Source: an uncultured virus (IMG/VR IMGVR_UViG_3300037400_005412) (taxonomy: Duplodnaviria; Heunggongvirae; Uroviricota; Caudoviricetes). Taken from it: a stretch of DNA of 64,000 nucleotides. A model generated the notes under the pieces. That model saw nothing but the letters and a program-made list of their open reading frames with translations, was not told the DNA's origin and searched no databases. The number at the start of each line of letters is the position of its first letter. The stretch's first letter is position 1. Both the position numbers and the translations under genes were made by a program. This document shows, piece by piece, positions 1-64,000 of this stretch. The stretch is from IMG/VR virus record IMGVR_UViG_3300037400_005412. One strand, given 5' to 3'.

Positions 1-275
1 TGATTGTACAAGAAAGAATCTCTGGTAGAGATTTGATTATTACATATAGCGATGCTGGAAAAATGATTGAACAAGTCGGCACTGGTTGGCGTTATGCTGG
101 TGCTGTTGACCCTGATTATATGCATCGTGAGTATGTTGAAACAAATGAAAATATTAGTGAAGAAGAATTAAAAGATATGGTGTGGGAACGTGAAGATAGA
201 GATTTAATAAATAGATTAAATATGCTTGAAGATGCTTTATGCGAATTAGACATGGAGGAAACAATAAATGAATAA
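1..275 (+). CDS. Small phage protein (tail-associated type); ATG probably straddles the window start
   Basis: Frame is open from (A)TG ATT GTA CAA GAA AGA into the track ORF 33..275. Confidence 0.6.
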   Translation, partial: IVQERISGRDLIITYSDAGKMIEQVGTGWRYAGAVDPDYMHREYVETNENISEEELKDMVWEREDRDLINRLNMLEDALCELDMEETINE

Positions 276-432
276 AATTTGGGCTAATAGATTAATTGCT
301 GGAACGCAAGTATGGGCAAACGTTCCCGCCTCTCGCAAAAATGCTGTAATGGCTATTTTATTAGACTATGTTCAAGAAGGAAAAATAACTCAAGAAAGAT
401 ATAATGATATTCTTGGCATTAATGAAGAATAA
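268..432 (+). CDS. 54-aa XkdX/CD1375-like small protein
   Basis: MNKIWANRLIAGTQVWANVPASRKNAVMAILLDYVQEGKITQERYNDILGINEE*; GGAGG SD; overlaps the upstream stop. Confidence 0.6.
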   Translation: MNKIWANRLIAGTQVWANVPASRKNAVMAILLDYVQEGKITQERYNDILGINEE

Positions 433-439
433 ATAAAAC

Positions 440-487
440 GCGCTTACCAAAAAATTTACAAATAATTGTAAAAAAATTGGTAAGCGC
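440..487. repeat. Palindromic element copy 1 (GCGCTTACCAA...TTGGTAAGCGC)
   Basis: 11-bp perfect inverted repeat; related copies at 37703-37765 and 53289-53355. Confidence 0.8.
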
Positions 488-508
488 ATTATAAAAGAGG
501 TAAAAAAT

Positions 509-985
509 ATGAAACCAGAAACACAAGTTTTATTACAACAAATTTGGCAATTATGTATTATCCCACTCCTCACAGTACTTACTACATATATTGTCAAATT
601 TATAAATAAAAAAACTGAATCACTTCAAAAATCAACAGACAATGAACTTTATAAAAAATATATTGCTTTATTAGATGATACAATCACTAAATGTGTTATC
701 GCAACTAATCAAACATATGTAGATAGTTTAAAAAATCAAAATGCTTTTACAAAAGAAGCGCAAGAAGAAGCATTTAAACGCTCTTATGATGCAGTAATGG
801 CTATTTTAAGTATTGAAGCAAAAACATACTTACAAAATGCTGTAGGTGATTTAGATGCGTATATACGAAACTCTATTCAAGCGCAAGTTAAAATTAATAA
901 AATTTCAACTACAGCAATAACCGCACCGCAAGTAATTGCAGTCACTACGCCTACTGAAAACGAAAAAAAATAGGAGAACTCTTAA
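509..985 (+). CDS. Holin-like membrane protein (single N-terminal TM)
   Basis: Hydrophobic N-terminus IWQLCIIPLLTVLTTYIV; TAG at 971 reads through to TAA 983-985 under code 15. Confidence 0.55.
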
Positions 986-1010
986 ATAAATAGAGCTCTC
1001 CTATTTTTTT
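971..1010. terminator. Bidirectional intrinsic terminator between convergent genes
   Basis: TAGGAGAACTCT/AGAGCTCTCCTA stem flanked by A- and T-tracts. Confidence 0.75.
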
Positions 1011-3462
1011 ATTTTATTCTAATCCAAATTCTTCCATTTACTTTAACCTTCCCAGTTCCCCATTCCTCATAATCAGGAATCTCACTGATAGTACCAACAA
1101 TTCGATTAGAATATCTATTTTCTTCTTCTTCAGTCATAATACTTACAGTACCATTAGGTCCAGAACAGACCGGCCATCCAATAAAATTACGTGCTAGTTC
1201 TCTATCTTCATAAAGATAAGCAAGTACTCTACCGCTTGACGCAATAGGTGTATTATATCCATTTTCCTTATCTTGCCCAATCGCAAAACCAAAGGTGTCT
1301 GAAATAATCTCGCAACCTCTCTACAAGCGCCCATCAGTTAATATAAGAGTGCCATCACCCACTTCGCGCACACATCTACCTGGCTACTATAATTCTTTTT
1401 CTTTAACATTATCTTTACGGAATTCAGCATAGTCATTCCAAACAGCGCCCCAAACTTGTGAGCCATAAATAGATCCAGTTGACGGATTAGCATAGATACT
1501 ATTATTACGATAAACATTTCCACTCTAATCAGTTGTAGCATTAGTATTATCAACATAAGACATTAATAATGGGAAACTATTATTATCAGAATTTAAAGTC
1601 TATTTTACATTTTCATCAGGAGGAACTTCCCAATTGCCATCCTATCGTAAATATTTATTAGTACTTGTTTCATTTGGTAATTGAGGACATAAGCCCGCAT
1701 TTGTTTTTGAAACTTGTGGGACTGATTTTAAATAAGTAGAAGAAATCACATTCCCATCACCATCTCGGGTTGCTCTAGTAGCGGTGCCATCATAAGAAGT
1801 AATTTCTGCAAAAGTACTACCATCCCAATAAATAGGTTTAGTAGATGACCCAATTGCTGAACTTCCAACTAGTCCAGATAAAGTATAAGTTGGATAACTT
1901 GGTACAGCCCAAGTACCATCTTCTCGTAAGAATCGAGTATCCTAACTTGGATTACTGACATCATTACCTTTTGGTACAACCCCAGCACTAGTAGATGAAA
2001 CTTTTGGGATATTCGCTGTTACAATTTCACTATCACTGCCAGCCCTAGTCAATGTTAATTTAATTGGAGAATTAGTATTATTTTCACTGTCATCTACAAA
2101 GCTTGCACTATCTACATAACGATCTGTCCAAGGAACTGTAACATAAGCTTTTTCGTTTTTTAATTTTACTGCATAATTAGTTCCAGACTCACTATATCCA
2201 ATTTTAATGCCACCGCGAGTTTTACTAGCTGCTAATGGTAATGAATATGGTCTAGTTTTAACACTAACAACTCCATTCATATCCTATGAAATAGAATAAA
2301 TAAATCTAGTTGCAGTTGTAGATTCAGCAGTGCCTGTACTATCAGTAATGGCAGTTTGAGTTAATTTAAAGCTGCTATCCCTACCTAGTCTTTCCCATGC
2401 AGAACCTGTCCATATAAATTCACTATCATCATATAAAACAACATCACCGGCTGAAGGTGTATAAGATGAGCCATTAATTGTAATATTAGCAGTTGCTAAA
2501 CCATCTGACATAGTAGTAGTAGTAGTCCCTTTAAAATGTATAGCATTAGAAAGACCTAATGAAGTTCTTAAAGTATCTGCTGTAATGCTTCCGCCCAATG
2601 AAACATCATTACCCGCAATTGTAACTTTTGAATTACTTAATGATTCTATTATTGCCCCAGAAACAAATTCAGTAGTAGCAAGTTTAGTAGAATTATCTCC
2701 TGCGCTTGGCGTTGGGGCTGTAGGACTTTGTGTAAAACTAGCACCACCACCAACTGATAAATCGCCAGTAGTAGTAATATCTTCACCAGTAAAACTAGTT
2801 GCAGTAACATTCCCGTCCCATCCTACTGTCATAGCATTAGAACGAGATGAAGGATTAGGGCCATTACCAACAATAAAAGCATAATTACTTGTGTCTGTTT
2901 TATTACATTTACCAATTACAGTTTGAGCAGTTCCCTAGGCTTCTACTCCTAACCCAACGGCAGCGCTATAATTGCCAGCAGCTTCTGTTAAAAATCCGTA
3001 AGAAAGAGAACACATACCAGAAGCTTTTGAGTTTATGCCAACTGCTGTTGATGCATTTCCTAAAGCAGTAGCCCCATCGACATATGTTGATCCTGACTTG
3101 CCGCCTCTCGCATAAGATAGCATCCCAGAAGCTTGCGCTTTTCCTATCGCTATGCTATGAGTACCTATATTAGTTGTATCAACTTCTGAACCCAAGCATA
3201 AGGCTCTCTACTTAGGAATAATTTTAATATCAGAAGAATAGCGGACACCATCTGTTGCTGGACTAGTAGGATTTGCTACATTAGTAAATAAAATTGGATA
3301 CGCATCAGTGGCATTATCTGTTAATGTTTGAGTAACTTTAGTATCTGTTAATACTGGTGTTTCACCATTAATTTTCCATTTTAAATCAGCATTTCCTAAA
3401 TTATATGTATTAGTAGATGTTGGTAGTAAGTCTACTCCAAAATTCATCGTATTATTTGCCAT
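1009..3462 (-). CDS. Tail fibre/adhesin (~817 aa, code 15) with YadA-like head repeats and C-terminal peptidase-G2-like intramolecular chaperone domain
   Basis: Four track ORFs are in one frame joined by TAG; motifs HSIAIG/ATALG/STAVG, FLREDGTW, GAVWNDYAEF...GRVLAY...GRIWIRIK*. Confidence 0.75.
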
Positions 3463-3483
3463 ATTTTTATCTCCTTCCTCTCA

Positions 3484-4251
3484 TTAAGTAATAGTAGTAT
3501 TACCATTGTTATCTACCGCAAAATGAAAAGTAATAGTTCCACCACTACCATTAGGAACAGTAATATTAAACTATTTTCCATTCGTTAATGTTATACCAGT
3601 AATGTATTTAGTAGCTGGAACACTATTAGAACTAGTAGAATTACTAGTAGCGAAAGAATTATTCACTGATGTATAACCAGCTGTTGTAATTTTTGCCACA
3701 GCACTTACTGAACCACTACCGGTAAATACTACTTTTACACCACTAGTATTGGTGTCAGACGTTGTAACATTCTCACTAGAACTTGAGTCATAGTCACAAG
3801 AGCCATTTCCTGGGACCATATCTACTATGCCAACTGCTTTACCAATATACAAACTTTTACCAGTACTATCAGAGGTTACAGAAACAGTCTTTGCACTTCC
3901 TGTGACTGTACTTTCTAACCAACCACTAGTATTAACAGTATATTTAGGGGTATATTCACCAGCAGTCCCAGTCGCTGTTGCTTTTACTTCCCAATAATCG
4001 CTACCGGCAGTTCCTGAAGGTTCAGTATTAGTAGTATTTTCCATACTATTGGTGTTTGCAATGACTGCGGTAGCTTTACCAGCACTTGCTGAACCACCAA
4101 TTGAACCACTTATATCTCTTACTCCTAATGTAAATTTTATATTTTTATCGACATAAGTTCCATTAGTAGATAATGTTATAGTCGTCCCAGTTTTTTTAGT
4201 TAATGTTAAAGAATCTTGTAATAATCCATCAGTTACATTTAAAGTTGCCAT
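3484..4251 (-). CDS. Thr/Ser/Gly-rich virion structural protein
   Basis: Track ORF extended through TAG at 3571 to TAA at 3484. Confidence 0.65.
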
Positions 4252-4289
4252 AATTATTCTTCACTCTCCTTTTACTAAGTTTAGAATAA

Positions 4290-5888
4290 TTAGCCTACTG
4301 TATATTCGCCATTATATGTTTCAATAGTGCCAATTAATACATTACTTTCACTATCATATGCTTTAAATCCTTTTAACATTTTATCAGAAGTGGCTGCTAC
4401 AGAAGCACTTAAGTCAGGAATTAAAGTAGCAAGACTAATTTTTTTATTACTAAAATAACCAGCATTAATATATAAATATCCTTGTGAACTTAATACAGGT
4501 GTAGTTACTTCTGTATATGTTACATTTGAAGTTGCAGTATTAGATAAACTACCTTCACTAATTGTACCAACTGCGGTATTAGCTCCAATATAACCAGCGG
4601 TATTACTTTTTACCTAATTTCCACTAACTGTAAAAGTAGCAGTAGGAATTGTATAATATGCAGTAGCCGTATTAGATGTTTGAGAAGTATTTGCTGCAAT
4701 CCAACCAGCTGTCCCACTTGTCTATACTGTACCTGAACCTTGCACTGTAATATAATAACCAGATTCAGGCTAAGTAGTCCCATTAGATGTTAAAGCAACA
4801 TTTCCACTACTTGCACTTGCTACGCCACTACCTTTAACTAAACTTGTAGAAGTAATAGGAATATAATAAGTACTTGATTTTGCAGAGGTACCTGCACTTG
4901 CAGTCACTTCTGAATCAGCACTTATATAACCTGAAGTAACAGATTTTGATAAAGATATAGTGGTTGCAGGAGCATTAACTTTAATTGCCATATAATAAGT
5001 GTCAATTGTATTAGTATCAGTCGTTGGAGCAGCTGCAATTTTAGTTTTTCCATTTACTGAAGCACTACTATTATTTGCGGCAGTAGGAGCAGTAGCTTGT
5101 GTGCTACCAGAAATAGTAACTCCACCTGTGCTAATTGGTACATAGTAAAGAGTATTATTTGCACTAGTAGAAGCACTTGCAGTAATTTGATCTGCATCTC
5201 CTAAATAACCAACAGTATTAATTGTTTTTGTAATATCATTAAAAGATGTAGCTGGAGCATTTGCGGTTACTGCGATATAATATTTAGAAATATCAGAAGT
5301 ACCAGTCCTAGGAGATACAGCAATTTGCGTCTTATTAGTTACTTGACTTGCAGTATGCACTAAGGTAGGAGCAGTAGCTTGTTTAGTCGCACTAACTGTA
5401 GCAGCTGCCGCAGTACCACTATTCATAGCTCCAACTATTACTGTTCTAGCCTCATTATAACCAGCAGTAATATTAATTGTCTATGTAGAAGATACATTTG
5501 GAGTAATTGTATCTCCAGAAGAAATACTAGTAGTTCCATTTTTTAAAACTGACTATGCAATACGACCTACAGTAACTTCCCCATCTGTCGACGCACTTAA
5601 ACCACTAGTAGTCAACCAACCAGCAGTAGAAACAGTTAATTTACCAGTTAATAATGTAGATAATGGATAATACTCATTACTTACAGTACCTATTGTAATA
5701 TCAGTAGATCCTTTATCAGTAATTGATAATGCTGCCCCACTTGCAGCTGGAGTAGTTACTTTTATATTAATATTTGCATCAACAAATTTATTTTCAGTCT
5801 ATAAAATATGTGTAGTAGTACCAGAGCCGGCAACTGTAATCGGCACAGACCATAAATTATTAGAAGTATCTTTTGTTAAAGTTCCCAT
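4290..5888 (-). CDS. Thr/Ala/Ser-rich virion structural protein (code 15)
   Basis: ATG 5888 with AGGAG SD; in frame with track ORF 4770..5426; ends YNGEYTVG*. Confidence 0.65.
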
Positions 5889-5913
5889 AATTATTTTTTC
5901 CTCCTTATTATAT

Positions 5914-7365
5914 TTAAGCAATAGAACCAGTATATACTGGAACAGTTACATCAGCAGAACCGTCAAAGACAAAAGCTCCACCAGCACCAAATGTTAATTT
6001 ATGAGTTACTTTATCAGCTACTGCAGCTGTTGCTGGCTTACCAACAGATACAGTAATTGTTGTACCAGTAGATAGAGTAACAGTGAAGTCACCATTAGTT
6101 CCATTATTAAATGTATATGTAGTATCAGTAAATACAGCATTAGTAGGAACGGAAGTCCCCATAGTAAATCCACTATCTCTAATTGCTTTTCCAGTTGTTC
6201 CAGTAAATACCGCAACTCCACCGGTTGATTCAGAAGGACCAATAACTGTACCATCTATATTAGTTTGAATAATAGTCCAATTTGCATTATTAGCGGTTGT
6301 CCCATCAGCTGTACAATAAATAGTGTCACCAACTTCACAATCTTGACCGGCATAAATTCCCGCAGTACCTACTTTATAAGTCCAACCTTGCTTATAAGAA
6401 GAGTCTATATTATTTGGTGGTAATGAACTAATCATCCCTGTATCTGTCCCAAGAACACCTTTAAAGATAAGAGCATCATTAATAGTTAATATATTATCTA
6501 CATATTGTTTAGTAGCCGCATGTAAATTACTTGTTGGGTCACCTTTTAAAGTAAGATCTCCAGTCATTTTCCCACCAGACTTATCTAGTTTTTCAGAAAC
6601 ATCTGTTACTACTTCTTTTCCATTACTATATAATTTAGTAGCATGTAAATAACCATTAAGATTTAATCTATTTGTTCCTGTTGGATTAGTAGTAGAAGTA
6701 TCAAAACTTAATTTAGATTGTTGACTAGTGTATGGGGCATAAGTAATTGCAGTTCCAGAATTAGAACCATCTAAAATATTATCAACAGCAGATGCTGTAT
6801 TTATATTTGGATTAGCTGGCATTGTAAAAATATAACTAGCGCCACCAGCTGTTAATTTATATTTAGTACCAAAAGCTAATGTTAACTAATTAGTTCCATT
6901 ATCAGTAGCAATAGTTGTAGTATGAGTATGATCACTTGTAGCCGCTCCAATATTTGCTGGAGTTAAATTAATCTACCCAGTTCTATATGTAGTTTCAGCA
7001 TTACCTTTTACTCCAGTTACAGCCCCTAAAATTCCTTCTACTGTATGGCTTGTCCCATCACCTGTAGTATAAGATAACTAATTATTAGAAATAGAAATTC
7101 CTTTAATATATGTAGTATCAATTTTTTGTGGATTATTAGCACCATCATATCCAGCACTATAGGCATAATGAGCATTTATTGGTTTACGAGTAATAATTGG
7201 TTCATTATTTTCGTCTTTCGCTCCACCATAATTAGCATCAATATAAAATTCTTGATTATCAATATTATAATAAGCATAACCATCAATTGGAATTTTATAA
7301 TTAGGATCATTAGGATTATTTAATTTATTTATATCATTGCCTCTAAATATTTTAAATAACGCCAT
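5914..7365 (-). CDS. Tail fibre-like protein (code 15)
   Basis: Track ORFs 7078..7365 and 5914..6822 are joined by TAG; VTGVKGNAETTYRTG, KLDKSGGKMTGDL and HAATKQYVD fibre motifs. Confidence 0.75.
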
Positions 7366-7565
7366 TTAGCAAAAACTCCTTTCAAATAAAAAAATGGAGA
7401 AATCGCAAGATGCAATTTCTCCTATATAACAAAAAATGGGATAAACATAGTAAGTCTATCCCATTGTAAAATTTATATAAAAAATTGAAACGTATCTTAC
7501 TATTTCATATAAAATTGAAATTCATTAAAAACTTTTTATTTTAATTTGTCCAAAATTCTTTTATT

Positions 7566-7592
7566 TGAAATTTTATAAAAAATATATTATAA
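7566..7592 (+). promoter_or_regulatory. SigmaA-type promoter at the start of the plus-strand block
   Basis: TTGAAA...TATAAT; similar TTGACW-N16/17-TATAAT near 11196, 15848, 16693, 23806, 24058, 27551, 29976, 37773, 39879. Confidence 0.6.
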
Positions 7593-7627
7593 TATATTTA
7601 GAAAATAAATATAAAGGAGAATTTTTT

Positions 7628-7813
7628 ATGTGGTATGCTTATAAACTTAACGACCAGCAGGAATGGGTTAAAATGAAAACCTTTGATAAACTTGAAGATT
7701 ATAAAGCCTATGTTGAAACACATCGAGTAGCTAATTCAATGTGCTCAAATAATGAAATTGATTTGCGTGGAAAGGCTTATAGTGAGCGATGGGACAAACC
7801 AATAACGAATTAA
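7628..7813 (+). CDS. Hypothetical protein
   Basis: ATG preceded by AAGGAG. Confidence 0.6.
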   Translation: MWYAYKLNDQQEWVKMKTFDKLEDYKAYVETHRVANSMCSNNEIDLRGKAYSERWDKPITN

Positions 7814-7974
7814 TTCAAATTGCTGTTGGCCATGTTCTTGATGGGCCAAGCGCTAATGAACAATTAAGAATATTTTAGAGAGATTTTCCAAAACGTGAAA
7901 TAATTGGAGTATCTATGGTTCCTGCTGACCCAGCAGGATGGTTTATGACTATAACATATAAAATAAGGAGTTGA
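7789..7974 (+). CDS. Hypothetical protein (one internal TAG)
   Basis: Fills the gap between flanking genes only under code 15. Confidence 0.5.
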
Positions 7975-7979
7975 TATAT

Positions 7980-8738
7980 ATGAGTGTATATGCATGGGCT
8001 GATGCTCATGGGTGTTATTGGACTTGGGAAAGAATTAAAGAAATTCTTCAGCCAAATGATATATTATATTTTCTCGGAGATGCCAATGACCGTGGAGAAG
8101 ATGGTTGGCAGATTATAAAAGAATTACTTGACGATAACCGAGTAATTTATTTAATGGGAAATCACGAACGAATGTTTTTAGATAATTGGGGAAATTATGA
8201 TGGGCATCCATTAGATATATTAGATGATTTTCATTATGATGAAAAGGCTTGGAGTTGGTATTCAAATGGTGGAGAACCAACTGATGCTCATTTCATACAA
8301 GATACAATTTCTGGTGAAACAAAAATAAATTATTTAAAGCAATTAAAAGATCTCCCTTTTATTACTATATATCACAATGAAAATAATGAAAATATTATTC
8401 TTTGTCATGCTGGATGTAATTATCATGATATTGATAATTTAACAGAAGAAGCTGCCATTTGGGATAGAAGTCATTATTTAAGTAATATGTGGGATGGTCC
8501 TAATAATACTTATATAATTCATGGCCATACGCCAATTCCTTTACTTATCCAAGAGCAAGAAAAGTTTAATAGATGGTATGATCTTGGATATAATATTCCA
8601 AAAGCTGAAATGCTTGAAGGGGCTTATTGGTATGCTGGCGGACATAAGTGTTGTATTGATTGTGGAGCGGTGTTCACAGATCAGGCAGTATTATTAAATC
8701 TCGATACATTGGAAGAAATTATAATTAATAAGGAGTAA
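7980..8738 (+). CDS. Metallophosphoesterase, lambda-type Ser/Thr protein phosphatase-like
   Basis: DAHG, GDANDRG, GNHE, HAG, HGHTP, IDCG motifs. Confidence 0.85.
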   Translation: MSVYAWADAHGCYWTWERIKEILQPNDILYFLGDANDRGEDGWQIIKELLDDNRVIYLMGNHERMFLDNWGNYDGHPLDILDDFHYDEKAWSWYSNGGEPTDAHFIQDTISGETKINYLKQLKDLPFITIYHNENNENIILCHAGCNYHDIDNLTEEAAIWDRSHYLSNMWDGPNNTYIIHGHTPIPLLIQEQEKFNRWYDLGYNIPKAEMLEGAYWYAGGHKCCIDCGAVFTDQAVLLNLDTLEEIIINKE

Positions 8739-8745
8739 AAAAATT

Positions 8746-8931
8746 ATGTGGGATCTTATTGAAGAAATGTTAAAAACTATTGCTATTATGCTTGGTATAG
8801 TGCTTCTTTTTTGTTTTCCAGCTATGTGGCTTTGGAATTGGCTAATGCCTTATATTTTTAATTTGCCGACACTTACATTTAGTCAAATGGGTGGTCTTTT
8901 GCTTTTAGCTTACTTATTTTTCCATGAATAA
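8746..8931 (+). CDS. Small membrane protein
   Basis: Hydrophobic, MWLWNWLMP; SD AAGGAG. Confidence 0.65.
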   Translation: MWDLIEEMLKTIAIMLGIVLLFCFPAMWLWNWLMPYIFNLPTLTFSQMGGLLLLAYLFFHE

Positions 8932-8945
8932 AGAGAAATTATATT

Positions 8946-9215
8946 ATGAAAACTAAAAGAATGAACAGACATAGTTTTTATTGTATGAACTGTGGAGAAA
9001 AAGTTTATGAATTAATGAGGCCTGCCAGTCATCAATATGGAAAACATCATCGTAAAGTATTATATTGTCCTTGGTGTAAACTTACTGTTAATACGATAGA
9101 ATGTCGTAATGATAATGAAGTTTATGAATTTAAAGAAGCATTTGCCGCAGGAGAATATAAAGAAGAATTAAAAGAATCTCTTGATTTTATTAAAAATAAT
9201 TATATGGAGTTGTGA
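8946..9215 (+). CDS. Zn-ribbon protein
   Basis: CMNC...CPWC. Confidence 0.6.
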   Translation: MKTKRMNRHSFYCMNCGEKVYELMRPASHQYGKHHRKVLYCPWCKLTVNTIECRNDNEVYEFKEAFAAGEYKEELKESLDFIKNNYMEL

Positions 9216-9219
9216 TACT

Positions 9220-9708
9220 ATGACATTATATATTCTTTGTGGAGCCCCAGGAAGTGGGAAAAGTTATTTAGCTGAAAAGTATTTCCTTAAAGATGAAACA
9301 ATTTATTATGTTTCAAGAGATAAAATTCGCTATTCTATGATTAAAGAGAATGATGAATATTTTAGTAAAGAGACTAAAGTATTTAATGCTTTTATTTTGG
9401 AAATTAAAAATATTCTTGATTCAAAGACTATTCCTTTTAAAGGAGTAATTGCTGATGCTACTCACTTAAATTGGGCTAGTCGTCGTAAACTTTTAAATGC
9501 TCTTGGAATTTTGAATGGTAATTATCCTAATATTGATATTATTGTTGTTTATGTACGCCCTAATTTAAATACTGTTCTTAGTAGAAATAATTCTAGAACT
9601 GGGCGGGCAAAAGTTCCAGAAGATATAGTTAGAAGAATGTATAATTCTCAAACCTCGCCTTGGGAAGACCCATTTAAATATACAGCAGTTATGGAAGTGC
9701 GCGCATGA
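9220..9708 (+). CDS. P-loop kinase (AAA_33 / polynucleotide-kinase-like)
   Basis: GAPGSGKS, VSRDKIR, IADATHL, RNNSR. Confidence 0.8.
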   Translation: MTLYILCGAPGSGKSYLAEKYFLKDETIYYVSRDKIRYSMIKENDEYFSKETKVFNAFILEIKNILDSKTIPFKGVIADATHLNWASRRKLLNALGILNGNYPNIDIIVVYVRPNLNTVLSRNNSRTGRAKVPEDIVRRMYNSQTSPWEDPFKYTAVMEVRA

Positions 9709-9932
9709 ATGAACAAGAAATAAAAACAAGATATTTAGAAATAATTAAAACGATAGTCGCCAATGCTAAATCAGAATTTTATACGTTAGATTAGTTACGA
9801 TGCGCTAATCAAATTTTAATGTATTGTGCTAATACTACTCATCTTAAAGGATCTGATAATAGTTTTGGGACAGATGAGGGATGGAAAGTAGATTATTACC
9901 CAGCAAGTTTTTTAGGTGGTGAAGAAAATTGA
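9705..9932 (+). CDS. Hypothetical protein (internal TAG)
   Basis: ATGA overlap with the kinase; ends overlapping the next start. Confidence 0.5.
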
Positions 9933-10501
9933 GTGAAATTTGGGTTTCTAGCGATTATCATTTTCAGCATGATAGACCTTTTGTTTATAAACCAAGAGGT
10001 TTTGAAAATGTAGATGAAATGAATGAAACTATTATAGCTAACCATAATGATGTCGTGCGCGAAGATGATGATATTTACCTTTTAGGAGATTTAATGCTTG
10101 GTGGGCCAGATAAAATGGAAACTGGACTTGAGATGATTAGAGCATTAAAAGGGCGACTTCATTTAGTAAGAGGAAATCATGACACTGATAAACGATGGGC
10201 TGCATATGCTAGGCTTCCTAATGTAGTAGAACAGCAAAATGCCATTTATCTAAATTATCGTAAATACCATTTTTATATGAGCCATTATCCAACAATTACT
10301 AGTAATCTTGAAAAAGAAAGTCTTCATCAATGTACTATTAATTTATATGGGCATACTCATCAGCAAACTTCTAATTTTTATATAGGAATTCCATATATCT
10401 ATCACGTTGGTCTTGATTCACATAAAAATTGTTTAGTTAGTTTGGATAAAGCTATTCTTGATATGAAAGATGAAGTGCAAAGGTGTATAAATGAACTTTG
10501 A
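9929..10501 (+). CDS. Calcineurin-like phosphoesterase
   Basis: SDYHF, LGD, GNHD, SHYP, GHTH. Confidence 0.85.
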   Translation: MSEIWVSSDYHFQHDRPFVYKPRGFENVDEMNETIIANHNDVVREDDDIYLLGDLMLGGPDKMETGLEMIRALKGRLHLVRGNHDTDKRWAAYARLPNVVEQQNAIYLNYRKYHFYMSHYPTITSNLEKESLHQCTINLYGHTHQQTSNFYIGIPYIYHVGLDSHKNCLVSLDKAILDMKDEVQRCINEL

Positions 10502-10838
10502 AAAATTTTTTGATTTAATGCGTGAATCCCGTTGTGGTCTTTGCGTTGAAAAGGATAAAGGGTGTAAAGAATTCGATATAGCTAGTCAGTGTAAAGATTT
10601 TAAATTAAAACCTTTTTCAGATAGAATAAATATATACTATAAAGCTTGCTTTTGCTGTGTTAATTATTTTAATTGTAGTGAAAAAGATAATGATAGTTTT
10701 AAATGTCATAATTATAAAAAATATATTCCACGTTGTGATAAATGCGTTTTTACAAAAGGTGTTTGCGGGTATTGTGATATTCATGGTGAATGCATTGCCT
10801 ATAAGCGCGATCCTTCAGATGGTGGATATTATGGTTAA
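10491..10838 (+). CDS. Cys-rich hypothetical protein
   Basis: Three CxxC...C repeats. Confidence 0.6.
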   Translation: MNFEKFFDLMRESRCGLCVEKDKGCKEFDIASQCKDFKLKPFSDRINIYYKACFCCVNYFNCSEKDNDSFKCHNYKKYIPRCDKCVFTKGVCGYCDIHGECIAYKRDPSDGGYYG

Positions 10839-10971
10839 GAGATTTCGTGGCTAGTCCTTTAGCTCCGAGTTTGCCAAAAAATCGCATTAGGAAATTTTTT
10901 TCCCAAAATAAGCTAATATCATTAATCTATTGAAAACAATTCTCATAATTTTATGAGAGGAGTGAAATATA

Positions 10972-11169
10972 ATGATTTTACATTATACTATTCTTTGGTT
11001 CATTATGATGATAGTAGGTATTTTAATGTATGAACAACCATTAATTACGAAGAAAAAAGGTACAATATTAAAGGCTCTTCAATAGATTGGATGGATGATA
11101 ATGTTTATTGCTATGCTAGGATTTATGCATGGCGTATTAAGTCTTATTAAATTAATTCCGCCACTCTAA
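10972..11169 (+). CDS. Small two-TM membrane protein (internal TAG)
   Basis: SD GAGGAG; two hydrophobic segments. Confidence 0.55.
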
Positions 11170-11256
11170 TTATAAAAAGTCAATGGAATTATCCATTGAC
11201 TTTTTATTTTTTTTATGATATAATATTTATATATAAAATTATAAAGGAGAACTCTA

Positions 11257-11682
11257 TTGATGATTACAGAAGATTGGAATGAAGAATTAGGCCTTGCTCA
11301 ATGTGTATTTACTGATATATCAAATGGGGTTATTTTATCAGGATATGGTAGAGCTATATGCCATGACGATGATATACCTTGGAAACGAGCATCTACTGGT
11401 AAATATATAGCTATGACAAGAGCCCAAATTGATATTCTTAGAAAAAAGAGGGATTACGAATTGAAACCTAGTATTATGGCAATTGAACATATAATTTCTA
11501 CTATGACAAATAGTAAAAGATATAATCCTGATTCATATGAAGCAAAGCGCATTAAAAAGGAATTAAAGAATCTTAAAGATGATTTACACATGATTAATAC
11601 TATTATTAAAGATGAACAAGCCTCTCTTAAGACATATTTAGATACTAAAGATAAATTACATAAAAAGGACGAAAATAAATAA
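11257..11682 (+). CDS. Hypothetical protein with coiled-coil C-terminus
   Basis: Track ORF downstream of a promoter and AAGGAG. Confidence 0.65.
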   Translation: MMITEDWNEELGLAQCVFTDISNGVILSGYGRAICHDDDIPWKRASTGKYIAMTRAQIDILRKKRDYELKPSIMAIEHIISTMTNSKRYNPDSYEAKRIKKELKNLKDDLHMINTIIKDEQASLKTYLDTKDKLHKKDENK

Positions 11683-11725
11683 AATTATTTAAAGAAATTT
11701 TAATAAATACGTAAAGAGAGAGGAA

Positions 11726-11989
11726 GTGATTTTTATTCTCAAATACGTATTTTTAGGAATAAGTCTTTATATTTTAATTATTCCAATTTTAGAATCACTC
11801 TCCGCCTTAATTTGCCAAGGTATTGAAGTTTTAAAAGGAAAATTAATTTATTAGCAAGCATTAATTCAAGAACAAGTTGATAAAATTAATGTAGAACAAC
11901 AATCATCTAATAACCTAACTTAGGCTATTGGTTTTGCAATACCGGCGGACGAGGAAAACTATGAGGAGGAAATTGATGAAGATTCATAA
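11726..11989 (+). CDS. Membrane-anchored hypothetical protein (code 15)
   Basis: GTG start, N-terminal TM, two TAG, acidic tail. Confidence 0.5.
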
Positions 11990-13232
11990 GTTTTATGATA
12001 CAAGTTCATTATTATTAAAAGCTAATAATTTATTTGATAATAATGAAAAAGAAGAAATTATTATTTCTTCTATTACTTTAGAAGAATTAGAGAATATTAA
12101 AACTTCTACTGGGAAAGACCCAGAAGTAAAGTATCTAGCTCGAAAACTTCTTCATACATTGGAAGAATATAATAATGAATATATTGTACATATATTTACC
12201 GAAGATATGTTAGATCCAATCAAAGAACATAATCTATCAATTACTAATGATACAAAAATTTTAGCAACTGCTTTAGACTATATAGAGAAAAATCAATGTT
12301 TTATAGAGTTTATAACAAATGATTTATGTCTTAAACATATCGCTAAAATTTTTTTAAATAATAAAGTAAAAAGTATAGAAGAAGATTTTGAAAATGACTA
12401 TTCTGGTTATCTTGAAATAATAATGGATAACTCTCAAATGGAAAATTTTTATTCTCATTTAGAAGAAAATACTTTAGATGCTTTAATAAATCAATATATT
12501 ATTATAAAAAATATTTATGGAGAAATAGTTGATAGACGCATATGGACTGGAACTACTTATAGAAATATAACTTTTGAAAACTTTCGCTCTATAGAATTAG
12601 GAGATATACGTCCAATGCCAGGAGATGCTTAGCAGATGTTTGTAGCAGATAGTTTATGTCATAATAAAATAACTGTCATACGCGGTCCTGCTGGCACTGG
12701 TAAATCATAGTTATCTCTTGGATATTTATTCTGGGCATTAGAAAAACATAAAATTGAAAAAATTATTATATTTTGTAATACAGTTGCAGCTAAAGGAGCC
12801 GCGAGATTAGGTTTTTTACCAGGTACGCGAGAAGAAAAGCTACTTGATAGCTAGATAGGAAATTTCTTAATTAGCAAATTAGGCGATAGAATGGAAGTAG
12901 AAAGATTAATAAATGATGGAAAACTTTTATTACTTCCAATGGCAGATATCCGTGGCTATGATACTGCTAATATGAATGCTGGAATTTATATTACAGAAGC
13001 ACAAAATTTAGATATTGCATTAATGAAACTTGCCCTTCAACGCATTGGCGAAGATTGTGTTTGTATTATAGATGGTGATGAAAAAACCCAAGTTGATGAT
13101 GCAGCTTTTGCTGGTGCTAATAATGGGATACGTAGATTATCAAAAATTTTTAAAGGGCAAGATTTTTATGGCGAAATTGAATTAAAAAAGATTTATCGTT
13201 CAAGAATTGCCGAATTAGCAGAAAAAATGTAA
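11976..13232 (+). CDS. phoH: PIN-domain PhoH-family ATPase
   Basis: FYDTSSL PIN start, TNDLCL, GPAGTGKS, GFLPG, IRG, TEAQN, DGDEKTQVD; joined through TAGs. Confidence 0.85.
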
Positions 13233-13260
13233 AGAGACTGATTTTATCAGTCTCTTTTTT
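13232..13260 (+). terminator. Intrinsic terminator
   Basis: AAGAGACTGAT/ATCAGTCTCTT followed by a T-tract. Confidence 0.7.
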
Positions 13261-13287
13261 CATTAATAAAGGAAGGAGGAATAAAAA

Positions 13288-15459
13288 ATGTCAGTACAAG
13301 AAATTATATGGAATTATTTCTTAAATAAAGGTTTTACTCCATAGGCTATTAGTGGTATAATGGGAAATATTGATATAGAAAGTAATTTTGAATCTAATAA
13401 TGTAGAAGATGGACGTGGGTATAGTGACGAAGTTTATACCTCTATGGTTGATAATAAAATTTATAATAATTTTATTAATGATGGGATCGGGTATGGATTA
13501 GTTCAATGGACTTATTATATTTTTAAAAAAGATTTATTAGATAGATGCTAGCATGCAAATAAATCTATAGCTGATTTAAATTGTCAATTAGAACAGTTAT
13601 ATTCTCATTTACAAAGTGAAAATATATTAAATAAAATTAAAAATCTTACTTCAATAGAAGAAGCAACAAAAATATTTATGTTAAAATTTGAAAAACCAAA
13701 AGATTAGAGCTTAGAAGCTCAATAGGAAAGAATTAAGGCAGCGCAAAAATGGTTTAATATTTTTTAGACGAAATAGGGAGGGAGCAATAGTAAAATGAAA
13801 TATTCACAATCAAATCCTCCATTAATGTGTATGATGACTCATTCTACTTGTTATTAGCAAACAAACAAAATGTAGGTAAAAGGAGTATTATGGCATTCAA
13901 CAGGAGCAAATAATAAAACTTTAAAAAGATATGTATAGCCTAGTCTAGAAGATCCAAACTATGATAAACTTATATCATTAATTGGTAAAAATGTTAATAG
14001 AAATGATTGGAATAACATTTCTGTTTAGGCTGGATTAAATGCCTGGGTAGGTACTTTAGCTAATGGTACAGTTGCCGCTGTATAGACTATGCCTTGGGAT
14101 TATAAACCTTGGGGATGCGGTTCCGGCAGTAAAGGTAGCTGTAACAATGGCTGGTGCTAGTTTGAAATATGTGAAGATAATTTATCAGATCCTACATATT
14201 TTTCAGCAGTATATAAAGAAGCTTGTGAGTTAACTGCTTATATTTGTAAAGCATATAATATAAATCCTTTTGGAAGTGTAAATGGTGTCCCAACTATTCT
14301 TTGCCATTAGGATAGTTATAAATTAGGTTTAGGCACTAACCATAGTGATGTTTATCATTGGTTTAATCGCTATGGTAAAACTATGGATGATGTACGTAGA
14401 GATGTAACTAATTTATTAGGAAATAATAATACAACTATTTCTAATTAGGAAGAAAATTATAATATGTTGTTAAAAATAGGAATGGAAAATAATTCACAAG
14501 TAAAAGCTATGCAATAGGGATTACAAAAATTAGATTATAAAATAGAAGATGATGGTGATTTTGGACCTATTACAGAAAATGCTTTAAAAGATTATCAACA
14601 AAAACATAATCTTACTCCTAATGGAATTTTTGGAATAGAAACTTTTATATCTATGAAAAATGAAATTGCTAAATTACCAAAAACAATTAATATAACTACT
14701 AATTCAAAATATACTGATATAATGTTAGGTTCATCTTCAAAAGATGAAAATGGTCAGTACACTGGCGGTTAGGGGGGCGACCAAACTGGCAAAGAAGTGC
14801 ATATTTTAAATTGGTATAATAATGGTTGGACTAGTGTACTTCGTCCAAAAGATGATGATTTAGCAGAGAAAATAGCGAGTGCTTGTGAAAAAGGTTGTTT
14901 AAATGATAACATAGGATATAGTTAGTCTACTAGAAATACACTATTAGCATAGGCAAAATCAGTAGGATTAGACTTATCAAAAATTTCAACTCCTTGTAAT
15001 TGTGATTGTAGTTCATTTGTAAGTACTTGTTGTGTATGTGCTGGTTTACCAGAAAATTTATTCTTCCCATATGGAAATGGTTGTACTACTTGGACTATTG
15101 CTGATGCTTGTTTATAGAGTGGACAATTTATATAGTTAACAGATAATATATATTTGAATCAAAAAAATTATTTAAAACGTGGAGATATTTTACTTAATCG
15201 AAATAGTCACGTTGTAATAGTTTTAGGAAATGGTAATTTAACTTCGCCGTAGAAGGAAGAAAATCCACAAAGATTTCCTTATTATGTCAAAGTTGTAGTA
15301 CCAGCTTTAAATGTTCGTTCAGCTCCTAATAGTACAGCTTCTATAAAAGCATAGGTTAAACAGGGAGAAATATATACTATCGTAGCAGAGGAAGGAGGGT
15401 TTGGCAAGCTTAAATCAGGTGTTGGTTGGATTGATTTAAGATATGTCCAAAAGAAATGA
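13288..15459 (+). CDS. Multi-domain endolysin (723 aa): phage tail-lysozyme, Zn amidase, PG-binding, NlpC/P60-CHAP-like and SH3 domains
   Basis: Single frame with 22 TAG and no TAA/TGA; GIMGNIDIES/GYGLVQWT, WHSTGANN/FEICED/HSD, DGDFGPIT, DCSSFV/GDILL, LNVRSAP/GWI. Confidence 0.85.
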
Positions 15460-15785
15460 TTAAAAAAAATAATGGAAAACATATAAAAAATCATACGGAA
15501 TTTTCAAAAGCCTTATTGACCCAAGAGTCAATACTAATTTGGATAAATACATTAGCGATGTTAGTTTTGGCTTTTATGTGTATTTATTAGGGCTATTTTG
15601 GAGAATTGCCCTGGCTTTCGGTAATGGCAGGGTTGCCTTGGGCAGCTTATGCGATTAGTTAGCGAGAATATTATATTAAAGCTAGTAAAGAAAATACAAA
15701 AGATGGTATTAAATTTGAAACAGTAATGGCAGATTATAGAGAAACAACTGATCCAATTCACTTTAATGATTCTGCCTTTGGCTGA
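15456..15785 (+). CDS. Putative holin (2 TM, two TAG)
   Basis: ATGA-coupled to the lysin; two hydrophobic helices. Confidence 0.6.
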
Positions 15786-15961
15786 TAAACTATGCAATGA
15801 CCAAGATAATATTATATTATATATTATCTTGGTTTATTTTTTTAGAATTGACAATTATTTTTTTTTATAATATAATATTTATATATAAAATAAATAATTT
15901 TTATGACATATATATCATAGAATAAAAAAAAATAATTGTCAAGGAATTAGGAGATATATAT

Positions 15962-16408
15962 ATGCGTTATTATTATACAGATGGTTCAGCAACTGAAAAT
16001 GGTACTGAAAATTCTATGGGAGGATTTGGAATCGTTGAAGTTGATGAAAATAATAATATTCTTTGGGAATATCAAGAAAATAATTTAAAATATGAAACAA
16101 ATAATTCTATGGAATTAACAGCTATCTTATATGCTTTAAATCATATAGAAATTGAAGAAGCATCTTTTACGAAACCAATTATTTATAGTGATAGTGCTTA
16201 TTGCGTAAATCTTATAAATGATTGGATGTATAGTTGGGAGCGCAATGGATGGAAGCGCCCTAAAAATCAAGAAGTTAAAAATTTAAATCTTATTAAACAA
16301 ATTTTTGAATTAGCAGATTTAGCACAAATAAAAAAAGTCAAAGGACATTCTGATAATAAATGGAATAATTATGCTGATAAATTAGCAACAGGAGAATATA
16401 AAATATAA
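15962..16408 (+). CDS. rnhA: Ribonuclease HI
   Basis: YTDGS, TNNSMEL, SDSAY, KVKGHS, NNYADKLA. Confidence 0.9.
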   Translation: MRYYYTDGSATENGTENSMGGFGIVEVDENNNILWEYQENNLKYETNNSMELTAILYALNHIEIEEASFTKPIIYSDSAYCVNLINDWMYSWERNGWKRPKNQEVKNLNLIKQIFELADLAQIKKVKGHSDNKWNNYADKLATGEYKI

Positions 16409-16692
16409 TGAGAATTAATTTTTTACCAGTAAATATTTATATTAATCGTAATGAAAAATTTTTTGCTAAAATAGAGTGGTTTTTATATAAACATTTTGGA
16501 TTAAAAAGAACTGTTCCTTGTGGACAAACTGAAAAGAATAAATATTTATGGTGTGCTCAACCAACTGATGAAGAACATTGTTATTATAGCAAAGAAGATA
16601 AAACAGAAGTTAAATGTAAATGTTGTAATCAATTGAAAATAATGAGTAATCAACCAATTGATTTAAAGAAAATTTACGAAGAAGAATTTTAA
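16408..16692 (+). CDS. Hypothetical protein
   Basis: Track ORF coupled to rnhA. Confidence 0.55.
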   Translation: MRINFLPVNIYINRNEKFFAKIEWFLYKHFGLKRTVPCGQTEKNKYLWCAQPTDEEHCYYSKEDKTEVKCKCCNQLKIMSNQPIDLKKIYEEEF

Positions 16693-16755
16693 CTTGACTT
16701 TAATTAAAAAAAATGATATAATATAATATAAAGAAAAAAAATAAGGAGTTTTATA

Positions 16756-17091
16756 ATGCTAAACGAATTATTAAAATGTTGTTTTGGTTGTCCTGTATGT
16801 GGGCGAATACTTTATCGTCCATTAAAAGGATATTGGTGTCCATATTGCGGTGCTGATGTAGAAAAAGGATAGTCAGATGAAATAATTAATTTAAAAAATA
16901 GATTAACTGCTAGAGATGATAATGGAGTTCCTTATTATTGTGGGGAACATACACTTCATTCTTTTACTTATGCATAGGATATGACTATTACTGCAATTGG
17001 AGAGATTCTCGAAAAACTTTGCCAATATGAAGAAATTGAAGTTGAAAATGATAGAATTATTAATGAGTTAGTAGGAGAAAATAGTGAATGA
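16756..17091 (+). CDS. Zn-ribbon hypothetical protein (code 15)
   Basis: CPVC...CPYC; two TAG; SD AAGGAG. Confidence 0.55.
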
Positions 17092-17396
17092 AAAATATTT
17101 TAAATCCTGATTGTAGTGTAGTATATTATTGGTATGATCATTTAGTATTACGAGATAATGGTGATGCTAAAATTATAACAAAAGCTATTAGTAAAGGTGA
17201 CTTTGAAACTTTTTGTATGATTAAAAATAAATATCCTACAAAAAAATATTATAATAAAGAATTTGGTGAATGTGATTTAGTATATTTCCCAAATTATGCT
17301 TCTATTTTTTATAATGATGAAATAATTGGAGAAATTGATATTACAACTGAATTAGGTTTTAGTTTTATTACTGATAGTGAATTTGAATGTGGTTGA
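17088..17396 (+). CDS. Hypothetical protein
   Basis: Track ORF with ATGA overlap. Confidence 0.55.
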   Translation: MKNILNPDCSVVYYWYDHLVLRDNGDAKIITKAISKGDFETFCMIKNKYPTKKYYNKEFGECDLVYFPNYASIFYNDEIIGEIDITTELGFSFITDSEFECG

Positions 17397-17466
17397 TGAA
17401 TTCTGCTTCGGTCAATTAAATAGAAAAATATTACAATAAATGATTTATTAAAAGGAGAGTAAAATA

Positions 17467-19365
17467 TTGGGTAAATTATACACAGAAGATAGCATAGAAT
17501 CGTTAAGCCCACTTGAATTTACAAGACTTAGACCTGGCGTTTATGCTGGTGACACAACATATGCTACTCAATTAGCAATAGAAATTTTTTCAAATGCTGT
17601 TGATGAATTTAGAGCTGGCAATGGTGATAAGATTGATATAACTATTAAAGGTCCAGTAGTTTCAATTAGAGACTATGGTCAAGGATTTATTCCAAATAGT
17701 TTTCGTGATGATGGTAAAACAATCCTTGAGGCAGCATTTAGTGTATTAAATACTTCTGGTAAATATCGTGAAGATGGTACATATGAAGGTACGTCATTAG
17801 GTTCTTTTGGTATTGGATCTAAAATTACTACTTATCTCTCACATTGGTTAAATGTTACTACATTTAGAGATAATGCAGCTGAAGAAATTCATTTTAAAGA
17901 AGGCGTTTTTGATAATCGTATTAGCGCTGATATAAATGAAAGACCATCAGGAACGTTAGTAGAATGGGAACCTAGTGAAGAATTTTTTACTCATCCAGAA
18001 GTAAATGTAAATGAATTAAAAACTCTATTTAAAACAATTTCTGCTTTATGCCCTGGTCTTACTATTAATTTAGATGATAATGGAAATAAAACAACTTATT
18101 TCTCTAAGAATGGTATTAATGATTTAGTGGATGAAGCAGTTGAAGGAAAAGAATTAATTAGAAATCGTTTTGTTATGAATTATCAAAATGATAAAAATAA
18201 AATTGATATGATTATGACATATACTTCTAATTATTCAATGAATTTAATCCCATATGTTAATACTGGTTTAACAGCAAATGGTCCACATATCTCACAAATT
18301 AAATCTCTTTTAACTCGTGAATTTAATAAATTTTTCCGTGATAAAAAATGGTTAAAAGAAAAAGAAGAAAATCTTTCTGGTGAAGATATACAAGAAGGAC
18401 TTTATATCATATTTAATATTACTGCTCCAAATGTAGCATATGATGCTCAAGTAAAAACAAGAGTTACGAAATTAGAAATGACTCCTTTTACTTCGGCAAT
18501 AGCAGAGGAACTTCGCGTTTGGTTTACAGCAAATGAAAAAGATATAAAGATGATCGCTGATAAAGCATTAGGTGCTCGTAAAGCAAGATTAGCAGCTCAA
18601 AAGGCCAGAGAAAATGCTCGCGAAGGACAAAAGAAAAAAGAAAAAGCCTTAAAATTTGACAGTAAGTTAACTGATTGTTATAGCAAAGATAGAAAAAAAT
18701 GTGAAATTTATATTACTGAGGGTGATTCTGCAAGTGGCAATTTAATTCAAGCACGTAATAATGAATTTCAAGCAATTTTACCTGTTCGTGGTAAAATTTT
18801 AAATACACATAAAGCTACTTTAGATAAAATTCAAAAAAATGCTGAAATTATGAATATGATTGATGCATTTGGTTTAGAAGTAGATTTAAAAACTATGAAA
18901 GTAACTTATGATCCGAATAAATTAAGATATGGTAAAATTATTATTATGAGCGATGCCGACGTTGATGGAGCTCATATTAAAAATCTTTTTTATACATTTA
19001 TTTGGAATTTTTGCCCTCAACTTATTGATGATGGATATGTCTATGCTGGTGTCCCACCTCTTTATAGAGTAGTAATGGGTAAAAAATATTATTATCTTAA
19101 AGACGATCCAGCATTAGAAGAATTCCGTAATAAAAATAAAGGTAAAAATTATGAAATTAATCGTTTTAAAGGTCTTGGCGAAATGAATGTTGAAGAGACA
19201 GAAGAAACATTGATTGATCCAGAAGTAAGAATTATTAATCAAGTAACTATTAGTGATGCTGCAAAAGCAACTAAATTATTTGATGATTTAATGGGAACAG
19301 CAGTAATTCCTAGAAAACAATATATTAAAGAGCATAGTAATGAAGCAACTTATAATGCAGAGTGA
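17467..19365 (+). CDS. gyrB: DNA gyrase subunit B
   Basis: LRPGVY, EIFSNAVDE, EGDSA, PVRGKILN, DADVDG, RFKGLGEM. Confidence 0.92.
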   Translation: MGKLYTEDSIESLSPLEFTRLRPGVYAGDTTYATQLAIEIFSNAVDEFRAGNGDKIDITIKGPVVSIRDYGQGFIPNSFRDDGKTILEAAFSVLNTSGKYREDGTYEGTSLGSFGIGSKITTYLSHWLNVTTFRDNAAEEIHFKEGVFDNRISADINERPSGTLVEWEPSEEFFTHPEVNVNELKTLFKTISALCPGLTINLDDNGNKTTYFSKNGINDLVDEAVEGKELIRNRFVMNYQNDKNKIDMIMTYTSNYSMNLIPYVNTGLTANGPHISQIKSLLTREFNKFFRDKKWLKEKEENLSGEDIQEGLYIIFNITAPNVAYDAQVKTRVTKLEMTPFTSAIAEELRVWFTANEKDIKMIADKALGARKARLAAQKARENAREGQKKKEKALKFDSKLTDCYSKDRKKCEIYITEGDSASGNLIQARNNEFQAILPVRGKILNTHKATLDKIQKNAEIMNMIDAFGLEVDLKTMKVTYDPNKLRYGKIIIMSDADVDGAHIKNLFYTFIWNFCPQLIDDGYVYAGVPPLYRVVMGKKYYYLKDDPALEEFRNKNKGKNYEINRFKGLGEMNVEETEETLIDPEVRIINQVTISDAAKATKLFDDLMGTAVIPRKQYIKEHSNEATYNAE

Positions 19366-19376
19366 GGTTAATATAA

Positions 19377-21719
19377 ATGGTAAGTGATATAGTAAAAGAA
19401 TTAGGAACTAATTTTATAGAGTATGCTGTTGCTGTTAATACAGACCGTGCAATTCCAGATGCTAAAAGCGGATTAAAGCCAGTAGCAAAAAGAATTTTGT
19501 ATGATGCTTATATTAGTGGATTTAGTAGTTCTAAAAAATATGTAAAATGTGCTCTTATGGTCGGTGACACAATGGGTCGTTTTCATCCACATGGGGATAG
19601 TTCAATTTACTCAGCTTTATGCCGTTTAGCTCAAGATTGGACTATGCGTTATCCATTAATTGATTTTCATGGAAATCTTGGCAATAGAGATGGTAGTGGC
19701 CCAGCAGCTTATCGTTATACAGAAGCAAGATTACACAAATTAACAGAAGATGGTATGTTATTTGGAATGAAAAAAGGAGTAGTAGATTACATTCCTAACT
19801 ATTCTGAAAATGAAAATGAGCCAGTAACATTACCTTCAATTTTTCCCAATCTGTTATGTAATCCTAATACGGGAATTGGTGTTGCAATGGCTTGCAATTG
19901 GGCTCCTCATAATTTAAATGAAGTGGCACAAGCAATTAATGATTATATAGATGGAAAAGAACCTATGCTTCCTGGGCCAGATTTTCCTACTGGTGGAATT
20001 ATTATTAATAAAAATGATATTCCAACTATTATGCGGACAGGTCATGGTAGTGTAAAAATCCGTGGTAAATATCATATGGAAGGAAATAATATTGTATTTA
20101 CAGAACTTCCTTATGCTGTTGTTACTGAGAATCTTATGAAAACTATTGGTGAATTATGCGATAGTGGAGATATTCAGGGAATTACAGAAATTCGTAATGA
20201 AAGTAACAGAAAAAGTGGTTTTCGTCTTGTATGTGAATGCGCAAAAGATGCTAATATTACGAAAATAATTCAATTACTTTTTCAAAAAACTGATTTACAA
20301 TCTTCATTTTCATATAATCAAGTAGCTCTTATTGATAAAACACCAACTGAATTAAATCTAAAAGATTGTTGTAAAATTTATATTGAGCATAATACTGAAT
20401 GTATTAAAAGAGAAGCTGAATATGATATTAATAAAGCAAAAGATAGATTAAATATTATTGAAGGTTTATTAAAAGCTCTTGAAGATATTGATAATGTAAT
20501 TGCTTTAATTAAAGCGTCTGAAAGTAGTGCAAAAGCTCGTGAATCATTAATGAAGAAATATGGTTTTAATGAAGAACAAGCTAAGGCAATTACTGATATG
20601 AAATTAGGTAAATTAGCTGGATTAGAAAGAATTGAAATTGAAAATGAAAAAGCTGAATTACTTACTACAATTGATGAATTAAATGCTATTCTTAATAATC
20701 TTATTGGAGAATTAAGAAAACGTCTTGATGTTATCGTTAAAAAATATGGTGATATCCGTCGTACCGAATTAGCGCAAATTGATACCCCAAAGACTAAAGA
20801 AGAAAAAGAAATTGCTGAAATCCCACCAGAAAAATGTGTAGTTGTAATGACTGAAAATGGTAGTTTAAAGCGTATTCCTGCTACTTCATTTAAGACACAG
20901 CGCAGGGGTGGAAAAGGCGTTAAAACACAAGAAGATATAACATCTGCGGTAATTCGTACTAATACAGTTGATAGTCTTATGATTTTTTCCAATAAAGGAA
21001 AAATGTATCGTTTGGTAGTAAATAATATTCCAGAAGGAACTAATACTTCAAAAGGAACTCCAGTAAGAGCTTTAGTTGAAATGGAAACTGGTGAAGATGT
21101 TTCTACTATTTATTCTATTTATCGTGATACAGACGCTAAATATGTTTTATTTGTTACTAAAAATGGTCTTGTAAAAAAGACTGCTTTGAGCGAGTATATA
21201 GGCACAAAGAAATCTAAAGGTATCGGTGCTATTAATATTAAAGATGGCGATGAACTAGCTGTTGTTACATTAGTAAAAGATGAACCACTTCTTATTGTCA
21301 GTAAAAATGGTTATGTGATTAGGTTTAATAGTGCTGATATTAGTACTACTGGTAGACTTACGGCTGGCGTTAAAGGTATTAATTTAAGTGAAGATGATTA
21401 TGTTGTTGCCGCTTTACCAATTCGTCATAGTGAAGATGATTTAGCGGTCTTTTCAAGTAAAGGATATGGTAAAAAAGTTAAGTTAGATGATATCCCAACA
21501 CAAAAACGAGGCGGGAAAGGTATTATTATTTATAAACCAAATGAAATATATGGAAATGCTAGCTGCGGTCAATTGATTAGTGATGAAGATATGGTGTTAT
21601 TAATTGGTAATAAAAATTCCGTATGCTTATCAGCAAAAGACATCTCAGAGATGGGAAGAGCTGCATATGGAAATATAATGTTAAAAAATAATTTTATCTT
21701 AGATGTGAGTAAAGTATAA
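19377..21719 (+). CDS. gyrA: DNA gyrase subunit A
   Basis: GLKPVAKR, HPHGD, AAYRYTE active site, GyrA-box QRRGGKG, pinwheel repeats. Confidence 0.92.
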   Translation: MVSDIVKELGTNFIEYAVAVNTDRAIPDAKSGLKPVAKRILYDAYISGFSSSKKYVKCALMVGDTMGRFHPHGDSSIYSALCRLAQDWTMRYPLIDFHGNLGNRDGSGPAAYRYTEARLHKLTEDGMLFGMKKGVVDYIPNYSENENEPVTLPSIFPNLLCNPNTGIGVAMACNWAPHNLNEVAQAINDYIDGKEPMLPGPDFPTGGIIINKNDIPTIMRTGHGSVKIRGKYHMEGNNIVFTELPYAVVTENLMKTIGELCDSGDIQGITEIRNESNRKSGFRLVCECAKDANITKIIQLLFQKTDLQSSFSYNQVALIDKTPTELNLKDCCKIYIEHNTECIKREAEYDINKAKDRLNIIEGLLKALEDIDNVIALIKASESSAKARESLMKKYGFNEEQAKAITDMKLGKLAGLERIEIENEKAELLTTIDELNAILNNLIGELRKRLDVIVKKYGDIRRTELAQIDTPKTKEEKEIAEIPPEKCVVVMTENGSLKRIPATSFKTQRRGGKGVKTQEDITSAVIRTNTVDSLMIFSNKGKMYRLVVNNIPEGTNTSKGTPVRALVEMETGEDVSTIYSIYRDTDAKYVLFVTKNGLVKKTALSEYIGTKKSKGIGAINIKDGDELAVVTLVKDEPLLIVSKNGYVIRFNSADISTTGRLTAGVKGINLSEDDYVVAALPIRHSEDDLAVFSSKGYGKKVKLDDIPTQKRGGKGIIIYKPNEIYGNASCGQLISDEDMVLLIGNKNSVCLSAKDISEMGRAAYGNIMLKNNFILDVSKV

Positions 21720-21854
21720 TGGAAGTTAAAGAATTTAAATTAGTGGAAATGAGTTCCTATAGTCCTGATTAGGGCTATAGGAAGTGGTATGAATTTCAAC
21801 CACAATATAGTGATAATGGAATAATTTATATTAATTTGGAGAATATAAATAAAA

Positions 21855-23810
21855 ATGAACAAACTTGATGAAATGCAAGAACTAATTGATAAATTAAATT
21901 ATTATATTAAAATGTATGATGAAGGAAATCCAGTAATTTCTGATAAAGAATATGATGATTTATATTTTCAATTAGAAAAATTAGAAGAAGAGTCCGGCGT
22001 TTGTATGGCAAATTCTCCAACTTGCCATGTAGATTACTTTTCATTAAATGAATTAAAAAAAGTAAAACATTCTCACCCTATGCTCTCATTAGACAAAACT
22101 AAAACCATTCAAGATATTTTAAATTTTAAAAGCGATAAAGATGTTATTTCTATGCTTAAAATGGATGGTTTAACTTGTTCTATTCGTTATGAGCAAGGAG
22201 TATTAATAAGTGCCGAAACTCGTGGAAATGGTGAGATAGGAGAAGATATCACTCATAATATTATCACAGTTAAAGGCGTTCCAATAGAAATTCCTTTTAA
22301 AGGCACTTTAGTCGTTGATGGTGAAGTTATTTGTACTTATAAAGATTTTGAATTATTTAGTGATAAATTTGCTAATCCACGTAATTTTGCGGCAGGCAGC
22401 ATTAGATTATTAAATAATGGAGAATGTGCTAATAGGCATTTAACTTTTATTGTTTGGGATGTTATCCAAGGATTTGAGGATTGTAAAACTTTAACTGAGA
22501 AATTATATAAAATAGATGATTTAGGATTTAATTTTGTCCCTCATTTACAATGGCCTGAAAATAAAGTGGATGAAGAGACTTTTAATCATATCTCTACTTT
22601 ATTAACTAATTGGGCGCAAAAGGATGATTTTCAATATCCATATGACGGATTAGTATTTAAATATAATAATTGTAATTATTATTCTTCTCTTGGAGAAACT
22701 GGACATCATCCAAAAGGTGGATTAGCATTTAAGTTTTATGATGAAGAATATGAAACATATTTAAAAGATATTGAATGGTCTATGGGGAAAACAGGACAAA
22801 TTACACCTGTAGCAATCTTTGAAGAAGTTGATACAGGAGATTCTATAATTTCTCGTGCTTCTGTTCATAATTTAAATATTATGAAACAAATATTGGGAGA
22901 ACGTCCTTATATTGGTCAAAAAATTTGGGTATGTAAACAAAATGAAATTATTCCACAAATTGTAAAAGCTGAAAAAGAAAATTATATTCAAGATTTAATA
23001 CTTGATATTCCAAAAAAATGTCCTTGTTGTGGGGCAGATACTTTTATTAAAGATGATTTTCTTTATTGTAGTAATAAAGAATGTGAAGGAAAATTAATTA
23101 ATAAATTAGATCATTTTGTAGGGAAAAAAGGTCTTGATATTAAAGGTTTATCTAAAGCAACTCTTCAAAAATTAATTAATTGGGAATGGATTAATTCTAT
23201 TTCTGATATTTTTGAGTTATACCAGCATCGTAATGAATGGTATAAAAAAGATGGGTTTGGAGTTAAATCTGTTGATAATATTCTTGAAGCAATAGAAAAT
23301 AGTAAAGAATGTGAATTATGGCAATTTATTTCTAGTTTAAGTATTCCATTGATTGGTAGTACATATGCTAAAGAAATTGCTAGAAAATGTTTTGATTGGT
23401 CATAGTTTGTAGAGCGTATAAATAATGATAGTAGCTTTATGGAATGGAATGGTTTTGGATTTGAAATGGATAAGGCTTTACATTCTTTCGACTATACTGA
23501 AGCAAATAATTTAGTTTCTAATATTTTATCTTTAAAAAATTCTTTATGGAGAAATCCAGAAGATGAAATTAGAGATAATAATTTAAATGGAAAAAACTTG
23601 TGTGTAACTGGAAAATTAAAGATATTTAAAAATAGAGATGAACTAGTTGCGGCGGTCGAAGCTGCGGGCGGCAAAGTTACTAGTGCCGTTAGCAGTAAAA
23701 CTTCATATCTAGTTACTAATGATACTGAATCTGGTTCAAGTAAAAATATTAAAGCAAAGCAGCTTAATATACCTATTATTACAGAATCTCAATTGTATGA
23801 TATGCTTTGA
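21855..23810 (+). CDS. ligA: NAD-dependent DNA ligase with BRCT domain (one TAG at 23403)
   Basis: KMDG, TRGNG, NPRNFAAGS, Zn finger; in-frame BRCT lies after the TAG. Confidence 0.92.
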
Positions 23811-23866
23811 CTTTTAAAAAAAAATTTAGTATAATATATTTGTAAATAAGGAAGAGAAAAATTTTT

Positions 23867-24061
23867 ATGAAGAAAAAAGAACTCAAAAATTTAGCAGAAA
23901 AAATTGCTAAATGTGAGTATGTAATTGAAAATAGTAAAGATAATAATGAAATAAGCGCAGCATAGGCAGAGATTATGCGGCTTTCTAGTAAGGTTCATAA
24001 TTTTGAAGACCTTGATTAGTTAGATGAATTAATTTAGACTATGTTAAAAAAATTATCTTGA
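23867..24061 (+). CDS. Hypothetical protein (three TAG)
   Basis: ATG..TGA open frame under code 15. Confidence 0.55.
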
Positions 24062-24207
24062 CAATTGAAAAATTTTTTTGTATAATATTTACACAAATTA
24101 AAAAATATTTAAGGGGAACAGTGGAGTAATTAACCAATGAGATAATGCTTTGCCCTTATCAAAGCAAGCCTTTTATATAATTCCGAATAAGGGAAGGAAT
24201 GATAAAT

Positions 24208-24951
24208 ATGCCAAAAGCCTATGATTTAACAAATTAGCGTTTTGGTAAATTAGTAGCACAATATAAATGTAATTATAAAAAAGGAAATAAATATCCTTGG
24301 CATTGTATTTGTGATTGCGGCAATGAAGTAGATGTAAGAACACAAGATTTGACTAGCGGTAAAACGACATCTTGTGGTTGCTTATAGAAAGAAATTGTTC
24401 GTTAGATTGGTAAAAAAACAAGTCAAATAAATTTTAAACATGAGTATAAAGATATTACTAATCAACGCTTTGGTTTTTTAGTTGCTTTAAAGAGACTTGA
24501 AAATAAAGGATTGGGTAAGTGGCTATGCCAATGTGATTGTGGAAATATGACTATAGTTCGTATTAATGATTTAACTTCAGGAAATACAACTTCTTGTGGT
24601 TGTATTCGTTCAAAAGGACAATTAAAAATTAGTCAATTATTAAATTAGTATAATATCCCATTTGAAACTGAAAAAAGTTTTGAAACAAGTTATTATAAGA
24701 ATACTAAAAATTTTTTCCGTTTTGATTTTTATGTCAATAATGAATATATTATTGAATATGATGGTATTCAACATTTTAAAGAAAATAATTTTTTTCCAAT
24801 ATCTTTAAGAGAACAACAAATGAGAGATTAGGAAAAAAATGAATGGTGTAAAAATAATAATATACCTTTAATTAGAATTCCATATAAATAGTTTGATAAA
24901 ATAACAATTCAAGATTTATTATTAGTAACAAGTGGTTTTATTATAAAATAA
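24208..24951 (+). CDS. Free-standing putative homing endonuclease (WxCxCDCG Zn repeats plus Vsr/DUF559-like nuclease)
   Basis: DLTNQRFGKL...WHCICDCG...TTSCGC twice; RFDFY...IEYDGIQH...LIRIPY. Confidence 0.75.
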
Positions 24952-24992
24952 ATAAAATATTAAATATTACAAATAAAGGAGATTATATTATT

Positions 24993-25259
24993 ATGGCTAT
25001 GAAGGAAAATTCAAAATCTGTATTAAATTATTTAAAGAGTGTTAATGGTTCTGACGTTACTGCTGCTGATGTAGCTGATGCTCTCGGTCTTGAGAAGCGC
25101 TAGGTAGACGGTATCTTTACAAGTGCTATTCAGCGCAAGGGTCTTGGTGTTCGTGTTCCTGCTGAAATTGAGCTTGATGATGGAACTCATCGCGCCATCA
25201 AATTCCTAAAGCTTACTGATGCTGGTATGGCATTTGATCCTGACGCAGTTGAAGAGTAA
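24993..25259 (+). CDS. Small winged-helix DNA-binding protein
   Basis: VTAADVADALGLEKRQVDGIFTSAIQRKGLG; strong SD; one TAG. Confidence 0.6.
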
Positions 25260-25358
25260 TTTTTGGACAAACTGATTAAGTTTCTTAATAACAAAAAATA
25301 AAATAAGTGAGAGAAAAAACTCTCACTTATTTTAATATAAAGGAGTAACTTAATCTTA

Positions 25359-26186
25359 ATGTACAATTTTTTAAATTTTGAATTAACAAAAGAAAAAATA
25401 AAAGAAATTAATTAGTTAGAATTTTGTGATAAAAAATCTAGAATAGATTTAACTGGTTAGATTTTCCATAGATTAACAGTGCTTGGGCGTGGACCTGATT
25501 ATATTAGTCCATCAGGTAAAAGAAGCGCTTAGTGGTGGTGTATCTGTAGTTGTCCAGAGCATAAAATTATTTTAGTAAGGTCTAATAATTTAAAATCTGG
25601 TAACACAAAGTCATGTGGTTGTTGGAAATCAGAACAATCTAGAAAACATATCATGGAAGTAGGACATTCTATGGCGCATGATATTAGTAATCAAGTTTTT
25701 GGTGAATTAACGGCGCTTGAACCTACTAATGGAAGAAGAAATAATAGCGTAATTTGGAAATGTCGTTGTTCTTGTGGTAAAATACATTATGTAAGTTTAC
25801 ATGACTTAAATAATCATAGAATAGAATCTTGTGGGCATACTTATGAGTCAAAAGGAATTAGAAAAATTAAAAAAATTCTTAATGAAAATAATATTCCATA
25901 TACTACAGAAAAATGTTTTTCAACTTGTAAATTTCCAGATTCTAATGCTTCAGCACGATTTGATTTTTATATTAATGATTCTTTTTTATTAGAATATGAC
26001 GGTGAACAACATTATTATGAACAAGATTTAAATTTTTTCAAAGATTCTTTATTACAAAGACAATAGCATGATTTATATAAAAATCAATGGTGTAAAGAAA
26101 ATAATATTTCATTAAAAAGAATTCCTTATTGGGAATTAAATAATATAACTCTTGAAACCATAATGGGTGATAAATACTTAATATGA
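25359..26186 (+). CDS. Second free-standing putative homing endonuclease, paralogous to 24208..24951
   Basis: DLTGQIFHRL...WWCICSC, WKCRCSCG, RFDFY...LEYDGEQH...RIPYW. Confidence 0.75.
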
Positions 26187-27268
26187 TAATTATAATTGTA
26201 GTTGGAGTAATTTGTCTTTTTATTGGTTTTTTGACAAATTATTTTATAAGAACTACATAGGTTAAGAAAAAAAACCAAGAATTAGAAAAAGAAGAACAAT
26301 AGCTTCAATTAGATATCAAAAAGTTAGAAAATACCTATTTAATAAAAAAAAATTAGTTGGAAGAAGATTATAAATAGCAAGAAAAAATATATCAAAAAAA
26401 TCTTTAGTTTCAATAGAATGAAATTGATTAGAATAAATTAAATTGGTTAAAAGAAGAATCTAATTTAAAAATTAATTTATCAAGTCTTAATAGTTAGATT
26501 GAAGAAAAAAGAAAATCAATTAATGAATTAGATGATTAGACTAAAACGGCAATAAAATTAGTTGAAGAACAAGTGATAAATAATATGTCTAATACAGTTG
26601 AATCATAGAGTAAAAATTTATATTAGACATATGAAAAATTAGAAAGTGAATTAAAAATTCATTATACTGATTTAGCTGATGAATTATATGGACAATTCCA
26701 AAAGCAAGATGAACAATTAACTAATTTAATTATTCAAAAAGAAAATGAATTAAATTAGCTTGCGGCAAAAGCTAAAGCTGCTGTTGAATCTAATAAAAGA
26801 ATGGAATTAGAAAAATAGTAGAAAGATTTTTATCGCTTACAACTTACAGATATAGATTTAGAAGAAATAAAAAAGATACGTTCTATTGAACCTTATTTAA
26901 GAAAAAAAGAACCTTTAAATAAAGTTATATGGAAAGTCTATTATGAAAAGCCATATACAGATTTAATTGGTAGAGTAGTTGGTTCAGGCATACATATTGG
27001 TATTTATAAAATTACTAATTTAGAAAATAATATGGTCTATATAGGACAAAGTACAAATATAGCTGAACGATGGAAGCAACATATTAAAAGAGGAATTGGC
27101 GCTGACCCGCCTACATAGAATAAACTTTATCCTGCTATGATATCTATTGGAGTAGAAAATTTTACTTTTGAAATAATTGAAGAATGTGCTGCTAATCTTT
27201 TAAATGAAAGAGAAGATTATTGGCAAAAATTCTATCAAGCAAAGGAATTTGGGTATAGTATAAAATGA
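26183..27268 (+). CDS. TM anchor + long coiled coil + C-terminal GIY-YIG nuclease domain (361 aa)
   Basis: MIIIIVVGVICLFIGFL; Q/E/K-rich heptads with many TAG; GIYKITN...VYIGQS...RWKQH...ERE. Confidence 0.7.
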
Positions 27269-27549
27269 TTAGAATTATTAATAATAGAGGAACTGGAAAA
27301 ACTAGTTAGCTTATGTTATTGGCTAAAGAAAACAATGCTATATTTGTTTGTAGCAATCCAAGAGCAATGGAATATAAAGCCAAGGCATATGGAATAGATG
27401 GGCTACATTTTATTTCTTATGGAGAATTTTTAAATGAACCTATTTTATCTAAAGAAGGTAATTATGTAATTGATGAAATAGAATAGTTTTTAAAAGACGC
27501 TTTCTTTTATAATTCACATTTAATAGGATATACTTTAAGTGAAGAATAA
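27265..27549 (+). CDS. Minimal P-loop protein
   Basis: RGTGKT and YVIDE within 94 aa. Confidence 0.55.
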
Positions 27550-27612
27550 TTTGATTTTTATAAAAAAAAATGGTATAATTATTATAGAAAAAAATATGAA
27601 AGAGAGTTTTTT

Positions 27613-27978
27613 ATGAAACAAGAATTTCTAAATTTTGTAGAATCTTTAATGAATGCTAATCCTGATTTAACTAAACAACTTATGACAGATGATATTTAGG
27701 CTTATCTTAATATTCTAAAAGATATTAAAGATGAAAAACCTCAGTTAACTGAAAATGGTAAATTAATTTTAAAATATTTACAAAATAATCAAGATGTAAG
27801 ACTTTGGAAAGCTAAAGACTTGGCCGAACAAATTGGTATTTCTTCACGTGGGACATCGGGCGCTATGAGGAAATTAGTAAATGATGGCTTCTGTGAAAAA
27901 ATTGGTTAGGACCCTGTAATTTATACTTTAACTGAAAAAGGTAAGAATTTTGAAATTATTGAAGGAGAAAATGAATAA
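27613..27978 (+). CDS. Winged-helix (MarR-like) DNA-binding protein
   Basis: KAKDLAEQIGISSRGTSGAMRKLVNDGF...YTLTEKG. Confidence 0.7.
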
Positions 27979-27980
27979 TT

Positions 27981-28931
27981 ATGAAAAAGTAGATGAAAAA
28001 TAATACACATATTGAAGGGTTCCTTTATCAGCATAATCTTCAAGCAAAAGTAAGTGGTGAAAAATCTAAGAATCCTGGTACTCAATTTATTAATGGTACA
28101 ATTGATATTGCTACTGATGATGCAATGACTAATATTGTTACAGTGCATTTCTCATATGTAACTCCCACTTACGCTAAAAGTGGTAGCGCAAATGCTACTT
28201 ATACTGCTCTACAAAATATTATTAATGGTGTAACTCCTAATGTAATGGAGCATGGTGCAGATAGAGCAGCAAAAATTCGCATTGATTCTCAAATTGGTGT
28301 AAATGAATTTTATTCTAATAGAAATGGAACAGATGAACTTGTTTCTTAGAAGAGAAATGAAGGCGGATTTGTCCATGTTGTACAAAATGTTGCAGCATCT
28401 GAAGGTCTCCGTGATACTTTTATTGCTGATATGATTATTACTAAGACTATTAGATAGGAAGCAGATCCTGATAACAATAAAGAAGAAAAGATGATTGTCA
28501 GTGGTTATGTATTTGATTTCCGCAATGCTCTTCTTCCTGTTGATTTTATGGTTTATGCTCCTGCTGGCATGGATATGTTTGAATCTTATGAAGCTAGCGA
28601 AAAGCATCCAGTATTTGTTGAAGTTTAGGGACATCAAGTTTCTAAGACTGTAACTAGAACTCGTATTTCTGAAAGTACTGGTGGTTGGGGTGAACCTGTT
28701 GCTCAAGAAGTCACTTCTTCTCAAAGAGAATTTGTTATCTCTCGTGTAAGCGATCCATATGAATGGGATACCGAGGAAACTATTACTGCTACTGAATATC
28801 AGGCTGCTCTTCAGGCTCGTGAAATTACTAAAGCTGAGATTAAGCAACGCCAAGATGAGTATAATGCTACTCGTAATCAGACCCAGGCTCCTGCTGCTGT
28901 CGCTGGTGGAGCTAATGGATTCAACTTCTAA
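27981..28931 (+). CDS. Putative single-stranded DNA-binding protein (code 15)
   Basis: Continuous frame through TAGs; flexible tail ending GFNF*; adjacent to the Sak4-like ATPase. Confidence 0.55.
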
Positions 28932-28950
28932 TTAATAGGGGGAAAAATCT

Positions 28951-29949
28951 ATGGCTATTAATCTTTTAAATATTTAGCCCCACAAAGTTAGCCGTGATCT
29001 TTCTGGTTATATTACTTTTATTTATGGACCGCCAAAGGTAGGTAAAACTACCTTGGCGACCTAGATGCCAGGAGCTCTTCTCCTAGCCTTTGAAAAAGGA
29101 TACTCTGCTTTGCCAGGTGTTATTGCCCAAGATATTACTACTTGGGGTGAAATGAAATAGGTTTATCGTGAATTAAAGAAACCAGAAGTATAGGAAGTAT
29201 ATAAGACTATTGTTGTTGATACAGTAGATATCGCCGCTGATCTTTGTCAAAAGTATATTTGTAATCAGCTAGGTATCGATAATATGGGCGACGGTGGTTG
29301 GGGAACCAACAGTTGGAGTAAATATAAAAAAGAATTTGAAGATGTTTTTCGTGGACTTACTATGATGGGCTATGCTGTTATCTTTATTAGTCATTCTAAA
29401 ACTGGTACTGATAAAGATTAGAATGGTAGAGAGTATGGGTTTACAAAACCAACCACTCAATCTTCAGCTCTTCAAATTATTGAAAATATGGCAGACTTAT
29501 ATTGTTATGCTCGTTCTTATGTAGATACCAATGGCGATGAAAAAAGAGTTTTGACACTTCGTTCTCCTGCTGGCTCTGGAATTTCTTGTGGAAGTCGTTT
29601 TAGATATATTGCTCCTGAAGTCCCTCTTAATTATGAAGCTTTAACTAAAGCTTTAACTGAAGCAATTGATGCTGAAGCCAAAGAACATGGTAATCAGTAT
29701 GTTACAAATGAGAGAGAAGCTACTCCTGTTGTTAAAGATTATGATTTTGATGCATTAATGATTAAATTTGAAGAATTAGTCGGTAAGTTAATGAATAAAG
29801 ACCAGGCATATTATGCTCCTAGACTTACTCAAATTATTGAAAAATATCTAGGTAAAGGTAAAAAAGTTGCCCAGGCTACTCGTGATCAAGCAGAACTTAT
29901 ATATTTAATTATTAGTGAAATTGAAGATGAATTAATTAATAAACAATAA
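28951..29949 (+). CDS. AAA_24 / Sak4-like ATPase (recombination)
   Basis: YGPPKVGKTT, AFEKGY, IVVDTVD, FISH. Confidence 0.8.
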
Positions 29950-30039
29950 TTAAAAAAGTCAAGTTTAAATAAACTTGACTTTTTTAAATTTTTATGTTAT
30001 AATAAATATATAAAAATAATAGTTAAAGGATTGTTGCGA

Positions 30040-30729
30040 ATGGCAACTGTAACTTGTAAATATTGTAAAGTTAAATTTAATAGAGAAAAAGAAATTTTTG
30101 TTTAGATTCCGCCAAAAACAGGAGGAGTTCGATTTAGTTATGCCCATGGTGATTGTTATAAAAAAGCTATAGCAGATGGGACTGAATAGAGAGTAGGATT
30201 AAAAATATGGGATCCTAATGAATCAACAACTTGTTTTTGGTGTCATGCCGCAATATATACATATGATGAAAATGTAATTCAAATGCCACAATTACCAAAT
30301 AGATATGTACATAAGAAATGTAATGAAATACATCCATAGGATGATAAAGAAGAATTAATGCTTTATATTATTAAATTATTTAAATTAAAAGAAGATTATA
30401 TTCTTCCTAAATATATGAAACAAATTAATAGTTATGCTAAAGATTATAATTTTTCTTATAGCGGTATGTTAAAAGCGTTAAAATATTGGTATGAAGTAAA
30501 ATAGCATCCTGTTGATTTAAGTAGAGGTGTTGGTATTATAATTACAGCATATAAGCCAGCTTATGATTATTACTATGCTTTATATTTATCTCAATAGGAA
30601 AATGAAAAAAAAGATTTTAATAAATATATCCCACAAGATATAAATATAAAAATTGTACCACCAGAACGTTAGATACCAAAGCGCAAATTATTTACATTTT
30701 TAGATAAGGATGAAATAAATGACGAGTAA
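30040..30729 (+). CDS. Zn-binding protein upstream of the helicase (possible loader/replication factor)
   Basis: CKYC...HGDC, CFWC...HKKC; continuous under code 15. Confidence 0.55.
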
Positions 30730-33405
30730 ATATATAGACATCCCTAGTATTATTTAGGTAATTGGGTGCGTATTTAATTCACCATAGCTATTGGATTATA
30801 CTGATAAATATACAATAGTTGATGATGATTTTACAGATGATTTTCATAAAATAATTTTTGGAAGTATTTATAAATTACATGAGTTAGGGGCAGAACGTAT
30901 TACATTAAATAGTATTGCAGATTACTTAAGTTCTCGCCCCAAAAGTGAAGCTATTTTTATTAAACAAAAAGGTGAAGAATGGCTTATTAAAGCTAGTGAA
31001 AATGCGGAGCCAGCTTCATTTGATTATTATTATAATCGAATGAAAAAAATGACTTTACTGCGTATGTTTGATCTTAATGGCATTAGTGTTAAAGATATAT
31101 ATGATCCTGATAATATAATAGATTTAAAAAAACGTCAAGAGTAGGAAGATTTTTTTGATAATACATCAATTCAAGGATTAGCTGATATAATACAAGATAA
31201 ATTAGATGTTATTAAAGCAGACTATGTCGATGGCTCTTGGGGTGAAAGTTATCAAGCAGCAGATGGTATTGATAATTTAATCACAGATTTAGAAAAAAAT
31301 CCAGAAGTAGGAATTCCATTATATGGACCACTTATTAATACAGTAACTAGAGGCGCAAGATTAAAAAAATTTTATTTACGAAGTGCGCCTACTGGTGTAG
31401 GAAAAACTCGTATGATGGTTGGTGATACTTGCTATATTGGATGTGATAAAATCTATGATGATATATTTGGATGGATTTCTTCTGGAGTAAAGCAACCTGT
31501 TTTATATATTACCACAGAACAAGAATTAACGGAAGTTCAAACTATGATGTTAGCTTTTATTTCTAATGTTGATGAAGAACATATTTTAAATGGACAATAT
31601 ATAGGAGATGAAAAAGAAAGAGTATTAGAAGCAAGTAAATTACTTAAAGAATCTTCTATTAGAATTGAAGTATTGTCTGATTTTTCTCTTTAGGATGTTG
31701 AAAATAAAATAAAGAAAAATATCAGAGATTATGATATTAAGTATGTTTTTCATGATTACATACATACTAGTTTAAAAATTCTTGAAGAAATTACTCGTCG
31801 TACAGGTGGTATTAAGTTAAGAGAAGATACTATTCTTTTTATGTTATCAATTAGATTAAAAGATCTATGTAATAAATATGGTATATTTATTATGTCGGCA
31901 ACACAATTAAATAGTGATTATCAAACTAGTGAAACTCCAGACCAGAATCTTTTACGGGGTGCTAAGAGTATTGCTGATTGGACAAATTTTTATAAAGTAT
32001 TAATTATAGTTTTTATATTAGATGTAAGTATTATTCCTAAATCTAATATAGGAGCGATAAAGTTATGAAAAGAATTGAATTTACTTAGGAGCAATTACAA
32101 GAAATTATAGTTTTATATAATAATTAGGAATCATTAAAGAATATTGGAGATAAATTTGATGTTTCAAGAACTGTGATAAAAAGGGTATTAGAAGAACAAA
32201 ATATCCAATTAAGAAAAAGAACTTTATCTCATAAAGGAGATTATTCAATATTCCATAATATTGATAATCCAGAAAAAGCATATTGGTTAGGTTTTTTAGC
32301 AGCAGATGGTTGTAATTATCGTAGAGAGCAAAATGCTACAATCTTAATTAATATTCATCAAAAAGATAGAAAACATTTAGAGAAATTTTTAAACTTTTCT
32401 AAATGTGACCATAAAATAAATGATTATACAGCAGCTAATGGTTTTTCTAATAACACTTTAATGAGTAAAGTTTAGATTTATAGTATAGAAATGTCAAATG
32501 ATTTAGTTCTACATGGGGTGCCTCCAAAAAAAAGTTTAATACTTAAACCTCCTAACATTGATGAATAGTATTATCTTCCATATATTTGTGGATATTTTGA
32601 TGGAGATGGAAGTATTAGTAAAACTTCACAATATAATAATTATTCAATAAGTATTCAAGGGACAAAAGAAATATTAGAATGGATAAATTCAATTTTAAAT
32701 ATTTCTAAAAAATTAGAAACTCGTAACAAAAATAATTAGAATAGTTATTATATTAGATGTGGAGGTACAACAAAACCTTATAAAATTCTTAATCAATTAT
32801 ATAATTCTTGTGAAACTCATTTAGATAGAAAATATGAACTTTATAAAAATTTAGAAACAGTCGTCCTAAATAGAAATATTTAGTGATTATTATCTCGTGA
32901 ATTGCTGGAAAACCCTTAGAGTTTATAATACTACAACATAAGGATGAAATAAACCTAAATGTGAAAGTTTAAAAAATTATAAAATTGGGCAATCAGCAGC
33001 CAAGTCCCGAATAGGGAAAGGTTCAACGACTAACCAGTAGCGTGGTGTAGGAAAATTCTTCCGAAGTGCGAGACACCTAAAAAATATTAATTTCAAGGTG
33101 AAGATATAGTCTACTCCTTATAGAAATATAAGGTAGAAAGGAAAATTGATGTTGGAATGATTGCTTTACCGGTTCAACGTGATGATATAGAAGAACTTGC
33201 TCGTATTTTAAATAATACAAATTTTGAACGCCCTAATTTAAAAATTTCAATATATAAAAATAGACGCGGCAGATATAAAGGAATTTATCTTTGGTGTAAA
33301 GCTGATTTAGGCACTTGCCGTGTTCAACCGATGTTCGCTACTACATATACTTATGAATTAGTTCAAATAAATAATTTAAAAATAGAAACAGTTGATTAGT
33401 TTTAA
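30719..33405 (+). CDS. dnaB: Replicative DnaB-like helicase; exons 30719-31978 and 33142-33405
   Basis: RSAPTGVGKTR, ITTEQ, HDYIH, SATQLN; spliced junction GAKSIAD|KIDVGMI; KNRRG. Confidence 0.85.
31979..33141 (+). ncRNA. Group I intron in dnaB
   Basis: Exon ends in U, intron ends in G; P GAATTGCTGGAA 32899, Q AATCAGCAG 32991, R GTTCAACGACTA 33021, S AAGATATAGTCT 33101. Confidence 0.9.
32065..32886 (+). CDS. Intron-encoded LAGLIDADG homing endonuclease with N-terminal HTH
   Basis: KAYWLGFLAADG and YICGYFDGDGSI; several TAG. Confidence 0.85.
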
Positions 33406-33417
33406 GGAGATTTAATT

Positions 33418-33633
33418 ATGTCTAAAAAAATTGAAAATGAAAGTAAAACTATTTGGTCCAAGCCTTCTTATAGTGAAATTGAATATGAAATGTCAAAAGA
33501 ACTTGCTAAACAAATTCTTGCTACTCGTAAAGGAGCGGATTAGAATATGCATCCGCAAGAATATCTTAAAAAAGTAGTAAATGAAGAATTTGGCTTAAAA
33601 GGATATTGTACCAATGTAATTGTTCTTGCATAA
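33418..33633 (+). CDS. Hypothetical protein (one TAG)
   Basis: SD AAGGAG; open to TAA. Confidence 0.55.
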
Positions 33634-33672
33634 TAGAATTGGTTTTTACCAATTCTATTAAAATATATTATT

Positions 33673-34773
33673 ATGATTACTTATAATAAAAAAGAAATTC
33701 GCTCTAAACTTCATATAGATGATATATTTTCTCTATTAGAAGAATGGGGCGGAGAGCCAGGATACACAGAATTTGGTCTATTAAGTTCTACAATATGCCA
33801 CAATTTACCAGGAGAAGGTAGCAGAAAATTATATTATTATTAGAATACAGATTTGTTTACTTGCTGGACTGGCTGCGGAGCTAGCTTCGATATTTTTGAA
33901 CTTTTAATTAAAGTAGCCCATATCCAATGGAATAAAGATTATGATTTAAATGATGCTGTTAGATATATTGCTATACGTTTTGGTTTAGCAGGATATGTCG
34001 AATTAGATGAGCAAGATAGTTTATCAGATTGGAAAACTCTTGACTCATATGACCGTATCACTAAATTAGAAGTAAAAGATTACCGAGTTGATTTGAAATC
34101 TTATGATGATTCTATTTTAAAAAATTTAAATTATAATGTACGAATAAAACCTTGGGAAGATGAAGGTATTTCTCGTGAAGTTATGCGTAAAACACACATT
34201 GGATACTTTCCACCAACTGGGCAAATTACAATTCCACATTATGATAAAAATAATAATTTTATAGGTTTGCGCGGGCGCACATTAGTAAAAGAAGATGCTG
34301 AAAGATATGGCAAATATAGACCAATGGTTATTGGGCGCAAGCAATATAATCATCCTCTTGGAATGAATTTATATAATTTAAATAATTCAAAAGATAATAT
34401 AAAATTATCTAAAATGGCAATAGTCTTTGAAGGAGAAAAAAGTTCACTCCTTTATCAATCTTATTTTGGAATAGATAATGATATATCTGTAGCTTGTTGT
34501 GGTTCAAATATTTCAGCATATCAAGTTTAGTTACTTTTAGATGCTGGCGCTAAAGAAATGGTAATAGCATTTGATAGATAGTGGAAGGAAAAGTTCGATA
34601 ATGAATATAATCATTGGACTCATAATTTAGAAAAATTAAATGAACGTTTTAAAAATTATATAGATATAAGTATTATTTATGATAGAAATATGATTACAGG
34701 ATATAAGATGGCGCCCATAGATTGTGGTTTAGATATTTTTATGAAATTATGGAAAGAAAGGATTAAATTATGA
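33673..34773 (+). CDS. dnaG: DNA primase (CHC2 Zn finger plus TOPRIM)
   Basis: TICHN...CWTGCG, IPHYD, GLRGR, VFEGEKS, IAFDRQ. Confidence 0.8.
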
Positions 34774-35045
34774 TAAAAAATGAAGAAATATTAGTAAAAT
34801 GTTCAAAATATATTATTTACTGTGATAAATGTCAAAAAGAGTTGGCGGTTGAAATTAAGGATGATAAAGGATTTACCGTAATGTCAAAAAGTCATTATGA
34901 TTAGAGATATTATAGTTTTTATCCAATCCGTTATTATGATGAACAATTTTTTCCAAGACAAAATAAAAATTATTGTGCTATTTGTTTTAAAGAAGAATAG
35001 AAAAAAATTTTAGATAAATTAAAAATATATATTGAAGAGATTTAA
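34770..35045 (+). CDS. Zn-ribbon hypothetical protein
   Basis: CDKC...CAIC; code 15. Confidence 0.5.
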
Positions 35046-35084
35046 TGAATAAAGATTTAAAATTTAGAATGAAAGGATTTAGTT

Positions 35085-35516
35085 ATGAATTTTATTAATT
35101 GGTGTAATCATTTAGATTATATAAAAGATTTTTAGGATAATTATTATCAAAAATTAATTAATGAAAATGATGAAGATGAAATTATTTTTAATTTTTATAA
35201 TGGTTATATAATGGCTATTAGTGAAGATTTGGTTGGAGAAGAAGTCGGTGACATTTACTATGGTGAAAATAGTAATTTTTGGGTAGATTATTTAGTGGAA
35301 GACTTTCTTAATTATGGATATTGTTTAGTTCCCATTATTATACAAAATAATAGAGACATTCCAGAAATAGAATCTGAACTAGATTATAGTCAAGGAATTA
35401 GATTAAGTAATAAAGAAGAATTGTTTAATTTTATTACTACTGGAGTATTGCCTAATCGTGAAAAAGAACCTATAAAACAAGGGATGGCAATTAGAAGAAA
35501 TATAGAACATAAATAA
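35085..35516 (+). CDS. Hypothetical protein
   Basis: Track ORF extended 5' through a TAG. Confidence 0.5.
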
Positions 35517-35517
35517 T

Positions 35518-35826
35518 ATGATAGGAAATATTTATTATAAAACGCAAAGAAAAAGTTATGAACTATTTCAAAAAATATTTGAATCATATAAGCAAGCTGG
35601 ATTAGTTACAAATAATCCATTAGATATAAAGTATTCTCGTTATAATTGTGAAGGGCATTTCGCAAATGGAGATATATGGCGTACTATACGAATAGGAGAT
35701 AGCACTAGAGGTTATCGATGGGATACTGCTTATATAGATAATGATATAAACACTGATGATATTTTTAGATACATAGCTCCTTATTGTTTACATAATCCTT
35801 GGATACATCATACTATGTATTATTAA
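35518..35826 (+). CDS. Hypothetical protein
   Basis: Track ORF. Confidence 0.5.
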   Translation: MIGNIYYKTQRKSYELFQKIFESYKQAGLVTNNPLDIKYSRYNCEGHFANGDIWRTIRIGDSTRGYRWDTAYIDNDINTDDIFRYIAPYCLHNPWIHHTMYY

Positions 35827-35856
35827 TAATTAGTATGGAAATGAGTGAATAGATAA

Positions 35857-37623
35857 TTGGAATATAAATTAATAGCTCCTCGAAGAGATAATACTACTTT
35901 ATTAGAATAGATATTGTTTAATCGAGGCTTTAAAACTATAGAAGATATTAACCACTATATAATGGTGGATGAAAAAGATTTATTAAATCCTTTAGATTTA
36001 GATAATATAGAAGAAGGAGCAAAATTATTAGCTAAGCATATAGCAGCAAATAGTAAAGTTCATATTATAATTGATGCAGATAATGATGGCTATGCAAGTG
36101 CAGCATTATTTTTAAATTATTTTAATCGGCATTTTCCTTCTTGGGTTTAGAATAATATTACATATTCAACACATGAAGGTAAATAGCATGGTTTAAATGA
36201 TTAGGATTTACAAGAATATTTTGCTAATGATATAAAATTAGTTATTTTACCAGACAGTGCTAGTAATGATATAAAAGAACATCAATGGTTAGCATAGCAT
36301 GGGATAGATTGTTTAGTATTAGATCATCACGAAGCAGATTGCGGATACTCTCCTTATGCTGTTGTAATTAATAATTAGTTATCAAATAATTATTAGAATA
36401 AGGCTTTATGTGGCGCTGGCATAGTATATAAGTTTTGTTGTTATTTTGATTAGATTATGAAAACTAATTATGCTATTGAATATGAAGATTTAGCAGCATT
36501 GGCAAATATTGCTGATATGATGGATATACGTGAATTTGAGACTCATTATATTATTAAAGATGGTTTATAGCGCATTCGCAACCCATTCTTTGTAGAGATG
36601 ATGAATAGACAAAAGTTTTAGTTTGAGGGTGGTATTACCCCTATTGGAATTGCTTTCTATATAGTTCCTTATATTAATGCAATGACTCGCTCTGGGACAA
36701 TGGAAGAAAAGATGTTAATGTTTGAAGCTATGCTTGAATGGAAAAGTGATTTAATGATTCCTTCCACCAAGAGAGGCTGTAAAGGTCAAATAGAGCCATT
36801 ACACGAATAGGCTGGTAGGACTTGTATAAATGTAAAAAGTAGATAGAAGCGTAGTCAAGATGCTAGTTTAGAGTATGTAGAAAATTTAATTCAAGAACAA
36901 AATTTATTAAAACATAAATTACTAATTATTCGTGTACCAGAAGATACTGTTGATAAAAATTTAGCAGGGCTTATTGCTAACTAGCTTGCGGCTAAATATG
37001 CGCGACCCACTTTAGTATTACGTATATGTGAATCTCCTGATGGTAGTATTGTTTATTCTGGATCTGGTCGAAATTATGGTAAATCTAGATTGGAAGATTT
37101 TCGAGACTTCTGTAATTAGACAGGACTGCTAGTCTTTGGATAGGGACATTCTAGCGCATTTGGATTATCGGTCAAAGCAGAAAATTTTGATTAGTTTGTA
37201 AGTGTTACTGATGAATTGCTTAAAGATTTTAATTTTTCTCCTTGTTATACTGTTGATTTAGAAGTAACTGCTGAAGAATTCACTGATTAGGAAGTATTTG
37301 CTATTGGATCAAATGCTGACTTATGGGGGCAATATCTTAACGAACCATTGATTGCCATTACTGGAATTAAGATAGATAGCGAAGGGATTTCTTATATGGG
37401 ATAGAATAAAGATACTTTAAAGCTAACATTTCCAGGTAGAAAAACTAGCATGATTAAATTTCACGTTAAAGAAGAAGATAAAATACTATTAGATCCAAAT
37501 GGTGGAACTTTAACATTAACTGCTATTGGGAAATGTAATCTAAATCATTATAATGGAAATGTAACCCCATAGATTTTATTAGAAGATTTTGAAATTACTA
37601 AACGGACACAATGGGATTTTTAA
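35857..37623 (+). CDS. recJ: RecJ-like DHH ssDNA exonuclease (code 15)
   Basis: IDADNDG, LPDS, LDHH, LCGAG, IADMM, GSGR, GHSSAFG. Confidence 0.85.
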
Positions 37624-37702
37624 GATTGGCTGCACTGATAACGCTAGTAAGATCCGACATCTAAAATTAAAATTGCTTTTGGAAATTTTTTATGTAAATG
37701 AT

Positions 37703-37765
37703 ACTGCGCTTACCAATTTTTTACCAAAACATATAGTGATTTGGCAGAAATTTGGTAAGCGCAGT
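37703..37765. repeat. Palindromic element copy 2
   Basis: ACTGCGCTTACCAA...TTGGTAAGCGCAGT, 14-bp inverted repeat. Confidence 0.8.
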
Positions 37766-37944
37766 TTTCTTTTTGACAATTTAAAAATAATATGATATAA
37801 TTATTATAGAAAATAATATAAGGTGATAGTAATATATGAAAGATTTTACTTTTAATTTGAATTTTAAATTAGATTTATCAAATGTCATTGAAGAATTAAC
37901 AGAAATTTTAGATAAGTTAAAAGAAATATAGAATAAAGAAGAAA

Positions 37945-38250
37945 ATGATAATGAAATATAGTTATGAAGATAGTATTAAGATTAGTCAACAAGCATTAGA
38001 TTTAATAGATGTAAAAAAATTTTTAATTAGTGGTAAAGATATTTCTGATATAAAATATGATATACGTTTCTACATATATATTTCAGAAGATAAAGTAAAA
38101 AATTTTATATCGCAATATTCTGATATATTTGGAATAGATTTAGATATTTTTAATTATATAGAAGACGATGAGTTTATTAATTATTGTAAGAAAAGATATC
38201 CTGATATATGTTGGGGTAATGAAATAATAGAAAGGCATTGGGTAATATAA
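37945..38250 (+). CDS. Hypothetical protein
   Basis: Track ORF. Confidence 0.55.
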   Translation: MIMKYSYEDSIKISQQALDLIDVKKFLISGKDISDIKYDIRFYIYISEDKVKNFISQYSDIFGIDLDIFNYIEDDEFINYCKKRYPDICWGNEIIERHWVI

Positions 38251-38253
38251 AAA

Positions 38254-39538
38254 ATGGAAACTATTATATTAAATAATAAACAAGAGGAGGCGTTGAAATT
38301 AGCTGTAGCCAGATATAATCTTGGTATGCCATATACCGTAATATCTGGCTACGCTTAACGCTGGCTCTGGAAAAAGTACTCTTGTTAAATTTATAATTGC
38401 AGCATTAAATATTCCACCAGAGCAAGTAGCATATGTAGCTTATACAGGTAAAGCAGCTAATGTACTAAAAAATAAAGGTTGCCCAAATGCTACTACTGCG
38501 CATAAATTATTATATTATGCTAAAAGAACTAAAGAAGGATTTTTTATTTTTGAGCCTAAAGAAAGATTAGATGCTGATTATAAATTAATAGTTGTAGATG
38601 AAGTATCTATGTTGCCAGACGAAATGTGGTACTAGCTATTAAGCCATGGAGTTTATGTGCTGGCCTGCGGAGATCCAGGTTAGCTAGAACCAGTAAAAGC
38701 ATCTGCTGCGCCAGTTCTTGAGAAACCTCATATCTTCCTCGATGAAATTATGCGATAGGCACAAGAGAGTGCTATTATTAGGTTATCAATGCATATCCGT
38801 GAGGGAAAAGATTTTAGAACTTTTCCAACAGTAAGTGGTGAGGTGCGCATTATTCCTTCTAAATCTTTATTTTATGATGAAGATTCTGCTCTTCTTCAAG
38901 CTAGCTAGATTATTTGTGGGACTAATGAAGAGCGCAAACGTATTAATAATAGAGTTAGACAGCTAATTGGTCGAGGAGAATTGCCAGAAATTGGCGATAA
39001 AATAATTGGACTTGATAACCATTGGGATTGTATTAGTAAACAAGGTAATGCTTTAACCAATGGAGCTATTGGAACAATTAAAAATTTTAATTTAAAAGAA
39101 TAGCGATATCCTAATAAGACTGATTCACGATTTAAGTATTTTCCAGATTCTACTTTATTAATGTACACAGATTTTGAAACCGATGATGGGGATTACTTTC
39201 CAGAGTGTATAATGCCACTTGATTATAATTGTATTATTACAGGAGATCCAACTTTAAATCCAAAACAAGAAGCTAGTCTTGCTAATTATTAGAAAAATTT
39301 ATTAGCTCAAGCAAAAAGGAGAGATAATTTTCCTTTTGAAAGATATTGGAAAGATTTGCCATATCATTTTAATTATGCATATGCAATTACTTGCTGGAAA
39401 GCGCAAGGTAGTTAGTATCCATATGTATTAGGTTACGACTGCTCTTGGTTAAAACGGAAAAATACTGATGAATATAAAAAATACCTTTATACATTGGTGA
39501 CTCGTGCTGAATAGGCAGTAATTTTAGTGGGAGATTAA
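38254..39538 (+). CDS. RecD/Dda-like SF1B helicase; frame interrupted by a 7-nt insert at 38356-38362
   Basis: ISGYA[TAACGCT]GSGKST, AYTGKAA, VVDEVSM, GDPGQL, MRQA, YAITCWKAQGS, YTLVTRA. Confidence 0.85.
38305..38362 (+). promoter_or_regulatory. Candidate translational bypass/recoding element (stem-loop, take-off codon, TAA, landing codon)
   Basis: GTAGCCAGATAT/ATATCTGGCTAC 12-bp stem followed by GCT TAA C GCT. Confidence 0.65.
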
Positions 39539-39539
39539 A

Positions 39540-39719
39540 ATGACTAATTTTACAGAAGATTTTGAAAAAATTTTTGATGGATTACAATCTCTTCAAACTA
39601 ATCTTGAAGTTGAATTAAATAATTTAAATTAGCGTATAAGTTATTTAGAATATAAACAAACTCAAGATGATGAGTTTTATAAAAATTTAGAACTTTTAAT
39701 TCAAAAAAGGAATAAATAA
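39540..39719 (+). CDS. Small coiled-coil protein
   Basis: Open under code 15. Confidence 0.5.
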
Positions 39720-39721
39720 AA

Positions 39722-39892
39722 ATGGAAATTGAAATTACTCAAGAAATATTAGATGAAGTAAATATGTTTTTAAACAATGGATTAGTTTAGCTTTTAAATG
39801 ATACTGGAATGAGTTTTTCAGCATTAACATTTATAGCACAAAGTATAGTATCTGCGGTTGATAAAGTGCAAGAAGAACTTGACAAAAATTAA
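39722..39892 (+). CDS. Hypothetical protein
   Basis: Open under code 15. Confidence 0.45.
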
Positions 39893-39930
39893 GATTTATG
39901 ATATAATATATATGATAAATTATAAAGAGG

Positions 39931-42900
39931 GTGATTAATATAAATACTCAGATTAATACATTTTTTGATTGTCACGCTCATACTGAGTATTCTTAAATTT
40001 AATATAAGATTAATTGACTGTATCAATCATCCAAAAGACTTAATTAATAGAGCGATTGAAATAGGGCTTAGTGGATGTAGTATAACCGACCACGAAGCTC
40101 TATGCTCGCATATGATTGTTAATAAGTATGCTAAAGAGATAAAAGAAAAATATCCTGACTTTACAATCGCATTAGGTAATGAAATTTATCTTACAGATAC
40201 GAGAGATAAAGGACAAAAATATTATCACTTTATTTTATTAGCAAAGGATAGATTAGGGTATAAAGGTCTTTGTGAATTAAGTTCAACAGCTTGGTATAAT
40301 GTTTATGTAGATAGACGTCTTGAAAGAGTTCCAACTTTAAAAAGTGAACTTAAAGAGATTATGAAAAAATATAAAGGTCATATTATTGCGACGACCGCTT
40401 GTATGGGTGGAGAGCTATCTACGAATTTATATGGTTTGGCATTAGCAAGAAAAACTCAAGATAAAGAATATGAAAAATTATATTATGATAAAGCAGTTGA
40501 GTTTATAAATTTTTGTATTGATGTTTTTGGAAAAGAAGATTTTTATATTGAATGCGCCCCAAGCATAAAGTCAGATCAAGTAATTGTTAATAAACAATTA
40601 TTAAATGTTGCTCATGCTATGGGCTTAAAAATGGTAATAGGAACAGATGCTCATTATCTTAAAAAAGAAGATAGATATGTACATAAATCATATTTAAACT
40701 CAAAACAAGAAGAACGTGAAGTTGATGATTTTTATGAATATGCTTATATGCAATCTCCACAGGAAGTTAGAGAACATTTAAGTGCTTCAATGAGTGATAG
40801 AGATATTGATTGGATATTTGAAAATTCATTAGAAGTTAAAAATAAAATAGATTTTTATAGTCTTGAAAAACACCAACATATTCCAGAAGTAAAAGTAAAA
40901 AATTATCCAAAACAAGGATATTTAGAGTTTTTTGGCGGTTCGTTTGATGGCTATAATGATCAATTAGATGAATTTTATAACGAGTGTCCAATATTAACAG
41001 AACTTTTTAATAGTGATAATGTCCAAGAAAGATATTGGGTAAACCAATGTTTTGAAGCATTAATGGACAAAGGAATTGGTTTAAAACAAGAATATGTTAA
41101 AAGATTAGAAGAAGAGGCACGAGTAAAAAGAATTATTGGTGAAAAACTTCAAACTTGTATGTTCGCATATCCAAATACTCTTCAGCATTATATTGATTTA
41201 TTTTGGAGATGCGGTAGTACGGTTGGAGCAGGACGTGGTTCAGCATGTTCTGGTTTAAATCATTATCTTTTAGGAGTAACTCAACTTGATCCTATACAAT
41301 GGGACTTGCCCTGGTGGAGATATTTGAACGATGAGCGTGTTGAACTCGGTAGTCTATGGTTGATATTGCCGAGTTGTAAAAAAAGAATGTGAACCCTGCT
41401 AAGGGGTGTCAATTAATAAAATTGGCTAACGGTATTAGTGAAATAAGGCATAATGCACGAATCAACTAACTAAGAGAGCCTATGTCCTGAAATATGGATA
41501 GATTGGGGATACCGTGCTTTTTAACTATAATAAATAAAAATCCAGGTCAAAGTCTGCTAATTATATTATCTTAAATTTCATGTTATATAGAAAGAGAGAT
41601 GATATAATGAAAAGTTATTATATTTATTTAACTACTAATTTAATAAATAATAAAAAATATATAGGAATGCATCATGGCGAATTAAATGATGATTACCTAG
41701 GTAGTGGAAATAATATTGTCAATGCAATTAAGAAATATGGAAAAGAAAATTTTAAAAGAATAATTTTACATATTTCTAAAGATTATGAAGATAATTGTTA
41801 TTGGGAAAAATATTATATAGAAAAATATAATGCAGTAGCAGATAGAAATTTCTATAATATTCACGAAGGCGGAGCAGGTGGCAATACTATTGCTGGTTGG
41901 TCTAAAGAAAGATTAGAATAGTATAAAAAAGAAAAAAGTATAATGTCGTCTGGTAAAAATAATCCAAGATATGGGATCCATTTAACCGAAGAAACTAAAT
42001 AGAAAATTCGTGAAAATAGAAATACTGATTATATGAAAACTGAATAGTATAGAAAAAATATGTCTATGGCAGTTAGTGGTGAAAAAAATGGAATGTATGG
42101 GAAAAAACATACAGAAGAGGCTAAACAAAAAATGTCATAGCATAAAAAAGGAAAAAAATTAAATGCTGAAAATGGTAATGCAAAGAAAATAATTGCTTAT
42201 AAAGATGTCAAACATACTGAAAAAGTTAAAGAATTTGGATGTATTAAAGAAGCATTAATTTGGTTAGGAACAAATAGTAAAGATTATTCAGGTATTTCAA
42301 AAAGGATGAAAGAAAATAAACCATATAAAGGTTTTTATTGGGTTAAAGAGTGTAGAGACTAATATAAAGGGATAGAGATAAGCACTATCCTGTAGCGCAT
42401 TCGCATGATAATTGAAGTTATTGCACGCAGTAAATTATTATGTAAGAGATAGTCCATTAAAGGATATTGACTTAGACTTAGCGCCAAGTAAGCTTCCAAA
42501 AATTTTTGAAGAAATTCGTAAAGAACGTGGAGAATTTGGTATTGTCCAAGTTTGTACCTTTGGTACAGAAGCAACTAAGTCAGCAGTTTTAACCGCTTGT
42601 CGTGGTTATAGAAGTGAAGAATATCCAGATGGAATAGATGTTGATGATGCTCAATATATTTCATCATTAGTTCCACAAGAGCGAGGATTTTTATGGGATC
42701 TTCATGATATGATTGAAGGGAATCCTGATAAAGGTAGATTGCCGCAAAAACAATTCATAAATACAGTAAATCAATATCCAGGTCTTTTAGATATTATGAA
42801 AGGTATTGAGGGATTGGTATCTCGTAGAGGTATTCATGCTTCTGGTGTTATTTTATTTGATGAAGATATATTTAGTGAAGCAGCTATTATGAAAGCCAGA

Positions 42901-44997
42901 AATGGAAATTTAACAACTCAATGGGATCTTCATGACCAAGAAGCTGCTGGTAGTGTTAAATATGATTTTCTTTTAACTGCTGTTCAAGATATTATTATTG
43001 AAACAATTGATTTGCTTCAAGCAGATGAAGTTATAGACCCCACTTTATCTTTAAGAGAAGTATATGATAAATATCTTCATCCAAATGTTCTTCCGCAAAA
43101 TGATGATAAAATGTGGGACGCTTTGGCAAAAGGTAGTGTATTAGGAATATTTCAATTTGAAGGTTCTGTTGGAGCTCAAGCAGCAAAAAAGATTAAACCA
43201 CATAATCCATTAGAAATGGCTGATGCGAATGGATTAATGAGATTAATGGCAAGTGAACCTGGGGCTGAAATGCCACTTGATAAATATGTTCGTTATAAAA
43301 ATAATATTAATCAATGGTATATGGAAATGGATAGATGCGGTTTAACAAAAGAAGAACAAACAGCTATTGAGCCACATTTTAAATCTTCATATGGTGTCCC
43401 TCCAAGCCAAGAGCAGTTAATGCGAATGTTAATGGATGAAAATATCTGCGGTTTTACATTAGCAGAAGCAAATGCAGCTCGTAAAATTGTTGGTAAAAAA
43501 TAGATGTCTAAAATTCCAGGATTAAAACAAAAAGTTTTAGAATCAGCTAAATCTCCAAAATTAGGTGAATATATTTGGAAATATGGGGCTGGTCCATAGA
43601 TGGGCTACTCATTCAGTATTATTCATGCATTAGCTTATTCGTTTATTGGAATGCAAACATTATATTTAGGTGTATATTACCCTATATATTGGAATACGGC
43701 TTATTTAATTGTTAATAGCGGAGCATTGGGTGGCGATGAAGATGATGATGGAGATAAACAAGATGGAACAGATTATAAAAAAGTTGCGAAAGCTATTGGA
43801 TAGATTAGAGCTGCTGGAATTAAAATAAGTTTAGCAGATATTAATCGTTCAGAGTTTGGCTTTGTCCCAGATCCAGAGAATAATCAAATTCTTTTTGGTA
43901 TGAAGGGTATGTTAAATGTTGGCGATGATATAATTGAAGAAATTATAGCACATCGTCCATATATTTCTCCACGAGATTTTATAAATAAAGTAAAACCAAA
44001 TAAACAAGTTATGATTTCTTTAATTAAAGGTGGCGCTTTTGATAATTTAATTGATAGAAAAGAATGTATGGCTTGGTATTTATGGGAAAATTGTGATAAG
44101 AAAAAACGAATTACTTTATAGAATATGGCTGGATTAATGAAATATAAATTAGTGCCAGAAGACACCGATGAAAAGGTAATGGCGCGAAGGATATATGAAT
44201 TTAATAGATATTTGAAAGCAATTACAATTCCAGCGAATAAATTAAAACCATATTATGTATTGGATGAACGCGCCATGAATTTTTTAATAAATATTGAAAA
44301 AGAAGATTTAATTTGTCAAAATGGAAATATATATTGTTTATTAAAAGCAGATTGGGAAAAAATTTATCAATCTTATATGGATGTCTTTCGCCAATGGATA
44401 GCCGAAAATCATGATGAATTACTTAATAATTTAAATAAGTTAATTTTTATGGATGAATGGAATAAATATGCGAAAGGAACTATATCTGCTTGGGAAATGG
44501 AGTCTTTGTGTTTTTATTATCACGAGCATGAATTAGCGCATTTAAATAATTATAAATATGGATTTGTCGATTTTAATAAATTACCAGTTGAACCTAAAAT
44601 AGATAAAACATTTACTAAAGGTGGGCGCACTATTAATATGTATAAATTATATAAGATATGCGGCACTTGTATAGCTAAAAATAAAAATAAAAGTACAGTT
44701 TCTTTATTAACCACTACTGGAGTTGTAGAAGTTAAGTTCCGTCGTGAATATTTTGCTTTATTTGATAAACGAATTTCTGCTAAAGGTGAAGATGGGAAAA
44801 AACATATAGTTGAAAAATCATGGTTTGATCGCGGTAGTATGATTATTGTACAAGGAATGCGTTTAGATGATATGTTTGTATCAAAAAAATATGCTTCTTC
44901 TGGAGGGCATCAACTCTATAAAATTGATGAAGTTATTGATGATGAAATTAAAATAAGAACAACTCGCGCTCAAGGCGATGAAGAAGAGGAAGAATAA
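39931..44997 (+). CDS. dnaE: DNA polymerase III alpha (family C); 7-nt insert at 39994-40000 and group I intron at 41351-42462
   Basis: DCHAHTEYS[TAAATTT]NIRLID, ITDHE, TDAHY, GRGSA, ELG|DIDLD, GIHASGV, KYDFL, GIFQFE, GYSFSIIHA; start codon approximate. Confidence 0.9.
39943..40000 (+). promoter_or_regulatory. Candidate translational bypass/recoding element
   Basis: AATACTCAG/CTGAGTATT 9-bp stem followed by TCT TAA A TTT. Confidence 0.6.
41351..42462 (+). ncRNA. Group I intron in dnaE, just before the catalytic DIDLD
   Basis: Exon ends GGT, intron ends in G; R TGTAGAGACTA ~42351, S AAGAGATAGTCC ~42444; P1 AACTCGGT/GCCGAGTT. Confidence 0.88.
41607..42362 (+). CDS. Intron-encoded GIY-YIG homing endonuclease with NUMOD3 repeats
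   Basis: YIYLTTNLINNKKYIG, YLGSG, NPRYGIHLTEETKQKI, NGMYGKKHTEEAKQKMS. Confidence 0.85.
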
Positions 44998-45239
44998 TGG
45001 AAAAGATTATTGAATATAAAAATTTAAGAAATATAGTCCATAGATTATATTGTGATAATTGTAAAAAAGAAATGTATTTTACTGGATAGGTTTATACAAC
45101 TTATCCAGAAGAATATGTTTATGCTTGTAAAACATGCGATAAAATAATGAGTACAACTAAATTTTATCCTTGGAATGAAATAATTGGCGATGAAGTTATA
45201 TGTGGACCTTAGGGGTAGGAGGTATGTATAAGTTTATGA
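44997..45239 (+). CDS. Zn-ribbon hypothetical protein
   Basis: CDNC...TYP...CKTC. Confidence 0.5.
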
Positions 45240-45817
45240 ATACTAAATATACTATTATTGCTCTTATGGGGAAAGCTGGTAGTGGCAAAGACACTATTAT
45301 GAAAGCATTATTAAAATAGCCAGCTTTTCAAAATGCAGCTCCAATTATAAGTTGTACAACTCGACCCAAACGAGAATATGAAAAAGATGGTATAGATTAT
45401 CATTTTTTAACAAAAGAATAGTTTACTGATAAAATTTTATCAGGAGATATGTTAGAAGCAACTGTTTTTAATGATTGGTGTTATGGGACATCAATAGATA
45501 ATTTATCTAATGATAAAATAAACATTGGCGTCTTTAATCCAGAAGGTGTAGGATTATTGCGTGGTAGAGATAATATTAAATTAATTCTTATATATATCGA
45601 AGCAAAAGATAAAGACAGACTGTTGCGGCAACTAAATAGAGAGAATGATCCAGATGTACATGAAATTATTCGTAGATATTCTACTGATGAAATGGACTTT
45701 GCAGAAGAAGAAATCGAATATTTAGAGCCAGATTGCTTTATTACGAATAATGATGACGGCAGTATTGATAAAATTGCGGCAGCAATCGCTAATGCATGGG
45801 CATCTGGGCAATTATGA
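45236..45817 (+). CDS. gmk: Guanylate kinase-like protein
   Basis: [30 protein letters not shown]. Confidence 0.8.
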
Positions 45818-45895
45818 TTAAGAAATAGAAAATAAAAACTAAATATAGTGATAACTTAAAAATTATTGCTATATTTAGTGGAGGTTTAAATATAT

Positions 45896-48800
45896 ATGGT
45901 TATTAAACGTGATAATTCAAAAGTTGATTTTGATGCTAGAAAAATCGTAAATGCTATCAATAAAGCTTTTATTGAAGTAGACGGTTAGTTATATGAAAAT
46001 GATACTGCTACTGATATTGCTATCGACATAGGTAAAAAATATATTGATACAGATGTTGATGTTGAGACAATTTAGAATGATGTCGAAGATTATTTAATGC
46101 GTTCAGAACGTAAAGATGTAGCTCGGGCATATATCCGTTATAGATATAAAAAAGAAGTAGCTAGAAAAGTTCAAGATGACTTTATTGCCCCTATTAAAGA
46201 TAAACTTGAAGCAGCAAATGTATAGAATCAAAATGCTAATGTTGATGAATATTCATTTGGCGGTCGCATGGGTGAAGCTGCAAGTTATATGACAAAAGAT
46301 TATGCTATTAATTATCTTTTATCTGATAAAGCAAAGCGCAATCATTTAAACAATAGAATTTATATTCATGATTTAGATCATTATGCTCTTGGTGATCATA
46401 ATTGTTTAAGTGTGCCATTTGATGAATTACTTGCTAATGGATTTAATACTCGTCAATCTGATGTGCGCCCTGCTGGATCTGTAAATACTGCTTGCCAATT
46501 AGTAGCGGTTATTTTCCAACTTCAATCCTTATAGCAATTTGGTGGAGTTAGCGCTACTCATATTGATTGGACAATGGTCCCATATATCCGCAAAAGTTTT
46601 ACTAAACATATTGAAAATGGTTTAATTTATATAGAACATTTATCTGAATATAAATAGAAACGTTTTACTAAATGGTTAAAAGATGCTCCAGACTATCCAG
46701 ATGGGACTATTCATTTTGATGATGTAAAATTTTAGAAAAAGCATCCAGAAGTATTTGAATATGCTATGGATATGACTGAAAAAGAAGTTCATCAAGCAGT
46801 TGAAGGTCTTTATCATAATTTAAATACATTACAAAGTAGGTCGGGTAGACCTTAAAGTTGCCCCATTATTTGGTAACAAATAATTGATAATCCAGCAAAA
46901 TCGGTAAAATCTAAAAATTATTTTTTGGTCAGTTCTAATTTATAGAGTATTTAGAAAATTTATATTATATAGAAAATAATAATATAAAAGGAAGAAAAAA
47001 GTATGAAACGAACTGATAAAAAAATTGAATAGCAAGTTATTAATTTATATAGTACAACTAATTTATCTATGGTAAAAGTTGGACAATAGTTTGACCTTTC
47101 AGGAGCTACTGTTATGGCAATTTTAAATAGAAATAATATTCCTAAACGAACAAAAGGTGGTATTTATAAAATACCAGATAATGATGTTATACAAAAATAT
47201 ACTCAAGAAAATAAATCTTGTCAAGAAATTGCTAATGAATATAATGTTAGTTTTAACACTATTAGTATGATTTTAGAAAAATATAATATAAAACGAAATA
47301 ATATTTATTTTAATAAAAATTTATAGAGTGATTATTTTTCTTCAATAGATACATATGATAAAGCATATTTTTTAGGACTTTTAATTACTGATGGGAATGT
47401 AACTAAAGAAGGAAATGCTATTAGACTATCATTAAAATTAGAAGATGAAGAAATTTTAAAAACTTTTACTTCTAAAGTAAAAAGTGAAAATCAATTAGTA
47501 TATCGACAAGATAAACCAGAGGTCACTTTTTCTGTAAAAAATAAACAATGGAAAATAGATCTAGCAAAATTCGGAGTTATACCTTGTAAAACAACATCAA
47601 TAGAAATGCCATTATTAGCAGATGAAATGATGCCTCATTTAATTAGAGGAATGATAGATGGTGATGGCAGTATTTCTAGTAAGTCACATTATATTTTCTT
47701 TTGTGGTAATAAAAAAACAGTATAGCAATTACATGATTATTTAGTAGAAAAATTAAATCTTTATAATGTAAAAATTTTACATACAGAAGAAAATTTGTGG
47801 AGTTGTCAATGGAGTTCTAAAAAAGATATATTAAAAATAGGTCAATATATTTATCAAAATAAACAAGATTGTTATTTAAAACGAAAATATAATAATTTTT
47901 TACAAATAATTCAAGATAATACCGAGGTAACTTCTTTGATTACGAAAGGCAAAGAAGCACCGTAGAGCGTAGAGAGTGAATAAATATAATCTCTCCAAGA
48001 GTGTTGGACTTCCTTAATGTAAGGAAGAAAATGTACGCCGAACTAATAAGAAATTATTAGAATTACTGGATAAAAAACCAGTAAGATAACATATTTGAAC
48101 TAGTTACCATTTACTTCTATTAATTATGGTACTTGTACTTTGCCAGAAGGAAGAATGTTTACTCGTGCTTTGTTAGAAGTTAGTATCGAAGGACTTGGAA
48201 AATTACATAAAACTTCTATTTTCCCATGCGGGATTTTCTAGTGTATGAATGGTGTTAATCGTAAATATGGTGATCCAAATTATGATTTATATATTTTAGC
48301 ATTAGAAAGCACCTCTAAACGTCTTTATCCAAATTATGCTAATGTGGATTGGTCAGGCAATGCTGGATATGATAAAAATGATCCAACTACATATTTTTCA
48401 ACGATGGGATGTAGAACTGTTAATGGGGCTGATATAAATGTTGAACCTGGTGTCAATCCACAACGTAAAGATGGACGTGGTAATATTTGTCCTGTAACTA
48501 TTATTATGCCTACTCTTGCTATGGAAGCTGTGTAGACTACAGAAGATGATGAAAATGCTAATGGCAAAGAAAGTATTATTAATAAATTTATAGAACTTTT
48601 AGATAAAGCTATTTATGATGCTAGAGATATGCTTTTAGAAAGATTTGAATGGATTTGTTCTTAGAGCCCATCAAGTGCTAAATTTATGTATGAAAATAAT
48701 ACTATGAGTGGTTATCATCCAGAAGAAGGAATTATTAGTGCCCTTAAGCATGGCACATTAGTTATTGGATAGCTCGGGCTAGCAGAGACTCTTCAAATTC

Positions 48801-49411
48801 TTATTGGAAAAGATCATACTACTTTTGAAGGAATGGAGTTAGCTAAACGTATTGAACAATTATTTAAAGATCGGTGTGCTCAATTTAAACAAGAAGAACA
48901 TTTGAATTTTGGTGTTTATTATACTCCTGCAGAGAACCTTTGTTATACAGCTCTCAAAAAATTCCGTGAAAAATATGGAGTTATTGAAAATGTTAGTGAT
49001 AAAGATTTCTTTACAAATTCTATTCACGTTCCAGTTTGGAAGAATATGAGTCCATTTGATAAAATTGATATTGAAAGTCAATTAACTGGATATAGTAATG
49101 CTGGATGTATTACCTATGTAGAATTAGATGCATCTGTTGTTCATAATATTGAAGCATTAGAATAGATTGTTAATTATGCTATGGATCATGATATTCCATA
49201 TTTCGCTATTAATGTCCCTTCTGATACTTGTTTAAATTGCGGTTTTTAGGGAGAAATAAATGATAAATGCCCAATATGCGGAAGTACTCATATCCAACAA
49301 CTTCGTCGCGTAACTGGTTATTTAACTGGAAATTATACTACTGCTTTTAATCTTGGAAAACAAGATGAAGTTCATCATAGAGTAAAACATGTAGGAGAGA
49401 TAACGCCATGA
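45896..49411 (+). CDS. nrdD: Anaerobic ribonucleoside-triphosphate reductase; exons 45896-46846 and 48098-49411
   Basis: ATP cone, YIHDLD, spliced LQSRSG|NQLPFTSINYG, MGCRT, TPAENL, RRVTGYL. Confidence 0.92.
46847..48097 (+). ncRNA. Group I intron in nrdD
   Basis: Exon ends in U, intron ends in G; splicing restores the conserved motif; core segments CAAAATCGGT, ATACCGAGGTAA, CGTAGAGCGTA, ATGTACGCCGA. Confidence 0.88.
47003..47983 (+). CDS. Intron-encoded LAGLIDADG homing endonuclease with HTH repeats
   Basis: KAYFLGLLITDG and HLIRGMIDGDGSI; several TAG. Confidence 0.85.
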
Positions 49412-49896
49412 AATATGCGGGAATAATTAAAAATGATGTTGCCGCTGGCAAAGGTGTTTGCGTTACATTCTTTGTTCAAGGGTGTGATACCCACTGTCCT
49501 GGATGTCATAATCAAGGAACATGGGATTTTGATGGCGGATATGAATTTACACAAGATACAATTAATTCAATTATTAATGCATTAAATGCTAATGGAGTTT
49601 AGCGTAATTTATGCATTATGGGCGGAGAACCATTACATCCGCATAATTAGTTTTTAGTGTAGCTTTTAATACAAGAAGTTAAAAAAGTTTATCCTGATAT
49701 AAAAATATATTTGTGGACAGGATATATCTATGAAGATTTAATTGTCAAACATGAAAAAATATTATAGAATATATTATAGGAAATAGATGTATTAATTGAT
49801 GGCCCTTTTATCCAAGAATAGAGAGATATCACTCTTGAAATGCGTGGATCTAAAAATCAAAGAATTTTAAATTTAAAAGAATTAAGGAGACAATAA
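49408..49896 (+). CDS. nrdG: Anaerobic RNR activase
   Basis: GCDTHCPGCHN, GGEPL, WTGY, IDGPF, RGSKNQR. Confidence 0.9.
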
Positions 49897-49899
49897 ATT

Positions 49900-50238
49900 A
49901 TGATAGTTACATTATGTGGAAGTACAAAATTTAAAAAAGAATATGAAGATATAGCAAAAGATTTAGCTCTCCAAGGGCATACAGTATTAAGCGTTAATAT
50001 GTTTGGGCACGCTGATAATATTGAATTAACTACAGAATAGAAACTTATTCTTGATAACGAGCATAAACAAAAAATTAATATTAGCGATGCTATCTTTGTA
50101 ATTAATAAAGATGGTTATATTGGAGAAAGTACTTTTAGCGAAATTGATTGGGCACAACGTCTAGGTAAATAGGTTTATTATTTAGAGGACCCGACACCAA
50201 AAGAAGAGGCAGAAAAGAAAGATGAGGAAAAAGAATAA
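49900..50238 (+). CDS. Nucleoside deoxyribosyltransferase-fold protein (DUF4406-like)
   Basis: VTLCGSTKF...KINISDAIFVINKDGYIGESTFSEI. Confidence 0.6.
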
Positions 50239-50756
50239 TGAATATATATCTTGCTGGACCAATATTTTTCTATGGAGATTATCTCCGCAATATAGAGTGG
50301 GCAAATAAAATTAGATAGGCATTCCCTGATGCCTATTTATATAGCCCAGTAGAAAACACTGATATAAATGGTGTTGAGGGCAAAAAGAAATTTGCTGGCT
50401 CACAAGAAATTGCTAATGGTGATAATATTCGTCTTGATAATACTGATGTGCTGATTGCCTGTATTGATGGTGATGTGCTTCCTTCTGGTACTTGCGCTGA
50501 AATTGGTAAATTCCATGAAAAGATTATGCGTGGCGATAATAAATATATTATTGGTATTTGTACTGATACTCGTCAATGTTATAATACTCATAGTGCCGAA
50601 AAAGATACCGGCGGCGCAGTTAGCCTTGGAGAGTAGCAATATAGTTATCAAAATCTTTATGTGACTGGTTTAATTAAGCAAGCTGGCGTATTAGTTTATT
50701 CAATTGATGAAGTAATTGAAAAATTAAAAGAGATTTATGATAGATATAATTTTTAA
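50238..50756 (+). CDS. Nucleoside 2-deoxyribosyltransferase-family protein
   Basis: IYLAGP, YSP, D...D, SGTCAEIG, NLYVTG. Confidence 0.75.
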
Positions 50757-50803
50757 TTATATCTATCATAAAAAAGAAAGGAAGGAGAGTAGAAATATAA
50801 AAA

Positions 50804-51655
50804 ATGAGTTTAGAAGAAGGAAAAATATTATCAAGTGATGTTAATGATTTAATATCAAGAATTAATACTGAAATTAATAGGAGAACGGTAGCTGGTTTTT
50901 TAAAAAGTAACGCAGTTTCAAATGGATTTTAGTCCACTCTCGGTGGAACAGATAATGAAATAACATCATCTCATAATTCTAAAATTCATCCATCTTGGCT
51001 ATGTGTAAATCGTCAATACCGAAAAAATTTTACGATATATAGTGTATATTATTTGGACGAATCTAATAATAAAATAATTTGTAACAAAAATCAATCATAC
51101 AATGAGAATACTTAGTTTATAGGTAGATATCTGGATTCTGATGGATATTGGGCTGGTCAAGAAAATGTTTCAGCCGAACAATTACAGTCTTATGGATGTT
51201 TAAAACCTACATATACTATTGACACTCCCTCTATTTCTTCTGGAACAAAAGCAACTGCTGAAGATATAAACACATTAATTGAATTATTAAATGTAATTAA
51301 TACAGATACATATTGGGATACAGCGACAGCTGTTACTGCTGGTAATCTTATTCAAACAATTATAGAAATATCAAATACTTTAGAAAAATTTGAAAATGCT
51401 CCTAGTGAAAAATCAATCAGCCGAATTACTCAAGATAAAGTTAGTAATATAGGTAGCCCACCTGGTAATACATCAGGGTGCGGTTCCGCTTGCAAAGGCC
51501 TATGTCAAAGTTGTTTGGGTAGTGCGATAGGTAGTAGTAGTGGAGATGGTTGCGATTATAGTGGTTGCGATTATAGTGGCTGCGATTCATGCTCATCTGG
51601 TTGTCAGGGAGGCTGTGGAGGCTGTGGTTATACTTGTTCAAGTTCAAGTGACTAA
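50804..51655 (+). CDS. 283-aa protein with C-terminal Cys-rich CXXX-type repeat (putative radical-SAM substrate)
   Basis: C-terminus SGCGSACKGLCQSC...GCDYSGCDYSGCDSCSSGCQGGCGGCGYTCSSSSD*; two TAG. Confidence 0.75.
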
Positions 51656-51672
51656 TAAAAAAGGTAAAAATT

Positions 51673-51969
51673 ATGAAAAAAATACAAATAAATATTCCTA
51701 CTGAAATAAAAAATCTTATTCAAAAATTTGACATAGAAGCATAGTCTCGTAAAGAAATTATTGAATATGTTTTATTAAATAATATAAATATTACGAATAA
51801 TCATTTTCAACAATATCAAAAAGATTATGAAAAACGACTTTACGAATTTAATATAGCTAAACAAGAATTATTCAATAAATACGTGCTACCAAAATTAAAA
51901 GAAAATAGTAATTATAATTGGAGATTAGATTATAATACTTCAATTCTTACTATTGAGGTAGATGAATGA
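51673..51969 (+). CDS. CXXX-repeat modification system accessory protein (98 aa)
   Basis: Helical body with C-terminal WRLDYNTSILTI; lies between substrate and maturase. Confidence 0.6.
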
Positions 51970-53288
51970 AAAATTATAGTGATAATTTAAGTGAATTATA
52001 TTAGATTCAAAAAAAACCAAATATTAATATTATTTTTACTCCAAGTATTACATTTCAAATTACTGAAGATTGTAATTTAAAATGTAAATATTGCTATCAA
52101 ACTAATAAGACACATTCTATAATGTCATTAGAGATAGCAAAAAAATTCATTGATTTATTAATTGAAAATAATAATAATACTAAATAGTATATAGATACTC
52201 AACAATGTATTGGGGTAATTCTTGATTTTATCGGAGGGGAACCATTTCTTCAACCTAAATTGATAGATGAAATAATTGAATATTTTCGTACTCAAACAAT
52301 TATTTATAATCATCCTTGGTAGTATAATTGGCGTATTGCTATTACTTCTAATGGAACATTATATTTTAGTCCAGAAGTATAGGAATTAATTAAAAAATAT
52401 CAAAAACATTTATCATTATCTATTTCAATTGATGGAAATAAACAACTTCATGATGCCTGTCGTATATTCTCTAATGGGGATGGTAGTTATGATAAAGCCA
52501 TTGCAGCAGTCCATCATTATAGAGAATATTGGCATGGATCTATGGGTAGTAAAGTAACATTTTCTCCTGATAATATAGAGTATGCTGGAGATGCTATTAT
52601 TAATCTTATTAATGAAGATTATACAGATATTCATGCTAATTGTGTTTTCGAAGAAGGTTGGAAAAATAAACATGCTACAATATTTTATAATGAAATGAAA
52701 AAAATAGCAGATTATATTTTAAATAATGATTTAGAATATAAGATAAATTTCTCCATTTTTGTAGAAAACTTTTTTTAGCCTTTGCCGATTGAAGATACCT
52801 AGAATTGGTGCGGCGGAAATGGTCAAATGTTAGCTTTAAGGTGGGATGGAACTATTTATCCATGTTTACGTTTTATGCCAAGCTCATTAGGTAATATAAA
52901 ACCAATAGTTATAGGAAATGTCAATGATGGGATTATGACAACACAAGAACAGCGTGATGAAATTAATAAATTAAAAGCGATAAATAGAATTAATCAATCA
53001 ACAGAAGAATGTATTAATTGTCCAGTAGCTAAAGGATGTAGTTATTGCCAAGCTTTTAATTATTAGGATAGTGGTAATTTTCATCATCGTGCGACATATA
53101 CTTGTTGTATGCACAAAGCTCGTGCTCTTGCAAATGTATATTATTGGAATAAATTTTATATTAAAAATTTATCAGGTGGCAGATTTAAAAATTATTTGCC
53201 TGATGAAGAAGCATTAAAAATTATTGATAAAAAAGAATTATAGATGTTAAAAGATTTAGAAAATACTCCAATCGAAAAAGTAGAATAA
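51966..53288 (+). CDS. Radical SAM/SPASM peptide maturase (CXXX-repeat target family), 440 aa
   Basis: TFQITEDCNLKCKYCYQ, FIGGEP, SIDG, WCGG...YPCLRF, CINCPVAKGCSYC, CCMHKARALAN; about 8 TAG. Confidence 0.88.
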
Positions 53289-53355
53289 AAAATGTGCTTA
53301 CCAAAATTTTACCAAAACGTATGGTGATTTGGCAGAAAATTAGTAAGCGCATTTT
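53289..53355. repeat. Palindromic element copy 3
   Basis: AAAATGTGCTTACCAA...TTAGTAAGCGCATTTT; interior nearly identical to copy 2. Confidence 0.75.
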
Positions 53356-53381
53356 GACTTTTCTAAAAATATGATATAAAA

Positions 53382-53676
53382 GTCAACAGATAATGAATTT
53401 TATAAAAAATATATTATGCTTTTAGATGATGCAATAATTGGATGCATTATTATAACCAGTCAAACATATGTAAGTAATCTAAAAAATAAAAATGCTTTTA
53501 CTAAAGAGACTCAAGAAGAAGTTTTCAAAAAAACATATGATGCAGTTATGACAATATTAAGCAAAGATGCGGTAAAATATTTAAATAATGCTGTTGGTGA
53601 TTTAAATAGTTATATTATTAATAATATTCAAGTGCAAATTAAATTAAATAAAATTACTAAAAATGAAAATGAATAA
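53382..53676 (+). pseudogene. 5'-truncated paralogue of the holin-like gene at 509
   Basis: STDNEFYKKYI...QTYVSNLKNKNAFTKETQEE matches 509..973; no TM; in-frame TAA just upstream. Confidence 0.65.
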
Positions 53677-53681
53677 AAAAA

Positions 53682-53720
53682 ATAGGAGAACTCTTATATA
53701 ATAGAGTTCTCCTATTTTTT
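53682..53720. terminator. Bidirectional terminator, homologous to 971-1010
   Basis: ATAGGAGAACTCT/AGAGTTCTCCTAT. Confidence 0.75.
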
Positions 53721-56700
53721 ATTTTACTTTAATCCAAATTCTACCATTAATTTCAATATTATCACTGCCCCAATACTTATATACAGGAATTTCACTAACA
53801 TATCCTACGATCGCATCCGGCCATTCTCTTATTTCTTCTCTTGTCATAATACTAATTGTCCCATTCGGCCCAGAGCAAACTGCTTGCCCAGGTTTAAAAG
53901 AATTTCTCTCTTCTAATGGATAAGCTAAAACACGACCTGAAACTGCAATAGGTGTATTAGCATAATTTGATTCACCAATAGAAAATCCAAAAGTATCAGA
54001 TACAATATTAGCCCCTAGCTGAAGGCGCTATTTAGATAGTTCCAAATCACCATCGCCAAGCTCAACAACACACCGTCCTGGGGCAACATTATTAGTATGC
54101 CGATATTCGGCATAATCATTAAAGACAGCCCCATGTACTTTAAATCCCATAATAGATTTTCGTGCAGAAATACCACCTAAAGTAGTGATGCTTCCGCTTA
54201 CGTGGGCATCATTAAATCCTAAGCCAGGGGCTGGGCGCTATTCTATAGTCTAATTTGAAACATTCTCGCCATTAATTATTAATTCTCTTTTATAAAAATT
54301 AGAATCTAAAGAATAATATTCTCCAATCTCACATCTTATATAATCATCAGATAAATAATTATGTTTATTATAAATATTATTTCTATAAATATATAAATTA
54401 TCTTTTTTATTTTCCCAATTTTCAATGGAATAATAATATTTTTTTAAGTAAGAAGATTGATTTTCTAAATTAATAATTTTTTGATAATAATTTGTATTAT
54501 CATTTGGATTATATAACTAATATTTTGATATATAAATATATTCTGGTAAATTAATTATTTCAAAATTAGTCCCATTATAGTTAATGAATTCTTGCTAAGA
54601 ATCCTATACTTTTAATAGTATCTTATCATCATCATCTCTATATGTATTAAACGCATCCTCTGTAGTTATATTTAAACTTGTATTATTCATATAACTAGAC
54701 ACCATATAATAATTTTTTGAATTATCAAATTCAACAAATGGAGAGGATACTCTTATATAATTTCCATCTTCTATAAAATATACTCCAGATAATGCTAACC
54801 ATTTCCAATTTGTTGGTTTTACTCCTTGAATATTATTAATTTTTTCATGGTTCAAAGTATAGTAATTTACAGTTGATGAATAATTATTAAAATTATTTAA
54901 CTTAATCCAATTATTAGATTGAAAATAATATAATCCTTCTTGTATATCATTTTCAATTTGTTGCCTATAAGTTATATCATTTTCTTCAATAGTAGTATCA
55001 TAATCATCCATACTTACTTTACTATATTGATAATACTCAAATGGGCTAGCTTCAACGGTTAACTAATAATAATCCTAATTAGCTATTTGCCCTGGATAAT
55101 TATAATTAGGAATTAAATAAAAAGTATCATTATCTTTTATATAAAGTCCTTCTTGTATTTTACTATTCCAAGTACTTTCTGTCACACTTACTTTTTCATA
55201 GCATGTGGCATTATAATAATAATATACTTTAGTATTATCAAAATTAGGTTCATTAATAACTTTTTTGTAAGACCCATATTCATCTTCTTCATATAAGTTA
55301 TAAATATTAGTACGAGAAGGGTCTCGAACAATATTAAAATATTTACTTACTTGAGTTATATCAATTCCTTTATAAATAACATCAGTTTCCATATTTGGAC
55401 CTGGCAAAATATTATAGGTTCTTTTATAAATATCCTAATTTTTAATAATATTAGAATAATTCTTTAATAATTTATTAATTTCATAATTACTCTTATTATT
55501 TAATCCTTCTATTAAAACATATTGGTTCTCATTAGGATCTTTAATATAATAGTTAATATTATTATTATAATAAAAATATGTAATTAATTTATTATTATCA
55601 TCAAATAACTAATTTCGTCCAATATAATAATAAAAATTTTCTGAATTAACTGTATTATTATTTTCAATTATTTTATAATAATGTTCTGTGTTACGAATAA
55701 TAGTATTTTCTAAAGTAACTTCTTCAAGAACGTTATTATCATTTAATTTATAATATGTCTATTCTTCAATAATTTCTGTACCAGAAGCTTCTTCTTCAAA
55801 AATATGATAATTTATATTATTATTATTATATATATTATAGATAATATCGTTATTTTTTTCATAGCTATCTACAAAAATATTATTTTCAGATATCGCACTA
55901 TTCCAAGAACTCTCATCTGAATTATCATAATTAGTAAATTCAAAATCATATATATTGTTAGGCGCTACTTCTTCATAGTATGTTATGCTAGAATCATATA
56001 TGTCATCAGTATTTTTATTAATAAAACCTAAATATTTATATTTTTGTATAGAGGTAAGCTCTTCTAAGAACTCTTGAAAATTAATACCAGAATTAAATGG
56101 GTCAAGTATTTTTTCAGTAGGATTAGCCCAAGTATATCCTGTTCGACGAATATAAGAAGAAGTATAAATAGTCTAAACTATAATAAAAGAATTTTTATAA
56201 TTAATATCATATATCTAGCCTATCTCAACGTCCTAATTTTGATTATTAATTTTTAATTTTAAAGTATTAACAATTTTTTGCTAATTTTTAGCATTCGGTT
56301 TTTCACTAGTCCCACCGGTACATTGAACAGTCTATATCTTTTTTATCTAATATCCAGCTATGCCAGATTCTTCTTGATAATTTTCTTTTACGGCAAAATT
56401 AAAATGAGTTAATGAACTATCTGAATCATTATTAGTAGATAAAATATTATTACTATCTTTATCTTTATTAATTATATTATAAGTCCATCCATCACTAACA
56501 GCACCTTCTGTTGTTTCAATCCATCTATCTGCTTCTGTCTAATCTTTAATAGCTAAAGATGAATCAAAAGATGTTGCACCATCCCCTATAATATTTAAAT
56601 TATTAAGAGTTGCTGTATCTGTAAATAAATTATCGCATTCTAAAGTATTAGTTCTTATATTTCCGCCGCCATCTTCTACTTCGGCATAATATAATACAAT

Positions 56701-57381
56701 ACCTGGATACCCTTCTTGATCTTCTCCGTAAAAATTCTAATCTGATAAAATAGCTACATTTTTTATTTCATCAAATGAATTTAATCTTTCATAATCATTA
56801 TTATTTTTTTTCTAATAAAATATTAAATTACTTAAATACTCTAAATTTTTAAAACTTTCTTCGTTGGGGCAATCTAATATTTGCGCGAGATCAGATTGGC
56901 TAATTTGTACGTATTGATAATTTGAAAAATCTCCATTATTATCAAATCCTTGAATTCGTATATTTCTATTAACATTATTATTTTCCTAAATTTGAAAAGT
57001 TCCTGATAATTTATTATTAGAAATTTCATTAATTTCTTCAGGGGAAAAAATTAATTTATTTCCTCCTATAATCCAAGTATATCTTTTAGAGTTCTAATTT
57101 TCTTGAATATTAATATTCCCAAGCTCGTCTTTAATTAATCCAATCTATTGATTAATAATACATATCTACTAATCATATTTATCATAATTCCATAAATCCA
57201 CAAAAATTTGCGCGATCTCTTTTTCATCATCATTGAACTATGAAACATCTTTAGATTTCATACTAGCTATAGAAACAAAATGGTATGTATCTCTAATATC
57301 AGACTTAATAGATTTTATAAAACCTATTAAACTATCTTGAGTAAAAATGACATCTTCATTATGATGTACATTATTATTCAT
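53719..57381 (-). CDS. Large Asn/Tyr-rich fibre-like protein (~1220 aa) with C-terminal peptidase-G2-like chaperone domain
   Basis: ATG 57381 with GGAGG; track fragments in one frame joined by TAG (frame spot-checked); GAVFNDYAEY...GRVLAY...GRIWIKVK*. Confidence 0.65.
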
Positions 57382-57438
57382 TTATAAAATCCTCCTTTGC
57401 CGCTAAAATAAAAAAGGGGAGAATAAAATTCTCCCCTC

Positions 57439-58038
57439 TTAAACATCTAACCAATAAAGGGTAAATGTGCCTTTATTATAATCATCTTCTAATTTTTCTA
57501 TCATCTAAAATAATTCAGGACTTAAATTAATTTGATTATTCGCTAATTCTTCACCATCAAGATTATTCTGTCCCTGTAATATTGCACTTTCTGCTATCAA
57601 AGTATTAAAACTATAAGAAATTTCTTTTTTTTCATTAGTAGAAAACCAACAAATAGAAAATTTTACTATCCCAGCTTTTTCTGTAGCAGCTCCCTAAATG
57701 CACCAAGGAATTAAAACCTTATTTTCATCACTAAAAGTCTATACATCATAATATGGAACAGGATAAATATAACTATTTCCTGCGGCATTAGTAAAACGAA
57801 TAATACAAGCTTTTGTTGTTAAATCCATATAATCAAAATATCTATCAAATTTAAAATAGATAGTTTCAGCATAATGATCGTTAGCTACACTTAAAAATTT
57901 AGGTACTGAAATTTTTCTAGTATTTAAATCTATATCATAAATTTTTTCATCTTTTGGAAGAAGTAAAGCTTTACGGGTAGGAGCGTTGCTCTATATTTCC
58001 CATAGCATTTCTTCATAATCATGACTATTAGTAATCAT
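57439..58038 (-). CDS. BppU-like baseplate protein
   Basis: DHYAETIYFKFDRYFDYMDL...IPWCI...GIVKFSI...FNTL. Confidence 0.6.
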
Positions 58039-58063
58039 TACAATGCGCTCCTTCCTTTAAAAT

Positions 58064-59896
58064 TTATGAACGAATATAGTTGGGGTCATCATCAACTGTA
58101 ATAGTATCTAAAATTTTAGTGTAAATACTACCATTATATATGTTTTTAATTACAGGAGTATAGTCTCCTTCTTCTGTAATAGTAATAGAAGCTCCAGTCC
58201 CTACTATACGATCATAAGAGATCCATTGATATTCAATATCTCCACGAGGATCATCGCCTCTATCAACATCAGCAATTGTTAAAACGACAGAGCGCTAAGC
58301 CATACTGCCGTTTGAATTAAATTTTTCTATAGAATTAGCTGCGCGACCATCACGTTTACAAGTAGCAGAAAGAATTGGACTGGCAATTAAAGAAGCTACC
58401 CATTCTTCTGAAATGGCCTAATCAGCATATGTCCCATTCTTAAAATTATTTACAAGAACACGGTATCTGCCTTCTGAGCTAATCTCTTTTGAGCTTTCAT
58501 TTTCTAAAGAATACTAGTTTTCTAAATCCATATCAGTAAATTCAATAGCAGTTCCTAATTTCTATTGCCAAATAAACTATAATGCCCCAAAATTATCAGC
58601 AATTGCTCTAGCTGTTAGTTGACCTTTATTTTCAGCATCTAAGAATACAATATTCTGAATATTATCAGCAAATGAGTAATTTTCATCTCCAGAAATTTCA
58701 GAAGCGGCAATCTCAATTTCAGATGGTGTTTGCGCTGCTGGAATTGTTACAGCGGCAGTAATAGCTACTTCTCCAGCGCCAATTCTTTCCTTTTTTCCAT
58801 CTTTATTATTATATTTTTCACCTTGAGCTTTAATACTATAAACTCCAGCAGTAGAAACATTAATTTTACCTAATTCAATATATAATTCTATTGGATCTTC
58901 TTCATCTTCCCAAGCAGCTAAATCATCTAGTTTTGCTAAAATATAATTTTCTGGATCATTACTATCTTTAATATAATATCTTTGATTAGCTGGTAACATC
59001 ATACCTTCTTCATAAGCAGGAATTTGTTTATATACAGAAATATCTTCTCCAATAGTATTCATGTAGTGAAGTTCAGTTGCATTATCGACATATCCTTCAG
59101 CAAATAAATCAATTGGTTCACTGGTAGGTTTTCCCTGTTCGTTAAATGTAGTATTTAAATTAATAACAGGATTAAATTCAGATGGGACAAAAACATTTCC
59201 TTCGTTAGAAATATTTAAAACTAATCCATTGCCGGTTACCCATTGTACTGGGTCTACGGCTGCCTCACCTGACCCGAAAGAACTATTTGTGATAATACTA
59301 AGAATATCATTATTTAAGTCAGTTATTTCTACATCTTTTGATAAAATCAAACCATCTTTAATATTAATAGTCGCTGGTAAAGTATTAAATTCATACTTAA
59401 TTTTCCCATTATCTTCAATACTAAATTCTACAGCAAAAGTTAATTGGCCACCTTTTTCGGTAATAATATTATCAATAGGCCAACCAAAAATAACATAACC
59501 TGGTAAAATTTCTTTACTCATAATAAAGTTTTTAGTTTTACCATTTCTATTCCCCATTTTCCAATTTATACAAACATTAGTAGAACTTAAATCTGTATAA
59601 TCAAAATATCTATCAATTTTAAAGAAAACCATCTCTGCTAAATGATCTCCTTGAACAGATAAACCATTAGAACGGAATTCAGCCGGAATATTAATACTTC
59701 TAGTGTTAGCATCGATTTCAAATAAAGGTTCATCTAATGGGAGTCTTAAAAACTTATTATCTAATAATTTAATATCACCAAGTCTGCCATAATAGCTTTC
59801 AATATTATCTACATTTATCTATCCTTCACTTTTAATTCTAACTTCATCAAATAAAGAATTATAAGCACTATCGAGATTAGTTGTTTTTGTAATCAT
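58064..59896 (-). CDS. Structural protein with BppU-like N-terminal domain
   Basis: DHLAEMVFFKIDRYFDYTDL...GWPI...LTFAVEF...FNTL; joined through TAG. Confidence 0.6.
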
Positions 59897-60028
59897 AGAT
59901 AAAAAACCTTCCTTTCTCTTTATTAAAAATATTATTTATATTATTAAGGATAAAGAAGAGAAAGAATTTTTTCACTTTCTCTTCTTTATTTAAAAAACTT
60001 TTAGATTGATATAATAAGTTTTGTCCTA

Positions 60029-60226
60029 TTATACTTCTCTCCATTCTTCTAACTCTTCTTCTGGAATAACAACAGATATACATTTATTTACTCCATCTTT
60101 AGTTAATTTTTTACCATTATCAGCATGAAGTTTCAATTTTCTTACATAATAAATGTCTTCTAGATGTACAGGAGAAAGAATTGTTCCATTTGTACCTAAA
60201 TATTCATACAAAATAGTTTTAATCAT
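60029..60226 (-). CDS. Small structural-module protein
   Basis: Track ORF, SD AAGGAG, coupled to the upstream gene. Confidence 0.6.
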   Translation of the reverse strand: MIKTILYEYLGTNGTILSPVHLEDIYYVRKLKLHADNGKKLTKDGVNKCISVVIPEEELEEWREV

Positions 60227-63200
60227 TGTATAATCTCCTTTCCATTCACGATTACAACAATATTTTCATTAGAATCTCCACCAAAAATATCTCTTAAAAT
60301 TGCTTTTTTATCCATATTTTCAAAAGCTATTACAGTGGTATATAAAACTACTTGTTTAAATTTTGTAAGATTTCCTTGGAAAATACCCTAATTACTAATT
60401 GAAAAGCTATTGACATTTGAAGGATTTTCCGGTGATCCAATCTATAATGATTGTACTTGAATATTAATAGTATTTTGGTTACTAAAACAATTAGAACCAA
60501 ATGACTAAATATTACCACCAATAATTAAATCTCTATCCAAATCTTGAATCTTAAATGCGTTTGTAAAAGTGCGTGCTCCAAGAGTTTCTAAAGTGCCAGT
60601 AATAATAGTAGATTCACTTAAATTTTCTACAGATTGGAAAGCTCTTTCATCAATAAATTTTAATCCATTAGTAAAATCAAAATATTTTAATTGTGTACAA
60701 CCATAAAATGTATATCTATTAATGGCACGAATATTAGTTTCATTAGATATTTTATCTTTCTATAAGAAAACATGAGTAACATTTGCTAAATTAATATCCA
60801 TTGCTTTCTCGGTAGCCGTAGTAGTTCCAGAACTAAACATTACAACAGGTGTCCCATTAATATTATTAGGGATAGTCAATTTTCCAGTTACTTCTTTATT
60901 TAATTTTATATTTAAACCTCTATAAATGTTACCCGCCAAATCAACAACCTAACTATTCTCATTTACAATTTCAAAAAACTCTGGATGAATATTATCATAA
61001 ACAGAGATAGGTTCTTGGTTCCAAATAGCATAAAAATTAGTATCACTTATAATTGGAAACTCTAATAAATTCATAATTGTTTGGGCATTGGCATTTCTAT
61101 TAAAGCCTAATAACTAATAAGTCTAATCTACAGGTAAATCAGAGTCATCTTTTACTGGATATACCATAGGTCCATTAATAGCAGTATTATGGGGGACATA
61201 TACTGTATCTATTAAAGTATCTCCATCATAAAATTTAACTTGCCAACTATGAATTGAGCAAACTGCATAAAAATAATAAGTAAATTTATCAGGATCTAAA
61301 GTTTGAGCCGTCCAAATTTTTGTTTTATCTAATGAAGCTAATAAATACTAAGTATCTAAACTATTCTTTGTCGCCCATCCATAAAAATCATAGTTTGGCT
61401 TTAATTTACTAATATCACCATATAATTCAATAGGATCATCAAACCAACCAGACTCAATAGTCTAAGAACCAATTAATGTATAAGTTCCGTCTTCCCCTTC
61501 ATCAGCATCCATTAATAAAAATTTTGCAGTAAATGCTGATTTAACATGTTTAAAGAAGAATATTAAATTAGGGAATTTTGGTTGTAAATTATTACGGATA
61601 TCAATTTCATTAACCTCATTCTCTTCGGTATTATTAATATAAATGATACCAGTGATGTTAGGAACAATATTATTTTCATCAGTTCTAAATAATTCACTAT
61701 TTTGAGCAAATACTCTAAACATATCTATATTAGTTATTTGATCTATATCTTCCTATGGAATAGTAGAATCAAACCTATAAATTTCACCATTAGCAACCTA
61801 AATAGGCCATTTGTCTAAATGATAACTATAAGGCTCTAATCCATAATGGCCATTATCAATGTAATAAGAGATGGAAGAATCATAACTTTCATCTTCGGTA
61901 ACTTTTATGTAAGGAGACCACTAAACATTTGTCATTTGAATATTTGAATTAGAAGAAGTTTGTCTGCTACGAATATCATAATATCTCTTTAATAATTTAT
62001 AACTATCATATCCTAATCCACTACCTAAAATATTTAATGTAGAAATTGAAGTATTACCTTCTCCTTCAAACATACCTTGTAAATATAAGCCAGGTTCAGC
62101 GACTAAATCTCCTTCAAGATTTAATTCTGGATAATGATATTCAGTAATTAAATTCTTTAATAAACGAGCTTCTGTTAATTTTAATGAAGTTAAACCAGAA
62201 GGTAAGTATAAAGTATTTAACGCAACACCTTCAGCAAATTTAATTTCACTGTAATTTGAACCAGTAGCACGGAAATTTTCAAGTTTTTCACAACTTGTTA
62301 AATCAAGAACAGCAGAACCTTGACTTAATTGAACATTACTTATATTCATATATTTAAGTAATGGTAAACCACCAGTAATTGAATCTTTAGAAGCACCAAA
62401 ACTTGGATTATTTACATTATTATTAGCATAGTTAATTTTTTGTCCTGGATGTTCAGGATCATCCATTTGTCCATCATAACCAAATTTTAAGCTAGTTAAT
62501 TTAGCAGCAGAACCTTCAATAGAAAATTCTTGCCAATATAATTTACTCATATCGCCTAAATCACTCATATGGTTAACACCATAAATATAAAGCAATTGTT
62601 CTGGATAATTTTGGCTAGTACGTACACCACTTTCAATAGCAGAAACTTCAAATTTTAATGGATGAATGCCATCATATTTCTATGAAGGATATGCCTCATT
62701 ATCGTCTCCAAGAGTAACATAAGAAGAATGAGTTGGAGTTAATGTTAACCAATATTCAGCATCAAATAAATGACGTTTTGAACCATCAGCTAAATAATAA
62801 CTAGTATCTGGATCATTAATATTTTCAACCCATTTATCAGAAGTCTTTGAAGCATTATTAGCGGCAACACGCCCTCTAATACGGTTAAATCCACCTCTTT
62901 GATAGTTACCTTGATTTAACCAGCTATCAATGTACTCAATACGATTTGTTAAGAATTGACGTCTAGCTAAAGATCTATTGCCTTGAAGCATATAGAAATA
63001 AGTACCATCATCAACAGCAAAGTTACCTTGATCATCGCTAGATAAATGACCAATTAATCCATTTTCTAATGCTTGCTAATTGCTGCCATTAGTAATAGTA
63101 ATATATTTATAATATTCATCTAAATTTTGAGCAACGATTGGGCGCTTACCTCTCATTACAATTTGTCCGCAAATATTTGGATCGGTATTATACCAACCTT

Positions 63201-64000
63201 CAATAAAATCAACAGACTATAATGGAGGATTTTGTAAAGCAGGCCAAACTACTCCGCTAGTGACACCTTTTAAGTGTTTGTACTTAGAAATAATAGCAGA
63301 ACTCTTAAAATATCTATAGAAGTTATTCCAAAGAACGCTATCAGAAGTTGAATAGTTACCGTCTTCAGTAGCATCAACGTTATATTCAAATGAAGGAATA
63401 CCAGTATTGTTAACACCTAATTGAGTATCAATATCATAGAAAATAGGATACCAAATGTATTCGCCACCCTATTCTTGTGGACCCCAAGAAGCCATCATAC
63501 AGTTTTTACCACGAGAGTCATAGCATTCAAATACTTCAGTCATAATAAAGTAAGTTGCCATATACTCAAGGTCAAAATGCTTCTCTAATTCATTAATAAA
63601 CTTATCGCCACGATATTCTTTTGTATCATACTTATATTCTTTGCCTTTGTAAGTAACAGTTATTCCTACCCAATAATTAGTTGGATTAGCAGTAAATTCT
63701 TCTTCTGTTAAATTATCTATTTTAACAGTTGCTTCCCCATTCTATTGAGTACCATCATAAGTATAATAAATTTCATTAGGATCAAATGTATCAGTAGCTT
63801 TACATTGTCTTACAAGTCTATCAACTTTCTTAGTAGCTAATTCTTCATCAATATAATTATTTAATTGATAATAAATTATACTATCATTAAATTCAGGATC
63901 ATTAGCACAGGAAACGTACTCATTATTAATTTTAACATAAAAATTATTTCTATTAGTAGTATTAAATACATGTTCTTCATCAGCAACATGAGCGTCAACG
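60223..64000 (-). CDS. C-terminal part of a giant protein with CotH-kinase-like domain and leucine-rich repeats (5' end beyond window)
   Basis: YDSRGKNCMMASWG...WYPIFYDIDTQLG; LRR LDLTSCEKLENFRA; BspA-like repeats; single frame via TAG. Confidence 0.65.

What the first reader, a model, noticed from the sequence alone, without database searches (positions are those of the whole stretch)
38305..40000. Paired 'hairpin-TAA-7-nt gap' elements interrupt two replication genes: candidate new programmed ribosomal bypass switch
Seen: the RecD-like helicase and DnaE genes are each broken near their 5' end (codon ~34 and ~21) inside an essential motif by exactly 7 extra nt beginning with TAA. Both sites read TAY NCT TAA N NNT. 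Removing the 7 nt restores GYAGSGKST and HAHTEYSNIRL. In both, an inverted repeat spanning 48-49 nt ends at the codon before the stop. Established: T4 gene 60 bypassing uses a take-off codon, a stop, a matched landing codon and a 5' stem-loop; prfB frameshifting at TAT CTT TGA senses release-factor levels. Inference: matching length, context and structure are unlikely for independent sequencing errors. They suggest a stop-hop (or +1 shift, or enzymatic micro-excision) that makes replisome synthesis depend on termination efficiency, a plausible sensor in a phage that rewires stop-codon decoding.
Basis: partly seen in the sequence, partly recalled or inferred. Interest (0 to 1): 0.95.

Follow-up and report, generated by a model that had tools for sequence, protein, structure and literature searches.

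The report
Short ribosome-hop gaps in phage replication genes
Two replication genes of an uncultured cattle-gut phage are each broken by a stop codon plus four bases right behind an RNA hairpin, and dozens of related phages carry the same kind of 5 to 8 base break, so ribosomes most likely hop over it, a way of reading genes that is almost unknown in nature.

Summary
The Dda/RecD-like helicase (ATG 38254) and dnaE each carry a 7-nt insert that starts with TAA (38356-38362; 39994-40000). Each insert lies just 3' of a hairpin, and uninterrupted homologues read straight across both sites.

The inserts are not errors. Contigs from other studies span both sites without gaps, including contigs from RNA libraries. 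Of 80 judged helicase loci, 15 are interrupted at the same codon. A pattern census of IMG/VR gave 80 more placements with inserts of 5, 6, 7 or 8 nt.

Every insert starts with a stop directly after GCY. Its last triplet is GCN or one base away from it. Interrupted genes have a strong upstream hairpin (median -24 against -9.7 kcal/mol) and evolve under purifying selection (dN/dS 0.02-0.07). In near-complete relatives the interrupted gene is the only copy.

The best reading is a programmed short translational bypass, a stop-hop driven by a 5' hairpin (confidence 0.7). A single frameshift rule cannot cover the four insert lengths. The proposed link to TAG recoding is not supported, because standard-code relatives carry the element too. 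No product has been shown.

Earlier AI notes of this scan describe similar sites in other phage genes on other DNA. I found no publication describing this.

The parts
38254..38355 (+). Upstream segment of the Dda/RecD-like helicase gene: 34 codons, ATG 38254, ending in the take-off codon GCT at 38353-38355
   Evidence: Translation. The read-through protein P0002 matches phrog_325 (Dda-like helicase) over residues 1-427. Homologues continue GYA directly into GSGKST.
38301..38355 (+). 5' hairpin. Outer stem 38301-38303 plus 38305-38316 pairs with 38341-38352 plus 38353-38355. Inner stem is 38322-38328 with 38332-38338. The 3' base of the hairpin is the take-off codon itself.
   Evidence: strand folding gave -26.2 kcal/mol, z -3.65, 0 of 200 shuffles as good. 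Coordinates. Equivalent hairpins occur in 11 of 13 distinct interrupted relatives against 1 of 50 uninterrupted, at MFE <= -18.
38356..38362 (+). 7-nt coding gap TAACGCT: stop TAA 38356-38358, spacer C 38359, landing codon GCT 38360-38362 (same as the take-off codon)
   Evidence: Sequence. The gap is absent from 65 of 80 judged loci. It is kept in contigs of other DNA studies and in one RNA-library contig.
38363..39538 (+). Downstream segment of the helicase, in the +1 frame. It resumes at GGC (the first G of GSGKST) and holds 8 in-frame TAG codons read as Gln.
   Evidence: Translation. Pfam AAA_30, AAA_19 and UvrD_C_2. No ATG in this frame until +253 nt.
39879..39907 (+). Consensus sigma-70-type promoter in front of dnaE (TTGACA, 17 nt, TATAAT, with TG)
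   Evidence: 12 of 12 consensus matches. This is a pattern match only.
39931..39993 (+). Upstream segment of dnaE. The start is uncertain (GTG 39931, ATA 39940 or ATT 39952; there is no ATG). It ends in the take-off codon TCT at 39991-39993 and encodes ...FFDCHAHTEYS.
   Evidence: Translation. Homologues read HAHTEYS directly followed by NIRLIDCINH.
39943..39991 (+). 5' hairpin of the dnaE site: 9-bp stem 39943-39951 with 39983-39991, loop 31 nt. The stem ends on the first base of the take-off codon.
   Evidence: The hairpin is weak alone (z -1.99). Relatives L089 and L230 have a different 7-9-bp stem ending at or within a few nucleotides of the take-off codon.
39994..40000 (+). 7-nt coding gap TAAATTT: stop TAA 39994-39996, spacer A 39997, landing triplet TTT 39998-40000 (one base from the take-off codon TCT)
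   Evidence: Sequence. The gap is absent from 23 of 29 related loci. It is kept in DNA contigs of other studies and in one RNA-library contig.
40001..41392 (+). dnaE first part after the gap (PHP domain and start of the polymerase core)
   Evidence: Pfam PHP and DNA_pol3_alpha.
42412..44997 (+). dnaE second part, separated from the first by an insertion that carries a GIY-YIG/NUMOD3 endonuclease gene (41580-42362)
   Evidence: Pfam; PHROG homing endonuclease.

Best explanation
Both breaks are programmed short translational bypass sites, or stop-hops. The inferred sequence of events is as follows.

1. A ribosome translating the helicase reaches GCU (Ala) in the P site with UAA in the A site.
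2. Decoding stalls at the stop codon.
3. The peptidyl-tRNA lets go of the take-off codon.
4. The mRNA slides forward 7 nt.
5. The same tRNA re-pairs with the next GCU.
6. Translation resumes at GGC and gives the normal P-loop GYAGSGKST.

The same happens in dnaE, from UCU over UAAA to UUU, with translation resuming at AAU.

The hairpin just upstream has its 3' arm inside the ribosome at take-off, and its base is the take-off codon. It most likely acts as a zipper. Each base of exiting mRNA can pair with the waiting 5' arm. That pulls the mRNA forward and hides the take-off codon.

Ribosomes that fail to hop terminate at once, releasing a peptide of 34 residues (helicase) or at most 21 (dnaE). 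The hop therefore sets the yield of two replisome proteins.

What is shown: the anatomy, its conservation, the hairpin association, purifying selection, the single gene copy in relatives, and persistence of the gap in DNA and in RNA-library contigs.

What is inferred: the hop itself, the hairpin's role as a driver, and any regulatory purpose.
For: 1. True insertions. Uninterrupted homologues read GYAGSGKST and HAHTEYSNIRL with no extra residues.

2. Recurrence in the helicase. 15 of 80 judged loci are interrupted at the same codon. These are the 79 judged IMG/VR loci plus the window; L027 had no upstream sequence.

3. Census. A pattern scan of IMG/VR gave 115 loci and 118 placements. 80 of these lie in a G.GK[ST]T context, of which 60 are distinct. 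Insert lengths are 5 nt (35), 6 nt (12), 7 nt (16) and 8 nt (17). Four more placements are led by TAG. Seven more lie in MAG contigs of GTDB.

4. One rule fits all. Every insert starts with a stop directly after GCY. Its last triplet is GCN in 30 of the 45 inserts of 6-8 nt, and otherwise ACN (5), GTN (9) or TCC (1). All 35 inserts of 5 nt end in ACY, where the A is forced by the stop codon. In dnaE the take-off codon is TCT and the landing triplets are TTT, GCT, TCT and TCT.

5. Hairpin association. For the 70 nt upstream, 13 distinct interrupted loci have median MFE -24.0 kcal/mol against -9.7 for 50 uninterrupted loci (Mann-Whitney p 1.4e-7, not corrected for phylogeny). 11 of 13 against 1 of 50 reach -18 or lower. 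In the census 57 of 60 distinct sequences reach -18 or lower.

6. How the 5' arm is built. It uses Ala GCC plus AGA or CGA, where uninterrupted relatives have varied residues. Other stem sequences fill the same place in L243, L246 and L176. GTA..TAC alternates with ATA..TAT.

7. Purifying selection between interrupted pairs. dN/dS is 0.068 for L009/L010 (dS 0.66), 0.029 for L006/L007 and 0.020 for L054/L058.

8. Only copy. The helicase is single in G001 and G002, and dnaE is single in G004. CheckV estimates all three records as 100% complete.

9. Not an artefact. DNA contigs of other studies span both sites with 0 gaps (X2 records 9 and 15; X3 records 24, 30 and 31). RNA-library contigs keep the insert (X21 record 17 at the helicase site, X19 record 6 at the dnaE site).

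10. Precedent. Synthetic stop-hops are described, and shorter natural counterparts of gene 60 were expected (PMC5009743, passages). Bypass of 10 nt is reported in the phiHau3 terminase (PMC10732093, passages). Pairing of exiting mRNA has been proposed as a forward driver (bioRxiv 10.1101/2024.12.09.627546, passages).
Against: - No protein product, junction peptide or reporter result exists. The hop is inferred from sequence alone.
- Many landing triplets are only near-cognate. All 35 five-nt inserts land on ACY, with a first-position mismatch for tRNA-Ala. The window's dnaE lands on UUU.
- At take-off the 3' arm of the hairpin lies inside the ribosome, so the hairpin cannot be folded at that moment. 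The T4 gene 60 5' stem-loop sits 9 nt upstream of its take-off codon, so the geometry differs.
- The dnaE hairpins are not significant one by one (z -0.3 to -2.0). The dnaE element is rare: 5 IMG/VR loci plus the window.
- L006/L007 and L155 lack the 5' hairpin, and L004/L005 have a weaker one (-16.7).
- Formal covariation on one fixed structure is modest. 74.9% of cells pair, and 5 of 15 pairs change on both sides. RNAalifold did not recover the long stem. The census pattern fixed 9 nt of the 3' arm.
- The hairpin statistics are not corrected for relatedness.
- RNA-library contigs may derive from DNA, and contigs drop rare forms.
Confidence: 0.7

Rival explanations
1. The breaks are overcome by ordinary recoding at the stop rather than by a hop. 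That means +1 frameshifting for 7-nt inserts, +2 or -1 for 5- and 8-nt inserts, and stop read-through for 6-nt inserts. The resulting proteins would carry one or two extra residues in the P-loop or the PHP motif.
For: Read with a +1 step at TAAC, the window's helicase is open from 38254 to 39538 and still matches phrog_325 over its full length. The resulting ANAGSGKST still fits the loose Walker A pattern [AG]x4GK[ST] (pattern recalled, not from a call). A stop in the A site is a classic stimulator of +1 shifts, as in prfB (recalled).
Against: Four different mechanisms would be needed for a single conserved design. None of the P-site codons can re-pair in the shifted frame (GCU to CUU, UCU to CUU). 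No Shine-Dalgarno sequence lies near either site. None of 65 uninterrupted homologues has extra residues at this spot. This model gives no reason for the last triplet of the insert to copy the take-off codon.
Confidence: 0.12
2. The genes are not rescued at all. The stop and hairpin simply end a short upstream ORF. The downstream part is either not made (a decaying gene) or made separately by re-initiation.
For: A stop right after a hairpin near the 5' end resembles a leader-peptide or attenuator layout. In L089 and L230 the dnaE hairpin encloses the start codon. Ribosomes can slide and re-initiate after termination (PMC11194080, abstract only).
Against: Downstream frames stay intact at 350-391 codons in all 15 interrupted loci, under strong purifying selection. 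The upstream codons are conserved too (pN 0.016 against pS 0.18 for L009/L010). The downstream frame has no ATG for 253 nt (helicase) and 118 nt (dnaE). The split falls inside the P-loop and inside the PHP metal motif, so separate pieces would lack essential residues. The interrupted gene is the only copy in complete relatives.
Confidence: 0.08
3. The 5-8 nt are removed before translation. This could be an RNA-level excision or editing step guided by the hairpin, or a DNA-level excision in a subpopulation of genomes.
For: The hairpin could serve as a recognition structure. Direct repeats (GCT...GCT) flank the gap. One sample (X3) also holds an uninterrupted dnaE variant, seen as a loose end at 40001.
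Against: RNA-library contigs X21 record 17 and X19 record 6 keep the inserts, and no joint across either gap was reported in 4 runs. No bacterial or phage system that removes 5-8 nt from RNA is known to me (recalled). This model does not explain why each insert must begin with a stop. The uninterrupted variant in X3 differs at other bases, so it is a related phage and not an excision product.
Confidence: 0.05
4. The inserts are sequencing or assembly errors, or recent inactivating mutations in defective phages.
For: Metagenome assemblies do contain indel errors. L093 has a single extra T in a T run.
Against: The same inserts appear in contigs of other studies. More than 80 IMG/VR placements carry ordered variation. 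The inserts persist across lineages that differ at 30% or more of their residues.
Confidence: 0.02

Closest known systems
Phage T4 gene 60 programmed translational bypass (50-nt gap)
   Same: A phage replication-related gene is interrupted by a non-coding gap. The take-off codon is followed directly by a stop. The landing codon matches the take-off codon. An mRNA structure involves the take-off codon, and pairing of exiting mRNA has been proposed as a forward driver.
   Different: The gap here is 5-8 nt, not 50. The stimulating structure lies wholly 5' of the stop and ends on the take-off codon, whereas in gene 60 the stem-loop starts at the take-off codon and a separate 5' stem-loop sits 9 nt upstream. 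No nascent-peptide signal is evident; the nascent chain is only 34 residues in the helicase and at most 21 in dnaE. There is no internal Shine-Dalgarno sequence and no sequence similarity. No homing-endonuclease gene lies next to the window's helicase.
Streptomyces phage phiHau3 large terminase: two 10-nt inserts after UUA, plus a 7-nt case in a S. catenulae prophage (PMC10732093, passages read)
   Same: Short coding gaps interrupt an essential phage gene. A slow-to-decode A-site codon and a 5' stem-loop are present. Homologues lack the insert. In E. coli the bypass worked when UUA was changed to the stop UAA.
   Different: The natural trigger there is the rare sense codon UUA, and a flanking Shine-Dalgarno sequence is invoked. 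Three of 100 terminase genes were affected. Here the trigger is a true stop (TAA, TGA or TAG) with no Shine-Dalgarno sequence. The affected genes are a helicase and dnaE, the hosts are probably gut Firmicutes or Mollicutes, and there are more than 80 natural variants.
Synthetic 'stop-hops' in E. coli (Weiss et al. 1987, as described in PMC5009743)
   Same: [quoted passage not shown] The 6-nt class here (for example GCT TAA GCT) has exactly this layout.
   Different: Those were low-efficiency events in constructs without stimulators. The review states that no natural in-frame stop-hop was known. Here the sites are natural, conserved and carry a dedicated hairpin.
Magnusiomyces capitatus mitochondrial 'byp' elements
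   Same: Many short inserts in coding genes are bypassed. Take-off and landing codons are sometimes only two-out-of-three matched, and the A-site codon is unused or slow.
   Different: Those elements are 27-55 nt (size recalled), mitochondrial, and largely independent of context. Here the gaps are much shorter and tied to one site per gene with a specific hairpin.
prfB (RF2) +1 frameshift site CUU UGA C
   Same: A stop in the A site gives a pause that allows a change of frame. The yield could depend on release-factor activity.
   Different: Re-pairing in the +1 frame and a Shine-Dalgarno sequence 3 nt upstream define prfB. Neither is present here.

Membership tests
Programmed translational bypassing (hop) in general | A non-coding gap inside one ORF that is absent from homologues, with coding resuming in register with the homologues | tested here: met
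   GYA|GSGKST and EYS|NIRL are contiguous in 65 of 80 judged helicase loci and in 23 of 29 dnaE loci.
Programmed translational bypassing (hop) in general | A slow-to-decode or stop codon directly 3' of the take-off codon | tested here: met
   The stop is TAA in the window. All 80 census placements have TAA or TGA by design of the pattern. Four have TAG. Three dnaE relatives have TAG or TAA.
Programmed translational bypassing (hop) in general | A landing codon matching the take-off codon, 5'-adjacent to the resume codon | tested here: met
   The window's helicase has GCT and GCT. Of the 45 inserts of 6-8 nt, 30 end in GCN and the rest are one base off. The window's dnaE has TCT and TTT (near match only). 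L089 and L230 have TCT and TCT.
Programmed translational bypassing (hop) in general | A single polypeptide made across the gap | not testable with these tools
   This needs a reporter assay or mass spectrometry. There is indirect support only: purifying selection and a single gene copy.
T4 gene 60 / MobA cassette | Homologous cassette: a roughly 50-nt gap, take-off stem-loop, nascent-peptide signal and an adjacent mobA homing-endonuclease gene | tested here: not met
   The gap is 7 nt. No endonuclease family was found in the ORFs flanking the window's helicase. The host genes are different. The site works like gene 60 but is not a member of that cassette.
prfB-type +1 programmed frameshift | A P-site codon that re-pairs in the +1 frame, plus a Shine-Dalgarno sequence a few nt upstream | tested here: not met
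   GCU and UCU cannot re-pair on CUU, and no Shine-Dalgarno-like run lies within 20 nt upstream. Inserts of 5, 6 and 8 nt need other shifts.
phiHau3-type short bypass | A rare UUA codon as trigger, with a 5' stem-loop and a flanking Shine-Dalgarno sequence | tested here: inconclusive
   The 5' stem-loop is present. The trigger is a stop and not UUA, and there is no Shine-Dalgarno sequence. This looks like the same kind of mechanism in a different variant.
Self-splicing intron or intein | An intervening sequence long enough to fold or to encode a splicing domain | tested here: not met
   The insert is 5-8 nt. Rfam gave no hit in the window.

The most novel reading that the evidence does not exclude
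The helicase and dnaE gaps belong to a widespread, undescribed class of natural stop-hop elements in phage replication genes. The design is a zipper hairpin whose base is the take-off codon, a stop codon, a spacer of up to 2 nt (in the 5-nt class the landing triplet overlaps the stop), and a cognate or near-cognate landing codon. The 6-nt variants (GCY TAA GCN) would be the first natural in-frame stop-hops. The more than 80 natural variants would amount to a ready-made mutational series for the rules of ribosome sliding. Because failure ends in a short leader peptide of 34 residues or fewer, the element could gate replisome synthesis according to termination capacity. It may spread or persist in the same arms race with homing endonucleases that shaped T4 gene 60.
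Probability: 0.6. Interest if true: 0.88.

Novelty: new variant of a known kind. Interest (0 to 1): 0.8.

Why it matters
Efficient natural bypassing is known from very few systems: T4 gene 60 and its homologues, Magnusiomyces mitochondria, and the partly tested phiHau3 terminase. The 2016 review by Atkins and colleagues says that shorter counterparts were long presumed, and that no natural in-frame stop-hop was known.

This case offers a compact element of about 60 nt in two essential genes. It comes with dozens of natural variants in gap length, stop codon, landing codon and stem sequence. These variants make several questions directly testable:
- how far a peptidyl-tRNA can slide;
- how much mismatch landing tolerates;
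- whether pairing of exiting mRNA drives the movement.

It also matters for annotation. Gene callers truncate these helicase and polymerase genes or mark them as broken, so phage replication modules in gut viromes are under-called.

Tried and rejected
- **Whole genome of the window.** It is not held. A second gene copy could be excluded only within the 64-kb window for the helicase (tblastn) and in near-complete relatives.
- **Cultured phages.** No close relative was found, only DnaE similarity of 69-76% over short stretches. A helicase tblastn put AR9 and PBS1 matches starting at residue 36, but their annotated genes are continuous, so they are not interrupted. A blastn search with the element gave only chance-level hits.
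- **Other searches of the window.** No tRNA was found and no Rfam family.
- **Scan for further sites in the window.** I looked for a stop with a change of open frame. One search added a hairpin filter and one search did not. Among 117 candidates only the two known sites combined a closed new frame, a distant first ATG and a hairpin. The filters were crude.
- **RNAalifold on 70 hairpin regions.** It returned only a trivial 3-pair structure. I then counted pairs on a structure derived from the window, which biases the count towards that structure.
- **Endonuclease linkage.** By Pfam, GIY-YIG ORFs were found in 2 of 13 interrupted loci: between helicase and dnaE in L031, and inside recJ in L006. 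By eye, endonuclease-like ORFs without a Pfam hit lie between helicase and dnaE in L004, L006 and L010. Eight uninterrupted loci had none. Only + strand ORFs were scanned (62 of 282 listed). The sample is too small and uneven to support a link.
- **Quasipalindrome origin.** I considered by eye whether the insert was templated from the hairpin. The flanks do not template the varied inserts.
- **Run shares below 0.2.** They were not used as evidence of habitat.
- **Literature.** Searches for a prior description found none for helicase or dnaE. The library lacks most subscription journals, and bioRxiv supplements could not be read.

Full report
**What is in the window**

The region belongs to low-GC phage-like DNA in which TAG is read as a sense codon. 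With TAG=Q the ORFs become long. The helicase alone has 8 in-frame TAG codons.

The gene starting at ATG 38254 encodes a Dda/RecD-like SF1 helicase. It matches Pfam AAA_30, AAA_19 and UvrD_C_2 and phrog_325 over its full length. A perfect sigma-70-type promoter match lies at 39879-39907, and the gene behind it is dnaE, with PHP, DNA_pol3_alpha, finger and HHH domains.

The helicase reads ...ISGYA, then TAA, and continues one base out of frame as AGSGKST.... dnaE reads ...FFDCHAHTEYS, then TAA, and continues as NIRLIDCINH.... Exact places were checked:
- Helicase: take-off codon GCT 38353-38355, gap TAACGCT 38356-38362.
- dnaE: take-off codon TCT 39991-39993, gap TAAATTT 39994-40000.

**The 7 nt are true insertions and not errors**

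Uninterrupted relatives from IMG/VR read GYAGSGKST and HAHTEYSNIRLIDCINH with nothing in between.

I laid the contigs of four public runs on 38200-40100.
- DNA contigs from two other studies span the helicase site (X2 record 9, X3 record 24) and the dnaE site (X2 record 15, X3 records 30 and 31) with no gap.
- Contigs from RNA libraries also keep the inserts: X21 record 17 at the helicase site and X19 record 6 at the dnaE site.
- No joint across either gap was listed.
- RNA-library contigs can derive from contaminating DNA, and contigs drop rare forms. This argues against RNA-level removal but does not exclude it.
- X3 also holds an uninterrupted dnaE relative, seen as a loose end at 40001.
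- The runs are labelled bovine gut metagenomes.

**The helicase gap is a family trait**

Of the 80 helicase loci kept from IMG/VR (111 relatives confirmed, best 80 kept), L027 lacks upstream sequence. Adding the window gives 80 judged loci. 15 are interrupted at exactly the codon after GGC TAY GCY. The inserts are:
- 7 nt: TAACGCT, TAACGCC, TAACGCG, TAAAGCA, TAAGGCA, TAAAGCT, TAAAACT
- 8 nt: TGAAGGCA, TAAATGCT
- 6 nt, in frame: TAAGCA
- 5 nt: TGACT, TAACT

A pattern scan of IMG/VR (GGCTAYGCY, TRA, 0-5 nt, then GGNNNNGGNAAR) returned 115 loci and 118 placements. 80 of them have G.GK[ST]T downstream, and 60 of those are distinct. Of the 38 others, two read GVGKSV and are probably helicases, and the rest are unrelated. 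Insert lengths are 5 nt (35), 6 nt (12), 7 nt (16) and 8 nt (17).

A second scan with TAG as the stop found four more, all with strong hairpins. The same pattern in one genome per prokaryote species found 10 contigs, all in MAGs. Seven had helicase context, two did not, and my script did not evaluate one (L233).

These censuses required the GGCTAYGCY context. They are therefore lower bounds, and they fix part of the 3' arm.

**One rule covers all variants**

Each insert begins with a stop directly after the Ala codon GCY. Each ends in a triplet that copies that codon or differs from it at one of the first two positions.
- Among the 45 inserts of 6-8 nt: GCN 30, GTN 9, ACN 5, TCC 1.
- All 35 inserts of 5 nt end in ACY. 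The A is the last base of the stop, so ACY is the closest possible mimic of GCY.

In dnaE the take-off codon is TCT. The landing triplets are TTT (window, L082, L084), GCT (L081) and TCT (L089, L230).

This is what a hop needs. The peptidyl-tRNA leaves GCY or UCU and re-pairs 5-8 nt downstream, and the next codon (GGN, AAY) restores the homologous protein.

A frameshift model would need +1, +2 or -1 shifts and read-through for different members of one design. It would put one or two extra residues into a P-loop that shows no length variation in 65 uninterrupted homologues. It also gives no reason for the landing triplet.

**The hairpin goes with the gap**

Helicase:
- For the 70 nt that end in the take-off codon, 13 distinct interrupted sequences have a median MFE of -24.0 kcal/mol. 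The 50 distinct uninterrupted ones have -9.7 (Mann-Whitney p 1.4e-7, not corrected for relatedness).
- 11 of 13 against 1 of 50 reach -18. In the census 57 of 60 distinct sequences reach -18.
- The window's hairpin has z -3.65, L012 has -4.24 and L009 has -5.52.
- The codon table shows how the stem is made. Interrupted genes have Ala GCC followed by AGA or CGA, which pairs with GGC and TCT or GCT. Uninterrupted relatives have Ser, Glu, Asn, Lys or Thr at that position.
- GTA..TAC alternates with ATA..TAT.
- L243/L125, L246 and L176/L194 use quite different 5' arms to pair with the same region.

Limits on the helicase evidence:
- Counting on one fixed structure taken from the window gives 74.9% of cells paired, against at most 48% for slid controls. 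Covariation is only modest: 5 of 15 pairs change on both sides, and 2 of 500 shuffles reach the score.
- RNAalifold did not recover the stem.
- L006/L007 and L155 (TGACT) have no 5' hairpin. L006 instead has a stem-loop that holds the take-off codon and the stop in its 5' arm (z -3.79).
- L004/L005 have a weaker hairpin (-16.7).

dnaE:
- Each hairpin is weak alone (z -0.3 to -2.0).
- Three sequence-distinct versions each place a 7-9-bp stem that ends at or within a few nucleotides of the take-off codon: AATACTCAG/CTGAGTATT, ATAATGAGT/ACTCATTAT and ATGAGTA/TACTCAT. Two of them include the start codon.
- Four distinct interrupted sequences average -10.6 kcal/mol against -7.0 for 18 uninterrupted (p 0.013). 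L093 and L107 were dropped by the script.

**The interrupted genes are in use**

- Downstream frames are intact in all 15 interrupted loci, at 350-391 codons.
- dN/dS between interrupted pairs is 0.068 for L009/L010 (dS 0.66), 0.029 for L006/L007 and 0.020 for L054/L058. The upstream 26 codons are conserved as well.
- Three relatives' records are estimated by CheckV to be 100% complete. In G001 and G002 the interrupted helicase is the only match. In G004 the interrupted dnaE is the only dnaE.
- The window holds no second helicase copy. Its whole genome is not held.
- The downstream frames have no ATG for 253 and 118 nt. The breaks fall inside the P-loop and the PHP metal motif, so a separately initiated product would lack essential residues.

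**Distribution**

On a quick maximum-likelihood tree of 66 distinct helicases, the interrupted state needs at least 9 changes, and at least 6 are forced by well-supported branches (the careful search had not finished). The cause could be repeated loss by deletion between the repeated codons, repeated gain, or patchwise recombination. I could not tell these apart.

The two elements are independent of each other. L007 and L008 have the helicase gap with an uninterrupted dnaE (L083, L086).

They are also independent of TAG recoding. L009, L019, L068 and L089 look standard-code. L001-L003, L016 and L021 are recoded but uninterrupted.

The dnaE element is rare, with five IMG/VR loci at the 7-nt pattern.

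**Likely mechanism (inferred)**

At take-off the 12-15 nt of the 3' arm lie in the ribosome's mRNA channel. The 5' arm and a small inner stem-loop are already outside.

With a stop in the A site the ribosome waits. Each nucleotide of mRNA that leaves can pair with the 5' arm, which favours forward sliding. The last pairs of the stem involve the take-off codon itself, which would hinder re-pairing at the old place. Sliding ends when the anticodon finds the landing triplet.

This agrees with the proposal that pairing of exiting mRNA drives forward bypassing in T4 gene 60 (bioRxiv 10.1101/2024.12.09.627546, passages). There, however, the 5' stem-loop sits 9 nt upstream, and it is poorly conserved among gene 60 homologues (bioRxiv 10.1101/2022.08.31.505936, section 19).

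Efficiency and any dependence on release factors are unknown.

**Comparison with what is known**

The closest cases are:
- T4 gene 60.
- The phiHau3 terminase, with 10-nt inserts after UUA, a 7-nt case in a prophage, and bypass shown by mass spectrometry in E. coli after UUA was changed to UAA (PMC10732093, passages).
- Synthetic stop-hops.

The 2016 review states that shorter counterparts of gene 60 were long presumed and that no natural in-frame stop-hop was known (PMC5009743, passages).

Six literature searches found no description of such gaps in helicase or dnaE genes. The library lacks most subscription journals.

Earlier AI notes of this scan report the same hairpin, stop and short-gap layout in other phage genes on other DNA: dnaE, methylases, uvsW, DNA polymerase, terminase and portal. 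I did not test those notes, and they are not independent evidence.

**Verdict**

The stop-hop reading is the best supported (0.7), but it rests on sequence comparison only. The recoding-sensor idea is not supported. This is a new variant of a known kind. Interest is high because of the large natural series and because the test is simple.

Noticed in passing
window 41393-42411: dnaE is split a second time by an insertion of about 1 kb. The insertion carries a GIY-YIG/NUMOD3 homing-endonuclease gene (41580-42362). The polymerase resumes at 42412. This is probably a group I intron, but Rfam gave no hit.
   Followed up: partly
window 45896-49411: An NrdD-like anaerobic ribonucleotide reductase is split at profile position 293 of 718. 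The pieces are 45896-46855 and 48095-49411, and an endonuclease ORF (47003-47983) lies between them.
   Followed up: partly
window 39879-39952: A 12-of-12 sigma-70 consensus promoter with TG lies directly before dnaE. The dnaE upstream segment has no ATG. Possible starts are GTG 39931 (inside the Shine-Dalgarno-like run), ATA 39940 and ATT 39952. Relatives start with ATG or TTG at the position of ATT.
   Followed up: no
L093, about 1590-1610: A dnaE relative has a single extra T five codons 3' of the window's site. This creates CTT TGA C, the same heptamer as the prfB shift site. It may be a homopolymer error or another recoding site.
   Followed up: no
L006:2993-3040 and L007: The TGACT variants lack the 5' hairpin. 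They have a predicted stem-loop that holds the take-off codon and the stop in its 5' arm (-13 kcal/mol, z -3.79), which recalls the T4 take-off stem-loop.
   Followed up: partly
L068:618-1064: A phage with an 8-nt helicase gap encodes a PTH2-type peptidyl-tRNA hydrolase next to recJ. This enzyme recycles dropped-off peptidyl-tRNA, which is a side product of hopping. It is a single case.
   Followed up: no
L004:3522-4442, L010:4169-4969, L006:4348-5016, L031:4585-5160: Endonuclease-like ORFs lie between helicase and dnaE in some interrupted loci. L031 has a GIY-YIG ORF by Pfam. The others have Cys-rich repeats with an HNH-like or nuclease-like tail, judged by eye with no Pfam hit. None was seen in the eight uninterrupted loci scanned. 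The numbers are too small to link them to the gaps.
   Followed up: partly
G004:C1:55449-57808 (record of L230): In the phage that carries the TCT TAAC TCT dnaE gap, the helicase match is in two pieces about 1.3 kb apart, and the first piece contains a TAA. This may be another insertion and another gap.
   Followed up: no
window 38320-38331: A variant strain in an RNA library (X21 record 17) differs from the window at three bases of the region enclosed by the outer stem (two of them in the predicted inner stem). It differs at none of the outer stem or the gap.
   Followed up: no

Follow-up and report, generated by a model that had tools for sequence, protein, structure and literature searches.

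The locus considered here raises the question of how a phage helicase can be produced from a gene in which the Walker A motif is split by a stop codon and a change of reading frame. The window analyzed, a stretch of 64,000 nucleotides from an uncultured virus of the class Caudoviricetes (IMG/VR IMGVR_UViG_3300037400_005412), comes from a gut phage with 29% GC in which TAG is read as Gln. Comparison with related genes suggests that the window probably encodes one functional helicase with a 7-nt untranslated gap in Walker A. Ribosomes most likely hop over this gap, because in relatives breaks of 5-8 bases at this site are tied to an endonuclease gene and to an RNA hairpin.

The interrupted helicase gene

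The assignment of TAG to Gln rests on two observations. When TAG is treated as a sense codon, frames of 150 codons or more add up to 18235 codons of ORF, compared with 7519 otherwise, and in-frame TAG codons occupy invariant Gln columns of the helicase motifs GDPGQL, MRQA and ASQ; by these sequence signs, the phage is TAG to Gln recoded. A tRNA scan of the 64-kb window found 0 tRNA genes and hence neither a suppressor tRNA nor a tRNA-Ala there. Among deposited phage genomes, the best matches, those of Bacillus phages AR9 and PBS1, are no more than 38% identical.

Frame 1 of the helicase gene reads METIILNNKQEEALKLAVARYNLGMPYTVISGYA and then encounters TAA; frame 2, which is shifted by one frame relative to part 1 (Table 1), reads AGSGKSTLVKF… over 392 codons, from 38360 to 39535, with no further frameshifts or TAA/TGA stops in these codons. 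The two parts align end to end with intact homologues. The gene is matched by the Pfam families AAA_30 (2.7e-20), AAA_19 and UvrD_C_2 (1e-13) and by the PHROG Dda-like helicase family (E 5e-77), and an intact relative matches the structures 9kwf, RecD2 (3e1s) and Dda (3upu). As judged from these matches, the interrupted gene is an SF1B Dda/RecD-like helicase that consists of a P-loop NTPase core with motifs I-VI and a UvrD_C_2 C-terminal domain. The solved relatives (RecD2, Dda and 9kwf) possess an 8-residue P-loop, with no extra residues at the position of the break.

Table 1. Coordinates of the helicase locus and of the elements around the proposed gap
Feature	Coordinates	Strand	Remarks
Small conserved upstream gene, 101 aa	37945..38250	+	no family hit; adjoins the helicase directly in the window
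Helicase part 1, ATG to take-off codon, 34 codons (METII…PYTVISGYA)	38254..38355	+	strand beta-1 and start of Walker A
Hairpin 5' arm GTAGCCAGATAT	38305..38316	+	exact reverse complement of the 3' arm
Hairpin 3' arm ATATCTGGCTAC	38341..38352	+	ends at the base preceding the take-off codon
Take-off codon GCT (Ala)	38353..38355	+	
Proposed 7-nt coding gap TAACGCT	38356..38362	+	TAA 38356-38358, C 38359, landing codon GCT 38360-38362
Helicase part 2, GSGKST… to VILVGD	38363..39538	+	TAA 39536-39538; 8 in-frame TAG = Gln; motifs Ia-VI

The junction reads ATA TCT GGC TAC GCT TAA C GCT GGC TCT GGA AAA AGT, exactly as described in the original prediction, and the GCT at the take-off position does recur 7 nt later. 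An assembly or sequencing artefact, or removal of the 7 nt at the RNA level, would make the break illusory, and is extremely improbable, with nothing found in its favor. The same 7-nt junction is retained in the independent contig L007 and in many other independent contigs; contigs of two further DNA runs carry the 7 nt with no indel, and one contig of an RNA library in which DNA may be present spans them with 0 gaps (the RNA runs X23 and X24 cover small shares only, and the parts not covered are uninformative). Removal from the RNA finds no counterpart in Rfam, where no family is detected in 37500-43000. The insert is accordingly no local duplication missing from reads and relatives, being present in both, and the gene shows none of the decay expected of a pseudogene. 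By sequence comparison, the break is neither an error nor decay.

Recurrence of the break and of the hairpin

A break at exactly the same codon is found in 37 of the 120 unique alleles of the helicase gene; the other 83 are intact, and all 83 read GY-AG[ST]GKST, without a two-residue insert. In all 37 interrupted alleles, a GCN take-off codon is directly followed by a stop codon (TAA in 27, TGA in 10, TAG in 0), and GGN comes 5, 6, 7 or 8 nt past the take-off codon, with gaps of 5 nt in 21 alleles, 6 nt in 4, 7 nt in 11 and 8 nt in 1. The base after the stop is C in 30 of the 37. The gap length changes by single bases within clades: one clade includes TAAGCA (L116), TAAGGCA (L085), TAAAGCA (L063) and TGACT (L070), and another includes TAAGCT (L084) and TAACT (L065). 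Interrupted and intact states flip between near-identical helicases, and one clade of 12 unique rows is entirely interrupted. The landing triplet is GCN in 13 of the 37 unique interrupted alleles and carries one mismatch in the other 24 (ACY in 21, the rest being GTT, TCT and GTA); in the 5-nt class, the commonest of the four, landing would be on ACY, with a mismatch in the first position. The perfectly matched landing codon that had been emphasized in the original prediction is thus a true feature of the window (GCT/GCT) but not a rule of the family. Neither the reading of TAG as Gln nor the connection to a homing endonuclease cassette figured in the original prediction.

Behind the gap, dN/dS is 0.029-0.195 in 10 of the 13 pairs in which both alleles are interrupted, for example 0.029 for the window and L007, 0.040 for L108/L065, 0.041 for L146/L138 and 0.107 for L084/L075; the other three pairs are L009/L021 (0.349), L063/L085 (saturated) and L075/L065 (0.173). 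A test for an excess of synonymous conservation between the window and L007 was set aside because their identity extends through the first 55 codons downstream too.

The take-off codon is abutted on its 5' side by a hairpin. RNA folding yields the 12-bp stem formed by the two arms and an inner 7-bp stem (38322-38328 with 38332-38338; core GGTAT/ATACC), with a minimum free energy of -26.2 kcal/mol and z = -3.13, such that 1 of 200 shuffled sequences folds equally well; both stems that had been noticed by eye are therefore confirmed by sequence and by fold. Inverted repeats of 12 nt within 60 nt are not rare by themselves, with 41 pairs in the window. A scan covered the 247 stop codons of the window behind which an ORF of 150 codons or more opens in another frame; of the hairpins abutting the codon before the stop, the one at this site was the longest, and none of the other sites was convincingly hop-like. 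An Rfam search at E <= 1 over 37500-43000 produced no match for the hairpin or for an insert in the polymerase gene.

The hairpin spans positions -48 to -1 relative to the take-off codon (48 nt). An anchored helix of at least 6 bp, starting from -48 or -47, is present in 34 of the 37 interrupted alleles, and a helix of at least 8 bp in 28 of 37, as opposed to 8 of the 83 intact alleles. In interrupted alleles, 80.4% of the cells are paired (21-53% in slid controls); the corresponding value for intact alleles is 57.8% (slid controls up to 54%). Compensatory pairs are seen in L076 (CCCGC/GCGGG) and in L116 and L044 (A…T). At third positions, the 26 distinct interrupted hairpins show an identity of 0.83 for the stem and 0.50 for the loop; for 77 intact alleles, the values are 0.34 and 0.39, respectively. 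By these comparative measures, the hairpin is under selection only in interrupted alleles, and the proposal that the 5' stem serves as a signal gains support from its conservation, with compensatory changes, in relatives. We regard the recurrence of break and hairpin alike in relatives as the decisive support for both. On the helicase tree, the hairpin and the gap are associated (sign test, p about 0.004), partly through physical linkage, because both travel on one converted patch. The hairpin is not indispensable, given that L001, L002 and L003 are without it and that the L001/L002 pair still shows a dN/dS of 0.029.

Linkage to homing endonucleases

Among the alleles with at least 750 nt of flanking sequence, an upstream endonuclease gene was detected in 8 of the 35 that are interrupted and in none of the 69 that are intact (Fisher 9e-5). 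These endonucleases are of three kinds overall, including HNH (PHROG, E 4e-24) and, in L063, a homing-endonuclease family; in these relatives, the endonuclease gene lies between the homologue of the 101-aa gene and the helicase start. No endonuclease gene adjoins the helicase in the window, which is one of 27 interrupted alleles among the 35 with no such gene in the examined flanks. The HNH gene located downstream of the L001 helicase (4348-5016) was also considered as a linked endonuclease and rejected: a homologue is found beside the intact allele L018 and none by the interrupted allele L002.

The extent of the transferred segment can be read from two pairs of near-identical helicases. Over the 620 nt that lead to the gap, alleles L009 and L021 share 97.4% identity, and in the helicase bodies 69%; compared with their respective twins L008 and L016, the bodies are 97% and 93% identical and the first 102 nt only 67-68%, with the crossover within about 10 nt 3' of the gap. 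These patterns of identity indicate that, in the relatives, the endonuclease gene, helicase codons 1-34 and the gap move as one cassette. The first 102 nt of the window gene are 86% identical to those of the cassette alleles L009 and L021 and at most 74.5% identical to those of intact alleles. In allele L122, a LAGLIDADG intein occupies the same site in the P-loop, which marks this site as a homing hot spot.

Predicted stop-hopping, its alternatives and known systems

In our reading, the gap is likely to provide protection against a homing endonuclease and to be read by a short stop-hop that yields GYAGSGKST. With the Ala codon GCU in the P site, the ribosome would meet UAA followed by C, a poor context for termination; peptidyl-tRNA-Ala would unpair, the mRNA would slide by 7 nt, and pairing would be restored on the next GCU, such that decoding would resume at GGC 38363. 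The predicted product, …ISGYAGSGKST…, is identical to intact homologues at the junction. Because the 3' arm of the hairpin would be inside the ribosome at take-off and could re-pair only on exit of the mRNA, the hairpin might drive or ratchet the forward slide, as has been proposed for the 5' stem-loop of T4 gene 60. With respect to origin, the gap represents the 3' end of a mobile cassette in the relatives and presumably also in the window; the cassette would home into helicase alleles that are intact, and a putative endonuclease target in the conserved DNA of the P-loop is most likely abolished by the gap. The window allele would then have kept the 5' patch of the cassette and the gap, with the endonuclease gene lost or never received. 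Somewhat more tentatively, but still leaning in favor, we suggest that short gaps (5-8 nt) that open with a stop codon and are preceded by an abutting hairpin constitute a natural and repeatedly occurring form of programmed translational bypass, in which the self-immunity marks of free-standing homing endonucleases come to reside in the most conserved motifs of phage replication genes and the pull of the hairpin, on its re-formation at the mRNA exit, makes a mismatched landing sufficient.

The comparative data favor a hop by tRNA-Ala to GYAGSGKST over a +1 shift, as anticipated in the original prediction: intact alleles and solved relatives carry no insert, and only a hop would tolerate gaps of 5, 6, 7 and 8 nt at one codon that interconvert by single-base indels within clades. 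Nevertheless, every gap class can also be read as GYA, two residues and G[ST]GKST, with the [AG]xxxxGK[ST] pattern retained, as would result from class-specific recoding that adds two residues. In the window, this would be a +1 shift at GCU UAA C, in which U is skipped after GCU and AAC GCU GGC are read next, for a product of GYANAGSGKST and a junction peptide VISGYANAGSGK instead of the VISGYAGSGK of the hop; the 5-nt alleles would need a -1 shift, the 6-nt alleles readthrough of UAA and the 8-nt allele a +2 shift. In favor of such recoding, a stop with C behind it is the classic RF2 context for +1 shifting, all 37 interrupted alleles have a codon for a small residue (A, T, V or S) immediately ahead of GGN, and the 7-nt class uses each of the four GCN codons, which is what translation of Ala would predict. 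We regard this recoding as unlikely, however, considering that it takes four different mechanisms at one site, between which single-base indels would switch within clades; that tRNA-Ala cannot re-pair on CUU (+1) or CGC (-1); that 38335-38352 contains no GGAGG-like, Shine-Dalgarno-like run; that UAA is the stop codon least prone to readthrough; and that the two residues are absent from the intact alleles and from the solved structures.

The observation that most interrupted alleles have no endonuclease gene in the examined flanks would fit an autonomous regulatory recoding site that sets the helicase dosage through the efficiency of hopping, next to which endonuclease genes merely settled; the efficiency of the T4 bypass is likewise only about 50%, and this bypass has been suspected of serving a second function (10.1101/2022.08.31.505936). 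Such a site is distinctly unlikely, given that the upstream endonuclease genes, of three kinds, adjoin interrupted alleles in 8 of 8 cases, that the conversion tracts stop at the gap, and that the P-loop is targeted by an intein as well. Very unlikely, in our assessment, is a break that truly stops translation and is spread by the cassette, the helicase being dead, made at trace level, or replaced by a 34-aa peptide and a separately started fragment. The movement of a selfish cassette between backbones, the apparent recency of most insertions, with near-identical interrupted and intact twins, and the TTG that overlaps the stop (TTGA) in the TGA forms of the 5-nt class, a possible restart, are all compatible with this scenario. 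It is contradicted by dN/dS values of 0.03-0.11 in close pairs with both alleles interrupted, by the wholly interrupted clade, by the undamaged 392-codon frame, by the selection on the hairpin in interrupted alleles only, and by the lack of a start codon before Walker A in the 7-nt, 6-nt and TAA forms, where the next ATG (38609 in the window) lies past the P-loop.

The predicted hopping site is best viewed, with reasonable confidence, as a miniature analogue of T4 gene 60/MobA and not as its homologue. T4 gene 60/MobA is reportedly also covered by Bonocora et al. 2011. As the T4 system is described by Manning & Atkins (10.1101/2022.08.31.505936), Wills et al. (10.1101/2024.12.09.627546) and Atkins et al. 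2016 (PMC5009743), the two share an essential gene of DNA metabolism in a large phage, a stop directly after the take-off codon, an mRNA stem-loop 5' of take-off and, in relatives of the window, a co-converted tract that lies next to an HNH gene and has the gap as its distal end; further common points are the persistence of the gap after loss of the endonuclease gene and the replacement, in some relatives (here L063), of the HNH gene by another type of endonuclease. The host genes are non-homologous, the gap being in the P-loop of a helicase here and in the Toprim domain of a topoisomerase in T4; the topoisomerase II genes of the window (17467-21719) are intact ORFs. The gap is 50 nt in T4 and 5-8 nt here, which is too short to accommodate an internal Shine-Dalgarno sequence or a stem-loop at take-off (A site); the hairpin ends 0 nt before take-off, compared with 9 nt in T4; and the tRNA would be tRNA-Ala, compared with Gly. 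In further contrast to T4, the landing triplet frequently carries a mismatch, both parts remain within a single gene, and there is no known nascent-peptide signal.

The 6-nt alleles (GCT TAA GCT in L084, GCT TAA GCA in L116) have the exact layout of earlier stop-hops (ref 54 in PMC5009743; refs 29 and 30 in 10.1101/2024.12.09.627546), and the window has this layout with one additional spacer base. The earlier stop-hops were reportedly artificial and of low efficiency, whereas the helicase layout is natural, conserved and accompanied by a hairpin; no natural in-frame stop-hop was known as of the 2016 review (PMC5009743). The 2022 preprint calls the T4 cassette unique (10.1101/2022.08.31.505936). 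Our literature search on short natural hops and on bypass in helicases retrieved nothing beyond the work on T4 gene 60; the metagenomic cassette tables of 10.1101/2022.08.31.505936 could bear on novelty.

Until now, programmed bypassing has been represented by a single phage cassette, that of T4 gene 60 and its homologues, and a single mitochondrial system, in yeast. If the present reading is correct, the helicase site would add a second system, unrelated to the known ones and far simpler, and hopping would be a general way for phages to tolerate endonuclease-immunity inserts where amino-acid changes are unacceptable. This family would isolate the minimal signals (a 5' hairpin and a stop codon with C behind it), such that the model in which pairing of the exiting mRNA is the driver could be tested; with four gap lengths, varied landing triplets, and the hairpin present or absent, these helicases would constitute a natural mutant series for ribosome hopping. 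Gene calling would be corrected as well, for helicases of this kind in TAG-recoded gut and rumen phages that are now predicted to be broken or truncated at the N-terminus.

Three other systems invite comparison. The RF2 gene (prfB) uses a programmed +1 frameshift at CUU UGA C. It shares with the helicase site a slow step at an A-site stop codon with C behind it, but the helicase site has no slippery P-site codon (GCU U would give CUU, which is not Ala) and no upstream Shine-Dalgarno sequence, and the gap lengths of 5, 6 and 8 nt among its relatives are incompatible with a +1 shift. The bypass elements (byps) of Magnusiomyces mitochondria are GC clusters of 27-55 nt that have no endonuclease partner. 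The phage gap is shorter (5-8 nt) and, in relatives, linked to an endonuclease. Common to byps, as outlined in PMC5009743, and to the helicase gap are short, mobile, non-coding inserts in essential genes that are skipped by ribosomes, presumably so in the helicase. The intein of L122 shares with the gap the target site and the helicase family, and in both cases the damage done by a selfish element appears to be repaired after transcription, in the intein by protein splicing and at the gap by decoding.

The split helicase gene and the genetic code of the window

A stretch of 7 nt splits the helicase gene inside the Walker A motif; counting the second GCT as coding reduces the break to a stop codon and a single base. 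This follows from the readings of the two gene parts (see the table). The junction reads GGC TAC GCT(38353) TAA(38356) C GCT(38360) GGC TCT GGA AAA AGT, letter for letter as in the original prediction, and the perfect 12-nt inverted repeat that it had described before the junction is present in the window. The split gene is named a Dda-like helicase by PHROG and contains the Pfam domains AAA_30, AAA_19 and UvrD_C_2; PHROG names for its neighbours are RecJ-like exonuclease, DnaE-like polymerase, both topoisomerase II subunits, NAD ligase and endolysin.

Features of the window
Feature	Position	Content
Helicase part 1	38254-38355	reads METIILNNKQEEALKLAVARYNLGMPYTVISGYA
Helicase part 2	from 38360	reads AGSGKSTLVKF…
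Inverted repeat arms	38305-38316, 38341-38352	
CTGGCT copies	38345-38350, 38361-38366	flank the gap
Polymerase part 1	39965-41392	no TAG
Polymerase break	41345-42470	
GIY-YIG/NUMOD3 endonuclease gene	41580-42362	within the polymerase insert
Topoisomerase II genes	17467-21719	no TAG
Endolysin-like gene	13288-15459	22 TAG
TAG-rich interval	53719-57381	26 TAG
Repeated long hairpins	434-493, 37696-37772; 964-1010, 53667-53730	

The window has a GC content of 29.3%. The phage reads TAG as Gln and keeps TAA as a true stop, because all 8 in-frame stops in the downstream frame (38360-39535) are TAG, with the frame ending at TAA 39536; because ORFs of 150 codons or more increase from 7519 to 18235 codons in total, and a dense gene map is regained, once TAG is sense; and because the helicase TAG codons occupy the Gln position that is invariant in GDPGQL, MRQA and ASQ. 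TAG use is very uneven among the window genes, a possible sign that expression divides into early and late genes. The DnaE-like polymerase is itself broken after …ERVELG (about 41350) and resumes with DIDLDLAPSK (about 42466); both parts are contiguous in the related locus L001. The roughly 1.1-kb insert carries an endonuclease gene and probably represents a group I intron or a similar element, although Rfam gave no match at E <= 1. Two long-hairpin families, with shared cores GCGCTTACCAAA and ATAGGAGAACTCT, each recur at distant places and are likely terminators or regulatory repeats.

Recurrence of the gap and its reading

Two scans of the collection, plus an earlier one, yielded 166 helicase loci; with the window added, the junction state could be assigned in 161 of 167 rows, of which 113 were intact and 48 interrupted by a stop-led gap. 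The unclassified rows were too short upstream (4), lacked the motif (L158) or carried an intein in the P-loop (L122). Removal of duplicates left 120 unique alleles, 83 intact and 37 interrupted. All 37 share one layout, namely GGC TAY GCN, a stop, a spacer of -1 to 2 nt, a triplet and GGN, with gaps of 5 nt (21 alleles), 6 nt (4), 7 nt (11) or 8 nt (1). The gap stop is TAA in 27 and TGA in 10, followed by C (30), G (5), A (1) or T (1), and the take-off codon preceding it is GCT (28), GCC (8) or GCA (1). The junction of the window recurs in a separate contig that is 96-98% identical to it (L007), and contigs from two other DNA runs (X3 record 22, 38211-38838; X2 record 3, 38305-39600) cross it without an alignment gap. 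So does a 162-nt RNA-library contig (X24 record 13, 38276-38416), none of whose listed substitutions lies within the stem arms or the gap; because contigs cannot prove transcription, it gives no more than a hint that the 7 nt persist in the mRNA.

We consider it probable that the ribosome hops over the gap. Intact alleles read GY-A-G[ST]GKST, skipping the gap restores this product at every gap length, and the P-loop of solved relatives (9kwf; RecD2, 3e1s; Dda, 3upu) aligns without an insert. Translation of the gap by class-specific shifts, to give GYA plus two residues, would still match [AG]xxxxGK[ST], but the 7-nt gaps would need a +1 shift, those of 5 nt a -1 shift, those of 6 nt UAA readthrough and that of 8 nt a +2 shift, and neither the +1 nor the -1 frame offers tRNA-Ala a cognate triplet. 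Moreover, single-base indels separate gap classes within clades (TAAGCA, TAAGGCA, TAAAGCA; TAAGCT, TAACT), a pattern that a hop would tolerate and a fixed shift would not; we therefore regard translation of the gap as unlikely. The absence of TAG among the gap stops of phages that read TAG as Gln (0/37), along with the C after the stop in 30/37, fits a need for a slow, undecodable A-site codon. The original prediction had a tRNA-Ala hop to a matched codon, giving GYAGSGKST. The hop itself is favoured by the gap-length changes and the insert-free homologues; the matched codon generalizes poorly, as the landing triplet is GCN in only 13 of the 37 alleles and ACY in the 5-nt class, which speaks against a strict matched-codon hop.

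True termination at the gap stop seems to us very improbable. The pseudogene-like decay that the original prediction had raised against bypass was not found in the interrupted alleles: dN/dS behind the break is low, and one clade consists entirely of interrupted alleles (12 unique rows, two with 6-nt and ten with 5-nt gaps). For pairs with both alleles interrupted, dN/dS is 0.029 for the window and L007 (dS 0.30) and for L001/L002, 0.040 for L108/L065, 0.041 for L146/L138, 0.085 for L025/L003 and 0.107 for L084/L075; it reaches 0.17-0.20 in three deeper pairs (L084/L065, L075/L065, window/L009) and 0.349 in L009/L021, and L063/L085 is saturated.

The hairpin before the take-off codon

A helix from -48 or -47 to -1 or -2 of the take-off codon is present in 34 of the 37 unique interrupted alleles (all except L001, L002 and L003) and is 6-15 bp long, reaching 8 bp or more in 28; of the 83 intact alleles, 8 contain some anchored helix of 8 bp or more, and only L028 and L035 have it at -48. 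In interrupted alleles, 80.4% of the cells of the 12-pair structure pair, versus 21-53% in slid controls, and the eight outer pairs are kept in 24-28 of 28 distinct rows; in intact alleles the value is 57.8%, on a par with a slid control (54%). The window hairpin folds at -26.2 kcal/mol (z = -3.13). The stem reaches 15 bp in L070 and is lengthened by ATACAAG/CTTGTAT over a 2-nt bulge in the L065, L134 and L084 lineages. Compensatory changes are few but clear (GTAGCCCGCTAT/ATAGCGGGCTAC in L076; closing G-C to A-T in L116 and L044), and 5 of 500 shuffles equalled the covariation score. In 26 distinct interrupted hairpins, third-position identity drops from 0.83 for stem codons to 0.50 for loop codons, whereas the corresponding values for 77 intact alleles are 0.34 and 0.39; the hairpin Gly codon is GGC in 26/26 and 17/77, respectively. 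On the tree, the hairpin tracks the gap in about 9 of 11 independent contrasts and opposes it in none (median p 0.004). As gap and hairpin sit together on a single converted patch, this association speaks for linkage no less than for co-selection; the contrast between stem and loop and the compensatory pairs are better evidence for selection on pairing.

Since the 3' arm is inside the ribosome at take-off, pairing would be possible only as the mRNA exits, and the hairpin may act at that step, much as the 5' stem-loop of gene 60 does in the 'driver' model presented for it (10.1101/2024.12.09.627546).

The intact alleles L028 (1328-1384) and L035 (1447-1503) still have the -48 hairpin, of 12 bp and 8 bp, and the Tyr codon TAC (GGC TAC and GGT TAC, respectively); they are possibly revertants with precise gap loss, or pre-adapted recipients. 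In the window, CTGGCT lies on both sides of the gap, so that the 5' arm could also pair 3' of it; this duplication is not conserved among the relatives and is probably a chance product of Ser-Gly and Ala-Gly codons.

Mobility of the interruption

On a tree of 111 helicase bodies (junction excluded, rows under 300 aa left out), the interrupted state requires 18 changes, at least 11 of them on well-supported branches, and near-identical bodies are of opposite state (L009/L008, L021/L016, L001 and L002 versus L024). Pairwise comparison revealed an extra ORF of 165-176 aa directly 5' of the helicase in L009, L021, L038, L044, L070, L085 and L027, replaced by a 293-aa ORF in L063. The two short ORFs scanned match HNH endonucleases in PHROG (phrog_2255, E 4e-24 in L009 and 2e-23 in L070), and that of L063 matches PHROG HNH, homing-endonuclease and intron-encoded-nuclease families; Pfam matches are weak, below cut-offs. 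When only unique alleles with 750 nt or more of upstream flank are counted, the endonuclease gene accompanies 8/35 interrupted versus 0/69 intact alleles (Fisher 9e-5), and all 6 independent tree contrasts agree in direction (median p 0.031).

Between L009 and L021, identity is 97.4% across the 620 nt that lead to the gap, 99% in the first 102 helicase nt and only 69% in the body; body identity is 96.6% for L009/L008 and 92.9% for L021/L016, with only 67-68% over the first 102 nt in both pairs. The alignment places the crossover no more than about 10 nt 3' of the gap. Judging from these comparisons, the endonuclease gene, the first helicase codons and the gap move as one block, or cassette, with the signature of intron-less homing with co-conversion. 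This pattern would agree with the account for T4, where the bypass insert is described as blocking self-cleavage by MobA (10.1101/2022.08.31.505936; PMC5009743). Beside the window helicase the endonuclease gene is absent, the conserved upstream gene ending at 38250 and the helicase starting at 38254. The first 102 nt are nonetheless closest to those of cassette alleles (86% to L009 and L021, 82% to L044, at most 74.5% to any intact allele), which suggests to us that the endonuclease gene was lost or that conversion was only partial; phages of the T4 family are likewise reported to have kept the bypass after MobA loss (10.1101/2022.08.31.505936).

Our full-text literature searches found no natural short hop, helicase bypass or bypass in recoded phages; PMC5009743 speaks of a natural in-frame stop-hop as not known, the 2022 preprint (10.1101/2022.08.31.505936) presents the T4 cassette as unique and restricted to topoisomerase genes, and the closest deposited phages show at most 38% identity. 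With strong comparative support, the helicase gap probably works on the principle of T4 gene 60, in a new form that is not homologous to it.

The P-loop site is a homing hot spot, because in L122 (400-1599), of the same helicase family, an intein with a LAGLIDADG domain breaks it at the same site (…YIVTHN|TTLVK); this intein is a third kind of selfish element there. L001 differs from its intact twin L024 around the junction (L001 2980-3010) only by GGA TAT to GGC TAC plus 5 nt, and L002 has the same 5-nt allele; this very short conversion patch matches the L108-type junction and lacks the 5' arm of the hairpin. Some relatives have a further HNH gene, of 223 aa, between helicase and polymerase (L001, 4348-5016; L018, about 2410-3057), whatever the state of the helicase junction.

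What the first reader, a model, noticed from the sequence alone, without database searches (positions are those of the whole stretch)
39931..40020. DnaE PHP motif split by TCT-TAA-A-TTT with 5' stem; the track ORF misses the true N-terminus
Seen: frame 1 encodes FFDCHAHTEYS then TAA; after TAAATTT the other frame continues NIRLIDCINHP. AATACTCAG (39943-39951) pairs with CTGAGTATT (39983-39991), and TCTTA/TAAGA can enclose the gap. Established: the HxH motif is part of the PHP metal site. Inference: tRNA-Ser could land on TTT via G-U wobble. The rest of the gene is intact and intron-containing, so it is probably functional.
Basis: partly seen in the sequence, partly recalled or inferred. Interest (0 to 1): 0.88.

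Follow-up and report, generated by a model that had tools for sequence, protein, structure and literature searches.

The report
Seven-base ribosome hop in phage dnaE
The DNA polymerase gene of this uncultured cattle-gut phage is broken 21 codons in by seven real bases that begin with a stop codon, and comparison with many related phages suggests that ribosomes skip them, a very rare way of reading a gene.

Summary
Observation confirmed. GTG 39931 opens VININTQINTFFDCHAHTEYS, then TAA (39994-96). The rest of DnaE (NIRLIDCINHP...) resumes at AAT 40001 in the +1 frame. Intact orthologues read HTEYSNIRLID, so the window carries 7 extra bases (TAAATTT). They are in contigs of two DNA studies and one RNA library, without indels.

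It is not a lone defect. I found 20 unique sequence contexts in about 10 lineages with [Ser codon][stop][N][NNT]AAY at this spot. The two flanking codons are identical in 11 of 20 (TCT/TCT, once TCC/TCC). The window has TCT/TTT.

All carry a 6-10 bp hairpin whose 3' arm abuts the take-off codon, with compensatory changes.

Sister sites have in-frame 6- and 9-base gaps. The helicase gene in this window has the same design (GCT TAA C GCT, 12-bp hairpin, 38305-38362), with 5-base versions in relatives. Only a ribosomal hop fits all these gap lengths.

Other lineages carry an RF2-like CTT TGA C +1 site five codons downstream.

Homing-endonuclease genes sit just upstream in 6/21 hop, 22/38 +1 and 1/20 intact contexts, as in T4 gene 60/MobA. 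The window has lost its copy.

Nothing is tested at the bench. This scan noted similar dnaE gaps before on other DNA. Five literature searches found no paper on it.

The parts
39879..39907 (+). sigma-70-like promoter TTGACA-17-TATAAT with TG before the -10 hexamer, just upstream of dnaE
   Evidence: 12 of 12 consensus matches. Read pile-ups and loose ends at 39879/39913 suggest a repeated promoter module.
39931..39993 (+). first coding segment of dnaE (21 codons, GTG start, ...FFDCHAHTEYS) holding the PHP HxH motif; the exact start codon is uncertain
   Evidence: Relatives have ATG at the same place (L001, L060). The segment differs from L001 by 2 synonymous changes and by I>M and C>V, the latter a residue other orthologues also carry. 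No usual SD spacing before GTG.
39943..39951 (+). 5' arm of the hairpin (AATACTCAG)
39983..39991 (+). 3' arm of the hairpin (CTGAGTATT); its last base is the first base of the take-off codon
   Evidence: Positions -8..0 are paired in 16-20 of 20 unique contexts, with several pair types.
39991..39993 (+). take-off codon TCT (Ser)
   Evidence: TCT in 19 and TCC in 1 of 20 unique gapped contexts, against TCT in 2 of 24 intact orthologues.
39994..40000 (+). 7-nt coding gap: TAA stop (39994-96), spacer A (39997), landing codon TTT (39998-40000)
   Evidence: Absent from intact orthologues. Present in independent contigs.
40001..41350 (+). rest of dnaE part 1, from resume codon AAT (NIRLIDC...); the end is approximate (+/-3 nt)
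   Evidence: tblastn of the uninterrupted L012 DnaE. Pfam PHP and DNA_pol3_alpha.
41351..42462 (+). intervening sequence in dnaE with a GIY-YIG/NUMOD3 endonuclease ORF (41580-42362, TAG read as Gln)
   Evidence: No Rfam intron match.
42463..44997 (+). dnaE part 2 (palm, fingers, HhH), with 4 in-frame TAG codons
   Evidence: Both TAG positions that could be aligned match Gln in homologues.
38254..38362 (+). second site of the same design, in the RecD-like helicase gene: ATG 38254, hairpin GTAGCCAGATAT (38305-16) / ATATCTGGCTAC (38341-52), take-off GCT 38353-55, TAA 38356-58, C 38359, landing GCT 38360-62, then GGC TCT GGA AAA AGT (Walker A)

Best explanation
The 7 bases TAAATTT (39994-40000) are a minimal programmed translational bypass ('hop') site.

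Proposed steps (inferred, not shown):
- Ribosomes start at or near GTG 39931 and make VININTQINTFFDCHAHTEYS.
- With peptidyl-tRNA-Ser on UCU (39991-93) and the slow-to-decode UAA in the A site, the anticodon lets go.
- The mRNA moves 7 nt and the tRNA re-pairs with UUU (39998-40000). This codon is near-cognate: most relatives have UCU there.
- Decoding resumes at AAU 40001.
- The product is one DnaE chain reading ...HTEYSNIRLID..., with a whole PHP metal-binding motif.

A hairpin whose 3' arm ends on the take-off codon belongs to the signal. Its role is inferred only. It may act like the gene 60 5' stem-loop (pairing of exiting mRNA), or it may control initiation and ribosome spacing.

Proposed origin: the gap is the immunity scar of a free-standing homing-endonuclease cassette that targets the conserved 5' end of dnaE, as with T4 MobA and gene 60. 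This window has lost the nuclease gene and keeps only its last codons (YKEGD*).
For: 1. Orthologue junction. Intact relatives read HTEYSNIRL(I/L)D with no residue between S and N.

2. Recurrence. The layout [Ser codon][TAA/TAG/TGA][any base][NNT]AAY is found in 20 unique contexts. The codon pairs are TCT/TCT 10, TCC/TCC 1, TCT/TCC 1, TCT/TTT 7 and TCT/GCT 1. By their N-terminal peptides I count about 10 lineages. The general search pattern left the take-off codon free, yet all 17 true metagenome hits had TCT or TCC. Intact orthologues use TCA 8, AGT 8, AGC 3, TCG 3, TCT 2.

3. Gap lengths of all three frames.
- dnaE, in frame: TCT TAA ACT (L148), TCT TAG TCT (L154), TCT TAG GTGTCA (L152).
- Helicase Walker A, 7-nt gaps: GCT TAA C GCT in the window; GCT/GCC, GCT/GCG, GCC/GCG and GCC/ACA in relatives.
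- Helicase Walker A, 5-nt gaps: GCT or GCC followed by TGACT.
- In all, 8 of 15 helicase contexts are gapped.
- A +1 frameshift cannot serve the 5-, 6- and 9-nt gaps. A hop serves all.

4. Hairpin. Best 5' helix score averages 8.7 in 17 gapped contexts against 5.9 in 21 intact ones (Mann-Whitney p=2e-7, rows not independent). At least 8 different arm pairs occur, e.g. AATACTCAG/CTGAGTATT, ATAATGAGT/ACTCATTAT, GGTAACAAGT/ACTTGTTACT, GGTAATGGGT/ACCCATTATT, AGTGCG/CGCACT. The helicase site has a perfect 12-bp hairpin in the same position.

5. The insert is real. It is in independent DNA contigs and in an RNA-library contig.

6. Independent initiation is not general. The downstream frame has no ATG/GTG/TTG before the junction in 4 of 21 hop contexts and 10 of 34 +1 contexts.

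7. Endonuclease link. HNH-type or DUF2726-type endonuclease ORFs end on the dnaE start in 6/21 hop, 22/38 +1-site and 1/20 intact contexts. The three states are interspersed on the DnaE tree; starred branches force at least 9 changes for the hop state.

8. Literature. The T4 gene 60/MobA cassette has the same logic, including elements that lost the nuclease but kept the bypass (passages of bioRxiv 10.1101/2022.08.31.505936). Short matched-codon hops over a stop were made synthetically and were expected in nature (passages of PMC5009743).
Against: - No protein or ribosome data exist.
- In the window the landing codon is TTT, not TCT. It keeps only 2 of 3 positions (G-U in the middle). A random NNT codon would do as well 44% of the time.
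- One dnaE context lands on GCT. Helicase relatives land on ACT or ACA.
- For a 7-nt gap alone, a +1 shift fits equally well.
- Single-sequence folding energies are unremarkable: z = -0.3 to -2.3 for 13 sequences, and the helix is missing from the MFE of 2 of them.
- With the take-off codon in the P site, the 3' arm would lie inside the ribosome. How the hairpin could help is therefore unclear. In gene 60 the 5' stem-loop lies 9 nt upstream.
- No conserved hairpin encloses the stop.
- The search patterns fixed the HxH motif, the N-x-R-L-x-D motif and the 7-nt length. Those features are therefore constant by construction.
- Many contexts are related, so counts are not independent events.
- The window has no adjacent nuclease gene, and 15 of 21 hop contexts show none within the ~400 nt held.
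- The start codon is uncertain: GTG directly follows AAGAGG.
Confidence: 0.62

Rival explanations
1. +1 ribosomal frameshift at UCU_UAA_A, in the antizyme or Ty3 style with no re-pairing needed. The ribosome reads UCU, then AAA UUU AAU, giving ...HTEYS-KF-NIR... with two extra residues in the PHP motif.
For: The net frame change is +1. A stop codon in the A site is the classic +1 stimulator. Sister lineages use a true RF2-type +1 site, CTT TGA C/T, five codons downstream: 48 of 66 IMG/VR pattern hits, 34 unique contexts. The window's landing codon does not match its take-off codon. The two +1-frame codons can never be stops.
Against: It cannot explain four things. (1) The second extra codon equals the take-off codon in 11 of 20 contexts, including TCC/TCC. 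(2) The gap is 7 nt when 1 or 4 would do. (3) The same hairpin-plus-stop design occurs with in-frame 6- and 9-nt gaps. (4) It also occurs with 5-nt gaps in the helicase. UCU to CUU re-pairing is poor. No orthologue has residues between S and N.
Confidence: 0.22
2. There is no recoding. DnaE starts downstream (TTG 39965 or the internal Met of MIVNKYAKE) and works without HxH. Or the 21-residue peptide and the rest are made separately and then associate.
For: Gene callers pick these starts (P0001 and 12 further clusters start at MIVNK). TTG 39965 exists. Homing endonucleases are known to split genes into working pieces (passages).
Against: The upstream frame is kept open and conserved across divergent lineages while synonymous sites vary. 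TTG 39965 is a by-product of the TTT GAT (F-D) codons and has no SD. In 4/21 and 10/34 contexts the downstream frame has no start codon before the junction. A 21-residue peptide is unlikely to supply metal ligands in trans (inference).
Confidence: 0.06
3. Pseudogene, assembly error, or removal of the 7 nt at the RNA or DNA level (editing, slippage, a subpopulation without the insert).
For: Contigs drop rare variants, so a minor insert-free form cannot be excluded. Only one RNA-library contig covers the site, and DNA can be present in RNA libraries.
Against: The same insert is in contigs from two DNA studies and one RNA library with no indel, and in many other assemblies. The rest of the gene is intact and conserved (80-90% identity to L012 over 1,290 residues). 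The sequence is not a homopolymer run. The stop codon, take-off codon and hairpin are conserved.
Confidence: 0.04

Closest known systems
Phage T4 gene 60 translational bypass with the MobA homing-endonuclease cassette (Huang 1988 and Bonocora 2011 as cited in bioRxiv 10.1101/2022.08.31.505936; passages seen; abstract and passages of bioRxiv 10.1101/2024.12.09.627546)
   Same: The take-off codon is followed directly by a stop. There is a landing codon just 5' of the resume codon, and a 5' stem-loop. The element supplies an N-terminal extension. An endonuclease ORF overlaps the start of the downstream gene. Copies exist that lost the nuclease but kept the gap. The target is a replication gene.
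   Different: The gap is 5-9 nt instead of 50 (20 in one clade). No A-site take-off hairpin is found. The 5' hairpin abuts the take-off codon instead of lying 9 nt upstream. The nascent chain is only ~14-21 residues, so a gene 60-type peptide signal is unlikely. The landing codon is sometimes only near-cognate. The nucleases differ (HNH and DUF2726-like) and so do the genes (dnaE, helicase).
Synthetic 'stop-hops' in E. coli: matched codons flanking a stop, 9 nt encoding one residue (Weiss et al. 1987, as described in PMC5009743; passages seen)
   Same: Matched codons flank a stop, with P-site tRNA re-pairing while a stop sits in the A site. L154 (TCT TAG TCT) has exactly this layout.
   Different: These sites are natural and conserved, carry a hairpin, and mostly have one extra base so that the frame changes. 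The 2016 review's passage says no natural in-frame stop hop was known.
Streptomyces phage Hau3 terminase: 10-nt inserts after a rare UUA codon (PMC10732093; abstract and passages seen)
   Same: A short gap in an essential phage gene. A 5' stem-loop is proposed as a signal. A junction peptide was shown by mass spectrometry in E. coli.
   Different: The trigger there is a rare sense codon tied to host development, not a stop. No nuclease link is mentioned ('homing' occurs 0 times in that text).
RF2 (prfB) +1 frameshift site CUU UGA C (recalled knowledge, not from a call)
   Same: Sister lineages of this dnaE carry CTT TGA C/T, which restores ...RLL|D... exactly.
   Different: The window does not have this site. 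By eye, no SD-like element lies 3 nt upstream in the phage sites. There is no autoregulatory logic with a release factor.

Membership tests
Programmed translational bypassing (gene 60 type) | Coding gap that starts with a stop codon directly after the take-off codon | tested here: met
   TCT TAA at 39991-39996. All 20 unique contexts have TAA, TAG or TGA, but the search pattern required T-R-R there.
Programmed translational bypassing (gene 60 type) | Landing codon matching the take-off codon, directly 5' of the resume codon | tested here: inconclusive
   Window: TCT versus TTT, 2 of 3 positions. Relatives: identical in 11 of 20 contexts and synonymous in 1 more. The helicase site in the window is GCT/GCT.
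Programmed translational bypassing (gene 60 type) | 5' stem-loop upstream of the take-off codon | tested here: met
   9-bp helix 39943-51/39983-91. Compensatory arm pairs occur in other lineages. The spacing differs from gene 60, and single-sequence z-scores are weak.
Programmed translational bypassing (gene 60 type) | Take-off stem-loop that occupies the A site | tested here: not met
   No conserved helix encloses the stop. TCTTA/TAAGA is found in only 3 of 16 contexts.
Programmed translational bypassing (gene 60 type) | Nascent-peptide signal, and a single chain made across the gap | not testable with these tools
   Needs mass spectrometry or reporter assays.
Homing-endonuclease plus bypass mobile cassette (MobA type) | Endonuclease gene directly upstream, overlapping the start of the interrupted gene | tested here: not met
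   Window: helicase ends at 39538, followed by two small ORFs without Pfam hits and a promoter. Only the codons YKEGD* of the L002-type ORF remain. Relatives: 6/21 hop, 22/38 +1 and 1/20 intact contexts have such an ORF.
RF2-type +1 programmed frameshift | Shift site CUU UGA C, where tRNA-Leu re-pairs on UUU | tested here: not met
   The window has UCU UAA A. The motif is present in 34 unique sister contexts.
DNA polymerase III alpha (DnaE, family C) | PHP, pol3 alpha NTPase/palm, finger and HhH domains in order | tested here: met
   Pfam PF02811, PF07733, PF17657, PF14579. 80-90% identity to the uninterrupted L012 gene.
Group I intron with homing endonuclease | Match to a group I intron RNA model | tested here: not met
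   Rfam E-value search of 41250-42600 gave 0 matches at E<=0.01. A GIY-YIG/NUMOD3 ORF is present. Enterococcus phage EF1 annotates an HNH ORF marked 'Phage intron' directly after its 470-residue DnaE CDS.
Genetic code 15 phage (TAG = Gln) | In-frame TAG at positions where homologues have Gln | tested here: met
   Both alignable TAGs of dnaE part 2 align with Q (KKQM, GPQMG). TAG=Q opens long ORFs. The relative Phass-1 is filed under 'Caudoviricetes code 15 clade'.

The most novel reading that the evidence does not exclude
These phages carry a family of minimal ribosome-hop cassettes. Each has a hairpin that ends on a take-off codon, then a stop codon, 0-6 further bases and a matched landing codon. 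Free-standing homing endonucleases plant them in the most conserved motifs of replication genes: the dnaE PHP HxH motif and the helicase Walker A motif. There they serve as immunity scars. They coexist with an RF2-type +1 site that does the same job. They would be the long-predicted natural short 'stop-hops'. With dozens of natural variants, they would form a ready-made mutational series for working out how ribosomes take off and land.
Probability: 0.55. Interest if true: 0.9.

Novelty: new variant of a known kind. Interest (0 to 1): 0.82.

Why it matters
Few cases of natural translational bypassing are described: T4 gene 60 and its homologues, yeast mitochondrial inserts, and a candidate in a Streptomyces phage. 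Short hops over a stop between matched codons were made in the laboratory in 1987. They were expected in nature, but the 2016 review I read in passages says no natural in-frame case was known.

This dnaE site has many natural variants. They use three different stops, four spacer bases, gaps of 5-9 nt, and matched and near-matched landing codons, and their hairpins covary. Together they give a compact system of under 80 nt that can be tested directly.

The work also shows three practical things. Gene callers truncate the only replicative polymerase of these phages. Homing endonucleases can leave frame-breaking scars that translation repairs. A second gene in the same genome uses the same trick.

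Tried and rejected
- Code 4 (TGA=W) does not open the ORFs; TAG=Q does.
- No near-identical DNA in GenBank phages. Cultured relatives are under 40% identical at protein level. Phass-1 and EF1 have their dnaE annotated as an ordinary CDS from its start; I did not read their 5' ends.
- No whole genome is held for this window, so tRNA and release-factor genes of the phage could not be searched. There is no tRNA in the window.
- The MAFFT alignment of the 20 contexts (A1) did not keep the 5' arms in register. Pair counts were therefore made by script, with one register per sequence, which leans towards pairing.
- Single-sequence folding energies are not unusual.
- Rfam gives no intron model match.
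- A window-wide scan for 'open frame, stop, other frame open, strong 5' helix' gave 23 sites (19 on +, 4 on -). Only the dnaE and helicase sites have protein homology on both sides, so the scan is not specific in this AT-rich DNA.
- DNA for the intact P0008-type genes, which keep the INTQ extension, was not found in IMG/VR. Whether the hairpin survives loss of the gap is therefore open. Intact L006 keeps a similar helix.
- Helices upstream of the +1-site class are present in many contexts but not all (by my reckoning, mean score about 6.8). I draw no conclusion from them.
- Five literature searches found no paper on recoding in phage dnaE. Subscription journals are not covered.
Full report
THE SITE

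The window is phage-like DNA of about 29% G+C. Contigs of bovine-gut sequencing runs hold it. It reads TAG as a sense codon. TAG=Q opens long ORFs where table 11 and table 4 do not. Both TAG codons of dnaE that could be aligned fall on Gln in homologues.

The dnaE gene lies at 39931-44997. The frame opened by GTG 39931 reads VININTQINTFFDCHAHTEYS and ends at TAA 39994-96. The +1 frame carries the rest, with homology starting at AAT 40001, NIRLIDCINHP.... Pfam PHP matches the mechanical ORF only from profile position 10. So the HxH metal-binding start of the domain sits in the upstream frame.

IS IT REAL?

Yes.
- A contig of run X1 covers 39797-40030 without a difference.
- A contig of X2, from another study, spans 39786-40382 with 8 substitutions and no gap.
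- A contig of the RNA library X9 covers 39921-40030 with 4 substitutions and no gap.
- No indel is listed.

Contigs can hide rare variants, and an RNA library may hold DNA. So this bounds RNA-level or DNA-level removal but does not exclude it.

WHAT ORTHOLOGUES SAY

Of 120 listed homologous protein clusters, most begin M..TFFD(C/V)HAHTEYSNIRL(I/L)D. The window therefore has exactly 7 extra bases between the Ser and Asn codons.

Some clusters show frame-shifted N-termini of the same kind: P0003, P0059, P0090/95, P0078 and P0082/91/96/107. Thirteen clusters, the window's own P0001 among them, start at an internal Met (MIVNK).

DNA of relatives confirms this (read). Of the 29 loci whose 5' end was read (30 fetched; L027 lacks it), 24 are intact. 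Four carry a 7-nt gap at the same spot:
- L002 and L004: TCT TAA A TTT
- L001: TCT TAG T GCT
- L009: TCT TAG G TCT

One, L013, has a single extra T that makes TTA CTT TGA C.

THE FAMILY OF 7-NT GAPS

I ran pattern scans of IMG/VR and of JGI metagenomes. The general pattern left the take-off codon free.
- One search gave 10 loci: the 9 plus 1 chance hit.
- One search gave 26 loci: 17 true dnaE and 9 chance hits, which I dropped.

After removing duplicates there are 20 unique contexts, the window included:

| Take-off / landing | Contexts | Detail |
|---|---|---|
| TCT / TCT | 10 | with TAG G, TAA A, TAA C, TGA A, TAG C, TAG T |
| TCC / TCC | 1 | L063 |
| TCT / TCC | 1 | L052 |
| TCT / TTT | 7 | window clade, plus the separate L058 lineage |
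| TCT / GCT | 1 | L001 |

All three stop codons and all four spacer bases occur. By their N-terminal peptides I count about 10 lineages. Flanking synonymous sites differ among them (CAC ACG CAC, CAC ACC CAT, CAT ACT CAT) while the two Ser codons stay. Intact orthologues use TCA 8, AGT 8, AGC 3, TCG 3 and TCT 2 at this Ser.

Caveat: the patterns fixed HxH, N-x-R-L-x-D, a T-R-R triplet and the 7-nt length. Those features are constant by construction.

OTHER GAP LENGTHS

A scan with a variable gap after TCT TAR gave 10 loci: 5 already-known contigs, 2 chance hits and 3 new dnaE sites. All 3 new sites are in frame:
- TCT TAA ACT AAT (L148)
- TCT TAG TCT AAT (L154)
- TCT TAG GTGTCA AAT (L152)

By eye, each has a helix ending next to TCT.

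The RecD-like helicase gene of this same window has the same design at its Walker A motif...V I S G Y A, then GCT TAA C GCT GGC TCT GGA AAA AGT. A perfect 12-bp hairpin, GTAGCCAGATAT/ATATCTGGCTAC, ends on the take-off codon.

Of 15 helicase contexts in the fetched loci, 8 are gapped:
- 7-nt gaps: GCT/GCT, GCT/GCC, GCT/GCG, GCC/GCG, GCC/ACA
- 5-nt gaps (three contexts): GCT or GCC followed by TGACT

Seven are intact, and the one I checked by eye (L005) has no complementary arms.

Gaps of 5, 6, 7 and 9 nt restore the orthologous protein only if the whole gap is skipped. A +1 shift cannot do that. This is my main reason to prefer a hop.

THE HAIRPIN

In 17 gapped contexts the best helix has its 3' arm ending 0-3 nt before the take-off codon, its 5' arm 40-54 nt upstream, and a loop of 21-40 nt. 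The mean score is 8.7. In 21 intact contexts it is 5.9 (Mann-Whitney p=2e-7; the rows are related, so this is a rough measure).

The arm sequences differ between lineages and stay complementary. Positions -8 to 0 are paired in 16-20 of 20 contexts, with two to three pair types at several positions. The register was fitted per sequence.

The 5' arm lies in the first codons or over the start codon. In some lineages the SD region can also pair with the UUCUUA of the take-off site.

Points against:
- Folding energies of single sequences are ordinary (z = -0.3 to -2.3).
- The helix is absent from the MFE of 2 of 13 sequences.
- The intact L006 has a similar helix.

A SECOND SOLUTION IN SISTER LINEAGES

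A scan for ...N-x-R-L-CTT TGA Y... found 66 IMG/VR loci. Of these, 48 are dnaE, in 34 unique contexts and many lineages. The upstream frame ends ...SN(I/L/V)RLL*, and the +1 frame goes on D(S/C)IN.... CTT TGA C is the shift site of bacterial RF2, a fact I recall rather than took from a call. This shows that ribosomal recoding at a stop is what keeps these genes working.

LINK TO HOMING ENDONUCLEASES

Earlier notes of this scan on other genomes pointed to nuclease genes beside such gaps, so I tested it here.

In L001 and L013, an HNH-motif ORF of about 220 residues ends on the dnaE start. In L002 and L004, a 307-residue ORF with a DUF2726-like C-terminus does the same.

| dnaE state | Contexts with such an ORF within 120 nt | Further-off hits |
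|---|---|---|
| hop | 6 of 21 | L053 |
| +1 site | 22 of 38 | L084 |
| intact | 1 of 20 | L021, L024 |

(tblastn.)

Where no such ORF is found, the upstream neighbour, where Pfam names it, is an ordinary gene: helicase, RecJ or a methylase.

The window has no such ORF next to dnaE. It has two small ORFs, then a 12/12 consensus promoter at 39879-39907. Only the last codons (YKEGD*) of the L002-type ORF remain. Homologues of that ORF lie elsewhere in the window, at about 24205-26165.

On a tree of 115 columns the three states are interspersed. Starred branches force at least 9 changes for the hop state. The tree is short, and many forks are open.

This matches the T4 MobA/gene 60 cassette. There the gap protects the carrier from its own nuclease, the element adds an N-terminal extension, and some copies have lost the nuclease (passages).

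MECHANISM

Shown:
- the gap and its conservation;
- the matched codons;
- the covarying hairpin;
- the nuclease link in relatives.

Inferred:
- peptidyl-tRNA-Ser leaves UCU while UAA waits in the A site;
- the mRNA slips 7 nt;
- the tRNA re-pairs (in the window on UUU, with G-U in the middle position);
- AAU is read next.

The hairpin's role is open. With the take-off codon in the P site, its 3' arm should be inside the ribosome. So it may act only as the mRNA emerges, as proposed for gene 60. Or it may limit initiation and so space the ribosomes.

The four TAG codons in dnaE part 2 mean that full-length DnaE also needs amber suppression.

COMPARISON AND NOVELTY

The kind is known: programmed bypassing, and a nuclease-plus-bypass cassette.

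Four things are new.
- The gap is minimal, 5-9 nt.
- Matched codons flank a stop. The 2016 review (passages) says such hops were made synthetically and expected in nature, and that no natural in-frame stop hop was known.
- The hairpin abuts the take-off codon.
- The genes hit are dnaE and a helicase.

The Hau3 terminase case (10-nt gaps after UUA) is the nearest short natural candidate. Five full-text searches found nothing on dnaE recoding. This scan has noted similar dnaE gaps on other DNA.

VERDICT

This is a real, conserved recoding site. Most likely it is a 7-nt ribosomal hop (0.62). A +1 shift adding Lys-Phe is the main rival (0.22). It is untested at the bench.

Noticed in passing
window 38254-38365: The RecD-like helicase gene is broken at its Walker A motif by GCT TAA C GCT. 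A perfect 12-bp hairpin (38305-16 / 38341-52) ends on the take-off codon. 8 of 15 helicase contexts in related loci carry 7-nt or 5-nt versions.
   Followed up: partly
L013 and L076-L141 (IMG/VR): 48 of 66 pattern hits are phage dnaE genes with an RF2-like CTT TGA C/T +1 site after ...SNxRLL, five codons downstream of the window's gap. 22 of 38 unique contexts have an HNH-type ORF ending on the dnaE start.
   Followed up: partly
L154, L148, L152 (positions 401-439 of each): In-frame gaps at the same dnaE codon: TCT TAG TCT, TCT TAA ACT and TCT TAG GTGTCA. The first has the layout of the synthetic 'stop-hop'. Where TAG is read as Gln it could instead be two extra residues.
   Followed up: no
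window 41351-42462: A ~1.1-kb intervening sequence splits dnaE just before the DIDLD motif. It holds a GIY-YIG/NUMOD3 ORF (41580-42362) with 4 TAG codons. Rfam finds no intron model, so intron versus gene-in-pieces is not settled.
   Followed up: partly
window 7971-23405 versus the rest: TAG is read as Gln (code 15). Most ORFs between about 8 and 23 kb contain no TAG (13288-15459 has 22), while most others have many. dnaE part 2 itself has 4.
   Followed up: partly
window 39879-39907: A perfect TTGACA-17-TATAAT promoter with TG. Contig depth jumps here (to ~380 in X2) with loose ends on both sides, as for a promoter module repeated in many phage genomes.
   Followed up: no
window 24205-24921 and 25380-26165: Two stretches similar to the L002-type (DUF2726-like) endonuclease ORF that sits upstream of dnaE in relatives.
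   Followed up: no
L011 about 2950-2960: An intact dnaE relative has TAG as its third codon (ATG GTA TAG ACA...). Amber suppression would be needed from the very start of the gene.
   Followed up: no

What the first reader, a model, noticed from the sequence alone, without database searches (positions are those of the whole stretch)
50804..53288. Phage-encoded CXXX-repeat radical-SAM modification operon with a large fused substrate
Seen: three coupled genes, almost invisible in the code-11 track. They encode a 283-aa protein ending in a 12-Cys Gly/Ser-rich repeat (including a tandem GCDYS duplication), a 98-aa accessory protein and a 440-aa rSAM/SPASM enzyme. Established: this resembles the bacterial CXXX-repeat peptide maturase systems (TIGR04114-04116-type families, from recall). 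Inference: here the substrate is a protein-sized fusion next to the tail module, so the phage may install thioether or other crosslinks on a virion or effector protein.
Basis: partly seen in the sequence, partly recalled or inferred. Interest (0 to 1): 0.8.

Follow-up and report, generated by a model that had tools for sequence, protein, structure and literature searches.

The report
Phage radical-SAM kit for cysteine-tailed protein
A gut-type phage that reads the stop codon TAG as glutamine carries a three-gene kit, a radical-SAM enzyme, a small helper and a cysteine-tailed protein, that probably cross-links one of the phage's own proteins next to its tail-fibre genes, a kind of protein modification not yet shown for any virus.

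Summary
Read with TAG=Gln, the window has three coupled genes at the stated coordinates: a 283-aa protein with 12 Cys in its last 58 residues, a 98-aa protein and a 440-aa radical-SAM/SPASM enzyme. The enzyme scores above NCBIfam's cutoff for TIGR04115, the CXXX-repeat maturase (426 vs 350 bits). The 98-aa protein is a distant relative of the system's helper family TIGR04116 (hhalign 94.7%).

The same trio is common in phage and prophage contigs, which form their own maturase clade. It lacks the second bacterial maturase (TIGR04119). Targets of 150-480 aa are normal in that clade, so the large substrate is not special. It usually sits beside tail-fibre, baseplate or lysis genes, as it does here.

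This window's target is atypical. It has an inserted beta-rich domain and a short, irregular Cys tail; a syntenic relative carries two full CXXX-ladder proteins instead.

Thioether cross-linking of a virion-associated protein is the best reading, but it rests on family resemblance and gene context only. No paper describing this in phages was found. The scan has noted the same kind of kit on other DNA many times.

The parts
50804..51655 (+). Target protein P0001, 283 aa (TAG=Q; 2 in-frame TAG)
   Evidence: It has only 4 close relatives among 5.8 bn clusters and 8 hits among 1.84 bn representatives. It shares an N-terminal helix, a second helical motif and the first Cys box with phage CXXX targets.
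50825..50893 (+). N-terminal helix (residues ~8-30, ILSSDVNDLISRINTEINRR), shared with phage-clade targets
   Evidence: Alignments; sequences listed; predicted helix 10-30 at low confidence.
50981..51223 (+). Inserted beta-rich domain (residues ~60-140), absent from typical phage CXXX targets
   Evidence: It is the only confidently modelled part of P0001 (pLDDT 82-92 per block). It is missing in L001 and L167 targets. No significant fold match was found.
51251..51394 (+). Conserved helical region (residues ~150-197, AEDINTLIELLNVINTDTYW...IIEISNTL)
   Evidence: It is the most conserved stretch in the subfamily (invariant columns). It corresponds to the '...INPLLNV.D / LINACLVIND' motif of other phage targets.
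51473..51520 (+). First Cys box SGCGSACKGLCQSCLG (residues 224-239)
   Evidence: C226, C230, G232, C234 and C237 are invariant across 9 aligned sequences. It is equivalent to the 'SSSCRGACTGLC' box that opens the repeat region of other phage targets.
51479..51652 (+). Cys/Gly/Ser tail to the C-terminus: 12 Cys at residues 226-278, GCDYS tandem duplication
51673..51969 (+). Helper protein P0002, 98 aa, distant member of the TIGR04116 (CXXX_rpt_assoc) superfamily
   Evidence: An iterated HMM finds it next to the maturase in 110 of 124 loci. hhalign against bacterial TIGR04116 members gives 94.7%, E 6e-8, over 92 columns. The model has pLDDT 96 with the order strand, two long helices, beta-hairpin. 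Its stop overlaps the maturase start.
51966..53288 (+). Radical-SAM/SPASM maturase P0003, 440 aa (8 in-frame TAG)
   Evidence: TIGR04115 426.3 bits against a cutoff of 350; Pfam Radical_SAM, Fer4_12 and SPASM; phrog_1802 E 8e-66.
52071..52094 (+). Radical-SAM cluster motif C36-x3-C40-x2-C43
   Evidence: invariant in alignment A2.
52809..53105 (+). SPASM auxiliary-cluster cysteines C282...C380
   Evidence: invariant in A2; Pfam SPASM match at residues 282-353.
53719..57381 (-). Context: convergent 1220-aa fibre-like protein. Its C-terminal 155 aa recur in the 817-aa protein at 1009-3462 and in fibre proteins of relatives.
   Evidence: 55% identity; 60% identity to the L167 926-aa protein. The L169 951-aa protein, which the printed sequences show ending in a similar C-terminal stretch (by inspection, not aligned), has tail-fibre PHROG hits.

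Best explanation
The three genes are a phage-type, minimal version of the CXXX-repeat radical-SAM protein-modification system.

Shown:
- The enzyme is a TIGR04115-family radical-SAM/SPASM maturase with all cluster ligands intact.
- The 98-aa gene is the system's small helper, translationally coupled to the enzyme.
- The 283-aa gene is a divergent member of the family of Cys-repeat proteins that accompanies this enzyme in phages.

Inferred:
- The helper and enzyme recognise the target through its conserved helical N-domain and the invariant GCxxACKGLC box.
- The enzyme then uses SAM-derived radicals to join Cys sulfurs to carbon atoms of nearby residues (thioether links, -2 Da each). This is what its nearest characterised relatives do (PapB, SCIFF maturase, QhpD).
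- This turns the flexible Cys/Gly/Ser tail into a covalently stapled knot that reducing conditions cannot open.
- The protein has no signal peptide, and no protease or exporter gene lies beside it. It is therefore probably modified as a whole protein and stays in the cell until assembly or lysis.
- Because the kit recurs at the tail-fibre/lysis junction of many phages, the product is most likely a tail-associated virion part. Here it carries an extra beta-rich domain, perhaps for binding.
For: Family:
- TIGR04115 scores 426.3 bits against a cutoff of 350. The next-best families are all thioether-forming maturases below their own cutoffs: PapB 183, SCIFF 126, CcpM 120, QhpD 95.
- The helper aligns with TIGR04116 members (hhalign 94.7%, E 6e-8). 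It is found in 110 of 124 maturase loci and in none of the 38 more distant rSAM loci.
- A same-strand Cys-rich ORF lies beside the maturase in 75 of 81 viral loci, 36 of 42 genome loci and the window.

Target homology: an N-terminal helix, a second helical motif and the first Cys box are shared with phage targets.

Phage clade: on a quick tree, 26 viral rows plus 5 genome rows form one clade (SH-aLRT 96), sister to 28 bacterial rows (98). Four of those 5 genome loci show prophage genes.

Context:
- PHROG tail-category hits occur in 7 of 11 annotated viral loci; tail or lysis hits occur in 8 of 11.
- L169 has a 951-aa tail fibre directly upstream of helper and maturase.
- L142 has CXXX repeats fused to two PF12810 glycine-rich domains.
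- The window and its syntenic relative L167 place the kit head-on against fibre-like genes.

Divergence: between the window and L167 the flanking genes are 65-87% identical, the maturase 57% and the helper 35%. The target matches only at the Cys box, and the fibres match only in part. Fast turnover of this kind is typical of surface proteins.

No exporter or leader protease was seen among the neighbours. The phage carries anaerobic NrdD/NrdG, which fits an oxygen-sensitive enzyme. PapB chemistry comes from passages of PMC12373016.
Against: - No experiment exists on any CXXX-repeat system, so the chemistry is extrapolated from relatives that score below their family cutoffs.
- P0001 has no tail-fibre or other structural domain by Pfam, PHROGs or NCBIfam, and no fold match.
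- Its tail is short and irregular: 12 Cys, with 5 of 11 spacings CX3C. Relatives have 17-86 Cys.
- The slot between tail-fibre and lysis genes is also where phages keep cargo genes, so position alone does not show a virion role.
- In 3 of 11 annotated viral loci no tail or lysis gene was recognised nearby.
- In the window the genes upstream are nucleotide-metabolism genes, not structural ones.
Confidence: 0.55

Rival explanations
1. The kit is cargo, not a virion part. The modified Cys-rich protein would be made late and released at lysis, or kept in the lysogen, to act on other cells or on the host. It could be a bacteriocin-like or signalling product, or a protective protein.
For: The tail-fibre/lysis/integrase junction where the kit sits in temperate relatives (L115, L136 and L002 with integrase or CI repressor) is a usual place for cargo genes (established knowledge). 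The bacterial cousins in Bacteroidales are exported: their targets carry Tat-type signals, and TatA/TatC follow the operon in L043. P0001 has no recognisable structural domain.
Against: Phage-clade targets have no signal peptide, as the sequences show directly. No exporter or leader protease lies beside the kit. The kit also occurs in this phage, which has a large replication module of its own and no integrase within 64 kb. In L142 the repeat is fused to glycine-rich domains that also occur as separate neighbouring genes beside tail-fibre genes.
Confidence: 0.25
2. The Cys tail is a metal- or iron-sulfur-binding module, and the enzyme does something other than Cys-to-carbon cross-linking. Possibilities include oxidation of Cys as in anaerobic sulfatase maturases, or methylation.
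For: The Cys/Gly/Ser-rich composition resembles metal-binding tails (inference). The anaerobic sulfatase maturase family is a weak hit (TIGR03942, 63 bits). No CXXX system has been characterised: searches found no paper on it.
Against: The best-scoring characterised relatives are all thioether-forming enzymes. The repeat length varies widely (10-86 Cys). That fits a structural ladder better than a defined metal site.
Confidence: 0.12
3. The cassette is decaying in this phage. The target has lost most of its repeat, and the genes are on their way out.
For: P0001 has 15 Cys against a median of 36 in viral loci. The syntenic relative L167 has two full-size targets with 56 and 43 Cys. A truncated holin copy lies just downstream.
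Against: All three ORFs are intact, with the catalytic Cys conserved. The short-tailed form is a family of its own with strongly conserved helices and Cys box (P0004-7, P0129, P0130). That argues for selection.
Confidence: 0.08

Closest known systems
NCBIfam CXXX-repeat peptide modification system of bacteria (TIGR04115 maturase, TIGR04119 second maturase, TIGR04116 helper, TIGR04117-type targets); defined in silico, chemistry untested as far as my searches show
   Same: The maturase is above the TIGR04115 cutoff. The helper is homologous by profile comparison. A Cys-rich target is encoded beside them.
   Different: There is no TIGR04119 gene or domain in the window or in any of 81 viral loci; it is present, separate or fused, in 29 of 42 genome loci. 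The helper and target do not reach the NCBIfam models. Phage targets have a 100-145-aa helical N-domain where Bacteroidales targets have a Tat signal and Clostridia targets a short leader. The system is phage-borne.
PapB / freyrasin ranthipeptide maturase (NF047865)
   Same: It is the second-best family hit, over nearly the whole enzyme (183 bits, residues 27-373). PapB makes Cys-to-Asp/Glu thioethers in repeated CX3D motifs with -2 Da each (passages of PMC12373016). The P0001 tail holds 5 Asp, two of them invariant in its subfamily.
   Different: The score is far below the family cutoff of 340. The target is a whole protein rather than a leader-core peptide, and a helper protein is present.
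QhpD / QhpC (quinohemoprotein amine dehydrogenase maturation, TIGR03906)
   Same: A radical-SAM/SPASM enzyme that cross-links Cys within a protein subunit that stays part of a larger assembly (established knowledge, recalled). It is a weak family hit (95 bits).
   Different: The score is below the cutoff of 453. The target and context are unrelated.
Radical-SAM genes of giant enterobacterial phages (SPN3US, CR5, Erwinia phages; phrog_1802)
   Same: They belong to the same PHROG family. They are 25-28% identical over about 85% of the enzyme. In SPN3US the gene lies among virion structural, tail-assembly-chaperone and endolysin genes.
   Different: They are only distantly related and have two rSAM genes in a row. 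I did not examine their small neighbouring proteins here.

Membership tests
TIGR04115 rSAM_Cxxx_rpt | HMM score at or above the curated cutoff (350 bits) | tested here: met
   426.3 bits, E 1e-127, profile positions 2-359 of 359
TIGR04115 rSAM_Cxxx_rpt | CX3CX2C radical-SAM motif and SPASM auxiliary-cluster cysteines | tested here: met
   C36/C40/C43 and C282...C380 are present and invariant in A2; Pfam Radical_SAM and SPASM hits
TIGR04115 rSAM_Cxxx_rpt | Encoded beside a target with CXXX repeats | tested here: inconclusive
   The adjacent P0001 has 12 Cys in 58 residues, but only 5 of 11 spacings are CX3C and the longest CX3C chain is 3. Relatives have clear ladders.
TIGR04116 CXXX_rpt_assoc | HMM score at or above the cutoff (50 bits) | tested here: not met
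   P0002 gives no TIGR04116 hit at E<=1. Bacterial helpers score 101-102 bits.
TIGR04116 CXXX_rpt_assoc | Homology at profile level and the same position beside the maturase | tested here: met
   hhalign A3 vs A4: 94.7%, E 6.4e-8, 92 columns; found in 110 of 124 loci
Complete bacterial CXXX system | Second maturase TIGR04119 (separate gene or C-terminal fusion) | tested here: not met
   None in the window or in any of 81 viral loci; present in 29 of 42 genome loci
TIGR04117 CXXX target | HMM match of the target | tested here: not met
   P0001 matched 0 NCBIfam families. Even typical phage targets gave at best E 0.33.
PapB family NF047865 | HMM score at or above the cutoff (340 bits) | tested here: not met
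   182.8 bits
RiPP natural-product cluster | Short precursor with a cleavable leader, plus a leader protease and/or exporter gene | tested here: not met
   The target is 283 aa. No protease or transporter was recognised among genes 49408-59896.
Phage tail fibre / virion protein | Recognisable structural domain or fold in the target | tested here: inconclusive
   No PHROG or Pfam hit for P0001. No significant fold match. Only the neighbourhood and one fusion in L142 point that way.
Phage tail fibre / virion protein | Presence in purified virions | not testable with these tools
   Needs virion proteomics.

The most novel reading that the evidence does not exclude
Phages use a dedicated radical-SAM enzyme and helper to install carbon-sulfur cross-links in a tail-associated virion protein. 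That would make it the first enzyme-installed covalent staple of a phage appendage. This window would show a derived form in which the long cysteine ladder has shrunk to a short C-terminal staple and a beta-rich, possibly binding, domain has been inserted.
Probability: 0.35. Interest if true: 0.8.

Novelty: new variant of a known kind. Interest (0 to 1): 0.6.

Why it matters
The CXXX-repeat radical-SAM system is known only from in-silico family definitions. My literature searches found nothing on its chemistry and nothing on phage copies.

It is also simpler, with one enzyme and one helper, and it acts on whole proteins.

If the product is a cross-linked fibre part, that would be a new way for viruses to harden or shape an appendage in the reducing, anoxic gut. 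It would also offer a compact two-protein tool for stapling Cys-rich protein tails.

The short, 61-residue tail of this window's target would be a convenient substrate for working out the chemistry by mass spectrometry.

Tried and rejected
- **Own genome:** not held, so TIGR04114 and TIGR04116 could not be searched in it.
- **Target in other collections:** tblastn of P0001 and of a typical phage target (L144) against 50,697 phage records gave no match. Scans with the P0001 family alignment found no relative in viral contigs or metagenome contigs.
- **Fused forms:** a search for longer forms of the P0001 N-part found none among 1628 candidates, which is weak evidence.
- **Helper fold:** Foldseek gave nothing at E<=0.001. 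VIA gave best Z 7.6, to generic helical hairpins. No PqqD-like recognition fold appeared, and no fold could be assigned.
- **P0001 fold:** the model is poor overall (pLDDT 54). The best VIA match (Z 7.0) is to helical bundles and the best Foldseek match is E 0.02.
- **Pfam on targets:** a scan of nine targets gave only PF12810, in L142. The CXXX Pfam family named in an earlier scan note (PF27846) did not appear, perhaps because the held Pfam copy lacks it.
- **Helper-target binding:** the complex prediction could not be run, so helper-target or helper-enzyme binding is untested.
- **Protein atlas:** look-ups could not be run for these recoded proteins.
- **Suppressor tRNA:** no tRNA was found in the window, so no suppressor tRNA could be named.
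- **Tree:** the careful search did not finish. Only the quick tree with SH-aLRT support is reported.
- **Considered and rejected:** that the 98-aa protein is a PqqD-type RRE. No sequence or fold support was found.
Full report
**Observation**

Under the bacterial code, the stretch 50804-53288 shows only fragments of 79 aa or less. Opening TAG raises the share of the window covered by ORFs of 100 aa or more from 0.55 to 1.06; opening TGA instead gives only 0.66.

- P0001: 50804-51655, 283 aa
- P0002: 51673-51969, 98 aa
- P0003: 51966-53288, 440 aa

The reading TAG=Gln has independent support. At 5 of the 8 TAG sites of P0003, 11 to 15 of 15 aligned homologues have Gln; two of these columns are invariant Gln. 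All 59 of 59 gene models stop at TAA or TGA. No tRNA gene lies in the window.

P0001 ends in a 61-residue tail with 16 Ser, 15 Gly and 12 Cys. The tail includes the tandem GCDYS-GCDYS. The Cys spacings are 4,4,3,13,5,5,3,4,4,3,4, so only 5 of 11 are CX3C. P0002's stop overlaps P0003's start (ATGA), and 17 nt separate P0001 from P0002.

**What the three proteins are**

*P0003 (enzyme).* It scores 426.3 bits on NCBIfam TIGR04115, 'radical SAM peptide maturase, CXXX-repeat target family', whose cutoff is 350. The next-best families all fall below their own cutoffs:
- PapB, 183 bits
- SCIFF maturase, 126 bits
- CcpM, 120 bits
- QhpD, 95 bits

It has Pfam Radical_SAM, Fer4_12 and SPASM domains, and it matches phrog_1802. 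The CX3CX2C motif and the SPASM cysteines are intact and invariant in a 16-sequence alignment.

*P0002 (helper).* It hits no library directly. An HMM seeded with it and iterated on the fetched loci finds a counterpart in 110 of 124 loci whose maturase scores 250 bits or more. It finds none in the 38 loci with more distant rSAM enzymes. Bacterial counterparts pass TIGR04116, 'CXXX repeat peptide modification system protein', at 101-102 bits against a cutoff of 50. A profile-profile comparison of 23 phage-type helpers with 12 bacterial ones gives 94.7% probability and E 6e-8 over 92 columns.

Its model is confident (pLDDT 96). The order is one strand, two long helices, then a beta-hairpin. It matches no solved structure convincingly and shows nothing like a PqqD-type recognition element.

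*P0001 (target).* It hits no family. It has only 4 relatives among 5.8 bn clusters, and its N-terminal 222 residues have 8 hits among 1.84 bn representatives.

Set beside the Cys-rich proteins next to related maturases, it clearly belongs to their family. It shares three elements with them:
- an N-terminal helix (…DVNDLISRINTEINRR)
- a second helical motif (AEDINTLIELLNVINTD, matching …LINACLVIND / …INPLLNV.D)
- the first Cys box (GCGSACKGLC, matching SSSCRGACTGLC)

It differs in two ways. It has an inserted beta-rich domain of about 80 residues, which is the only part of its model predicted with confidence (pLDDT 82-92 per block, overall 54). Its Cys tail is also much shorter. Neither Foldseek nor VIA gave a meaningful fold match.

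**The wider family**

The maturase has over 2,000 relatives.

One genome per species gave 491 stretches. The best of these were 46-48% identical, in Oscillospiraceae and other Clostridia, and 33-43% in Bacteroidota, other Bacillota and a few other phyla.

On a quick maximum-likelihood tree, 26 viral rows and 5 genome rows form one clade (support 96). It is sister to a clade of 28 bacterial rows (support 98). The window's enzyme pairs with L001 (support 100). Support is SH-aLRT only because the careful search did not finish.

Four of the 5 genome rows in the phage clade lie among phage genes: baseplate, tail-fibre, endolysin, holin or CI repressor genes (L002, L003, L004, L007). The clade is therefore essentially phage and prophage.

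A same-strand Cys-rich ORF (8 or more Cys per 40 aa) lies within 3.5 kb of the maturase in 75 of 81 viral loci and 36 of 42 genome loci. Viral targets have a median length of 240 aa and a median of 36 Cys.

The canonical bacterial system has a second maturase, TIGR04119. It is fused to the first in 8 loci and separate in 21 loci, out of 42 genome loci. It is absent from the window and from all 81 viral loci.

Bacteroidales targets begin with Tat-type signals (…SRREFFKK…). In Segatella copri the operon is followed by TatA and TatC. Phage targets have no signal peptide.

**Context**

In the window the trio ends the plus-strand replication and nucleotide-metabolism block. That block includes topoisomerase II, ligase, a split PolC-like polymerase, split NrdD, NrdG and a nucleoside deoxyribosyltransferase. 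The trio meets minus-strand fibre-like genes head-on.

Among 11 viral loci annotated with PHROGs, 7 have tail-category hits and 8 have tail or lysis hits. The typical order is baseplate, then tail fibre, then the kit, then endolysin (L098, L147, L115, L136, L142, L088). Three of the 11 showed neither.

In L142 the CXXX repeats form the N-terminus of an 809-aa protein. The rest of that protein is two PF12810 glycine-rich domains (E 7e-99), a domain that also occurs as separate genes beside the kit.

A search of JGI metagenome contigs with P0003 gave 14 loci with 50-61% identical maturases. Thirteen of them are TAG-recoded by my density test.

One of these, L167, is syntenic with the window:

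| Gene | Identity to the window |
|---|---|
| NrdG | 75% |
| Small ORF after NrdG | 65% |
| Nucleoside deoxyribosyltransferase | 87% |
| Maturase | 57% |
| Helper | 35% |
| Fibre C-terminal domain | 60% |
| Two further minus-strand genes | 34-36% |

L167 carries two ordinary ladder proteins, of 367 aa with 56 Cys and 350 aa with 43 Cys. They match P0001 only at the Cys box. The target therefore turns over as fast as the neighbouring fibre genes, while the nucleotide-metabolism genes upstream stay conserved.

In L169 a 951-aa protein with tail-fibre PHROG hits lies directly upstream of helper and maturase.

**How it most likely works**

Shown:
- a bona fide TIGR04115 enzyme with intact clusters
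- a coupled helper of the TIGR04116 superfamily
- an adjacent member of the phage Cys-repeat target family
- recurrence of this trio in phages at the tail-fibre/lysis junction

Inferred:
- The helper and enzyme dock on the conserved helical N-domain and the invariant Cys box.
- The enzyme forms Cys-sulfur-to-carbon links in the tail. Its nearest characterised relatives all do this. PapB joins Cys to Asp or Glu downstream of the donor in CX3D motifs, with a 2-Da loss per link (passages of PMC12373016). The P0001 tail has five Asp, and D248 and D261 are invariant in its subfamily.
- The protein is not cut or exported, since no protease, exporter or signal was seen.
- It ends up on or near the tail.

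The last step is the weakest. The same genomic slot also holds cargo genes in temperate phages.

**Comparison with what is known**

The kit works like the bacterial CXXX-repeat system and is a member at the level of the maturase family. However, it fails three membership features of the full system: there is no TIGR04119, and helper and target fall below the model cutoffs.

It is not a PapB-family member (183 bits against a cutoff of 340). It is not a classical RiPP cluster either.

Full-text searches for 'CXXX repeat' with radical SAM, TIGR04115, ranthipeptide with phage, SPASM with bacteriophage, SPN3US with radical SAM, and radical SAM with tail fiber and thioether found no description of such a phage system. 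The one cyanophage paper that came up mentions only a generic rSAM 'antibiotic synthesis' gene (passages). Subscription journals are not covered by these searches.

The scan's own notes hold 121 earlier findings of CXXX/radical-SAM systems in at least 90 genomes. The eight that were shown include five bearing on this report, which read phage copies as fibre cross-linking kits. That agrees with my reading, which I had written down before seeing them, but it is not independent evidence.

**Verdict**

The 'large substrate' is normal for phages. What is unusual here is the shrunken Cys tail and the inserted domain. This is a new variant of a known, though uncharacterised, kind of system. Both the chemistry and the virion role remain to be shown.

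Noticed in passing
window 1-64000: TAG is read as Gln but is used very unevenly. 14 of 59 gene models have no TAG; these include genes at 7565-11682, the two topoisomerase subunits at 17467-21719 and the first polymerase piece at 39965-41392. Other genes use TAG for up to 100% of their Gln codons, or 0.5-0.7 in larger genes such as the endolysin (22 TAG) and RecJ (19 TAG). This could mark early versus later expression classes.
   Followed up: partly
window 53416-53676 and 509-985; 53719-54190 and 1009-1480: An 86-aa ORF right after the maturase is a truncated copy (66% identity) of residues 54-133 of the phrog_13712 holin at 509-985. The two minus-strand fibre-like proteins next to these copies share their last ~155 residues (55% identity). 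A 'fibre end plus holin' junction therefore seems to be duplicated.
   Followed up: partly
window 39965-44997; 45896-49411; 30719-32886: Several core genes are split or followed by homing endonuclease genes. The PolC-like polymerase is in two pieces around a GIY-YIG gene (41580-42362). NrdD is in two pieces around an endonuclease (47003-47983). DnaB is followed by another endonuclease (32065-32886). Further HNH/GIY-YIG genes lie at 24199-27268.
   Followed up: no
L001 4977-7322 (the same contig also as L083 and L173); protein P0009: The closest viral relative of the maturase is 781 aa because of an insertion right after the first SPASM cysteine (NWC|...|NCGGNG). The insertion looks like an intein with a homing-endonuclease part. 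P0009 (588 aa) carries Pfam Hint-type domains (PF07591, PF13403).
   Followed up: partly
L043 4443-8467 (Segatella copri) and other Bacteroidales loci L015-L040: Bacterial CXXX targets in Bacteroidales start with a twin-arginine-type signal (…SRREFFKK…). In L043 the operon is followed by TatA- and TatC-like genes, which suggests export of the modified protein by the Tat route.
   Followed up: partly
L142 2788-5214: An 809-aa phage protein has ~230 residues of CXXX repeats at its N-terminus, followed by two ALK/LTK-type glycine-rich domains (PF12810, E 7e-99; phrog_1589). The same domain occurs as separate neighbouring genes in L088, L134 and L142.
   Followed up: partly
L163 390-3197; L134 8611-11401; L159 11507-12721: Some related phage loci carry further radical-SAM/SPASM genes and other Cys-rich proteins next to the CXXX kit. 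In L163 these are a papain-like peptidase, a 230-aa protein rich in CxxC pairs and a second rSAM enzyme.
   Followed up: no
L167 5668-6156; L082 5111-5623; L172 4007-4516; L165 1773-2270; L001 4055-4567: In the TAG-recoded relatives, a 163-171-aa protein with a hydrophobic N-terminus lies directly upstream of the helper gene. The window has no such gene between 50756 and 50804. Its role is unknown.
   Followed up: no
window 60223-63999: The large minus-strand protein that runs off the window end has BspA-type leucine-rich repeats near its C-terminus (PF13306, E 7e-11). It also has a weak CotH-like match below the Pfam cutoff.
   Followed up: no
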